64,000 bases of DNA. It comes from Macrostomum lignano (lineage: Eukaryota). The notes beneath the pieces are model-generated. The model saw nothing but the letters and a program-made list of their open reading frames with translations. It did no database searches and was not told the origin of the DNA. The translations under genes were made by a program, and so were the position numbers. Below are positions 1-64,000 of the stretch, in pieces (positions within the stretch are counted from its first letter, which is position 1; each line of letters opens with the position of its first letter). The stretch spans positions 1 through 64,000 of the forward strand of contig NIVC01000230.1 in NCBI GenBank assembly GCA_002269645.1, in the 5' to 3' direction.

Positions 1-6017
<6,017 letters not shown>

Positions 6018-6027
6018 TGTTTTGCAG

Positions 6028-6151
6028 GCAGCATGTGCGGCTGCAAAGACTGGAGGATCAGCGAGCCGATGACATAAAAGAATTGCGTTGTCTCGCCCGC
6101 CGCTGCTCAAAGAATTCCGTCAGCAGTGCTCAAGCAGCAACCACAGACTGA
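6028..6151 (+). CDS. candidate 3'-terminal coding exon of an unidentified gene (QHVRLQRLEDQRADDIKELRCLARRCSKNSVSSAQAATTD*)
   Basis: TTTTGCAG acceptor at 6020-6027, 40 open codons ending in TGA at 6149-6151, AATAAA at 6412-6417. No homology recognised. Confidence 0.3.
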
Positions 6152-6538
6152 AGCCGCTGAGGCGAACCACTGTGCAAAACTGCTGCAAGAAAACAAAGAA
6201 TGTTTCAGAAACTTTATGCTTTAGGCAATCAAAATAGGTTTCTAGTTTAGAAAACAGGAGCAGCACTGCAAGTAGTGCAGTGACATAGTGCAGAACTGCA
6301 AAGAATAGGCATATATTTGCGCTTATATACCAGCAACATTAAGAATAATTTTAGTTTGAAAATGCGCTTAAAACAATGTCTAACAATGTCTAAAATGTCT
6401 AAAACATGTAGAATAAATTCCTACAAGCACATTAGTTTCAAAATCGCTATTGTATACACTTATTGCACTCATTTTGGCGCATCAGGCACTCATGATAGCT
6501 AGGTAGTACATGTATATTAGAATTTTCGAACTGTCTCG

Positions 6539-6703
6539 AATGGCGAGGAGTCTATAGATGGGGAATCAAATGGCGAGGAGTCTATAGATGGGGAATCAAA
6601 TGGCGAGGAGTCTAGATGGGGAATCAAATGGCGAGGAGTCTATAGATGGGGAATCAAATGGCGAGGAGTCTATAGATGGGGAATCAAATGGCGAGGAGTC
6701 TAT
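6539..6703. repeat. 30-bp minisatellite, about 5.5 copies (AATGGCGAGGAGTCTATAGATGGGGAATCA)
   Basis: Near-perfect tandem copies read directly. Confidence 0.97.
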
Positions 6704-6765
6704 TGCCATAAATTAATTGTTTCGTTAGTTTATCGCAAAGTCGCAAAGTTGTCAAACAGTTCGAG

Positions 6766-7975
6766 TTACTTCTGAAACGCTTCCGGTGGGATTTTGCCTT
6801 CGGCTTTTAGCTGGGCGAAATTTTCAGCGGCCACTTTAAAATCCCAGCCGAATTCGAATTCGGTTACCATGGCCTCTTTGGCCGCGGCCGGCAGCTCCTG
6901 AAGGGTGGCGCTTGTAGTCGCGCTGGCTCTCTGTTCTAGGAGCCACTCGGCACCCTGCGGTTGCGGGGGCGGTTGACACGAATATGATGCAATATGAGGA
7001 TTTTCTTTGACGATTAGCCGATGAAGTCGCGGGCAATTTCCATAGATAATACGATAAAGAAAGTTGCCATAAATATAGGACATTGGGAACTTCTAGAACG
7101 GACAATCTATGGGGAATTTCTATGTAGATAAGCTATGGGGAATTTCTATGTAGATAAGCTATGGGGAATTTCTATGTAGATAAGCCATGGGGAATTTCTA
7201 TGTAGATAAGTTATGGGGAATTTCTATGTAGATAAGCTATGGGGAATTCCTATGAACATAAAGTTTGGAGAATTCCTATGAGCATAAAGTTTGGAGAATT
7301 CCTATGAGCATAAAGTTTGGAGAATTCCTATGAGCATAAAGTTTGGAGAATTCTAATGAGCATAAAGTTTGGAGAATTCTAATGAGCACAAAGTTTGGAG
7401 AATTCCTATGAGCATAAAGTTTGGAGAATTCTATTAAGCTCCGAGACCCAGGGAATGAATTCCACCAACTGTACAAATCCAAGTCTAACCTGATGGCTAA
7501 CGTGGGTGATATAAAAATCGTCGGCGTGAATCTGCATGCCAGCCTCGGAGCCGGGCACTGGCACCAGCACCAGGGTGCGGCTGAACGTGCGCAGAGTCTT
7601 GTCCTGACTGTCGCCACCGTCTCGACCGGGCGTCAGCTCGATGAACAGGCCAGTAACAAAGATTAGCGCCGCTTTGTCACCGTTCACAGGCACGTCAACT
7701 CGCATGCTGTTTAACAGGTGACTGACGGCTGGCAGCTTCTCTAGAGCGGACACGCATTGTAACCGGCCGCGCTGTACCAACGATTCAGCTTTGCTCCGAT
7801 TGCTCTCCAGGTATTTCAGATTCCTGCTGAGACCGATGTAGCAGTTCAATGATTTGTGATGATTCATTGCGCTAGGCGGAGAAGCTGTAGACAGGGTCAG
7901 TTTGGCCTGCTCAGTGTAGTACGGCAGGTCGGCAGCAGGCGGCTGCGCTCTCCGCTATCCAGAATGCTGTAGTAA
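6766..7975 (-). pseudogene. NXF1: NXF1/TAP-family nuclear RNA export factor, last two exons (NTF2-like domain 7975-7490, TAP-C/UBA 6954-6766); frameshifted and with an internal deletion
   Basis: YYSILDSGERSRLL, SRNLK, LEKLPAVSH..SMRVD and RTFSRTLVLVP..IHADDFYI match the NXF NTF2-like domain. The C-terminus WDFKVAAENFAQLKAEGKIPPEAFQK* matches the TAP-C end (human [26 protein letters not shown]). The phase-0 intron 7489-6955 (CAG|GTTAGA ... CCGCAG|GGT) joins them in frame. The symbol denotes family, not proven orthology. Confidence 0.85.
7107..7432. repeat. 26-bp intronic minisatellite with two related subtypes
   Basis: About 5.5 copies of CTATGGGGAATTTCTATGTAGATAAG followed by about 7 copies of GAGAATTCCTATGAGCATAAAGTTTG. 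Confidence 0.95.
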
Positions 7976-8139
7976 CTGCGTTTGCAAAGTGTAAATCACT
8001 GAATCGATAATAGCTTATCATATTCAACTAGTTTAAATAATAGCTTACACATGCTTTCTTGCTACTGAACTGTAAGTAGAGAAACTGTTTACAGCAAGCT
8101 AGAATGCCGAAATCTAAATTTTATCAGCGAAATTAACAA

Positions 8140-8450
8140 TGTACATCTCTATAGGCACTATAATAGACATCTGAACAATAGGCACGTCTATAGACACTGT
8201 CAGATATCTGAACAATATACATGTCTATAGGCACTGTCATAGATATCCGAACAATAGAAATGTCTGTAGACACTATCATCCCAGATATCTGAACAATAGA
8301 AATGTCCATAGGCACTGTCATAGATATCCGAACAATAGAAATGTCTATAGGCACTGTCATAGATATCTGAAGAAAGTACATCTCTATAGACACTATCATC
8401 CTAGATATCTGAAGAATAGACATGTCTATAGACACTATCGTAGATAGCTG
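8140..8450. repeat. degenerate 39-42 bp minisatellite, about 8 copies
   Basis: Recurring CTATAG(G/A)CACT(G/A)TCATAGATATCTGAACAATAG unit. Confidence 0.9.
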
Positions 8451-8787
8451 AACATTTGTAGCAAAGTACTAGTTTTGCTACTTTTAGTAGGCCACTCAGC
8501 CTTTTCTCTTTTATCACAAAGATTCAGATAGTTTTTTAACATTTATTACTATTGCATTCATGCGGTTCCTGCCCACATCAGCTAGTACGAGCGTATGTTT
8601 ATATTAAAAAAAGTAATAGATGAGTAATCATATTTAGCACGTAAAGATAGTAGGCAATAAATACATGCAAAAATTATGCAAAACCCAATAAAAAACTAAG
8701 ATTGACTAAAGTTGTTAGTAATAGATAAGTACAAGTAATTCAAACGGGCTGTTCAGTAAATAGTATTAATTTTCACCATGTCCAGCT

Positions 8788-10886
8788 CTACGCTATCGAC
8801 TGACTGACAATCGTCACTGATCTCGCTGGGCAGGTTTTCAGCTTCATCACTGTCCTGTAGCACGCGTGCCGTTTTGTGCCTTTTCTGTGGCCGGCCTTCT
8901 CCCTTACGTTTGCCACTATAGCAGAGTTCTGCCTATTCTTCTTGCGCTTGCTGGAGGTGGTGGAGGGAGAAGCCGAGTCAAAGTCAGCAGCAGTGGAGAC
9001 AATGGCAGCTGCAGCAGCTTCAGACTGAATCCGGCCGCAGAGCAGAACATCAATAATTGCCTGCTGGATGTCGTAATCTTGATGCACCAGCTTCTTTGTG
9101 ATTGGGTCCAACAAAGGTTATTTACGTTAACAAAATTTTTGTTTATGCTCCGTAGTAGGATTACTCGGTGACTTACCAAAAAATAATTTCCTGGCGTTCT
9201 CAAATCCCAGCTGTTTTCCAGTCAGGGTGCAGTCTGGAAGCTCCGCCCTGCAGCGTTCCAGCATGCCGCCTCGGCCGCTCCAGTTAACCAGACAGAGCAT
9301 CCTGGGAGAGAGGCATTTGGCCAGCATGCGACGCACTGTTTCCGCCAGTGTTGGGCAACGGCACCCGCGCAGATGCGGTTCCTATTTGGGAAAGGATTCG
9401 AGACTGATTGTAAAGACTATTTATTACATTAGCTAATATTCATTGTTTATCCCTTTCTTTCTCGCAATACTCTCAAAAGTTAAAAATCAGATTATTACTT
9501 ATTCTAATCCCTTACCAAGCTGCTTTGAATCTGCTGTGATGAAATGAAGCGAATGTAACTCTCCCAGGAGTCAATTGGCTCAAAGTCTGTGGTTGCTGTG
9601 GACGTCGATGCTGCAGATGACGTACACAGGGATGCGCTGATGCCTTCCAGAAGTGGTAGAACCAGTCTTTCCAGTCGACGGATTCTATGCACAGCGTCAC
9701 AGCTCTGCCGTGCACTGAGCATCGACAGAATTCTCAAGCCGTTGAGAGAACTGGTGTCCACTCCTGACTTGGCCAGACTTCTCTGCAGTCTTTCTACTGC
9801 CCTTGGATCAATGCAGTCAATATCTGCATCTTCGTCAGCATCCGCGTACGTGTGCTGTCTACCATTTTGAGTCGCTGTAGACATCGACGTCCTAGATTTG
9901 CTGACTGACTGGTTGCTCTGTTGACTGCTGGTTCCGCATGTCTTCGGCGTCTGCGTCGGTGGGACAATGTGCCCAACGGTTGGCGGTGTCGATGCCAGCG
10001 TCAGATTCCGTTGAGCTGGGGTCGGTAGGCGGACCGACTGAGGCAAAAGTGCCGTATTGAAGGCAGGAAGCTCGATGTCCGACAAAGGGGACGCGTAATT
10101 TGAGCCATTTCCCTGGGTATTCTTCTTTGTAGAGAGAGAATGCACACCGTCGGCTTCGCTCTCCGATGTGGTAACATTCTGTAATGGTGATGGGTAGTAC
10201 GTGAGTAGTGACAGTCCGCAGATAATGCTGACTGACGGAGAGACAGAGAGATAATGCTGACTCACTGAGTGACGGAGAGATAATGCTGAGTGATGGAGAG
10301 ACAACGCTGAGTGATGGATAGAGAACGCTGAGTGACAGAGAGATAATGCAGAGTGACAGAGAGATAACGCTGAGTGACAGAGAGATAATGCTGACTCACT
10401 GAGTGACAGAGAGATAATGCTGAGTGACGGAGAGAGAACGCTGAGTGATGGAGACAACGCTGAGTGACAGAGAGATGATGCTGAGAAATTTTGCAATTCA
10501 AGATTTTGCTTTACTCACCTTTCAAGTTATGAACCGGTTTCGCTGACCGCAGTTCACTCGAGGCACTAATCTAAGCACACCTTCAATGCTCTTCTTTTTA
10601 AGACTTATTAAGTCTCGTATAAACTTAATCGTTGGCTTAGTTTTCACCGCGTCATCAAGTACGACTTGCTCATGACGGTGTCGTACCATTCAGATTCATA
10701 CTCGGCTTTAACCTTCAGTTTTTCATCACAGAATCTTTGCGAAGAGCCGAAATTCTCCGATGTCTCTACAGTAAATTCTTGAAATTCACATGGGGAAACT
10801 TCACTGTAACCTGCCTCAATTACTTGCTTATCATCTACAAACAACACTATGAAGCGGATGCTTTCCATGCTTGAACAGTTGTACAA
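8788..10886 (-). pseudogene. spliced DUF4806-like accessory gene of a CACTA/EnSpm-type element, degraded
   Basis: A Ser/Thr-rich exon 10178-9516 ending FEPIDSWESYIRFISSQQIQSSL joins via the GT-AG intron 9515-9382 to ...TLAETVRRMLAKCL...VNWSGRGG...KQLGF, followed by DIQQAIIDVL. This resembles the DUF4806 pattern as I recall it. The 5' exon (10886-10510) appears frameshifted. Confidence 0.55.
10215..10482. repeat. 21-bp minisatellite, about 12 copies (GCTGAGTGACAGAGAGATAAC)
   Basis: Tandem units read directly; the array probably lies in an intron of the accessory gene. Confidence 0.9.
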
Positions 10887-10994
10887 TAGTATAGTTCCTA
10901 GAATTTAAAACACAGTTTGAACTAAAAGATTGCTGGTTGGACTACAGACTGCAGATTATAGTTGGATTTACTTGAAATACAAACGTATGTATAG

Positions 10995-11060
10995 CGTGCC
11001 AATAGAATTTTTGTCCAATAGAATTGGTGGGCTGTAAAAAGCCCGCTTTTCTGCTCCAAT
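10995..11060. promoter_or_regulatory. CCAAT-box cluster, candidate bidirectional promoter
   Basis: CCAAT at 10999, 11015 and 11056, and ATTGG at 11023, between two divergently oriented genes. Confidence 0.3.
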
Positions 11061-11237
11061 CACGACCCCTCGATTGAAGGAACGTGGTCTTTCCTTCTCG
11101 ATTCAGTTCATTCCGTTATTCCGCATATTTTTGTTATACTCAGTTTTATTTACTAACTTAAGAAACAACCAATTAAACAAATTAAATTTAATTCTTCAGT
11201 AAAACAGTTTGATTCTATACTATTTTAAACCAGTTCA

Positions 11238-14077
11238 TTGAGTTCTAGTCTATCCCATTCAATTGTTATCGATCCTACTTTTATATCCAAAGGTATGACT
11301 AAAAGGAGAAAGATTTTTTATTCCAACTCTAGGAGAGAGTTTAGTAATGTGCTATCAGATACCAAATTAAGCGCACAGCAAAATAAAGTAGTAGAAGACA
11401 TACCTCACAGAGCGATGCATTTTTTATTAAACGCACTTCACAGCCACGGATTGCCCGTCTCGAAATCTCTGTACTTGTTAACAACCAAGGACGGGAAAAA
11501 GAAGATTCTCAAGTATTCCATGGGTGCAGGCCAACATAGCCTACCTGCTAAAAAGCAATCTGCTGAAGTTGAGTCAGGCGGTTGCACTTCCAGACGGTTC
11601 GGATGGATTCGAACTGGACTTAAAAATAGGCATTGATGGAATGCCTATCTATAACTGATCCAACTTTAGTGCCTGGCCCATCCTAGCAACAATCGCCGGA
11701 TTTGCTCGACCCGTCCCCATTGCATTGCTATGCACTTTTGGTTGGTTACAATAACACGCGCGTGGGATGCGTGTTAATGTCATTTTGGACATTAACACGC
11801 AACGGCAATTTAAACAATAACAAAGGGTAAATTTTATTTTTTTATGTTAGAAAAACATCAAAAAACTCTTCAACAAAGAAATCGTATGTTAATCAGTTAA
11901 TACCAGGCCTACACAGAAACGTCACTCAAAAAGAATATCGATCAGATTGCGACTGCCGTCAATGGTCACTTTCATCTTCTTTGACGGAGCAGCCTGCACA
12001 CGTAGTGCGCCGTCGGTCTGGACAGGCTCTTGATAAACATCCGCACATTCCTCCATCGTAGCCTCGCTTTTTGTGATTGGATTTTGGACGAGCTAGCTTA
12101 ACGATCTTATTATTGACATTAGTTTCGGAAACTGTATGATTCAGCGAATATGGTGGGCAAAAGTACAGGTCAAACTACCTACCATATGCAGCGGTCGGTG
12201 TACACCTTAGTAAGGCCTGCTTTCTCACTGACGTTCTTCATTAACTCAAGAAGATAGCGAAAGCCTCTAGCAGTTTTTCTCGGAGAATCTATAGCGGTTC
12301 GCTGCATCTCGACTGTCTAATGACCTTGGGCATGATCGAATGACGTGCAAATCAAGTCGAACTCGCCGGATGTTACTCCTGAAATCTCACCATTCGGCAT
12401 AGCTCCGTAGTTAAATAGAGGAGGCAGAACTTCTGCCACTGTAGTTGGCTCTGCGTCAGCCATGGCGATTTTGTTTGAGTAAATGAAAGATGCAAGCAAT
12501 CAAATCTGCTGTCTTTCTACTCATCTCTCTTAAACCTTCTGTATCCCTCTTTATGGGATCAAAAAACGACAGTGCATATTAATGTCGATGTGGGCCATAG
12601 ACTAAAATTTATTTAAATTTCATTGTAAAAAGTGGGGGCTTCGCCCCCACACCCCCATTCTCACTTTCCCCCCTCCTCGACTCCTTCCGGCGCCAACTAA
12701 TGCCATAGACGAAAGAGCATAGCAATGTTTCTACTGCACTATTTTTGAGTGTTAATGTCTGTTGAGTGCTACAGAGCTGATGTCTAACTTCGCGACGATT
12801 GAGGGAGTGATCATCAAACTGCGCAACTTGAATTTTATCTGCGATGCACCAGCTCGTTCCTTCATCACGAAAACGCTCGGCCACAATTCACATTTTGGCT
12901 GCTTTTATTGCAAAAGTCCCGCAAAGACCGTAGATAGACGAATCGTCTATCCAACAACAGCAGGAGAGTCTCGTACAACTGAAGATTATCGCGCAGGATG
13001 GTCAGTCAATTCCACTTCCTCCCTTTGATCTCCCATCCCCAGCTCCCTACATCTCTCACCCCCTTACTTCATCTCCTATTTCCTCCCTTTGATCTCCCAT
13101 CCCCTTCCTTCATCTCTCATTCCCTTACTTCATCTCCTATTTCCTCCCTTTAATCTCCCATCCCCTCCCTTCATCTCTCATTCCCTTACTTCATTTCTCA
13201 TTCAAATTGCAGTGAGTCAAATCAGCGAGCCGGATCCGGTCCACTTATGCAACTGCCGGGGTTGGAGTTCCCTAAGTGCATACCACCGGACTATATGCAT
13301 CTTGTCTGCCTTGGAACAGTGCGGAAGCTGTTTCACTTTCTGTTCTCGATAGATGACGGCCGCCATTGTAAACTGAGGCCCGGTGAAATCACAGCGCTGT
13401 CCGACGAGATCGAAAGGGTTGCTCCCTTCACTCCGTCACAATTCCAGCGACTTTTCAAGAACTTTCTTCTTTTACAATTCGCAATCTATGTGTTTATGTC
13501 ATCCGACTACTGCATCAATCCTGAAGTGTTTGAATACGCCGCAACTTGCCTGAAGAAGTTTGTCGCCCAAGCCCACGAGGTGTACGGTGACACCGTCATG
13601 AGTCACAACACCCACGTACTGCTGCATCTCCCTGAATTCGTTCAAATCTTTGGGTGCTTAAGCAACTTCTTAGCGTTCCCTTTTGAGAACTACTTATCAC
13701 ACATTAAGAAGCGGCTTCAAGTGACGCGTTTTGTCACTTCACACCTGCTAACGCAAATGCTTAATGTCCGCGACCTGCTAACCAAGAGTCCGCTATCATC
13801 TCTGCGATACAGCTCAAATGCGCCCTATAATTGTTGCATGATTGGAGACCATGTAGTGCGCATAGCCGAGTTCCATGGCAACAAAAAAGTCTATAGAGTT
13901 GTTCTCACCCTGACCGGCACCTTATACAACTACCCCTACCCCTCGTCACTCCTACGGATCGGCTACTATTCTGATTCGCGTCAAACTATTACGGGAGTGC
14001 CCACGAGGAAGTGCATAATGCTGCCGCAGCCAGACTGTTACCTCATTGTACCACTAGTGTCACTGTCAGGTGATTAG
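11238..14077 (+). pseudogene. CACTA/EnSpm (CMC)-type transposase, decayed and interrupted
   Basis: Motifs in the expected order: IGIDGMPIYN*SNFSAWPIL, FICDAPARS...GHNSHFGCFYC, IPPDYMHLVCLGTVRKL, HNTHVLLHL, AFPFENYL. Contains a frameshift near 11545, a nonsense codon near 11655, an insertion at about 11733-12760, and the intron 13001-13212. Confidence 0.85.
11900..12499 (-). mobile_element. deleted relic of a Crypton/DUF3504-type tyrosine recombinase nested in the transposase
   Basis: LLELMKNVSEKAGLTKVYTDRCI resembles the Crypton-A/DUF3504 motif MMxxISxxAGLSxxYTNHCxR. There is an in-frame stop upstream and a natural-looking C-terminus KKMKVTIDGSRNLIDILFE*. Confidence 0.4.
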
Positions 14078-15707
14078 GTCTAATCAACTAATTCCTGTAC
14101 GTGTAGAGACGTCGGCGGGTAGCAAAAGTTGTTTTTAATATCTATTGTTTGTCTATGGTGACCTATTTTTTTAATGCTGCTCACTGACTGTCTCTCCCCA
14201 TTGTCTGCTTTTCACATGTGGGGCTTGTAAGCATAGCTTCCGTCATCGATCAATTTTCCATATTCCACAGACAAAGAACTCCCACTTGACTGCGCATCCC
14301 GCATTGCGTATGGGCTTTTTTTTGTCAAAATGACTGTAAAAAAGGTGCCTACTCATTATATTGCAAAGGTATTAACCCACCTTCCCTCAGCCCTAACCCC
14401 CAACCGAGCGATAGAGATGCACGGGGACAAAGACCACAGACCAAGAAATCTAACTAGAGTGCGTATGTGGGGAAAAGGTTTTTCCTCCTTTCCAGTGAGT
14501 AAAATGGAAGCTATTGTAACGTTGATAGGAAATAGGAAGAAATTATAACGTTGTACGCAAGCCCCTTGCTCGCCTGGCTGCTGGGTCACGCCACTGCCTG
14601 CACACCTCTCTATTATTTCTCATCGTTTTAAGACCTATGCTAAACAAAAAAACTGGAAACTCGATCTCTTTGCTTGCCTGCTAAATTCTACTTTCTACTA
14701 ATTACTTTAACATACGAGCATACTAGCTAGCAGTAGCAGATAAGGTCAGTAAAACCTAATATCTAAGAGTTTGTATATACAATAGTTAGACTCCCTCCGG
14801 TCCATTATACTGTTGTTGTTCTGTACACATGAAAGAAGGGGGATAGAAACTTTGACGTAAAAGACATGAGGCCTGGTGGTGGCTACGTCGACCGAGAGTA
14901 CAAACTGGACACGAAATGTCTGTGTGATTCGGCGATGAATTCATTGAATCACGTATGAGAAAGGGAAAATCACGCTGATCACCTTCAATAACTGGTACGC
15001 GCAAAATTGATGTCAAATCACTCTTCTAGTTGTTCTAGTTGTCGTAGACATTTGTATTTTAGTAATTAATAATTACAAATACAATTAACGTATTCGTTCA
15101 GAATCGTAGGATAGATTTTTTACACTAAATACTCGTATAACACTTTTCACTTACGTAGCAATTGAAGTAATTTTGCATGTCCGGTAACGAAAGAATTCCT
15201 GTTAAAATTCGAGAGCGCAATTTTGGGCAGCCGGATTCGCCTTCATTTTCAAAGCACACCATTTAAGTAGGCGGATTTGTGAAAAAAAATTGGATCGCCT
15301 GTGAGTTGGAACTTGAAAGAGCATTTAAAAAGTGAATTATCGGCGGCGCATTCACTACAACTGGTAATTGCTCCTTTATAGTTGCTGAGAGGCATGGCAG
15401 GCAGCGTTGAAGGCACAGTGTACCGGTAGAATTGGGTAAACCTATACTAGTTGTCGATGGCGCCACAAACGACAACGTTGGCACTGACATGTTGGGCACC
15501 GCTGAGACCAAAGTCGCCTGTGAAGACTGCGTGGGTACCGCTGAGACCAAAGTCTGCGCTTTGGTTCTGCCCAAGTGGTTCTGCGCATAGCAGTTGCTGC
15601 TCAAAATTTCCGCCGAATACCAAAAAGCGGTGAAAGAGGAAACAATAGCACACACAAGAGCATTAATTTACATCTGGACCATTCTTCTGTCTTTGTCTTT
15701 TTCATTT

Positions 15708-16107
<400 letters not shown>

Positions 16108-17379
16108 CCATGCAAAGCAGTCTTAAGGAATATGGATCATACCTAAAGCAAGTGGTCTCCCGATTCGAACTCTCAGTTCTCTTGTAGATCGAATCAATAT
16201 TTGAGCTGGATAACTTAGACTCGAGCTTTACCAAGACATGCAGTCCTCTATGTGAATGGTTAGAATTGTACAGTGTTGCTATGGGGGGAGAGGCTAAAAT
16301 AGTTTATATGGTATTTATGGTTCGCGTTTATGCGTAGGAGCAGTTGGGGAAGGTCTCACTCACCAAGAGCCAGCTAGGGGGCACCCACCAAGAAGCAGAG
16401 ACGAATTCCGTTACGTCAGAATATTTGCTGATTAGTTATTTAATTGTCAGGGTTTGTGAATCGTACATGTAGCAGTTTGTGACTTAACTTTTCGTGAATT
16501 AATGTGCTTTGTGAGTCAAGACTCAAGAGTTTGTGAACCAAGAAATCTAACACGCCTGAAATATTTTTTCTACTTATGTGCGTTTAGCTTGGTTTGAGCA
16601 GCAATATTCTCAAATTCATTCCATTTTTATTTAATTTAAGTAAAACAGAAAAAGTAACAGAAAACAGAAAAGTAAAACGGCCCTTTTAAGGGCCACAGTG
16701 CCAATACATGTATAATTACATGTACAACTTTAGCAATATTGCACAGCTATGTATGTCCGCCTTCACGGCGAGAATCATTAATCAATAGGTATGTAAAGTT
16801 TTTATTAAAATAATTTCCTAACATATAAAACCTTTTCACCTTCCAGTTCCAGCAGCTTGATTTTGGATAATATTTACAATTTAACTTCCAGCAGAACTAC
16901 CTATGCTTATTTACATGCTCAAAATAGAAACAAGAAGTTTATAGTTGTTTTCCAACACTCAGTCTCGCTTGCTTTCGTGCAATTTCGTCTTTGTTTCGCT
17001 GGTTTACTTAAACTATAAAACGGCCCTTTTAAGGGCAATTCTGTGGGCACGCACATAATTAAGATTTTGCACCAAATGGCATTGCCGCTCTTGCGCTGTT
17101 GCAGCTTATGTAACAGTTTAGAAGCAAATTATTGAGTGAAATGTAACTGGGAGTTATGGTACATTATAAATTGGCTGCAGCAGCTGTATAAGTTACAGCT
17201 GTACGTACTGTAGTTATATTGGTCTTATGGGAAAAAAACGCTTAAAATAATGACAAGACCAATTTAAAATTGAAAAATCGATTAATGCGTCGTTAGAGCA
17301 GCATGCAAGGCACAACATAGTGTGATTAGAACTTTCTCTGACACTGTTAAGAGACTCAATCACTGTTTCCGTGTTGAAA

Positions 17380-17675
17380 ATCGTGCAATTTCCTATCTCC
17401 GTAGTGTATTTTTCCGGTGCAACCTGCCTTTAGAACTATTTCTGAACGAAAAGCTTTATGAATATCGATAGAGCAATAAGAAAGGCACAACGCATTAACA
17501 GATGAACGCTGGATCTGCCTCCTATCAAAAGCAATAACAATTTTTGTGCTGAAAAAATTAAAACCTCTCTATCTTCTGTAGTGTATTTTTCGGCGAAAAG
17601 TGGCCTTCAAAACATTTATTATAGATATAGATTTCGAGCTGTTGCGTCCTTCTATACTTAAGAATTGTCCTTGCG
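17380..17675 (+). mobile_element. partial copy of the CAAGG-TIR foldback MITE family (see 62663-63349)
   Basis: Shares GAAAAGCTTTA..ATATCGATAGAGCAATAAGA..CTGGATCTGCCTCCTATCAAAAGCAATAACAATTTTTGTGCTGAAAAAA with 63145-63255 and ends in CTTAAG..GTCCTTG. Confidence 0.8.
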
Positions 17676-17955
17676 GCTGAGCAGAAATCTCGGAGTTAGG
17701 TCATGATTGTGAGAGCTTCTTCTGGGCCCAATGTTATTAGTGAATTATTTAACGTGTAGAATGCTTGCAAAAAATTTGATGAATATTTTTGAACATGGAT
17801 CGTATATGTTATTAAAGAATTTATGAGTATCCGCCATGCTGCATTGCAATAATTGTGAAGAATTGGGAATTGTGAACAAAACCGAATTGTGCCCAGCAGT
17901 GCTTTTATTTATGGCCCGCGTTTGTTGCGTTGGAGCAGTTGGGGAGGGACCAGCT

Positions 17956-18232
17956 CCCAGGGGCGCCCACAAAGAGACAGGGGCGCCCACAAAGAGACAG
18001 GGGCGCCCGCCAAAAAATAGGGGCGCCCACCCATAGACAGGGGCGCCCACCCAGAGGCAGGGGCGCCCACCAAAAGACAGGGGCGCCCACCCAGAGACAG
18101 GGGCGCCCACCAAAAGACAGGGGCGCCCACCCAGAGACAGGGGCGCCCACCAAAAGACAGGGGCGCCCACCAAAAGACAGGGGCGCCCACCCAGGTACAG
18201 GTGCGCCCACCTAGAGACAGGGGCGCCCAACC
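17956..18232. repeat. GC-rich 20-bp minisatellite, about 14 copies (GGGGCGCCCACCCAGAGACA)
   Basis: Each unit carries the palindrome GGGCGCCC. Confidence 0.97.
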
Positions 18233-18430
18233 CAGACGCCAAATATTGGCGCCCAGGCTCAGGATCGCAGCGATCCCACCGAGCATGAATAAATGAATAT
18301 CAGCGATCAATCACAATGCCATCACTTTCAAACTGTGGTACGTAAATTGGATCTCAACAAGCCGAGGAATTTTTTTCAATTTAACCGAGACTACGAGTTA
18401 ATTCTAATGACTTACTACAGAATCAATGGT

Positions 18431-18604
18431 TTGTGAATGAAGGGATTGTGAATGAAGGGATTGTGAATGAAGGGATTGTGAATGAAGGGATTGTGAATGA
18501 AGGGTTTGTGAATGAAGGGATTGTGAATGAAGGGTTTGTGAATGAAGGGATTGTGAATGAAGGGTTTGTGAATGAAGGGTCTTAAACTGAAGGGATTGTG
18601 AATT
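18431..18604. repeat. 15-bp minisatellite, about 11.5 copies (TTGTGAATGAAGGGA)
   Basis: Read directly. Confidence 0.97.
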
Positions 18605-21183
18605 AAGATTCTCTGTTTATCACGCGCCTTTTAAAATGAAACTTCTTCAATGCCAGCCCTCACAACAGCTGGGGCCAAAAAGTCGCCCCCCTTGGCAGTT
18701 CAGGGCACTTGGGACTCCTTTTGCGACCGCAAGCAATGTTTAGCGCTCCTAATATTTTTTTGAAAGCGCGCGTGCACACGAACCGTACATCGTACTGTGC
18801 AATAATAATGCATGTACAAGTAAGTAAACCAGTCCTGCACATGCTTCATGTGCACGTGTAAGTATGAGATAATTGATCGTACATGTATATCTACGCATAA
18901 AATCTTGCACGCTTAAAATGCAGCTTCTACCAATGCCTTTAGCTTGGTTCGAGCAAGCTTCTCATTCCGTCTTTTTGTTAATTAGAAAGATAAAACGGCC
19001 CTTTTAAGGGCCACCGCACTGCGATCTATTCCATGATTTTAGTCTTTCTCTCGCTCCATTCTGTGTGCCACTTTAGCACTCTTGCAGCTTCTTACATTTA
19101 ATAGTTTAGCAGCGAACTAATGGGAGAAAATTAAATGTAACTTATTTATGGTAGCTACATTTTCAGTAACTTGTCAACAATTGAAAAAATAGTTGCTATA
19201 TATTTTTTGTTTGATGGGGAAGGGGCTCGGGGACATGCATATGCTTGTCACGGGATTGTAGCAACTCAAGTATTTGAGAAATTCTCCTCTACGCTCCTCT
19301 ACGCTTCTCTCAGCTTTGAATAATTTCAAAAAATAGATTTCCAATTTACATTTTACGGTCAGAAGCTTAAATAATCAGAACTTAGAAGTAAGAGGCAAAA
19401 CGGCTTATTTTAGGCCTCATATATGTCACTGAGAGGCCAAAGCTGTTGACTACCGAGTGTAAAGCAGATTTGATTGAGCTTAATAGTCTGTTGGTGCAAA
19501 GAACATGAATTTTTCAGTCGATAAGCATTAAAAATACAGACAAAGTAACTAAATATGATAATTTGTTGTTTATGCTAAAATGTTCTCAGTACATATTTGT
19601 GCATTGCTACTAATAAGTAAAAGCGTACGTAAGTGACACGACGTTGCTAAGGTGTATTTCGCGTCCAATGAAATTTCTCCACACGAAGCTTTAAAATTAT
19701 CGATTTGTGAAATTTTTAGACGGCTGAAAGTTGGCAATTTCGGTAGCTGCGCTTTTTCGAAGGTTAAGAATAAAAATCTTGAACGGTTAGCCTTAGTTAG
19801 TCAGATGGGTTTTTAGATAGTCAGATTAAATGAAGCAAGTTTGAAAAAAAATCGGTTCAGGCATTCAGGCTGTAGACTGGAATACCGGTCAAACCTTAAA
19901 GATTTAGTATATTGTGATAGACTGGTGTGTCTGAAATAAGCCGGCCATCTCTAAGACTCTAACTGACCAAGCTTAATTTGCTAGCTATTCACCCATTCTG
20001 TGAATGAGGAATAAAGATCTTTAGATTGAATGATACCACTATTTCATCATCAGATAATAAGGTAAGGCTAACTCTACCTTGCAATTTCATTGGCATCCAT
20101 TGCACTGCAAATCTATCCTGTACTAATTATTTGCTTTTTTACTTAACATTAATACCATCATGGTGTCAATGTTCACAATAGCTGAATAGACATTTATTTA
20201 TTTATTTAGGAACTTTAGGCCTATGAGACCTAGTACTATGTAGATGTAGATAAAGTAGATATATGATGACATTGATAATTTGTCTATTCATAATTTTATA
20301 TTTTATTTAGCATATTTACAGGGGCAGATCCAGAGAGGGGAGAGGGCCAAGCAAGGGGGCCAGGGCCCTTTCCCCTTAGCTGCAGCCCAGGATGGAATCT
20401 TTGCATGACAATGACAAGTTTGGAACAAAAAGTTGCGCGCAATTTTTTTGCGCAAGTTTTTGTCACTAGAATTTCTTAGCAATTATTGTTTTAATGTTGT
20501 AATTAATAATTGTTGTAATGTTTTATTAAAGTTTAAATAAATCTTTAAAAATAAAAAAAATATTTTTTCTTTTAGTTAATTGTACTTCCCAGTAGCTTTG
20601 TTTTGAAATTTGCAATAACTTTGGTTTACTGTAACAAGTACAATATTTAAAATTTAAATGAAATTATGCAAGATTTCTTAGAATATTAAGCTTCGCCCAC
20701 ATAAGCTTTTTAAAGTTACGCAACTTTGCTAGAAATGTGCGCGCAAGTGCGCAAGTTTTTGTTAGCACGCACGGAAAGTGTCCAACAAAAAGCAAAGACC
20801 CTAGGATATACCATGCTCGCCAATTTTAGCATCAATTTTACGCATCTATTGGCTTGTATTTATGGGGGTTGGTTTTCGCTGCTCTGTATTGGCCGATGAT
20901 AAGGTCATTTGTATACTGTCTAGGGTCATCCCCCATTTATATTTAACTCGTTGGTATCGAAATAGAAAGCGTGGGGGGTAGCCCGCTAACTGATAAAAAT
21001 GCGCGCGCGCAAGCATCAATCGAAGGCAGAATGCAAGTCAGTCAGCCAGCCAGCCAATTCTTCAATCTATGGTTAGTTAAGTTAGCTATTCTCTTGCTTG
21101 CGAGTTTTGATCATTTCACACATTTCACCCAGTCTCCGCTTCGTTTGATTGTTTCTACGTTTAATTGGATTGGATGGTCACAT

Positions 21184-22165
21184 CACCTTAGTGACTGGTG
21201 ATGTGACCTCTACTGGTGTTATGACCTCTACTGGTGTTTTGACCTTAGGGACTGGTGATGTGACCTTGGTGACTGGTGATGTGACCATGTTGACTGGTGA
21301 TGTGACCCGACTGACTGGTGATGTGACCCGACTGACTGGTGATGTGACCCAACTGACTGGTGATGTGACCGCGTTGACTGGTGATGTGACCCAGTTGACT
21401 GATGATGTGACCATGTTGACTGGTGTTGTGACCGCATTGACTGGTGATGTGACCGCGTTGACTGGTGATGTGACCGCGTTGACTGGTGATGTGACCCAGT
21501 TGACTGGTGATGTGACCCAATTGACTGGTGATGTGACCCGACTGACTGGTGATGTGACCCGACTGACTAGTGATGTGACCATGTTGACTGGTGATGTGAC
21601 CCAATTGACTAGTGATGTGACCCGACTGACTGGTGATGTGACCCAGTTGACTGGTGATGTGACCCAATTGACTGGTGATGTGACCCAATTGACTGGTGAT
21701 GTGACCCGACTGACTGGTGATGTGACCGCGTTGACTGGTGATGTGACCGCGTTGACTGGTGATGTGACACAGTTGACTGGTGATGTGACCCAATTGACTG
21801 GTGATGTGACCCGACTGACTGGTGATGTGACCCAGTTGACTGGTGATGTGACCCAATTGACTGGTGATGTGACCCGACTGACTGGTGATGTGACCCAGTT
21901 GACTGGTGATGTGACCCAATTGACTGGTGATGTGACCCGACTGACTGGTGATGTGACCTTGGTGACTGGTGATGTGACCCGATTGACTGGTGATGTGACC
22001 TTAATGACTGGTGATGTGACCAGACTGACTGGTGATGTGACCATGTTGACTGGTGATGTGACCATGTTGACTGGTGATGTGACCAGACTGACTGGTGATG
22101 TGACCATGTTGACTGGTGATGTGACCTCTACTGGTGTTTTGACCCCTAAGACTGGTGATTTGACC
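21184..22165. repeat. 21-bp minisatellite, about 46 copies (GACTGGTGATGTGACC plus a variable segment); open frame encodes (LTGDVTx)n
   Basis: Constant core with few variant spacers; ORF 21149-22195 is uninterrupted. Coding status is unproven. Confidence 0.97.
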
Positions 22166-22549
22166 TCGATTACCGATCAAAAGCAGTTGCGCTAAATGAA
22201 TCCAGCTGTTTTTCCTTCATTGGATATCAAAAGTTTAAACGGTCACCCTGGATGACAATAATGAAACACGAAAGTCCATCAATTAACCAATCCATTCAGT
22301 TGGGTTTGCAAATGTCAGAATAGCAGCGTCAGTATATTTATTAAAACTTGCAAAGCTACTGATAGAAAGTCTATGTGAATTGGCGATATGAAGATTCAAA
22401 CGCTTGAAGTTATTAGCCAGCAGTGCGTTGTAGTAGATTCCCAATTTATCCAGAATAGTAGCGCATACAGTTTCCATGCCTTTCCACACATAAGAAAACA
22501 TGAATTGTTTTAAGACGCTAGCTATAATAAAAAGGGCTTATAATAGAGA

Positions 22550-22915
22550 GGCTGCTTCAACTGAACTCGCATCATGTAATAGACCTGTTGTATAGCGAAG
22601 CTGTGATCATTAGATAATTGTAGTTAAAGTGCTATAGCATATTGCTCCACCTAAACATGCAGCATGTAAGGGACCTGTTATATATAGTGATAGTGCAAAT
22701 GTGAAATATTAATAAAGGGTTATAGCATACCCGAGAGGCTGCTCCACCTAGACATGCAGCATGTAAGGGACCTGTTACATATAGTGAAAATGCAATTGTG
22801 AAACAATAGTAGTTAAGGGCTATAGCATATCCGAGAGAGAGAGAGAGAGGCTGCTCCACCTAAACATGCAGCATGTAAGGGACCTGTTACATATAGTGAA
22901 AATGCAATTTTGACA
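22550..22915. repeat. imperfect tandem duplication of a roughly 110-bp unit (3-4 copies)
   Basis: GAGAGGCTGCTCCACCTA(A/G)ACATGCAGCATGTAAGGGACCTGTTA recurs near 22645, 22735 and 22848. Confidence 0.85.
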
Positions 22916-23545
22916 TGATTATAAAAGTGAATGGGAGTTCTTCCGCTTCAGAATTTCCAGGATGAGAGTTCGTACTATTTCACCTTCAAAGGCGTAGCTC
23001 CACTCGTGATATAATAAAACATATAAAAAAGCACAGTTGCAACTTACTTGATAGAAACGCGAAAGGTGGACGTAGTAGCTATGCTTATCTATACTAGAGA
23101 GAGCAAGCGAGGGAGCCGGGCGCAAGACGCCGCTCTACTTACAACTGAGCAAGATCGAAATGGTCAGGGTTTAAAACATCGAGATGGACAGGTCGGCCTC
23201 AATCTATGTCTATGGCTGCAACAACGTATCGAGAGTGATAAATCGATAGGGAGACTTCAAATTTTTATTCTATGGCAAAAAGGGGGCAGTAGAATGAGTA
23301 TTCAGCCAGAAGGGAGTTTAGAGTGTGTACAAACAGCATGCTATATTATAACCCATACAGTTTAACTTGTACTTTCTTAATCGCGGTCACAAACGAATAG
23401 AAGAAACAAATAGGCGGGTGTGATTTTGAATTGCAGCGGCCCATGGCATGGAGAGGAGAGGAAAGCATCGGGAGAGTGGCTTCCCCCAAGATAAGTTACC
23501 CTCAGACAGCAACAGGTGGCTTCCCCAGGATAAAAGTATTCACAT

Positions 23546-23701
23546 ACAGCGTTTCCCAGAAAAAAATTTGTTTGTTGTTAGAGTTAGGGTTAGGTTTAGG
23601 GTTAGTGAGGGCTGATTGAGAGGGGAGGGTAGAATTATATAATTTTGCTAACCCGAGCGAGCGCAGCGGTCCCCCAGAATTAAAATTGTGTGCGTGTGCG
23701 T

Positions 23702-23749
<48 letters not shown>

Positions 23750-24265
23750 CTATGTGTGTGTGTGTGTAGTAGCTTATATATTCACACTATAGTACTTATT
23801 TCAGTAGTAGTCAATGCATAGTTTATTTTATATGTATATTTACAGGTACCATACTCCTACTATTCTTTCTTTCAAAGAGCAAGTGTTGATCTATTTTTAG
23901 TCAACTATAAATAGATGCGGGTTCGTCCCTAAAGACTATATACTAGCGAAATACATGCTGGCTCGAAGACTGACTGATTGACCATAGACTATTGAGTGAG
24001 TGAGTGAGCGAGTGAGTGAGAGAATAAAATCTCTAAGGGACGAACCCGCATCTATTTATAGTTGACTAAAAATAGATCAATTATTGTCACCCTGGCTGGC
24101 TAAACAATAAACAAACACTAGTTAATACATACATACATACATACATACATACATACCGATTGACTAACTAACTAACTAACCCACCCAATCTACCTACCTA
24201 TTACTATCATTATTCACAACACCTAACCCTAACCCTAGCCTAGTTTTTTTCTGGGGAAACGCTGC
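23546..24265. mobile_element. nested inverted-repeat non-autonomous element with telomere-like and microsatellite blocks
   Basis: Outer inverted arms CAGCGTTTCCC..AGAAAAAAA/TTAGGG at 23546-23605 versus CCCTAA/TTTTTCTGGGGAAACGCTG at 24220-24265. Perfect 45-bp inner inverted repeat 23886-23930 / 24036-24080. (GT)n, (ACAT)n and (GAGT)n inside. Confidence 0.6.
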
Positions 24266-25079
24266 GCTCGCCGAGAAATGTGAAATTTCTCTAAGTGTCA
24301 AAATTATTTTGACTTAGAAAAATTTTCGCATAAAATTTTTTTTTCTCTATTGGAATGCCTGCTGTATGAGGGATGCCTACTATCTGGGGATGCCTGCTGT
24401 ATGAGGGATGCCTGCTGTCTGGGAGATGAATCTTCTTCATACTAATCTGTCTGGGGAACCGCGGTGTGATATCTTGGAAACTCTGCGTGGATAAACTGCA
24501 AGTAGTATACTGTGTAAACAAACGAATCGTGTGACTATGTTTACACAGTATCGAGGTCGTGGAATCGCGGTAGCAACGCACTAGCAGCAATAACAAGTAT
24601 TGTATCGATTCACTGATGCTTAGTATGATATATATTCCAATGGATTTATTTGTAGCGGATTTGCCGCCTTTGCCGCCACCGACTGCAGCCTGTTGGTGAA
24701 ACGTGAGAAGCAATTATCGATTTGGAGAGAATTGTCACCAAGCTGACTCGCTGGCACGCGTGAGAGCGCAATAGACTGTGAGTGGGTATGGGACGTGGCG
24801 TAAGGCTACACCATCGCGCGCAGCGTCTGTTGTTGTTGCTGTTAAAATGAACGACTGAGTTGTAGAAAAAAACAACAACCTCGATCTAAGACTTGGCGTG
24901 AGGTGGTGTGTGGTATCGCTACATCATCGCGCAGCGCCTGATGCTGATGTTGCTAGAATGAGAGGCCTATTTGACGAAAACAAACATGGTCTAATATATG
25001 GATAGGATGATGGATAACAGTTGCCGTGCAGCCTAAAGTTTCTTTGAATTCTTTGGTAGCGATACAAATGAAGAAACTT

Positions 25080-25095
25080 AGATAGATAGACAGAC

Positions 25096-25152
<57 letters not shown>

Positions 25153-25169
25153 TATATATAGATGTATAC

Positions 25170-25218
<49 letters not shown>
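25080..25218. repeat. (GATA)n microsatellite
   Basis: Read directly. Confidence 0.98.
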
Positions 25219-25470
25219 CATACTGATTGAATGGCATACAGACAGACATACAGACACGATGACGTACAGTCTGATGGATAGACAGATAGATTGACCGACT
25301 GTCCTGTAGATAAACAGTTGGTCTGTAACGCGTAAACATTCAAATAAAAAAAACATTGAAATGCTCGAAATACATTCGGATGCGTTTGTATAATTAATGA
25401 GTTGATTTAGGCGATTTCGAATATGTAGTTCAGCCAGACGATCGTGTAATTATCGATTTCATGCGTGATT

Positions 25471-25790
25471 AACAACAACATAACAACAACAGAGTACGCT
25501 GCCAGTTCGCAAAAGCAGCGTCAGATGGTGCGCTTCGAAACTTGGGCGCGAACACAGGCTTCACCGCCGACAGAGTCCGGGGCGCCGGCATCAGCCATCA
25601 GACAGTCGACGTAGCGCCGAGTCCTCGTCTGTCCCCGTCGGTATGGTGCCTGCAACGTATGTAGCAACACCTCCTGCACCGGCTCCGGACAGTAGGCCTC
25701 GGCGCGGATGACGTGGCCTGACAGCTGGAGTCGCCGACGGCGCAGCAGATCGCTAGGACGGGCCAGGGCCTCGGACTGCAGGACTGACCT
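25471..25790 (-). mobile_element. 5'-truncated RTE-like LINE 3' end with (TTG)n tail
   Basis: Minus frame DLLRRRRLQLSGHVIRAE..P..EVLLH..RRGQTRTRRYVDCLMAD resembles the RTE post-RT C-terminal motif (RRRRLxxxGHxxR..RGR..xD). Stop at 25521-25523; TTG-rich tail at 25471-25490. Confidence 0.75.
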
Positions 25791-26541
25791 TATAGAACGA
25801 CTTGTCCGATTGTAGCTGAAGTGTAAATTGTGCGTTAATTTATTGTTATAATGTAAATTTCAAACATATAAAAATCGTATACGTCTTTGTGTGTCTATTA
25901 TGGTTAGTCCGGACTCTTTGTCCGGTGTTGCACATTGATCGATGGCACTCAGTTGGATTGTCGAGTATTCCTCTTTGTAAGCTGACAACAGTAGTCAATG
26001 CAAGTGCAATTGCAATCGATCGACCAATGAAAGATAGATTGGCAATGTTTCCATGTCTATGAATCATTTTTCTCCGCATTAAGAGATGTATGAAAAATTA
26101 AGGAAACTGCAAGCATTATGTTATGCGCGTCTCGATAAATGATAAATAACACTAAATATATCGACAACAATAATAAAAGGAATCGACCTACTGTTTGCAT
26201 TGAATCCAGTCAAGTTGAATCAAGTTGGAAATTGTGTGCCATAGTGTGTGTAGTTATTTACAAATTTTATATACAAATGTCCTTATTTATGCTAATTTAT
26301 GCAAATGCTAATTTATATACAAATGTCCTTAAAATTTATAATTGTATATTCGCGAAGAATATACATTTATACTAACGATATTAATTATGATAAACATTAC
26401 ACAGATAATGTGGTTATACCTGGAAGGCTACATTGAATGAATGCATGTTACGATTTCAATTGACTTCTGAACTGGACTTGGAATTTGAAGTCAGAGGCTA
26501 TTGTATTGTCACAGGCTGAAACTTCAGCTCAGAGACTCAAC

Positions 26542-26594
<53 letters not shown>

Positions 26595-26606
26595 GTTCGC
26601 GGTCAG

Positions 26607-27122
26607 ATTTTCCCATGACGGTCAATGGTACCATCACACTGTACCGACCCGGCCGGCAGTCGCAACCTCACTGTGCGCTTCGTTGACTTCTGCAATGACG
26701 AAGCCACCGCAACTTCCGAGCTGGCGCCTCTGCCCGCCGAGCTGCAGTCGCCGCCTCTGGCGCCGTTCGCCCACGCATGCCGCCTGACGCTCGTGCGCAC
26801 CGCCGACGCTTTCGCCGCATCGCACTCACAGACTCTCTGTGCCGCTCTCGGAGCCAACGACGGCCGGGAATGGACAGTCAGGCTGATGACTGTTGAAACC
26901 GGACGCTCTGCTACTGACGAGGCGGTGGTCTGGCGAGTGGCCCTCTGCGATGCTGCCGGGGTCGACTTCGCTGAGTCGCTGATTGAGCAGGGCTGCCTGG
27001 TTGTGGATGAGTCAGAGTCTGCCGCCGCCGCTGGTTGCGTCTGGTGGACGGAGTTGTTGGCATGGCACACCGCCAAGCAGCAGCAGCCGCAGCAGCAACA
27101 GCAGCAGCAGCAGCAACAGTGA
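26607..27122 (+). CDS. terminal exon of an extended-Tudor-domain (TDRD-like) protein with poly-Q tail; apparent frameshift near 26630
   Basis: Acceptor GGTCAG at 26601-26606, then RFSHDGQWY; after a frame change, LTVRFVDFCNDE..SELAPLPAEL..PFAHACRL. This follows the Tudor consensus FxxDGxWYR..VxFVDYGNxE..LxxLP. Confidence 0.75.
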
Positions 27123-27904
27123 TCGATTGGATTGGCTTCCAGCAATCTGTTTAGCTGACCAGTTTTTTGACCATATAGAAATGTCTATCTATCTACCTAT
27201 ATATTATCTATCTTATTTTATTTTATGCTATTTGTTACAAAGGTAATCTATGTCAATGTATGACATATTTTCTATTGAGACTTTCCGACAAGACTGCTAC
27301 AGCGCATATGACCATCGCATTGGTTTGACAACGGATCCGACATACTGGATGTGCATCGACAATCAAGTTAATATTCTATACTGACTTAACACATACAAAG
27401 CATATATACTCATATTCACCTATTCATATATTCACATTCATATTAAAAAAAAATCATATATTCATATTCACCTATTTAGGAAATATTTTCAATAAAGGCT
27501 TTTCGACTAGACTGTTATAGTGCACGTGACAACCATCACATTGGTTAGACAGTGGATCCAACATACTGGAAGTGCATTGACAATCAATATAATCCTCTTT
27601 TAACCATGTCATTGTCAGTTGCGAATGTAACAACACTGAATTGAAATATGATGTCATATAAATTCTGCGGTTTATGTTATAATTATAAATGTGTACTAAA
27701 TCTAAACTAAACAGTTTTATGTAATACTATAAAAAGGAGAATATAGCATATTTCAACAATCTTGTTTACTATTCACTATTATAGACAATGATATAAACCA
27801 GTTATAATGTTATATTGGTTTTTTTTGTTTCATAGACAATTATTTATTTGGGGATAGGGCATGTCTAAAAATGATGTGTAATCACAATATTTTTAGAAAA
27901 GATG

Positions 27905-29350
27905 ATTAAGTGCACATGGTCATATAAGTGCACAAATTTGTAGTGCTCATAATGGACTAGCCGTAGTTTCACTGGCTACAACAACTCAATTGTTTATTAA
28001 TTAACAAGTATAACACAAATATATACACAGTATATAAGTGCACAAATTCGCAGAACTGATTATGGACCAGACATAGTTTCATTGGCTGTAACAACTATAT
28101 TGATTTATTCCCTGCCCTAATTAACAAGGATAACACAAATACATGCACAGTATATAAGTGCACAAATTCGCAGAACTGATCATAGACCAGCCAAAGTTTC
28201 GTTGGCTGTAACAACTCTATTGATTTATTCCCTGCCCTAATTAACAAGGATAACACAAATATATGCACATTATATAAGTGCACAAATTCGTAGAACTGAT
28301 CATGGACCAGCCATAGTTTCGTTGGCTGTAACAACTCTATTGATTTATTCCCTGCCCTAATTAACAAGGATACCACAAATATATGCACATTATATAAGTG
28401 CACAAATTCGTAGAACTGATCATGGACCAGCCATAGTTTCATTGGCTATAACAACTATATTGATTTATTCCCTGCCCTAATTAACAAGGATAACACAAAT
28501 ACATGCACAGTATATAAGTGCACAAATTCGCAGAACTGATCATAGACCAGCCATAGTTTCGTTGGCTGTAACAACTCTATTGATTTATTCCCTGCCCTAA
28601 TTAACAAGGATAACACAAATATATGCACATTATATAAGTGCACAAATTCGTAGAACTGATCATGGACCAGCCATAGTTTCGTTGGCTGTAACAACTCTAT
28701 TGATTTATTCCCTGCCCTAATTAACAAGGATACCACAAATATATGCACATTATATAAGTGCACAAATTCGTAGAACTGATCATGGACCAGCCATAGTTTC
28801 ATTGGCTGTAACAACTCTAGTGGTTTGTTCACTGCCCTAATTAACAAGGATAACACAAATATATGCACAGTATATAAGTGCACAAATTCGCAGAGCTGAT
28901 TATGGACCAGCCATAGTTTCATTGGCTGTAACAACTATATTGATTTATTCCCTGCCCTAATTAACAAGGATAACACAAATATATGCACAGTATATAAGTG
29001 CACAAATTCGCAGAACTGATCATAGACCAGCCATAGTTTCGTTGGCTGTAACAACTATATTGATTTATTCCCTGCCCTAATTAACAAGGATAACACAAAT
29101 ATATGCACAGTATATAAATGCACAAATTCGTAGAACTGATCATGGACCAGCCATAGTTTCATTGGCTGTAACAACTCTAGTGGTTTGTTCACTGCCCTAA
29201 TTAACAAGGATAACACAAATATATGCACAGTATATAAGTGCACAAATTCGCAGAGCTGATTATGGACCAGCCATAGTTTCATTGGCTATAACAACTATAT
29301 TGATTTGTTCCCTACCCTAATTAACATGGAATTAACAAGGATATCACAAA
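27905..29350. repeat. 120-bp tandem satellite, about 12 copies, with a 360-bp higher-order period
   Basis: Exact 120-bp register (e.g. 28081, 28201, 28321); diagnostic variants recur 360 bp apart. Confidence 0.97.
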
Positions 29351-29439
29351 TATATACAGATCTCTATTGCCGAAACCAATGTATATAATATTATACTCAT
29401 TGGATCCAAGCTGACAGTCATTCGGCTTGCTCGCTACAG

Positions 29440-30420
29440 TCGGGCGCCCCAACATTATGAATAAATGTAGCCAGCGCTGGCCACCCCAAATAGAATGCAT
29501 AAATGCAGCCAGCGCTGGCCACCCCCAACATAATGCGTAAATTTAACCAGCGCTGGCCACACCAAATAAAATGCATAAATGCAACCAGCGCCGGCCACCC
29601 CAAATGGAAATTGTTGTGCTATACTATAGCTGCTATGCCGCTACCATTACGAGGACGGCGTGGATGCCTGCGCCAACATCTACATTTGCATCAGGCCGGC
29701 CAGGCATTATGGCCAGCATCCGATCCTTGAACGGCGAGCCAATCTGGTGGAGTGCTACAAACCTTGAGAAAATGCTATTATATTTATCATTTATCTATTA
29801 TATTCTTCATATTTATCGCAAACAGTCTTAACAATCAAGACCGGCAATTACCAGCTTGGGAACGGATGTATGTAAATCAGGTAGCATAGCGGGCGCACAA
29901 GCGACTAATTGGGGCGTCAATTATGAATACAACGCAAGGCTACTTGGTGGTGCGCAGCTCATGGAACAGGAAGTGGACAGCCACCTGAACGCTAACCGAT
30001 CGGAAGTACTATGGAATATGGATTCTGGAATATAAAATATATAGTATAATGGAATATTCTGCTATCGTTATGAGGATGGCGTGGATGCCTGCGTCGACAT
30101 CTACATTTGCATCAGGCCGGACAGGCATTATGGCCAGCATCCAATCCTCGAACGGCGAGCCAATCTGGAGGAGTATTATGCATGCCGCTACTGCTATGAG
30201 GACGGCGTGGATACCTGCGCCGACATTGAATGACCTTAGCCAGAACTGCATAATAGAAGGACTCAATGACGCGGAATATGGAATATAGATTATGGAATAT
30301 GCTGCTATCGTTATGAGGACGGCGTGGATGCCTGCGTCGACATCTACATTTGCATCAGGCCGGCCAGGTCATTGAATGACCTTAGCCAGAACTGCATTAT
30401 AGAAGGACTGAATGACGCGG
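29440..30420. repeat. patchwork of short local duplications
   Basis: CAGC(G)CTGGCCAC(C)CCAAA occurs four times at 29460-29605. GAGGA(C/T)GGCGTGGATGCCTGCG..ACATCTACATTTGCATCAGGCCGG recurs near 29650, 30070 and 30315. A 50-bp block is repeated at about 30223 and 30370. Confidence 0.8.
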
Positions 30421-31379
30421 CCAATTATTGTTGCCAATTATACCTATTTAGCCATTATAGGCATATAAGATATGCCTAGGCCATAGAATACTAGGCTTAT
30501 CTATGTTTACACTATGTAATAAATAAATAAATAAATAAATAATAATAGATACATTCATATAGTGTCACTTATGTGAATTTTTCTATTTTTTTTGCCTGTA
30601 TGCCCTGAGTTCCAAAACTCAAATTCAAAATCTATTCAAATGACTTATTGAAATTGAAATGACTTATTGAACTAAATATGTATATTCTTAATTTTTGCCT
30701 TGTTGAAGTCTATCCAATTTAATCATCTAGTCATTTAATTCCAATTCTATATTGCAATTGGCCAATAAATATACAATATGGCTTGGTTCCAACATGCTAA
30801 TTGATTATTTTGCTGTTCTCTATCATACTTTGTCTTTGACCTAGCTACATTTAGCCTTTATTTTTTATTAAAAGAAGAAAAGAATTGAAATTCAATATAT
30901 AAAATGACAGACCTTTGCATATAGTTATCCTTATATTTATATTGGTGTGATATGCGACATTGTGACCAAATCTGGTCTTGCCTTGAATCATAATAAACGG
31001 GAAACCAAACTATGTGCTAATCATATTTTAATAAAATATATTTTCTTCCTAATTAATTCAATAAATTAGCATATCTTGTATGCATATTGATATTAGAAAA
31101 CTATTATTGATAAGAGCATCAATAATAAGTTGTTTTGTCCATCACAAATACTCATTATTTGAAATTTGACTTTCATAGGTTATTTATACAATTCAAAGAA
31201 AATTAATATTAAAGCATAATATGGTTGTAGTCTGTCTTAACCAATATATTTAGCTTTATATTAATGTAGCTTATCTATACACAGGACATAGATAATCTTT
31301 ACATTGATCTAGCTAGTGGGTCAGACATTCAATTGTATGCCAAACTATGTAGATCAAAGAAATTTTAGATCATAATGAA

Positions 31380-34300
31380 CACGGTGCTACCATAGGCGGA
31401 AAATTGCTTTAAAAATTCACCGGAAAAGTTATTTGTCACAATCGACAATCGAGTTATTAAGGATTCCATGGAAGAAAAAATTAAAATTGTACTCGTTCAT
31501 TTTAGCTCAAAAAAACAATTTTCTGTTTTTACCATAGATTATATTGGAAATTTACTGCATTGTAATTGAATTCTTTCAAATTGTTGTCAAAAGCGTATTA
31601 AAGAAAAGTTATAACACTTTAAATCGAAACAAATTCACAAATTTTTTCAGCAAGTCCATGAATATTGTATTGTATGCACATTTTAAATTTACTCGAAGCT
31701 TAGCACACTGTCTTACATGAAGCAAAACAACTCAAAGCAGCATGGTGCTATGGCGTTTCACAAACCCCAAATTTTACAACATAAAAATTATTTTTTATAT
31801 TCTTTCACCTTAATATCTAACCCCAAACCATGTGAATATGTTCTTGATGCTATGAAATTTCGGGTTTGTGAAAGCACCCCTATCGTACAAAGTTTTGTAT
31901 TACCTTACAATTCAAATTAGAATCGTTACAATTGCAATTTAATATATAGACTTCAAAGGGGACATTTAGTGGGTTGATTTTCCTGGAGGCTTTGACTACA
32001 ATAACTGAGTGGGTTGAAAAATTGTGCTACTAAATTTTCTGACTTCATAACTGTCCAATACTTGCGTTGCAGTTCAACTGTTGCAGTTCCGGATTCGCAC
32101 TTTCCATAAAACGCTCACAAATGGCGACTGTTGTAACACTGCACAGCTGCCAGGAGCCTTTCAGCGAAGAGAGGATGCGTGCTCGCCACCTTGTATCTCT
32201 CCCAATGCAGGAGGAAGTCTCTGTGCATCGACTCCGTGCATTGTTCGCTCCATGGCCCCAGGCCTGTTTTGTCCTTGGCGCGGCAGAAGTCACCGACGTG
32301 GTGGAAAATCGCGTGGATTTTTGGACTGATGGAAATGCCGAGATCGGCATAACTGGTGCGAAATTCCTGAATCGCCTGCTCGAAATTGGAACGCAGCTCA
32401 CTCCCGAAGCATGACACCACGACCGAGTTCAATGCTCGAAGGGCGGCAACAAATGGCAGCGCTGCCATCAGGCACATCGCTTCTAGCAGGTCCACGTTGC
32501 GCAGCAACTTGCGGCTCGCATTGCCAGTGAAGCTGCCACCGTGATGCTTGTCACGTTGGACATTGCAAGCTGTAAGCCAAGCTTCGCTCTCGGGCCACAC
32601 ACCATGCAGACCCTCGTACAGCACATGGACCGCACCGGTCAGCAGGTGCAGCTCCGGCGGAGGGACAATGTGCAACACCGGGACTTCAACTCCAGCGGAA
32701 AAGATGCTGGGCTGGACGACGTTATCGAAGTGCTTAGCTAGTTGGCGTTCACCACCAGCAGCCAGGTAGGCCTGGTATTTCTCACTGAGGCTGCCAAAGG
32801 TCCTTGGCTCGCCGCAGCTGTCAAGGCTCCCTTTATTGACGTTGCACCAGGTGCAGGGATGCGAGCTGCTGTGGGCCATCAAGCCGAGCAGGATGTTGGC
32901 AAGTTTTAGGTCGCACGCGATGCTGATGTTCGCCGACAGAAGCTGCAGGCGGCAGCTCTCCCAGAGACACTCCAGGTTCCTGTGGTTCTCCTGCGTGTTG
33001 GGAGCGATGCCAAGGATGACGGCCCGATGCACGCCAGAGTCGAGGAATCGGCGATCAGCCCCCTTCTGCTGCTCCTCACCAGCACACACGCACAGGTCAA
33101 AAACGGATATCGAGAGCTTCAAGAACCCACCTCCACCATCGATTCCAATTCTGACGACTGTGGAAGCAACATCCATCAGCCGGCGGTTTGCAATCATGCG
33201 GCCCAGGAGCTCGACCACATCAGTGCAGACAACGGCCCACTGCTCAGCTGGAGTCTGCCTTCCCCTCTCTTCTCGGATAAACGCCAGCTGCTTCGCTTGG
33301 AAGAGGTCATCCAGTTCGTGATCCATCTCCCTCAATGTCTGCCGGATGTTGCTCTGGACAGCTGAGGCGCCAATCGAAGACCGAAGATTTCGAAGTACAA
33401 CCTCCGTTTTGCGCGAACTGAGGCCCAGCTCACCTTGCAGATGACGCATATTATCCGCCGTGAAGACCGCTGTTGGCTTCGGAGGCGGCGGATTCATGGC
33501 CAGCCTCATTGAGGGTCCAGCGTTGGATGCCAGCACGGTGATGCCGAGGCTGTGTCTCCGGAGCCTGAAGTAATAAGTTTCTGCCGCACAATTGTTGTGG
33601 CGAGCCGCTCTGGGAATTCCGGGGACGCTTCCTGCAACAGGGCATGCGCATTCTGCAGTCTTGTGGGTCTGTTGCATGTGTGTGGCTTGCCCCTGCCAAT
33701 AGGACTGATGCAGAAGGAGCAGACCTTGACCATTTCGGGCTTGGGCGTTGTAGCCTCGTCCGCCGTCAAACTCGGCCGCCCAACAGACCGCTTTGGGACG
33801 TTGGCTTCTGGAGGATGGACTCTGCATCCGGCAGTGCTGCAGATCTTACAGTCACATCCATCTTGGCCCACTGATCGGGTCACCGGCAGTGGCTGCACGT
33901 CCCTGAAGTCATACATCGGTGGCACATCAGCCCGTTGGCCCTTCTCCAGCTGCTGCAGAGCGAATCTGCACGTGCCACAAATTGCCTTGGGAACGCGATT
34001 ATCGTGCGGATCGTAGAGCCAGCCACTGTGCCGATTGATGATGGCCAGCATCCAGGGCGTAACGGATCGCAACTCTTTTGCCTTCGAAAAGCACAAAATG
34101 CAGATCCGATTGAGGCAATCTTCGTGTGACAGTGGCATGACAAAAACTGTGTACACGCAAGCACAATCGTTGCAACTAAATGTTTAGATGAAACATTTTT
34201 AGACAGAGTTGGACAACAAAACCTCCTCAGACGGGACCTCCTTACGTTTGAGGTTTGACGTTTATATTGATGAAAAACATAAATGAGCACGATGGCATTA

Positions 34301-34988
34301 CAAGACTGAGGGTGGTTCGGCGAGTGCTTGGTGCAAAGAGCACACACCAATGTACAATATCATACTTTGTATGTACAGCTCAGGAAGAGAGAGAGCAAGC
34401 CACAGCGTACGAGTGCTTACCTACGTATTTAGAATGGTGGAGGGATTGGCTGAGGATAAAGCTTTGGGTCTGGGCGGGCTGGGTGGATCTGAACCAGTGA
34501 CTCATCCGAACAGGGTGAGTACGAGTATAAAAGCTCATTCACAACGCCATCAAACAAGCAACCAACTCAAATGACTTACGTACAAAGGGATGAAAAACTA
34601 TGCACATGTCGTGTGATCACTTGAAATTTGGTCTCGTTTGATGGCGGTGTGAATGGGCCTTAAGACTCTCTTGTGGTAGGCCCATCCAAGTCAAATGTGT
34701 AGCTTTTAGGCATCAACCAATCATTGATGAATATCAGTAACATGTTTTTTAATGCTTGCATTTGATCCTAGACTCAATCGAATTGTTTTCTAAACAGTAC
34801 GGTGATACTTCGCTTTTTTATTAATTCGTCTATGGTAAAAACTGAAAATAGCACTTTTTGAGCTAAAACGAACAACTACGATTTTTATTTTTTCTTCTAA
34901 GGAATCCTTACTAATTCGAGTATCAATTGTGACAAATAACTTTTCCGGTGAATTTTTTAAGCAATTTTCCGACTATGGTAGCACCGTG
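31380..34988 (-). mobile_element. Chapaev (CMC superfamily) DNA transposon, full length, 3609 bp
   Basis: TIRs start CACGGTGCTACCATAG (about 63 bp with 2 mismatches, imperfect to about 135 bp). The 4-bp TSD TGAA lies at 31376-31379 and 34989-34992. Transposase inside. Confidence 0.93.
32115..34138 (-). CDS. Chapaev transposase (about 675 aa) with one apparent frameshift near 33540-33570
   Basis: N-terminal Cys/His cluster HEDCLNRICILC..ICGTC..CDCKIC. Core motifs IGIDGGGGFLK, DLKLANILLGLMAHSSSHPCTWC, PPELHLL, GGSFTGNASRKLL, ISPKIHAIFHHV, GLGPWSEQCTESMH. Confidence 0.9.
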
Positions 34989-36215
34989 TGAACTGTTTAA
35001 CTGTGCCAATTACAATTCATTCCAATTAGTATTTAGAGCATAGGTAAATTCTCTTAGAACAAAGTGTCAAACAAACCATAAGGTACAATGCAATTGAAAT
35101 ATAATTACTTGTATTTAGTCTTAATTAATTGCTGACTTTAGATTCGACAACTACGATTAATAGTGAAATGTATTGTCACTTGCTTTATCTAATAATCAAT
35201 TATGCGCACAAATAAAACAAGTGTAAAAATTAACAACGGCTTATTATAATTATTATCCATGGACGGACCTGTTATTTAAAATCTATTGAACAACTTTAGC
35301 TTTTAAGCCAAATGTAATCGTAAAAATTCGAAAAGAATTGAGGAACATGTAACACCCGTATTAACAAAATTTTTCTGTTGGAATTTTAGTGTCAAGATAG
35401 AATAGTAAACATCGAAATTAATTATTTCATATCCCTGATATCTATACTGTTTTTTTTTACATGAAAATGTATTTTTACAGACTTGTTACCTGTTGCCATG
35501 GTGAACTTAATGACGACTTAAGTAGAAGGACGAGAAACCTCATTTCTTAGGAAATTAGGTATTATCGAGCACAAATTAACATAGAAATATATTTTTCTGA
35601 CCAAAAAGCTTTATTAATATAGATAGAACAACAGGTAGATCTATCGCTTTTAATAGTAATTAAAAAGAAAAGAAAAACAAGATGATATCGAGCGCGATAT
35701 TTTTTTGTAATTAACAATCCACCAGCCAATCGATTGGTCTCGCTTCTCGCTTGCATATTGCATTATTAGATAGACTGTTATTAATATATTAGTTAGAATG
35801 CGCTCGATATTATCTTGGTGTATGAAACGCACACAATCAAGCTAAATCGCTCTATACTATTTACATTGCAATAATTCAACAATAATAAACACACTAATAA
35901 TCACATTAATAATCACCATCTATATACACAAATGGTTCATGTAAGAATCAGTGACATGAAAACGCACATACATCTATGCATATATATACACGTGTGCGCG
36001 CATAATTTTATGTACAGTTGTGCTACATATATTCATTCACATATGGTTGCGTCTACAACTGAGTGAGGCTTGATGATAAGTTTCGATTTCGTTTCACATG
36101 GTCGAAGCTTGATTTGTTTTTCTAAGAAATAATTACTAATTACCTCCTTGTTTGTGTTGGACACAACCATTGTGATGTGGCGTAATCGGTAAAAAAATAG
36201 ATATAAATCGATATT

Positions 36216-38147
36216 TTACTTAATCAAGCATCTTTGTGCGCCGAACGACACGACCTGATCGGGTGACAATACAGCTCCTGTGTTGTTGCGGTTGCTGTTG
36301 ATCCGGTCGACCCCCACGCGATCCAGTCGCAACGCAGTCAATTGCATCAATCTGCGTCGCCTGCTCGATGATCGCACATTCGATGTCGCAGCAATCGACT
36401 GATTAACAGCCACTGAAGACGTAGCACTGTCAGTCGATGTACCAGACAAACGAGTGCGCCGCTCCGACCGCGTCTGGACTAATCGCCGATCGTCAGCATC
36501 ATCGTTAGCAGCAGCCAATCGACTTAAATCGGCAGGTACGCTCGATCCAATGCGTGTACGTACAGAGGAGAGCAACGACCCCGATTTAGGTACAGATCGG
36601 TTGTCACAGCGGCGGCGATGGCTAGTCTGTACATTTGGCGTATGAGTCGCGTCATCGCTTCTTTGACAGCCAGTTGTTGCCCCGTCGTCATCGGCGTCTT
36701 CGTCAGCATCGTCATCATCGTCGGCGTCTAGATCGACGTTCGGCAAATTGATAATACCGCGTCGTTTTTTTGTTGGTGGCGAATGTGGCGACTTGGATCG
36801 CGACATTCTGCTCGACGACGATGACAATGTCGACGCCAGCTGGTGAGAGTTTGATTTCAGACGACTCTTACCAGACGACGGCGAGCGCGGAGACGGCGGT
36901 AATGAGCGAACTTTGCTGGACGATGGCGGACGCGGCGACGGCGATTTAGAGAGGCGACATTTGTCGGACGATGGTGGACGCGGCGACAGCGACTGAGAGC
37001 GGCGACATTTGCCAGACGTCTTAGTCGGTGCAGTATCAACGTCGGCTTGATCGTGCTGCTCTGGCAATACGATGCTAACGCTTCGTCGTCGTCGTCGTCT
37101 GCTTCCCGTTGTCGTCGTCGTCTTCGTCACCGACTCACTGGTCTGCTGCTCGATTGCTGTCGCAAGCGTCGACGCATCCAAGATGGACTGTTGGACTTTT
37201 GCGCATTTCGATTTGCTCCGCTCGTCACCAGTTTGGTTGACAGCGAACTTTTCGAAACAGTCCCTCAAGTCGGTAGCAACTTCGAGTCGGGCTGCGTCAA
37301 TTGCTGCGGCGGCGTAGTACCGGGTGACAACAGGCTTCGAAGTGTCGTACAAATGCGTCACCTGTTCGATCTGGTCCGGATGAAAACGCGCATACGCAGA
37401 CAATTGATTGCGCCGTCCATCGCTGGCTCGGTATTTGCGACCAATCACTCGAACCGAACCGTCGACACGAGCCTCGAATAGTCACCAGTGACTCGAGCCG
37501 TCCCGTTGGAAGTAGGGAAGATATATTGCATTTCATCGGGCACTTGCACATCTAGGTCTTCGAGCGCAGGCGTGACAAACTTTTCGCACCATAGAATGAA
37601 CGATTGACACAATCGTCTCGGTGACAACAGTGTTGCGCCACGGCCTCGCGAACCTTGCTTGTGTGGCACCTCGCTAGGTGGTAATCGCGTTATGACGGTA
37701 TCCATACTGGAGCCTTTGTTTTTTAACGCGTCTTCGAGGTGATGCCGACACAGATAAATCCACGGCAATACACGATTGCTATGGAATATTGCAGTGCCCA
37801 AGAATGCCAGCTCGCGACTGATTGGCATTATGAAATCGCGCCATCTTCCTCGCGGAGAATTCGTTTGATTGACCAGCCGCGCAATGTCGGACCAGGTACC
37901 TTCTGTTGGTAAATCTGACCAGGAATGTTTCTCGATCATATTGACCAATTCCAGTAGCCTGTTTCTTACGAGGTCATACTCTTCGACAGTCAGGAACAAC
38001 TCGGTGTATTTTTGTTGTCGCGCATCATCATTTAGATGGTACCGATTGTCCTGTTGTCGGCTGACCCGTCCGAGTTGCGCCTGTGTGTATTATAAGAGAA
38101 GCAAAAATTAATCTTTATGTATCATCATTATCATCATTATCGTTCTT

Positions 38148-38217
<70 letters not shown>

Positions 38218-40243
38218 CCATCATATGCACAATCATAGTTTATAGTTCTAATCTACACATAATATAGATTATAATTTCAAAAATATAATCAAGCAAACAA
38301 ACAAACAAACAAACAGGTACTTACGTAGACAGCATCGATTCGAGGTATTAGAAACGCAGACACTGTCTTTCGATGGTATAGATTGCTGGACAACTTCTTT
38401 ACTCCGCTGGCTATTCCATGTAATAGTCTGGCCGCGGTAGTGACGTCATCCGCTGCGCCAGTGAATACGCCGTTGGGTGGTTCCGATAACCGGAGTGCCC
38501 TAATTACAGTGATGGCACCGAAATCAGACTCATTTTCCAATAAAGTCTTGACTGCGGCTAGGATGCACTGTAATTGGCATGCTTTTACTCCGGCGGTACT
38601 TGCTTGCCAGACACCGCGGGTTTTCATCTCTGTCAAATCTGTGGCAACTTGGTGCGGAGCATTTAACCAAGTCTCCAGACTGACACCCAGCTTATGTTTT
38701 AATTTGGCAAGCGTTCCTCGAACCGCAGTGGTCAGTTGTTTCCGACGATGGACATGCGACTTGTTTTCTTCGATCTTGTTATTAATTTTCCACCAAATAT
38801 CGACAAGTCGCTTAGTCATGTCCTCGGCGATAGACTGTGCTTCACCATAGTCGATCACGGCAAGTGGATCATCAGTCTCGCTCACACTGCTGTCGGAACC
38901 ACCCGCATTGTCATCCGCTTCGTCCTGAATGTCGGCATCGGAACCAGACGACACGTCGGCGGCTTGGTCGTTGTCAGGCGGCGCTGGTACGACAATGACT
39001 CTGCCTTGCTGCTCAGAATCTGCAGTTTCATTGTCCTTGGCACACTGTTCGATCGCGTCCAATAAGCTGGCAACAATCTCGTCGTCTGATGTCGCGACGA
39101 CGTTACCAACCGCGATCTCTTCTCCTACTTCTTGGTGCCGTTGTACCGCGCTGGCCAGTCTATCGATAGCAGGACGCTTGACCTGACTGATGCTCGTCTC
39201 GAGTGCACGGACCAGCTGTTTAGACGCCAATTCGACGTGACCACGGAGTACACGTGTCACATCGACAATGTCTACGTCGCTAGTCTCCATGTCTGGACGA
39301 AGCTGTTCTGCAAGCCTGTCAAGTTGACTAGCTGTTTTTTGCAGATCAGTCAAATAGCCTGTTGGTTGTTTAAGCATAAAACAATATCCATTAACTATGT
39401 AATTGGTACACGTCGATAAGTATACAATAATATTGTGCGATACTATCTACTAATATAGAAGAATTTAATGATTAATTATTATTACCTTGGAATTGGCGCG
39501 CCTTTCGAATTGTCGCATCGGCGATGCTGTTGCCGACCGAATCATTGTTAGACGATGGATGAACATGGTCGTCGCCAGATGGTCTCTGTTCGACTTGGTT
39601 GTACAACTCGTCGACAGATTCGACGACACACGGTCTAACATGCTCAGGCGCGGCATTGGTCGGCCCGGTTGCGAACTTAGCTGCCGATTGACGTTCGGTG
39701 TTCGATGCCGGGGTCACCGTTTGAGCGCGGCGGCGTTCACTGTTGACTGTCTTGGTCGCAGTTTGAAAATTGGAATCACTGCTTGGTCCAACGTCTACAC
39801 CGTCGAGTAAACCACTTGTAGATGGACCAGCGGATAAACTGACGACAGGCAGTTAACAGTCCGATGCAAGTTTGCCCCGATAAGCATGCGCTCGTCGCAC
39901 CAGGCGCTTGACAGGTTTGTCCGACAATTGGATGACGACGTCTTCTTTGGGCACATGTATGGGCAAGATGTCTTGTCAATTGTTTGACATACTTGCCACA
40001 ATCAGGACATGGTCGCTTGTTAAGCTGTCCAGCTGGTTGCTGCCGTACTCGCAACGAGTGCCAAATTGCCTTCGCTTTGAGTATAATCGGCGCATCAACA
40101 GCCGGTCGCTGAGGCTCGACGACAGTGCTCCAATTGAATTCGTCGACATAATTACTATGTTGCTTGGCGATATGCCTGGCCATGTTCTTATTAGAGATCA
40201 ACATGCCACAAATCGGACAAGCAGTCATAACAGCGTCGGCCAT
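36216..40243 (-). pseudogene. three-exon gene for a C2H2-zinc-finger plus tyrosine recombinase protein with S/R-rich tail (about 1,220 aa); Crypton-like, decayed
   Basis: Exons 40243-39486, 39358-38325 and 38080-36216 join in phase via GT-AG introns (CAAG|GTAATA..CAACAG|GC; TAC|GTAAGT..CACAG|GCG). ZnFs: CPICG..MARHIAKQH and CPDCG..LTRHLAHT. Recombinase-like motifs: FHSNR, PHKQG, YIFPTSNG, ASDGRR, VTHLYDTSKPVVTRYY. Lesions: frameshift near 39955, TAA at 39853-39855, frameshift near 37450. Confidence 0.7.
38120..38223. repeat. (CAT)n microsatellite within intron 2 of the recombinase gene
   Basis: Read directly. Confidence 0.97.
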
Positions 40244-40696
40244 TTTAATTCGATAAGAAGATGTATAAATTTGTAAATTTGTAATAAAATTTAACTGAGA
40301 AGCTCAGTGTGTAAAAGACGTAGTAGGGGAAGAATTCTATATTTGCCGAGCTAATCGTTTAAAATAACCGACGAAACGCGCGATATATATTTTATGTCTA
40401 TGGCCAACACGCCTAACTGAGACCGCTTTTGTACAGGTCGCCGTGTCTGATCGTTAACAGATATTGCTAATTATATAGATGCACTATAGACTGATTCGAT
40501 TTCGACCAAATTGCGTTAGTAACCCATCTACGCGATTCTACTTCGTTCAACTGTCTATGGTAAAATCATTCATGCGATTCGGCTCTCATACGCCCCATAT
40601 GCTGAGTTTAGTTGTGCAGATTGGCTCCAGTAAGCTTGAACTGTCAGAAATGCTTTTACTCTTTGCTTCAGATGAAAAAATTCCAGTCTGACTAAC

Positions 40697-42340
40697 AGTG
40701 TGTCAAAAGTGCTCCTGCAAAACGGCTCTCATAAGCCACAGTGTGTCAAAATGGCTCCCATAAGAATCTATGTATCAAAAGTGCTCATGCAAAACGGCTC
40801 CCATAAGCCGCAGTGTGTCAAAACAGCTCCCATAAGAATCAATGGCTCGTGCAATTTGGCTCTCATAAGCCGCAGTGTGTCAAAATGGCTCCCATAAGAA
40901 TCTATGTATCAAAAGTGCTCGTGCAAAATGGCTCCCATAAGCCACAGTGTGTCAAAACTTCTCCATAAGCCGCAGTGTGTCAAAATGGCTCCCATAAGAA
41001 TCTATGTATCAAAAGTGCTCATGCAAAACGGCTCCCATAAGAACCAGTATGTCAAAACTGCTCCCATAAGCAACAGTGTGTCAAAACCTCCCATAAGCAA
41101 CAGTGTGTCAAAACGGCTCCCATAAGAATCTATGTATCAAAAGTGCTCATGCAAAACGGCTCCCATAAGCCGCAGTGTGTCAAAACGGCTCCCATAAGCC
41201 GCAGTGTGTCAAAATGGCTCCCATAAGAATCTATGTATCAAAAGTGCTCGTGCAAAATGGCTCCCATAAGCAACAGTGTGTCAAAACGGCTCCCATAAGC
41301 AACAGTGTGTCAAAACGGCTCCATAAGCAACAGTGTGTCAAAACGGCTCCCATAAGAATCTATGTATCAAAAGTGCTCGTGCAAAACGGCTCCCATAAGC
41401 CGCAGTGTGGCAAAACGGCTCCCATAAGCCGCAGTGTGTCAAAACGGCTCCCATAAGAATCTATGTATCAAAAGTGCTCGTGCAAAATGGCTCCCATAAG
41501 CAACAGTGTGTCAAAACGGCTCCCATAAGCAACAGTGTGTCAAAACGGCTCCCATAAGCAACAGTGTGTCAAAACGGCTCCCATAAGCAACAGTGTGTCA
41601 AAACGGCTCCCATAAGAATCTATGTATCAAAAGTGCTCATGCAAAACGGCTCCATAAGCCGCAGTGTGGCAAAACGGCTCCCATAAGCCGCAGTGTGTCA
41701 AAACGGCTCCCATAAGAATCTATGTATCAAAAGTGCTCGTGCAAAATGGCTCCCATAAGCAACAGTGTGTCAAAACGGCTCCCATAAGCAACAGTGTGTC
41801 AAAACGGCTCCCATAAGCAACAGTGTGTCAAAACGGCTCCCATAAGAATCTATGTATCAAAAGTGCTCATGCAAAACGGCTCCCATAAGCCGCAGTGTGT
41901 CAAAACGGCTCCCATAAGCCGCAGTGTGTCAAAATGGCTCCCATAAGAATCTATGTATCAAAAGTGCTCGTGCAAAATGGCTCCCATAAGCAACAGTGTG
42001 TCAAAACGGCTCCCATAAGCAACAGTGTGTCAAAACGGCTCCCATAAGCAACAGTGTGTCAAAACGGCTCCCATAAGCAACAGTGTGTCAAAACGGCTCC
42101 CATAAGCAACAGTGTGTCAAAACGGCTCCATAAGAATCTATGTATCAAAAGTGCTCGTGCAAAACGGCTCCCATAAGCAACAGTGTGTCAAAACGGCTCC
42201 CATAAGCAACAGTGTGTCAAAATGGCTCCCATAAGTCGCAGTATGTCAAAACAACTCCCATAAGGATCAGTATGTCAAAACGGCTCCCATAAGAATCAAT
42301 GGCTCGTGCAATTTGGCTCCCATAAGCCGTAGTGTGTCAA
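40697..42340. repeat. composite minisatellite of 29-bp and 43-bp units with higher-order organisation
   Basis: Units CATAAG(CAA/CCG)CAGTGTGTCAAAACGGCTCC and CATAAGAATCTATGTATCAAAAGTGCTC(A/G)TGCAAAA(C/T)GGCTCC. Confidence 0.97.
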
Positions 42341-42721
42341 TTCGGCTCTCGATTATAATTGGCTATCTATGGTATGTACAATCTAACGAGGAAATCTATC
42401 ACGAGGGTCGTTCGTGATCAATATACATATATTCTATGGTCTATGGGGCGGGAATCCGAAACGCGCTAGGGAAAATCCAAAAAATGAATGTATTAGCCTT
42501 AGGGGAGCCATCTTGCACGAGCGGGAGCCAAATCGACTTCAATTTTGTACAAAAATTCCATCCTGGGCCGCAGCTAAAGAAATTTTGATCATACTTTCTT
42601 GGCCTGCTACTATGCCAAGTCTATTTTCAATATAGGATTTTAGTGCTTGGTATAGCTTGGTCAATGGTCAAATCTAAACATCAATGATCTTTAACAAGTT
42701 GACAAATAACAAATAACTAAA

Positions 42722-44513
42722 ACCCACTGGGAAATATCACATTGTAACAACGTTGTTTTTCTGTGTTGTTTCAAAGGTTACTAAGTTTCTGGTTCAACAA
42801 TGTCGTTGCAACCTAAGATTTCAGTATGAATTCAACGTCGTAAGCAGATTGTATTGACATCGTTTTGCATATTATTTCATACTATATGTAGTATGCTACT
42901 GTCTTTATACTGTAGATATCATCCACTATAATGTTAAATTGAATGTTAACAACAAACCAACTATTATGATCCATTTAAATAAAACAACCATTTGTAACAA
43001 ACAGGTTTTCAGGGTGTAACCAACCAGACGATAACTGCTTTAATTAATTTTATATTGCTTATAATTGCACAAACATAAAAGTCAAAATGCAACATGAAAA
43101 AGTCAAGTTAACATTGGCCACACAAAATGGAATAACAAAAAATACACTGAGCAATAACAAGAGCATATTTTATGACACAAAACTACAAAACACAAACATT
43201 TAGACGCAGAAGTCACAAGAAATTAGGAAGGAAATAGACAGAAAGTTTGTACACAAAAACGTGCTGTCAATCAACAGCTCTTAGACACTTGCACAATTTG
43301 ATGACAGAATCTGCCAAGTCTGGTGTAGCATTTAAACAAGTAAAATTAGTGTAGCATTAAAAAAAATTAAAGTTGGTGTAGCACTTAAACTAACAAAATT
43401 GGTGCAGCATTAAACAATATCATTCACAAATCAAGCAGCAACTAAATGAATCCGCCATAAATATAGGGACACATCAGGAATTAACAGTAGTGGAAAAAGG
43501 CAAAGTTAGTTGCAAAACGGGATAATTACAAACTCACTGCTACCAAACTCACTGCTACTTGCGCTTCGGCCGAACATTCCAAACATACCAGGATGAAAGT
43601 TAGTAAATACCAATTTGAATTTCAAGTGACCTGTATGGAGAAATATAGAGATCTTGGAAAAACTGAAAAACCTGACGCGTAAACTGCATTAGTAGATGAA
43701 ACATACGTAATTCTTATTATTTGGCTGTGACCCAGAATGCAACAGTTGTCCGGGATTGAAGCAGAAAAAAAATTGTTGCTCAGCTGAAACACGGGAAAAA
43801 ACATCCCAAATAACTGACATCGTATTGACTGCATGTTCAAAAACTTTCCGCGTGGAATGAATGCGCCGCTTCAAAATTGAATTATAATTCTCAAATGGGA
43901 ACGATGACCACTCATCCATTGGCCCATAAAGCCGGACAAAAAATGCAAGGTGCTGCAGGAGATGCGTGTTGTATGATTGTAGCTTAAAGTCATACAATGC
44001 CTCAGCTTGCTGAAAAAAACAATCTAAACATGGCAGAGGCCGGGGCAAAATGGATATCATGGTACTCTTTTGATACAAAGCAGTAGGTTGCAAAGTTCAA
44101 GAGCATCAAGTGATCAAAGAAATCGGTAGGAAGAAAATGCTTAAAAACAACAGGTGCGAGATAAATGAACAAAGCTAAGAAATTCGGCCGCCTTGTAATT
44201 TTCACGCAGATCTCGAAGCTTGTGATAGAATTTGCGAGGAAGACACTTGGCGACTGTGCCAATAAGCTTTAAAAATTGTTCCCACTGAGCTAAAGATAGT
44301 TGGCAACGCAAACGAACCCCTTTAACGTGAGAAAAAATGTACGTGCACATGCGCTTGAATATACCAAGCAAAATTGAGTGCATATACTCGGGTGGAACAT
44401 CGCGTACAAAATCAATAAAGTGGAGACATTAATGTTTGGTTTCTCCTGGAAGGCTATGTATGCACGATTAGTATGGGCTTCACACTGCTGATACAGAAAG
44501 CACATTCTTCCAG
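42722..44513 (-). mobile_element. second decayed CACTA/EnSpm-type element: transposase C-terminal half and probable terminus, cut by the gap
   Basis: Across three frames: PEYMHSILLG, PRKFYHKLR..YKAAEFL, YLAPVVFK..HLMLLNFA, SYNTHLLQHL, SSFPFENYN. Candidate terminus CCCACTGGG at 42722 followed by ACAACGTTG-like subterminal repeats (low confidence). Confidence 0.8.
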
Positions 44514-44768
44514 NNNNNNNNNNNNNNNNNNNNNNNNNNNNNNNNNNNNNNNNNNNNNNNNNNNNNNNNNNNNNNNNNNNNNNNNNNNNNNNNNNNNNNN
44601 NNNNNNNNNNNNNNNNNNNNNNNNNNNNNNNNNNNNNNNNNNNNNNNNNNNNNNNNNNNNNNNNNNNNNNNNNNNNNNNNNNNNNNNNNNNNNNNNNNNN
44701 NNNNNNNNNNNNNNNNNNNNNNNNNNNNNNNNNNNNNNNNNNNNNNNNNNNNNNNNNNNNNNNNNNNN
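44514..44768. other. assembly gap (255 N)
   Basis: Run of N. Confidence 1.
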
Positions 44769-44804
44769 ACCCGTATAATATATTTATCATATAACAATAT
44801 AAAG

Positions 44805-45473
44805 GAAGCCGCACCATCCTGAGCACGATTCGGGACTGGCCGCCGTTCCACTCGACAAAGTGCGGAGGTCTTCATCCTGTCTGCTCCTGAGTCCGCTCTG
44901 ACTCCGAGTCCCGAGCCGACCCAGATTCGAGCTCGAACACCGTCGTCGAGCTCATCGTTCGTCGCCTCCAAGGCGTTCGGCTCGGCACCAACGACGCGGC
45001 CCTGACTGCTCGCTGGCCTGACAACTTCGAGGGCGCCTCGCCAGCCGGCCGCATCAACAGCTTCCTGATGAAGCGAACTCGCCAGTTCGTGCTGCTGCTC
45101 AGCAACGGCCTGCTCTGCTGCTCAGAGACGAGGCCGAGCTGCAGTGCGAGTTCCAAGCCTTCCTCGCTGCGAACTCGTTCAGACGCCGCCTGCTGGTAGT
45201 TCAGGTTGGACAGGTGAGACTCTCGCATCAGCTGAGTGTGCAGGTCTGAGTTTTGAGTAGCTTTGCCTCACTGCTGTGTGAGTGAGACATACAGTATCGA
45301 TCTTTATTCACTCGCAGGTGGACAGCCGGTCGAGAGCTCGCTACCGGCGCTGGCGAATCAGCGACTGGACGGGGGGAGTCCGGGCCGGCGACGAACTGGT
45401 TCGACATGAGCGCCGAGGACCGCAACGTCGAGGCACTGGGCTGTGGCTGGATGGCGTGCTGTACAAGAAGTGA
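44805..45473 (+). CDS. last two exons (44805-45213, 45318-45473) of a paralog of the double-TIR Toll-like receptor; several 1-bp deletions
   Basis: Near-identical to 56320-56704 and 56941-57100, with the same donor (GGACAG|GTGAGA) and acceptor (TCACTCGCAG|GTGGAC). Ends GVLYKK*. Confidence 0.85.
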
Positions 45474-46408
45474 CTCCTGAGCATGAAACTTTGATGAAGC
45501 GCACGAAAAAATTGATAGACAGTAAGAATGTTATCCAGTTCGACATGTAGAATTTAAATATTGAAAAATTAAAAGTGCAATAAATTGCAACCGAACATCA
45601 CTTTTTCATCGTAAAGATCCACCTTAAAAATATACAACATGTGAATTCGAGTGGTTGCTTCACGTCGACTAAGAGCCACTGGCCGGAAAAGAAGAAAGTG
45701 CTGGGGACTTCCTGCTGAACACAGGCAAAGAGCCGCAAGGCCGCTATCACCCTGGAAGGAAACCGTTAGCCATCAGATTACTCCTTGGTCAAGCGTCCAT
45801 CAGCACTGACCTACTGTACACTGGGACCTTATTGTGTTAGTTATAGGCAGGGGCTGTGTGTACCCTGACGCACTTTAAGCGACATTGTCACACAACCGGC
45901 GAGAGTCATTACTGCCCATTTCGCCGATTCCCCTGAGCAGGCATACAAGCTCGCGGATGCGCACGCAGTCATACGCACAGGCACACACTCACACAGGAGT
46001 GCACAGCAGCCCTAACTTCATTTATTGTTAGGCATGTACACTTCACTATGCCTTGTGAGTTGGCCCTCAATGACGTTAATTACACGAGCAGAGCCAAGCC
46101 GAAATTCCAATTTAGCTCCAAAAATGTGACTGCACTTGTGAATCGAGACTGGGCTGCTGGCACTGCCAGGACCTCAGCGCCAATGAAGCTGCTCAGCAAG
46201 TCCTCCCGCCATCACGCCAATCACGGAACAATATTGAAGATTGCATAGACAATGTAAGACAATGCTATCATCCTGAATTTGCAAGGGGTCTTGGATGCAA
46301 CAGTCCGGCCGTTAAATGTGTTAAATTGGGTTCCAATTAAAAGGAGCAATGAACTGACCTACCAACTAGTGTCTCTTTGTTGTCAATATCGAAGTAATAG
46401 CCTATTAA

Positions 46409-47411
46409 AAGGACAATGATGCAACTGGGGATCGCACGTCCTTCTTTACTAACTCATTCAAGCAATCCCCAGACTAACCTTCAAGCAATCCCAGACTAAC
46501 CTTCAAGCGATCCACAGACTAGCCTTCAAGCGATCCACAGACTAACCTTCAAGCGATCCCCAGACTAACCTTCAAGCGAGCCCCAGACTAACTTTCAACC
46601 AATCCACAGACTATCAAGCGATCCCCAGACTAACCTTCAAGCAATCCCCAGACTAACCTTCAAGCGAGCCCCAGCCTAACCTTCAACCAATCCACAGACT
46701 AGCCTTCAAGCGATCCCCAGACTAACCTTCAAGCAATCCCCAGACTAACCTTCAAGCAATCCCCAGACTAACCTTCAAGCAATCCCCAGACTAACCTTCA
46801 AGCAATCCCCAGACTAACATTCAAGCGAGCCCCAGACTAACCTTCAAGCGATCCCCAGACTAACCTTCAAGCAATCCCCAGAATAACCTTCAAGCAATCC
46901 CCAGACTAACCTTCAAGCAATCCCAGACTAACCTTCAAGCAATCCCAGAATAACCTTCAAGCAATCCCCAGACTAACCTTCAAGCAATCCCAGACTAACC
47001 TTCAAGCGATCCCCAGACTAACCTTCAAGTGATCCCCAGACTAGCCTTCAAGTGATCCCTACACTAACTAACCTTCAAGCGATCCACAGACTAACCTTCA
47101 AGCGAATCGGAGTTGATTAAACGCTCATAAGAGCAAAGCGTGACTATGTCAGGGGCAGATGAAAGCTGGTACATGTAGCTCGTAGATGCAGCTATATCAA
47201 GTATCACAAAGTCAAAGGTTAGTGTTGGCGCCAGCGTTCTTGATAGCTATAGCTTTTAAACTTCGTTTTACAACCTAAATCTGACAAATCTGACAATAAA
47301 TTAATCGGTGGTAATTACGACATATGAAATTTTAAATATTTTAAAGTCTGGGATTGCTTGAATGAGTTAGTGAAGGAAGGACGTGCGATCCCCAGTTGCA
47401 TCATTGTCCCT
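46409..47411. mobile_element. Kolobok-like non-autonomous element with TTAA flanks and an internal 23-bp array
   Basis: About 68-bp TIRs (A(A/G)GGACAATGATGCAACTGGGGATCGCACGTCC...). TTAA at 46405-46408 and 47412-47415. About 28 copies of AACCTTCAAGCAATCCCCAGACT at 46455-47105. Confidence 0.75.
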
Positions 47412-49639
47412 TTAATCGGCTTTAAACCAACTGTTTTTACGATTGCACGATGCAAACTTTGTTTTAGATTGTTTTCGCTATCAACCCGTTTGTATTGCTA
47501 AAGTCTATGCATTTGCCAGCAAGGATAGAGCCTGTGTCAGTTCGGAATTTCAACCTTTGCCAACCGGTTTGTTGTCAGCCTTCTCTCATGACACAAAAAA
47601 CTGCAGAAATTTTTCTCTCTTCGACTGGATACTATCCGAAAAATAGTTGCATACTAGATGACAAAAATAGTTTAGAAGAAAGCATCTATGCTTCCTAACC
47701 CTCGTTTTGCAGTATGTTAATAAAAAAAGTGTTCTGAAAACGCCACTAGCTGTACGATATTATGAAGCAGAATGTATGCGCACGAGCTGTGCAGACACAA
47801 GAAACGGCTGAAAGTTCCTTTTTTGTTTTTTATTTAAATCTACCCTGTCTGCAGGGTACTGGCAGACTGGCCAGTACCCTAGGAAGGAAACTGGCAGGGG
47901 GTATACTCGTATTATACTGCAATTGTCTCTTAGACTGCACTGTCTATATATAATTTTCAACCATTATAGAACTAGCATAATAAGAATATGTAATTACATG
48001 TACTTGTATTCGGATTGGCTCTTCTCCAACTGCTGCATGAACTCGATATGCATGTAAAATCTGAGATGGAGTTTAAATCTGACCTGCTAAATTCAAGCCT
48101 GATATTGTAATGGACATTATGTATCCTGTGCGACAACATTATCACAATATAAGTTAATTTAGTGCTTCAATTATGCTAGCACGACTCAGCGGGTATGATG
48201 TTGCCCCAGGCGTCAGGTCACTTGCGCGGTGATAAGCATGCAGCCCATAATCAAACGAAGCTTGCTTTCTGGTTCACAAGGACAGGTAGTGCTGCTGGAA
48301 GAAGACTTCAGCCTCATCAGGCATTGTGGTGAAGGGCGTTGTCCGCGCAGAATAGGGAATCTAGCTACTGCTTCAGATACTCTAACGGCCTCGTTGCTCC
48401 CTGGATGTGTGCAAATGTATTTAGTACATGTTGAAGGCCCAAGTTCTCTCTGTGAAGTGTCTGCATTGTTCTCCGTTGATGAACATTGCAGCTTGAGATC
48501 CAGGCTCTATGTACGAGTTGGACATAGCCAACAAGAAGATTCAAGTCCATTTAGACTTAACTTGTACATGTACGTCATTCTCGCGTGACACCACGGCATG
48601 GTTGTACATATTTTTCATCAAGTTGTACCTCGTTAGGATTTCGTCAGATGTCGCAGACTCAGTGGAGTGGTTCGATGGCTTAATTCTGTAGATGCTATTA
48701 CGGTCGTACTCTTGATTCCAAAAGTAAGTAGACCACGATTTATCGTTCAATATCTGTAATGTTTATTAGCTAAATACAGCTTTTCATAGTCTTCTATTGG
48801 CTATCGAATGTACAATAGATCTGCATCTGCGCCAGAAATATTTAATGACGCTAGCTACAAACTGTTCGATTGTTGACCTGCCCGAGACCTACTGAGCTGT
48901 TTTTGCCATCGCTCAGGCTGCAGCTATTTTTGCGTAGAACGCTTGTTTTTTCAGGAAATTGTCTACGGAGCAGTAGGAGCAGTAATTGTGCGTACATATT
49001 CGAGCAGGGTTTTTTTAAGACGAGCCTGTCCTCCGCAGGCACGCAATGACTGTACAGTTCCGTGCATGCACAAGAGAGATTAATAGCTAGTGTCTGTCGT
49101 GATGTGCTCAGGTGTGCTCAGGTTTATTATATAGGCTCTCCAACGCATTGCTACGCATACTTAATGATAAATAATATGCAGGAAAGCGAAAAATAAATTC
49201 TGCAATAAGTGTCTGCTATACGAGTAATTAACTTTTTCCAGGTAAGTACGAGTATTTTGTCTGAAACGTTTGGATAGATAAGCGAACAGAAAAATATTTA
49301 ATCTTGAAACATGCCTCGTTTAGTGTTTTCCTTAGCATGATGCAGCTATGCAAATTGTCAAGTCAAGAATCTTCCCGCTTGGTCATTACTTATTATCCAT
49401 ATGCTGACGGCTTTTGATGGTTAGTGAAACGGTTTTTACAAGCTCAAAATTTGAAATCGTCGAAAAAGTGTTGCTAAGCTAGCTCCAAGATTCGAGACTT
49501 CGATGTTGTTTCTTCGATTTGATGTTTCGATGTTGTCAAAAATTTTGTCTGGAATGATGTGAAATTCATGTCTACCCGACAATTGACTGCCACAGATTGA
49601 CTGCCAACCCTAACTTAAAAGCAAGCCAAAATTGGCACT

Positions 49640-49838
49640 GGCAGCCAAATGTCACTGACAGTCAAATGTCACTGACAGTCAAATGTCACTGACAGTCAAA
49701 TGTCACTGACAGTCAAATGTCACTGACAGTCAAATGTCACTGACAGTCAAATGTCACTGACAGTCAAATGTCACTGACAGTCAAATGTCACTGACAGTCA
49801 AATGTCACTGACAGTCAAATGTCACTGACAGTCAAATG
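49640..49838. repeat. 17-bp minisatellite, about 11.5 copies (AAATGTCACTGACAGTC)
   Basis: Each unit contains the palindrome TGTCA-C-TGACA. Confidence 0.97.
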
Positions 49839-49998
49839 ACGATGTTCCGTGAAATTTCGAGCTTGTGAAAGATTTCAAATTCTTGTGATTCCGAAACTTG
49901 TGTGGAGGGCAAAACATCGAGATAACTTTACTTTATGCGACTTAAGCTTGAATGAAAACATTTAATAAAAATGAAACATATAATTTTAATACTGTTAA

Positions 49999-51551
49999 CA
50001 AGGACCACTGTAGTAGAAGGACTCGGCACTCACGAACCATGGAAAAAGTTTTGAAGGCTGATTTTTAAAGTTTGATGCTGTCTCTTCAGAAACAGATATT
50101 AAGATGATGAGTTTGCATCCCTACTGCTCATTTGTCTGCCTGTTGCTTTCTTCTGTGATGCATTTGGAGTTCGCAGTAGGCGATTAACTATTTCCAGGTG
50201 AATATTAGAGCAGCAGGTACTTAGCCCCTATAACACAGTATCCATATCTGTACATACTGCCTGTACAGATGTTACAGACATACGCGTGGTAAATTTTGAA
50301 AAATCATTAAGGTTTATAAGCAAATTTTAAAACAATTATGGCATTGTACGAGATAGATGTCTCGTAGTTGAAAAGTCTTACGTTTAATTAGTCTGTGGTA
50401 CTGGGTAGCCATTTATTGGAAATAGCTAAGTGTACTAGAAAAAATTGACAGTAAAATGCATGAAAATGAGCAAAGCAGAAATAAAAGGCAAAATGTGAGA
50501 TCAGTAGAAACTTGGTATCAAAAATGCGACATTCTGGAAAACAAACATAAATTGACTGAACTCTGAAACAATGCAGAAAAGGTAACTGTAAGGCTATTTA
50601 TAACTAATACGGTAACACAATAATCATCTTTCTAAATCTGACTAAATTGCTAAATTAGGAATTGCACACCAACAAATAGATTGTGGCTGTACTGACACGG
50701 TGTGGAATTTCATTTTACTGGTGCGGAAGCCAGTGAGGAGGGGAGTGAGGGGATGGTGGGAAGGAAGGTTGAGAGTAGTAGTGTAGAGTGAGGGGATAGT
50801 TAGGAGGGGAAATGTTACCTGACTGCGCGCGTGCAACTATGTTGATGAAATGAAAACAGGTCGAACGGACCAAACTAATAAATAAATAATAATAAATGGA
50901 TTAAGAGCTGAGCTTAGCATCAAACTCAAATTCCTTCAATCTGTAGTGCATAGATATAGTCTACAGATACAGCAAATTTAAGTACTTAAGTACTTATTAA
51001 AATTTTCACAGAATATTATAATGAGTTGTAAATATTTCCTATCACTACATATAGGCCCTAGTTGTGTTGAACTGCAATTGTTTAGGCTAGGCTATGTTTA
51101 GTTGAGAGAACTAGGACTACAATCATTACAATCAACACAACTTATTAAACCATTAATTTCCAATAAGCAATAAACTGAAGAGATACAAGTTATTTATAAA
51201 GCAAAATTGCATTATACTTAGTGATCTAGGTCAATTAATAGAGTATTCTAAGCTAACATCTGGCTGATTATAGTTCTGGTTTCATTCTGACAAATCAAAA
51301 CATTAGTTTTGTTGGTACTAAGCAATTAACATTCAATACACGATTATTACAATGCTGTGAAATATAATTAAACCCTCAAAACGCATACAAAGTTTGAATA
51401 TGGCTACATATTATTGGCTTAGTGAAGAAAGCGAGTAGCAGAGAATTAAAAAATATGGTCGCACAAACAGACACAAAGCGTACGGAAAATCAGCCTTCAA
51501 TTTTTTTCCGTGGTTCGTGAGTGCCGAGTCCTTCTACTACAGTGGTCCTTG
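49999..51551. mobile_element. 1.55-kb non-autonomous TIR element with CAAGG termini (P- or hAT-like)
   Basis: 41-bp perfect inverted repeat CAAGGACCACTGTAGTAGAAGGACTCGGCACTCACGAACCA, imperfect to about 70 bp. No TSD seen; no internal ORF. Confidence 0.8.
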
Positions 51552-51626
51552 ATCAAAAACACACAAAAAATGACTGTTAACTTCTCCTTCGATTTACAAT
51601 ACCTTGTCATAGTACACAGCCAAGCG

Positions 51627-54600
51627 ATGCAAGCACCGACAGAAAGTCTCATACTGCTACTGGCGTGCACTCTGACGGCGCTCCTGCCGGCTGCTGCAGC
51701 TGCTCAGCCTCAGTTGGATGACGATCTGAACAAATACATTCTACTGCCGAAAAACTTCAGTCTAACGCACGAGTGCTGCTGCGAGAACATGATGAACTCG
51801 CCCAGGTTTGACTACTTCTGCCAGGTGTCTGAAAAACCCTACCCGAATGCCAGCTGCATGACTGGTCTGGTAGACTGCTCCGATCTGCCGGGCAGAATCG
51901 TGTACAGCTTGACGATAAACTGTACATCTTACCCATCTGTGACTGTCAATCTGCGAGCTCTCACCGTGGCTCACAACTCAAGCAGCATCGAGAACAAATC
52001 AGCTATCCGCCACAGCTGGTACATCTAGTGAACTGCAACGTAAACGGTTTCGAAGTTGGAATCCTTGAGCTGCCAGCTGAAAATGTCTCCCTCGATTACG
52101 GCATGGAAGTTGCACCGTTTGGAAGTCCGGATAGGCCGGGCGTTGGCGGTTACTACACTGTTAACGTCACTTATCCGCGTGAATTCCGCCAGGCTGACTG
52201 TTGGATGGTGGAATTGAACATTGAAAATGCAAGCACTCTTTGGTATCTGCCGTCCTACCTGTGTCACAAGTGCAACTCGCTCAAGAACATCTTCATATCT
52301 AATTCGTCAATCGAATGGATCTCGATTCGCGATGTTCTCTCTTTGCATAACGTACGAAGTTTTTCTCTGACCCACAGCCGCCTAAAGTACTTTGCAAGCG
52401 ACGCTCTGAGCACAGCTATCAATCTATTAGATAGATACCTGGAAGCTGGAGTGCAAACCGGCTGCATCAATGACACTGAAGCCGCGATCAAAGCTCTAAA
52501 CTCAATACGCAGCCGCACAGGACGGTTGAGTAGCCCCACCCAGCTATACGACACGATGGACACCGCCAATATCGACTTCACCCTGCTATTTGGCTACAGA
52601 TTGAGAAGCGCTTTCTCGGGCAATAAAACCGAGCCCGCCTGCGACATGCCTGGCAAGATGGCCCTAACCGATCTCGATTTGTCTTTCAACGCTTTGACGG
52701 ATATACCTTTCTCAATTAGCATGTTCGATCAGCTGAACCGGGTCAATCTTAGCCACAACAGAATCCGCAGTTTGTACCACGGCTGGATGTGCTGGTATCC
52801 GCCAATTCCCGAAGACCAGAAGAACACTTCAAACCGGCACTGCTATTGGTTCAGAGCGGCTCGAGCTAGTCTGAAGGTCCTGGACTTGTCATTTAACGAA
52901 ATCAATATGATCGGAGAGATACAGCCTTGGCACCAGGTGAGCTAATTATTAATACTAAATTGTTGGTTATCATTATACAAAGCAATTGAAAGGGAGTCAT
53001 TGAAGTTTGGTTGGTTGTGGCCGTTTCAAGACCCCGCATTCGTAAAGTGTTGGAACACGATGACACTGATATCGCTCACTCTGCGATCCTATCGATATGA
53101 GTAATAGTCGAACCGGTCGATAAATTGAACCTTCGCAGTAATCAGACACCGTTTTATGGCTCAATTATCTTTTCATTTAGCTCTTAGCCGACTACGTAAA
53201 AAATTGTTACAGAATGATCAAACAGATTTTTAGAAACCCATGAGTCGGGCTGTGTCATTTTAATGGTTTTAAGCAAATACTCATTTAAGTAAAAAAGATA
53301 TAAGCAAAACAATTTTTGTCTCGAAAAAAGGAAAAAAGTGTTTTTCCCTACTTTTTTCGGTTAATTCTGCCGTCTAATATTTTCAAAGAAACGCAATTGC
53401 TTCCCCACACTTGGCTGGGCCGTGTCTGTCTACGGTTAAATGCTTTTTCATTTCCTTGGCCAGGCCAAAGAAATGATTGGCTAGGCCAAAGAAATGAGCT
53501 CTCAGCTGGAGAATTCGGCCCAGAGAAGGGAAGAAGCGGAAAGTAAAGCTCTAAACCAAACTGACTGCAATCGATAGCTTTTCGGGCCGGTGGACTAGAA
53601 ACGCCGAGACATCTTATCCAGGTTTTTGCATGGGGCTTCCAGTTGATAAAATGAGGATTTCAGGTTAACATCAGTCTCTAGAATGAAGCTTTGCTGTGGG
53701 CTCCAATCATATGCATGTTTAACTTGAAAAAAATCAGTTAGTTAAGTGTCTCAAAGAATTTTAATATGATTTTTCAGAAAAAAATGTTTTCTTAAATTCA
53801 CCTCTCGGCTTCAGGTGGCGTTGTCGTATCTCATTCTCCGCGGGAACAGAATAATGAGCGTCAACCCGGATGCGTTCGCTTACTCGCCATTAGCCACGAG
53901 CTTGCTGAATTTATATCTGGATGAAAATCTTTTGTCGTATTTTCACCTGGAATGCCTGACCCGACTGGAAGTCCTGAGTCTCGAGGGCTGTCGAATCGCG
54001 AATATCGAGCAGGAATCGCTGCCCAAGTCGAAATCGCTCAGGGAAATCAATCTCGATAGCAACAGAATTTTCGCCATCGCTCCGGGCGTTTTTGAACAGC
54101 TTGAAAAGCTTGAGTTTGTTCGGCTACATCATAACAGGCTGATGCACTTTTATGCGAACAGTTTCAAAACGCCCCCAAGATCGACCTTGGCGTCCAGAGT
54201 CATCATACACATTGCCAACCAGAGCGATATACCCATATGCGACTGCAGCCACGTATATAAGAAGATACTGCAGGATGAGGAGTTTGGAAATCCCCAAAAA
54301 AGCTACGTTTATCCGAGGATTTTGCCAGAAGATATGTCCACCGAGTGCCAGTTCTTCTCCAGATTCAGCTCAACCAGAGTGGTAAAGAAACTAAGCGAAT
54401 CAAATCAAAGTGAGTTTCTATGTGAATTCCAGGACAATCAAAAGCACAAGCTGCCCTGGAATTACTGTAACGAAAACGTCACTATTATGGGTCGAGAAAA
54501 GTGCTTTGTGAAGTGCATCTACGGCTGCCGGTGTTACCACGATGACGGATGGGATATTTCTGACCTGGACTGCACCCCGGGCAATTCCACAGTCACCACC

Positions 54601-57114
54601 GACCTGGTTAAGATGCGATTCGAATTCCCAATCAAGTACATGTTCATGGCCGGACTTAAGGACTCGGAGTTCTTCCGGCACGTCTCCAAGGGATCATTTA
54701 AATGGTTGAACGAAAGCGATTCAAATGAATTACTGTTCTTGCAGCTGAATAATAGCAACGTCAAATATGTTGAGAAAGATGCGTTCGCAAATTTTGAGAA
54801 CATAGTTGTTATTTACCTGCACGACAACAATATTACCAGCATTAATCCGAGCCCTTTTATTGGAAACTGCTTTTTAAATAAAAATCTAAACCAGATCACG
54901 CTGCATAACAACAGAATGAACTACATCGACCCGGCAATAATTAATGGAACGTGTCCTGTGGGCCTTTCAGGTGTGAGCTTAAGCGGCAATCCGTGGCACT
55001 GCTCCTGCCATGGAAAATGGATCGAGCTCCACAAAACACTCATCCAGGACTCTAGAAAAACACAAACAGTATCGGACTTCCGAAATATGTATTGCACAAT
55101 TGACGCGTCTATAGTTGGTGCATGCACGGAGAACCGTGAAAATCTGCAATGGAGTGACGTATGCCAAAATGCAAATGATACGGCTAATTACCCAGTTGCC
55201 GACGAAGGCAGACTTGTCAAAGTTTGCGAGCTCATAGCGGACTCGGCAGTGCAGCAGCGAAGGCAGATCGTCCGGATGATTCTAACCTCAGTATTCGGTC
55301 TCGCGCTGCTCGGTGTCGCGATGCTCGCCGTCCGCCGTCGACACCGACTGCTGGCCGTGGTTCGAGTCCTCATCCTCCTCAAGTACCAGAGCAGTCGGCG
55401 ACTGCAGCAGCAGGCATCTCGGGACTCGCTGCCGTACGACGCGATGCTGTGGGCGTCGGACAGAGACCAGGACTGTCTGGTCGACGTGCTGAACTGCGTG
55501 CGCAGCGCCTCGGGCGGAGACGAGCTCGAGCTGTGCGTTCCGGAGAGCTTCCTCTACTCGGACCTGTGCTCCTGTCCACTCACCTACTTTGACTGTCCGG
55601 CTGAGGGAGCCAAGTTCAGCGGCAAGGTGGTGGTGGCTTTGTCCGAGAGGTTTCTCGACACCCAGTACCTGGCTCTGTGTCAGGTGATTCGAGAGCTCGA
55701 CAGCTTAGGTCGGAATCCGTTCAAGGACATCGTGTTTCTGCGCCTGAGCTCGCGCAGAGTGTCGCTTCAGCGCCAGAGACAGCTCGGACCTGAGGACGTG
55801 GAGGCGTTCCACACTCTGCAGAGAATCCTCGCAGAGAGCGACATCGAATACAAGTCCGTGGACTGGGAGTACAGACTCATCGAGCGCATTCGGAACCGAG
55901 ATCCGGCCGCTGTTCTCCTGTTGGACCGAACAGCGGAACTGGAGTTACCGACGGCAGCTGCTGGCGGTTCGGAAAGACCAGCCGCTACAGCAACTGCGGA
56001 GCTTCCTGATCTTCCTGACGATGAGCAGGCGCTGATTGTCGACGTTGAGCAGCCAGTTACGAGTAAGTATAACTGCCAGAGCTTTTTGTAGTCTCACTTG
56101 CCCCTTTAGTTGTTAATTTCGTTCCGAAAATTAAACTCTGATACGCAACTCTAGAGTACTACACGTAGCTCGTACATTGAGTTGAATTAGACATTTTCTT
56201 ATCTCGAGAAACTCATGATGCATCTAAAGAAACAATTTTTATTTGTAAAGCTCCAAGCTAACGTTTTAATCAACATATTCAAAAGTTCGAGCCGCCGCCG
56301 CTCCCGGTGCGGCTGTCAGTGACTGGCCACCGTTCCACTCGGACAAAGTGCCGGAGGTCTTCATCCTGTCTGCTCCTGAGTCCGCCTCTGACTCCGAGTC
56401 CCGAGCCGACCCAGATTCGAGCTCAAACACCGTCGTCGAGCTCATCGTTCGTCGCCTCCAAGGCGTTCGGCTCGGCACCAATGACGCGGCCCTGGCTGCT
56501 CGCTGGCCTGACAACTTCGAGGGCGCCTCGCCAGCCGGCCGCATCAACAGCTTCCTGATGAAGCGAACTCGCCAGTTCGTGCTGCTGCTCAGCAACGGCC
56601 TGCTCAGTTGGCTCAGAGACGAGGCCGAGCTGCAGTGCGAGTTCCAAGCCTTCCTCGCTGCGAACTCGTTCAGACGCCGCCTGCTGGTAGTTCAGGTTGG
56701 ACAGGTGAGACTGAGTGAGCAGGTGTGAGTTTTGAGTAGCTTTGCCTCACTGCTGTGTGAGTGAGACAGCTCTCCCTCACTGCTGTGTGTGAGTGAGACA
56801 GCTCTCCCTCCCTGCTGTGTGAGTGAGACAGCTCTCTCTCACTGCTTTGTGAGTGAGACAGCTCTCCCTCACTGCTGTGTGAGTGAGACAGCTCTCCCTC
56901 ACTGCTGTTTGAGTGAGTATCGATCTTTATTCACTCGCAGGTGGACAGCCGGTCGAGAGCTCGCTACCGGGCGCTGGCGAATCAGCGATTGGACGGCGGG
57001 GAGTCCGGGTCGGCGACGAACTGGTACGACATGAGCGCCGAGGACTGCGACGTCGAGGCGCTGGGGTTGTGGCTGGACGGAGTGCTGTACAAAAAGGCTG
57101 ATTTACGTAAATAA
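51627..57114 (+). CDS. multiple-cysteine-cluster (Toll-type) Toll-like receptor with two tandem TIR-like domains, about 1,380 aa; exons 51627-52936, 53815-56062, 56286-56704, 56941-57114; apparent 1-bp deletion near 52025
   Basis: Signal peptide MQAPTESLILLLACTLTALL; LRRs (LDLSFN, VNLSHN, LYLDEN, INLDSN, VRLHHN); internal LRRCT/LRRNT (PICDCSH..CFVKCIYGCRC); further LRRs; NPWHCSC; TM segment MILTSVFGLALLGVAMLAV; TIR1 (YDAMLW..LELCV..KVVVALSERFL); TIR2 (EVFILS..DNFEG..RQFVLLLS..CEF..RLLVVQ). All three introns are GT-AG and phase-compatible (0, 1, 0). Confidence 0.88.
56745..56917. repeat. 30-bp intronic minisatellite, 5-6 copies (GTGAGTGAGACAGCTCTCCCTCACTGCTGT)
   Basis: Read directly, in TLR intron 3. 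Confidence 0.95.
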
Positions 57115-57896
57115 TATTTAATTTTAAATTGGACATCCATGGCACATTTTGACTTGAATAGCTCGTACACTCTAAGAAACTAGAAAACGTAGACTTAAAT
57201 TCTGAAGTGTCATATAGACAATTTATATGTACTTATCCGTATATGGTATACGTACTTTAGTTGTTGAGGATTCAAACCTAGGCTACTATTAGTAGCTAGT
57301 ATAAATCTTCTCCACGAAGAAGTAGAAGAATTTATGCAGCGAATCTGTGCCATAGACCTATTTTTCGTATTTTGTACTTTATTTCCAGCTTTTTGACAGC
57401 GGTTTCTGGCAGACGTATCCGGAAGACGTTTGTCTTACTGTTTATTTGGTCGTGAGCTTTTTGGTCTTTTCGATTTCTTCATCGTGCGCCTATTTTTGTT
57501 TTGGAAAAAATCTTTAATCTTTTTTTAAGTTTTAATGCCTTCAGGTTGTTGCTGTCTTATTGTAGAGATCATCACTCGAAAACTTTTATAGCGAGCGTGT
57601 GAATTGGTTATAATTTTCTGGTAACTCTGCCATTTTTTTTCTTAGCTAAAGTACTAATCTTAGTTAGCTTAAAAATATGTACTTCCCTAAATTTTTAAAT
57701 ATCTGTATTAACAGAGTGTTTTTCATCGTTATCTATCGACAAATTATCCAAAAAGGTCGTGAGAACTTTTAACTTACGCCTGTGTACTTCTGAATGATAC
57801 ATGCAGCATATGAAGGAAGGTCTCAGTAGTCTATGGCTCTGAGCTGGCAGAGATTCTCGGACCTGAAAACGTCGGAGAGGTCCGCGTTTGGGCCGA

Positions 57897-58212
57897 GGTA
57901 GGTGAGCCTGTCCGTAGGTGAGCCTGTCCGTAGGTGAGCCTGTCCGTAGGTGAGCCTGTCCGTAGGTGAGCCTGTCCGTAGGTGAGCCTGTCCGTAGGTG
58001 AGCCTGTCCGTAGGTGAGCCTGTCCGTAGGTGAGCCTGTCCGTAGGTGAGCCTGTCCGTAGGTGAGCCTGTCCGTAGGTGAGCCTGTCCGTAGGTGAGCC
58101 TGTCCGTAGGTGAGCCTGTCCGTAGCTGAGCCTGTCCGTAGGTGAGCCTGTCCGTAGGTGAGCCTGTCCGTAGGTGAGCCTGTCCGTAGGTGCGCATGTC
58201 CGTAGGTGAGCC
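57897..58212. repeat. 16-bp minisatellite, about 19 copies (GTAGGTGAGCCTGTCC), expanded inside the LINE ORF
   Basis: Read directly. Confidence 0.97.
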
Positions 58213-58439
58213 TGGGGCGTTCACAGATGAAGTGCTCCGCATTCTCAACACCGGAGAGGCAGAATGGGCATTCCTCATTGCAGATTTTCCTCTTGAGGTA
58301 ACAACCGTGACCCGAGAGAGTCATGGTCACCGCCCTGATGTCCCTGCGGTTGAGTCCAAGTAGGGCCCCTCGAAGGGCGGTGGTAAGACAGGGGCCAGCC
58401 GCAGGCATTGCCGGTAGTCTGTGGCGTTAGAGGCATGCA

Positions 58440-59455
58440 ATAGTGGGCTCAGCACCAGGCTTACGAGCTACGGTCTGCGATCCTACACACCTGCACCCCC
58501 CCCCTTTATTCATGGTGCAGGAATGGCAGGAGAACTCTCTCCAAGCTGACTCACAAGCCGACCCAGGGGTTCACGTTCCGCATGTGTTCAAGGCAGCTCT
58601 AGGGCTGCTGGACTGACTGGGCTCCGGCGGTGGCAACCCATCCGTGGGCTTGGCCGCTTTGGGTACGGGCTCCGCCCGGAAGTGAACCTGTGCGTATCAG
58701 GTACCTCTGGCCACGGCTCTGAGGAACAGGTATCACCCTCTGACCTTAACAGGCTATGCGGCCAGTCCGCAGGCTCCGGGGACAGCCTTTTGTTCCCTCA
58801 AGGGCCCAGTGTACCACCGTGCTGATGCTCTTTTGGTTTGGCCTCTGGTTTTTCCAAGCCGGGCTCTTAGCCGGGGAGTTTCTCGGTTGCTAGCGGTCGG
58901 GCCGGTAAGGGCTTAAGCTACCCCCCGATCGCTACCTCTTGGCCTGGCTGTTGGGTTTGGGGTCACGGCGCAGCGTCTTCTCATCTCTAGCCCCCACTCG
59001 CCTTTCAGCGACTCATGGAGTATTCATTTACCTCCGCCACGTCCGAGGCTGCTGGAGCACCAAACAAGGTTGGTACCGCGGCTTAGCCGGACATTCGCAA
59101 CACCGGAACCTTGGGTGACTCTTAGTCAGCCCCTTCCGCCACTCAGGACAATACCGAAGTAGCTGGACAACAGGACGGCGGACCTCAGACCTCTAAAAAG
59201 AAGGCCCGTAGCATTGCTCGCTACAAAGCTTTTCTCCAGCCCAAAGCGGAGGAACGGAGGAGTGCGAAAGCCGCCTCTCCGGCCACCTCTGAGGAGGGTG
59301 CCGGTAACTCTGCGAATCTCGGAGAGAGGAGCCGACATCCGACAAGGCCCCTCCCGTGGTGGGACCTCTGCCCGTGTGGAAACTCCCACGGCCGCGGAGA
59401 GATCCAAAGCGGGGGACGCTGGCCAACTCTCCGGAGGAGCACCTCTCCGGTTCTT
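58440..59455 (+). mobile_element. about 1-kb GC-rich insert in the LINE, resembling the 5' UTR and ORF1 start of a LINE in opposite orientation
   Basis: Interrupts the minus-strand frame between LWVASK and HASNATDYRQC. The plus strand has a hairpin-rich leader, then broken low-complexity basic frames (SKKKARSIARYKAF..; GPSRGGTSARVETP). Confidence 0.4.
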
Positions 59456-60464
59456 TGATGCCACCCACAGGTTGATCCGAGTCGTGACAACGGGGGCCAC
59501 AGACAGGGGACCAGTAAAAGAACCGGTCGAGCCAGCCTTGGCCAGGCGATCGGCCAGCTTGTTGTCGGGGAGGTCCGAGTACCCCGGGATCCACCTTAGG
59601 GACACATTGTAGGAGGCGCTGAAGAGGTTAGGCTGCGCGATGCAGTCGAGGACTGTACGGAAGCTGGTGGTGGTACGTTCAAGTGGATAGGCGCTTGACT
59701 GTCTGAGTGGAGGATAATCTCCTTCCCCCGAACACGCTGATTGTACGGCTCCATGGCGCAGGAGCTGATGTCGAGAACTTCGTTCTGGAAGAAAACGGTA
59801 GAGCAGGTGCCGATTTGCTGGGAGAAGGTCTTCGCGGTTCTCCCTCCAGACACGATGCAGTAGCCGTAACCAGAGGCGGAGTTGATTTGGGACCCGTCAG
59901 TGAAGCAGTGAGTTTCACGGGCTTTCCAGTTGTCCCTTGTTTCGTGACGTGGTGGAATGCTGGTTTTGAATTTGAGCGAAGGACAGAGCGAGAACGGGAT
60001 TCCATCCGAGAGGGTCGACAGGCCTCCCACTGCTTTGATGTACGGCCGGAGGTTCCGCTTTCTGAAGGCGAGCAGACGGCGGGTGGTCTTCATTGCCTCC
60101 CTTCTGACAAAGAGGTCAAGGGGGAAGGTCCAGGAAGGTGCTCATTGCTGATAAGGGCGTCATGATAGCTCGACAAGCCCGGCCCTGCACCCTGTTAAGA
60201 GCTTCATGAACCCCTTTCACCTTCAGGGCACTGTTCGAATGAAGCTGGCAAAAGAGATGCCGGTCTCATAATGGAAGTGTACATCCACCAGAGGCGGCGG
60301 GGTGAAGCCACAGCTATAGCGCCGAGCAAACCCAGGAAGACTTTGAGCCGGCGAAGTGGGACTGCAAGATTTGCTCTCGCAATTTTCACCCCCATTACTT
60401 CATTGAAGCATCGGGTGGATATCAATGCATACGTAATAAGAGAAGCGAGTCGCTGTCAAGGAGG

Positions 60465-61330
60465 TGTCTGAAGCCTGGAGTGGTTCTATCCATCTTCCAG
60501 AACTCTCCTAATCTGAAAAGAAGGCACCGCGAGCAACGACAGTGACATCCTGTACGTACGCATCTCAGACGTACTCAGACATGAGCATGGAGAGAGAGAG
60601 AGAGAGAGCAGAGAGAGAGAGAGACGGAAGAAAGGATTAATGTCTTTCTGGAAGATTACTTCATTGTTGAGACGGACCTTCAGGAGATTCGGCGCAAGCT
60701 GAGCAGGAAGTGACCAAGCTAACTGAAGTTCAGACGGCTATCCAGGACCAAAAGCTCTGCGTCTTTATGCTATAGAGACACAGCCAGTGTGTCGTGTTTC
60801 TTGCTACATCTGCCTGGAAGAAGACCTTACTGTCACCTCGCCGGCAGAAGACCAAGACAATGAACTGCCGCTAAAAGCAAGCAAGAGGAAACACTTTGAC
60901 TCTCAGTCAGCTTGTGACTCTCATACTGAGAATAAAGTATTGAACGGAAGATTCCTGCAAGGCCGAGTCGCCACCTGAGACCAAGGTCTCTAGTCTGCTG
61001 GATGCGGTGCAAGACCTCTTGGAGGAAGGAGATGGGCTGAAGGACAATCGGACTGTGAGCTTTGCACTGGAGCAGTTGAAGCTGAGCAAGAAACCATAGT
61101 GCACAGGATGAGGTACTCCGAGGATCTCCTTGTGTTCTACTTGATACAACACCATGCTTGAGCAGGACGCCACCTGCCTCCCATCTGATCGCACGCCGAT
61201 GTCCATCACTGTAAAAGTTGGATCCTCAAGTGGCCTTGACAGCCAAGGGCTACCTTGAACTCTGAGAGCTTCAAAGCTGTCACAGATGGAGAAGGTCGTG
61301 ATCCTGGTCATCGACGAGATCTATATCGTC
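60465..61330 (+). pseudogene. THAP/P-element-like transposase N-terminal relic
   Basis: LKPGVVLSIF (THAP AVPTIF-like box), EQLKL, MRYSEDLLVF, CLPSDRT and EKVVILVIDEIYI occur in the expected order, with stops and frameshifts. Confidence 0.6.
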
Positions 61331-62662
61331 ATAATGTTAAAATTATTATATTAGTAGTAGAAGTGTCTCCAAATGAATCGCTTTTGTATGCTGTTGGTTG
61401 TTAAGACTTTCGTTACAGCCCTCTGAGAGATAAAACGCCCCCTGTTACTAACACAATAGCTGGGAATCGCTGCCAAAATGCGTGTGGGGAGCTTCCAGTC
61501 CAGTGATACTATTTCGAGGAGTCCCTGCTTTGACATACATGCACTCAGCCTATACATGTACACCACGAGGCCGTCCGTCCCAATCTCTAATAAATTTGAC
61601 ACTTTCTTTTTCACTAGCCGGCCATAAACTTTCTTTGGGTCAAGAACTGGCTCTCGTGTTGTCTGCTTCTCATTTTAATCGCAGATTGTTGACTCTTCAT
61701 AAGGTTTATATAAGGTTTATGGTAAGGTTAACAGCTTTTCTAAAGATTGAAAAATGAAAAATGAAATGAAAACTGATCGAAGCCATTTTGACGGCTGAGA
61801 AGGACTCAGCAGTCATTTTGCAGTTATTCTCCTTAAAATAATCGCTCAAATGCTTTTTTACTACTGCTAGTAGTACTCGAAAGAAAACTTTTCCTGCTGC
61901 TCGAACGTCCAACAAAACGTTATAAATTATATTATTAGTTCTTACAGCTCGGCCGGCAGATTCACGTCAAGCCAGTCAGTCAACTCGTTGATTAGCCATC
62001 CGCCCTGGAAGAATCGGCATGGAAGACCTAATTTCCCCAACCCGGCTTTCCTGCTATTCCAATATCATTCATCACGTATGAACGTATGTGCGTTTTAAAT
62101 CGTTTCATAAGTACCAACAATTGAAATATAAAAAACGCATTGAGCCTTCATAGAAGCTAACTTTAGTTACCATGAATTAGTTAAACTCGCAAGAATCGAA
62201 AGATTCAAGGTTCCTTTGGTTTGGTGAGATTTAAAGCATAATATCAGGAACTGCAAGTCTTTAAATTCGATGAAATCAATATTTCGCGCTTGTGATCTTG
62301 AATGTCCAGGTTCACCCTTAGGGACTGCACTGATTGCAGAACAACTAAACAGAATGCCACTGTAAATGCTGTTATTAAATTTAGAAAGTCAAGCTAATGA
62401 TTATTATCAGTTTGCCATCCAGGGTCTGGAGCTATCTAGCCATTTACTTGATGTTTTTGCGCAAATGGCGTTTCCTGTCATGCACGAATTTCTGCAAGCA
62501 TCGCAAGTTTTTGTTTATTTCGCAGAACATTTCTGCCTATGAAAGTTTGGTGCTTCTTCGCAGATAGTTAAAGACAATAAGCTAACTATATCAGTGCCTG
62601 ATGACGCCTTGTATTGAATCATTTTCTGGTTCCAAATCTTCTTTTTTAAAGCGTCACGTCGA

Positions 62663-63349
62663 AAAGGACGACTTAAGAAGGACGGGAAACCTCATTTCTA
62701 GGAAATATTTTGAAGGCAGGCTTTTCCGAAAACATACACTACGGAGATAGGAAGTTTTCATTATTTCAACACAAAAATTGTTTTTGCTTTTGATAGGAGG
62801 CAGATCCAGTGTTCATCTTTTGATATGTTGTGCTTGTCTTATTGCTCTATCGATATTTATAAAGCTTTTCGTTTAAAGAATTAGGATTCTATGTTAATTT
62901 TTACTCTACGTAATTTTCCTGCACTTAACAATCATAAAATGCATGGCACAGCTCCAATCTTTGGATTTATGAATCTATTTTATCATCTCTGTTACACATA
63001 TTTGTTACACAGTCAGCTAAGAATGATAAAATAGACTCATAAAACCAAAGAGCTGAGCCGTGCCATTTTAATGGTTTTTTAGGCACAAGACACGTGCAAA
63101 TGTACGTAGAATAAAAATTAACATAGAATCCTAATTCTTTAAACGAAAAGCTTTACAAATATCGATAGAGCAATAAGACAGGCACAGCATATCAAAAGAT
63201 GAACACTGGATCTGCCTCCTATCAAAAGCAATAACAATTTTTGTGCTGAAAAAAAGAAAACTTCCTATCTCCGTAGTGTATTTTTTCGTGAAAAACCTGC
63301 CTCCAAAAATTTTCTAAGAAACGAGGTCCTTATACTTAAGTCGTCCTTG
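62663..63349. mobile_element. foldback MITE, 687 bp, with an 8-bp TSD CACGTCGA (P or hAT superfamily)
   Basis: CACGTCGA at 62655-62662 and 63350-63357. Terminal AAGGACGACTTAAG inverted repeat; imperfect arms of about 325 bp around a roughly 35-bp spacer. Confidence 0.9.
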
Positions 63350-64000
63350 CACGTCGAGTGGGCTCAGTTAGCATTACTTTATTAACATTTCTGTATCCTC
63401 AACGAGACTTAAAAAGAAGCAGTGCTTGGACTGTGAAGCCTACATTGTTTCGCATATTCGTACAAAACGCGTACATTTGTTAGGGCTTGGCCATTCCTTC
63501 TTTGGTCAGCTCGAGCGCTGCGTCAGAGCGTAAATTTATAAGCTATTTAGTTGCTGCCTAGCAGAACTCCAGCCACCAATACTATCTTCATTTTGAGAGC
63601 TCGCTATTCGAGCAAAATAGCATTTCAAATTTGGAGTTGTCTATCTATCTCGGCTCAAGAGAGTCGTTATCTAACTTGGGTAGTTATATAGCTAGAGCTA
63701 TATACTACACTGCACAGATATGTGCGCTGGCACACGCCATTTACGCTTCGGGCTATTTGCTAATTTGTAAATATGTACGCGCTTGAAATGCTCGCAATTG
63801 TTCAATAGAGAGAGGGAGAGACCAGGTGGGGAGAGACGTAGAGAAGAGATCAGCATAGTTACGCTGTATGTAATTCGCAGGGCGTTGAGGCGGGTGGACA
63901 ACCATTCCGCAGCGCGATGGTTTATAGTAATAAAATGCATACAAGTCATTTATAGAACCCCTGTTTTCTTTTTGAATGCATTGGGTCTGCGCCCTCTGCG

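What the first reader, a model, noticed from the sequence alone, without database searches (positions are those of the whole stretch)
51627..57114. Toll-type receptor with two different TIR domains in tandem
The ORF track ends the receptor at 56091. A strong donor ACGA|GTAAGT (56062/56063) is phase-compatible with the acceptor at 56285 and adds a second TIR-like domain across two exons. Canonical TLRs have one TIR; a receptor carrying its own second TIR could act as a receptor-adaptor fusion that bypasses MyD88 or SARM recruitment. Both TIRs are highly divergent (TIR1 BB-loop reads PESFLYS instead of RDFxPG). A paralogous module at 44805-45473 indicates a family.
Basis: partly seen in the sequence, partly recalled or inferred. 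Interest (0 to 1): 0.85.

Follow-up and report, generated by a model that had tools for sequence, protein, structure and literature searches.

The report
Flatworm Toll receptor with extra domain
This is a gene of the flatworm Macrostomum lignano for a Toll-like receptor whose signalling (TIR) domain is too divergent for standard searches, followed by a second conserved domain that may or may not be another TIR; it matters mainly because flatworms are reported to have no Toll-like receptors.

Summary
The sequence observation holds. The window is Macrostomum lignano DNA. The four-exon model (51627-52936, 53815-56062, 56286-56704, 56941-57114) matches a 1383-aa GenBank protein, BOX15_Mlig017824g1, whose annotation comes from an RNA-seq transcriptome. 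Both junctions are therefore already annotated.

The ectodomain is a protostome-type Toll ectodomain. Domain 1, just after the membrane helix, is a very divergent TIR: it fails Pfam, but a Toll-TIR profile gives E 7e-8 and hhalign gives 93%.

Domain 2, the claimed second TIR, is real and conserved. Three paralogue lineages carry it, down to about 30% identity, and the phase-1 intron in front of it sits at the same position. Its fold remains unproven. Pfam, PADLOC, NCBIfam and PDB give nothing, hhalign gives 7.6%, and two AlphaFold runs reached only pLDDT 37-41. Only weak, in-register similarity to TIR strand C, helix C and strand D remains (p about 1e-3).

TLRs with two TIR domains are already known in bivalves. 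The copy in this window has a 1-nt deletion in exon 1. The module at 44805-45473 is the 3' end of a tandem paralogue.

The more interesting point is that published surveys report no TLRs in M. lignano or any other flatworm.

The parts
51627..52936 (+). Coding exon 1: start ATG, signal peptide (MQAPTESLILLLACTLTALLPAAAAA) and the N-terminal part of the LRR ectodomain. It ends at the donor CAG|GTGAGC in phase 0.
   Evidence: Pfam LRR_8 hit at 5e-9. Matches P0001 residues 1-437.
51995..52028 (+). A 1-nt deletion relative to the annotated copy: the window lacks a G after 51995. It shifts the frame and gives a TAG at 52026-52028. This is either a real inactivating allele or an assembly error.
   Evidence: P0001 reads ...SSIENEISYPPQLVHL....
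52937..53814 (+). Intron 1 (GT..AG). All intronic differences from the L001 copy lie in this intron.
53815..56062 (+). Coding exon 2: the remaining LRRs, the internal cysteine clusters, the membrane-proximal LRRCT, the membrane helix, domain 1 and most of the linker.
   Evidence: Pfam LRR_8 hit at 9e-21. 100% protein identity to P0001.
54235..54576 (+). Internal LRRCT-LRRNT cysteine clusters (CDC...FLC...C.CYHDDGW....DC). This is the hallmark of protostome-type (P-type, multiple cysteine cluster) Toll ectodomains.
   Evidence: phmmer alignment to Toll-family proteins over residues 487-864, 65 bits, E 8e-22. Coordinates.
55267..55332 (+). Membrane helix IVRMILTSVFGLALLGVAMLAV, followed by RRRHR.
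   Evidence: Read directly from the sequence. No predictor was run.
55429..55917 (+). Domain 1 (D1): a highly divergent TIR domain. It has box-1-like YDAMLWAS. In the profile alignment the BB-loop region LCVPESFLYSDLCSC replaces LCLhyRDxxPG. Strand C is KVVVALSERFL.
   Evidence: Toll-TIR HMM: 18.3 bits, E 7e-8, 0 of 3000 shuffles reach it. hhalign: 93%, E 2.8e-7 over 76 columns. Pfam TIR does not hit it. The paralogue's D1 reaches only E 0.11.
55918..56062 (+). Ala/Pro/acidic low-complexity linker, first part. It continues in exon 3 to 56320. It is highly diverged between the tandem paralogues (52% nucleotide differences), while D1 and D2 are 98-99% identical.
56063..56285 (+). Intron 2, phase 1, GTAAGT...AAAAG. 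If it is retained, translation stops at 56089-56091. That would give a receptor with one intracellular domain, as in database model P0002.
   Evidence: A homologous phase-1 intron sits at the same distance (13 residues) from the WPP motif in paralogue P0064.
56286..56704 (+). Coding exon 3: the end of the linker and, from 56321, the first 128 residues of domain 2 (D2), from DWPPFHS... to ...RRLLVVQVGQ.
   Evidence: The first in-frame ATG is at 56558, inside D2, so D2 cannot be made complete on its own.
56705..56940 (+). Intron 3, phase 0. It contains a 30-nt tandem repeat, 5.9 copies at 56738-56917. This intron is absent from paralogue P0064.
56941..57114 (+). Coding exon 4: the C-terminal 57 residues of D2 and the TAA stop at 57112-57114.
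44805..45473 (+). The last two coding exons (44805-45213 and 45318-45473) of the neighbouring tandem paralogue, of the Mlig004240 / P0003 / P0074 type. They encode its D2. The rest of that gene is missing behind the N gap at 44514-44768. This copy carries seven 1-nt deletions that the GenBank copy lacks.
   Evidence: Collinear with the 3' end and downstream flank of BOX15_Mlig004240g1 in L003.

Best explanation
The locus is one copy of a Macrostomum lignano gene, an allele or homeologue of BOX15_Mlig017824g1. It encodes a protostome-type Toll-like receptor.

Shown. The gene has four coding exons. The protein has a signal peptide, an LRR ectodomain with internal LRRCT-LRRNT cysteine clusters, one membrane helix, a very divergent TIR domain (D1), a low-complexity linker of about 60 residues, and a C-terminal domain of about 185 residues (D2). 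Two further exons encode D2. D2 is an integral and conserved part of the receptor. Three paralogue lineages carry it, down to about 30% identity, and the phase-1 intron in front of it is in a homologous position. In the tandem paralogue, D1 and D2 are kept nearly identical at the DNA level while the ectodomain and linker have diverged about 50%. That pattern fits gene conversion or a very recent exchange of exactly these two modules.

Inferred mechanism. Ligand binding dimerises the ectodomains and brings the D1 TIRs together, as in other Toll receptors. D2 is most likely a degenerate, TIR-derived alpha/beta module; I put that at about 0.55. It would sit in cis as a second homotypic-interaction surface. 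It could raise the valency of the signalling platform, acting like an adaptor, or it could gate D1. D1 has lost the RDxxPG BB-loop motif. D2 keeps an invariant PDxFE..GAS motif, which is consistent with a division of labour between the two domains, but that is speculation.

The copy in this window is interrupted by a 1-nt deletion in exon 1. That is either an assembly error or an inactivated duplicate.
For: - Identity and splicing. The spliced model equals P0001 (1383 aa, 99% identity, 100% coverage). The GenBank annotation of this assembly derives from a genome-guided RNA-seq transcriptome (PMC5730564).
- Toll ectodomain. Pfam LRR hits. Alignment to Toll, Tollo and 18w proteins through CDC..FLC..C.CYHD.GW..DC..GNxWxCxC.
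- D1 as a TIR. HMM from 22 Toll TIRs: 18.3 bits, E 7e-8, 0 of 3000 shuffles. The D1 of the distant paralogue scores 9.0 bits, also 0 of 3000. hhalign gives 93%. In the reverse search, the best D1 hit falls inside the TIR in 16 of 22 Toll proteins.
- D2 is conserved. P0064 (Mlig015932) matches at 28% identity over query residues 2-429. There are 47 invariant D2 columns across paralogues. The intron phase and position are conserved. P0074 and P0075 carry D2 too.
- D2 cannot start on its own: the first in-frame ATG is at 56558, inside D2.
- Mosaic divergence between the tandem paralogues. Nucleotide differences are 1.4% in D1 and 2.2% in D2, against 49% in the ectodomain and 52% in the linker.
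- Hints that D2 is TIR-like. Toll-TIR HMM hit on profile positions 60-109, 5.9 bits, reached by 3 of 3000 shuffles. In the reverse search the best hit lies inside the TIR in 9 of 15 Toll proteins, 8 of them at the same offset. The 440-aa AlphaFold model shows a beta-alpha-beta secondary-structure pattern. The top, non-significant Foldseek hit is the IL-18R-beta TIR.
Against: - D2 has no significant match to any TIR model. Pfam, PADLOC and NCBIfam give nothing. PDB sequence and profile searches give nothing. hhalign gives 7.6%.
- The D2 of the distant paralogue scores at chance level: 153 of 3000 shuffles reach its score.
- Both AlphaFold models are low confidence, at pLDDT 40.8 and 36.8. The fold is therefore untested.
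- The D1 match covers only the N-terminal half of the TIR profile, and D1 fails Pfam's threshold.
- RNA support for the junctions is indirect. It comes from the annotation pipeline applied to a 98.6%-identical copy; no reads were examined here.
- The reading frame in this window is broken at 51995.
- No functional data exist.
Confidence: 0.7

Rival explanations
1. D2 is not a TIR at all. It is a lineage-specific C-terminal domain, either regulatory or a docking site. It would be comparable in role to the C-terminal tails that follow the TIR in Drosophila Toll and the long Tolls. The Toll tail is reported to be inhibitory; that point is from my own knowledge and was not checked here.
For: - No TIR model detects D2.
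- hhalign gives 7.6%.
- D2 of P0064 scores at chance.
- D2 has no similarity to D1.
- D2 has no relative outside M. lignano among 1.84 billion representative proteins.
Against: - The weak similarity that exists is in register with TIR strand C, helix C and strand D, and it recurs across diverse Toll proteins.
- Alternating strands and helices are predicted, not a disordered tail.
- 47 invariant columns show a folded, constrained domain.
Confidence: 0.4
2. The copy in this window is a dead duplicate (pseudogene) of the functional gene. It was inactivated by the frameshift at 51995, so nothing is made from this particular locus.
For: - As assembled, a 1-nt deletion gives a stop at 52026.
- The genome has extensive duplicated blocks at 95% identity or more (PMC5730564).
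Against: - It is the only indel across the 4152 coding bases.
- The other 18 exonic differences leave exon 2 (750 aa) identical in protein.
- Within this window, the paralogue fragment next to the N gap shows seven 1-nt deletions that the GenBank copy lacks. That is the signature of sequencing or assembly error.
Confidence: 0.3
3. The fusion is an annotation artefact. The receptor ends at 56091, and D2 belongs to a separate downstream transcript that the transcript assembler merged with it.
For: - A database model ending at the read-through stop exists (P0002).
- A third D2 copy sits inside a chimeric gene model (P0063).
Against: - The same fusion is annotated in three paralogue lineages on different contigs.
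- The splice phase is compatible with a fusion, and the intron position is conserved at 30% protein identity.
- Exon 3 has no in-frame ATG before the middle of D2.
- The open frame runs from the acceptor onwards.
Confidence: 0.07

Closest known systems
Protostome-type (P-type, multiple cysteine cluster) Toll receptors, such as Drosophila Toll, 18-wheeler and Tollo (Toll-8) and their arthropod orthologues
   Same: Signal peptide. LRR ectodomain interrupted by an LRRCT-LRRNT cysteine cluster that includes the C.CYHD.GW....DC motif. Membrane-proximal LRRCT. Single membrane helix. A TIR directly after the membrane.
   Different: Only 21-25% identity, and confined to the ectodomain. D1 lacks the RDxxPG BB-loop and the WC..E motif and fails Pfam TIR. 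It carries a conserved extra domain of about 185 residues after the TIR. It occurs in a phylum reported to lack TLRs (PMC8609888, PMC7958881).
Twin-TIR TLRs of bivalves: HcToll-2 of Hyriopsis cumingii, two loci in the Pacific oyster, and Loripes orbiculatus (Ren et al. 2014 and Gerdol et al. 2017, as cited in PMC5845394 and PMC6836662)
   Same: An LRR-membrane receptor with two intracellular globular domains in tandem.
   Different: In bivalves both domains are recognisable TIRs. Here D2 is not recognisable as a TIR by any curated model, and D1 only by a custom profile. No sequence relationship to the bivalve proteins was found: there was no hit outside M. lignano. If D2 is a TIR, the architecture probably arose independently.
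TIR adaptor proteins (MyD88, SARM) and receptor-adaptor assemblies
   Different: No death domain, SAM or ARM region is present. No detectable homology of D2 to any adaptor TIR. Nothing was tested functionally. Planarians are reported to have MyD88 and SARM homologues (PMC7958881), so a bypass is not required.

Membership tests
Toll-like receptor (criteria of PMC8609888: at least one LRR, a membrane helix and a TIR) | Extracellular leucine-rich repeats | tested here: met
   Pfam LRR_8 at 9.4e-21 and 5e-9, both above the gathering score.
Toll-like receptor (criteria of PMC8609888: at least one LRR, a membrane helix and a TIR) | Single membrane helix between the LRRs and the intracellular domain, plus a signal peptide | tested here: met
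   A 22-residue hydrophobic stretch, IVRMILTSVFGLALLGVAMLAV, followed by RRRHR (55267-55332). A hydrophobic N-terminus. Both were read from the sequence. No dedicated predictor was available.
Toll-like receptor (criteria of PMC8609888: at least one LRR, a membrane helix and a TIR) | Intracellular TIR domain | tested here: met
   D1 against an HMM of 22 Toll TIRs: E 7e-8, 0 of 3000 shuffles. The paralogue's D1: 0 of 3000. hhalign: 93%. UniRef names P0001, P0003 and P0064 'TIR domain-containing protein'. Caveats: Pfam TIR is not reached (no hit for this gene; E 0.11 and 12.7 bits against a 21.3-bit cut-off for the paralogue). Only the N-terminal half of the profile aligns.
P-type / multiple-cysteine-cluster Toll subfamily | More than one LRRCT, with an internal LRRNT cysteine cluster | tested here: met
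   An internal CDC...FLC...C.CYHDDGW..DC cluster at 54235-54576 and a second LRRCT, NPWHCSCHG, at 54988. Both align to the corresponding motifs of Toll-family proteins. The Pfam LRRCT and LRRNT models themselves did not hit.
Twin-TIR TLR | A second intracellular domain that is itself a TIR | tested here: inconclusive
   Pfam, PADLOC, NCBIfam and PDB give no hit. hhalign gives 7.6%. The Toll-TIR HMM gives 5.9 bits, reached by 3 of 3000 shuffles, but the paralogue's score is reached by 153 of 3000. AlphaFold pLDDT is 36.8-40.8. Foldseek gives nothing at E 0.001 or better.
Twin-TIR TLR | Both domains encoded in one transcript and one polypeptide | tested here: met
   The transcript-derived GenBank CDS joins them in three paralogue lineages (PMC5730564). 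The phase-1 intron is conserved. Reads were not inspected directly.
Enzymatic (NAD-cleaving) TIR domains, SARM1 / plant / bacterial type | Catalytic glutamate in the WC..E region at the start of helix C | not testable with these tools
   In the profile alignment D1 has no Glu at that position. D2 has a W followed by acidic residues (SWLRDE in this gene, RWFQED in the paralogue). Without a reliable structural alignment the equivalence cannot be judged.

The most novel reading that the evidence does not exclude
Flatworms did not lose Toll-like receptors outright. The early-branching Macrostomorpha keep a small, fast-evolving family of protostome-type Toll receptors, and domain-based surveys miss them because the TIR is so divergent. 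In this family the intracellular part has become a two-module unit. D2 would be a previously unrecognised, highly derived TIR subfamily that works with D1 as a built-in adaptor. Concerted evolution between tandem paralogues keeps both modules homogeneous while the ectodomains diversify.
Probability: 0.3. Interest if true: 0.7.

Novelty: new variant of a known kind. Interest (0 to 1): 0.5.

Why it matters
Reviews and a dedicated survey state that Platyhelminthes, M. lignano explicitly included, have no TLRs (PMC8609888, PMC7958881). That statement shapes ideas about how flatworms sense microbes and about repeated loss of the Toll pathway in Spiralia.

Here, LRR-membrane proteins with a Toll-type ectodomain and a detectable but very divergent TIR exist in at least three paralogue lineages of M. 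lignano. If that holds, the "loss" is partly a detection failure. M. lignano is also a transgenic model, so the function of these receptors can be tested.

The conserved second domain would then be either an independent second origin of the twin-TIR layout known from bivalves, or a new signalling module. Against this: the gene model is already in GenBank, UniRef already names the protein as TIR-containing, and the central claim of a second TIR is unproven.

Tried and rejected
1. The search for homologous proteins with the intracellular region and with the D2 alignment returned nothing. They did not even return the proteins that contain the query (P0001, P0064). These negatives are a blind spot of the word index, not evidence. 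The index-free search is the valid negative.
2. Pfam, PADLOC and NCBIfam scans of D1 and D2 from two paralogues found nothing apart from Pfam TIR at E 0.11 on the D1 of P0064.
3. PDB sequence and profile searches gave only chance hits.
4. AlphaFold2 on the 440-aa intracellular region (4-row alignment) and on D2 alone (3 rows) gave pLDDT 40.8 and 36.8. Foldseek on both models found no match at E 0.001 or better. TIR entries appear among generic alpha/beta folds (RPS4 TIR at rank 6, MyD88 TIR at rank 37, IL-18R-beta TIR at rank 1), but not significantly. The alignment cannot be deepened, because no relatives outside M. lignano are in the databases.
5. D2 as an internal duplicate of D1 is rejected: hhalign E is 0.19 and 0.51.
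6. D2 as an all-helical death domain is rejected, because the 440-aa model predicts alternating hydrophobic strands and helices.
7. dN/dS between paralogues is not informative. The close paralogues differ at only 7-12 nucleotides in D1 and D2, and the distant one is saturated.
8. The look-up of encoding contigs found no record for P0003.

Full report
**What the window is.** A search with the spliced protein returned a 1383-aa protein of the free-living flatworm Macrostomum lignano as top hit. It is 'hypothetical protein BOX15_Mlig017824g1', which UniRef names 'TIR domain-containing protein', at 99% identity over 100% of the query. Its gene lies on NIVC01001362.1 of assembly GCA_002269645.1. 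That contig is collinear with window 45809-64000 at about 98.6% identity. The window is therefore another allelic or duplicated copy of the same locus. The assembly is known to hold 180 Mb of duplicated blocks at 95% identity or more (PMC5730564).

**Check of the observation.** All coordinates are right.
- The ORF 53815-56091 ends ...PVTSKYNCQSFL*.
- The donor TTACGA|GTAAGT ends the exon at 56062 in phase 1. The acceptor CAAAAG| starts the next exon at 56286.
- The next intron runs from GGACAG|GTGAGA (56704/56705) to CTCGCAG| (56940/56941). The stop is at 57112-57114.
- With exon 1 (51627-52936) the product has exactly the length and sequence of P0001.
- The GenBank annotation of this assembly was made from a genome-guided RNA-seq transcriptome, using StringTie, TACO and de novo transcripts (PMC5730564). 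The junctions therefore have indirect RNA support. I did not see reads.
- The read-through version exists as a separate database model, P0002. Intron-2 retention would give a receptor with one intracellular domain.
This window lacks one G after 51995 relative to the annotated copy, which puts a stop at 52026. It is the only exonic indel.
- The paralogue fragment next to the N gap in this window shows seven 1-nt deletions that the GenBank copy lacks. I therefore think an assembly error is somewhat more likely than a real pseudogene, but I cannot decide.

**The ectodomain.** Pfam finds LRR_8 well above threshold. The best hits outside Macrostomum are Toll, Tollo and 18-wheeler-type receptors (E 1e-15 to 3e-25). 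The alignment runs through the diagnostic internal cysteine clusters, CDC...FLC...C.CYHD.GW....DC, and the membrane-proximal GNxWxCxC. This is a protostome-type (multiple cysteine cluster) Toll ectodomain. It is followed by a 22-residue hydrophobic helix and RRRHR.

**Domain 1 (55429-55917).** Pfam does not detect a TIR. The D1 of the distant paralogue reaches only E 0.11. PDB searches find nothing.
- An HMM built here from 22 arthropod Toll TIRs matches D1 at 18.3 bits, E 7e-8. None of 3000 shuffles reach that score. The D1 of the 30%-identical paralogue scores 9.0 bits, also 0 of 3000.
- hhalign gives 93% probability over 76 columns, covering strand A to strand C.
- In the reverse direction, the best D1 hit falls inside the TIR in 16 of 22 Toll proteins.
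- I accept D1 as a TIR that has lost the RDxxPG BB-loop motif and the WC..E motif.

**Domain 2 (56321-56704 plus 56941-57111).** This is the core of the finding. It is certainly a real, constrained domain.
- A full HMMER scan of 1.84 billion representative proteins with the 440-aa intracellular region found only M. lignano proteins. Among them was P0064 (BOX15_Mlig015932g1, 1357 aa), matching at 28% identity over query residues 2-429.
- Full-length alignment shows the same layout: LRR, membrane helix, D1, linker, D2. There are 47 invariant D2 columns, including WPP, RRL, PDxFE..GAS, KxTRQFVxLL, W...D, RRxLV and YRxLA.
- In the P0064 gene the intron before D2 is also phase 1. Its split codon lies 13 residues before the W of WPP, exactly as in the window gene. 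The intron is therefore homologous, and the fusion predates the divergence of the paralogues.
- Exon 3 has no in-frame ATG before the middle of D2.

**Whether D2 is a TIR remains open.**
- Pfam, PADLOC and NCBIfam give nothing. PDB sequence and profile searches give nothing.
- hhalign against the Toll-TIR profile gives 7.6%, E 0.005.
- D1 and D2 are not similar to each other.
- The positive signs are weak. The Toll-TIR HMM aligns D2 in register over strand C, helix C and strand D (TRQFVLLLSNGLLSWLRDE...RRLLVVQ), at 5.9 bits, reached by 3 of 3000 shuffles. The D2 of the distant paralogue is at chance, with 153 of 3000.
- A D2 HMM run against full-length Toll proteins puts its best hit inside the TIR in 9 of 15 proteins, and in 8 of those at the same offset. 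Those proteins are related to each other, and the scores are around zero.
- AlphaFold2 with the only alignments obtainable (3-4 rows) gave pLDDT 40.8 and 36.8. The secondary-structure string of the 440-aa model has the beta-alpha alternation expected for a TIR or flavodoxin-like fold. The D2-only model shows only part of that pattern.
- Foldseek gave no significant match. The IL-18R-beta TIR was the top hit for D2 at E 0.48.
- I put the chance that D2 has a TIR-type fold at about 0.55.

**The family and the module at 44805-45473.** The module is not an isolated domain. It and its downstream flank are collinear, at 96-100% identity, with the 3' end of BOX15_Mlig004240g1 (P0074, of the P0003 type) in L003. 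The window therefore holds the tail of a tandem paralogue about 6 kb upstream of the gene. Its 5' part is lost behind the N gap at 44514-44768.

The two tandem paralogues show a mosaic pattern. Nucleotide differences are 49% in the ectodomain and 52% in the linker, but only 1.4% in D1 and 2.2% in D2. Intron 3 also aligns between the two. That pattern points to gene conversion or recent exchange of just the two intracellular modules, while the ligand-binding part diversifies. A third D2 copy, 91% identical, sits inside a chimeric gene model, P0063.

**How it most likely works.**
- Shown: the architecture, the splicing as annotated, the conservation of D2, and the TIR nature of D1.
- Inferred: ligand-driven dimerisation of the ectodomain brings the D1 TIRs together, as in other Toll receptors. 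D2 acts in cis, either as a second TIR-like interaction surface that raises the valency of the signalling platform, or as a gate on D1.
Planarians are reported to have MyD88 and SARM homologues (PMC7958881). The idea was not tested.

**Comparison with what is known.**
- TLRs with two TIRs are described in bivalves: HcToll-2, two oyster loci, and Loripes (PMC5845394, PMC6836662). The layout as such is not new, although it has been described only there.
- The gene model is in GenBank, and UniRef names the protein as TIR-containing.
- What is not in the literature I could search is any TLR in flatworms. A dedicated survey lists 0 TLRs for M. lignano and concludes that Platyhelminthes lost them (PMC8609888). 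A planarian review says the same (PMC7958881).
- That survey screened first with a TIR HMM, which would miss D1. This family therefore looks like a set of cryptic, highly derived Toll-like receptors in an early-branching flatworm.

**Verdict.** I class it as a new variant of a known kind, with interest 0.5.
- It is a real and somewhat surprising receptor family.
- Its headline feature, a second TIR, is unproven.
- Its two-domain layout has precedent.
- Its gene model is already public.

Noticed in passing
window 1-6000: About 6 kb of (ATCT)n tetranucleotide microsatellite: GC 0.25, GC skew about -0.93, with scattered single-base errors or variants.
   Followed up: partly
window 55240-57114 compared with L003 7100-8806: Mosaic divergence between the tandem paralogues. 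D1 and D2 are 98-99% identical in DNA, and intron 3 also aligns between them. The linker between D1 and D2 and the ectodomain are about 50% diverged. This suggests two separate gene-conversion tracts covering exactly the two intracellular domains.
   Followed up: partly
window 56738-56917; L001 20517-21414: The 30-nt tandem repeat inside intron 3 (5.9 copies) also forms a long array in inverted orientation about 9 kb downstream of the gene on the other contig. It is shorter in the paralogue's intron: about 1 copy in the window fragment and about 3 in L003.
   Followed up: partly
window 57695-60165, minus strand: A probable remnant of a non-LTR retrotransposon directly downstream of the gene. 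It has ORFs with a motif that looks RNase-H-like (LRWIPGYSDLPDNKLADRLAKAGS) and a C-terminal Cys motif (CPFCLSGVENAEHFICERP). A 16-nt tandem repeat of 19.8 copies at 57898-58214 interrupts it. There is no Pfam hit. The same sequences appear inside the chimeric protein model P0063.
   Followed up: partly
window 44514-44768 and 44805-45473: An N gap of 255 bases. The 670 bases after it carry seven single-base deletions relative to the GenBank copy of the same gene. This suggests low-quality sequence at the gap edge, and it bears on whether the exon-1 frameshift at 51995 is real.
   Followed up: partly
window 13247-14077 (+) and 43689-44383 (-): Two ORF sets share motifs (FPFENY...IKKR, HLPEF / HLLQHL). 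They are probably two copies of one transposon family. There is no Pfam hit.
   Followed up: no
window 32115-34156 (-): ORFs of 570 aa and 216 aa in a GC-rich block (GC 0.55-0.58). The only hit is a weak zf-AD match, E 2e-5, below the gathering score. It may be a transposon or a lineage-specific gene.
   Followed up: no
window 15575-16187, 21149-22195, 40904-41456: Several minisatellite arrays give long spurious ORFs in several frames (CLSV repeats, TGDVT repeats, KQQCVKTAPI repeats).
   Followed up: no
tool behaviour: the search for homologous proteins failed to return even the database proteins that contain the query when the query was the C-terminal 186-440 residues of these 1350-aa proteins. 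Negatives from that tool for C-terminal domains of long proteins should not be trusted.
   Followed up: yes
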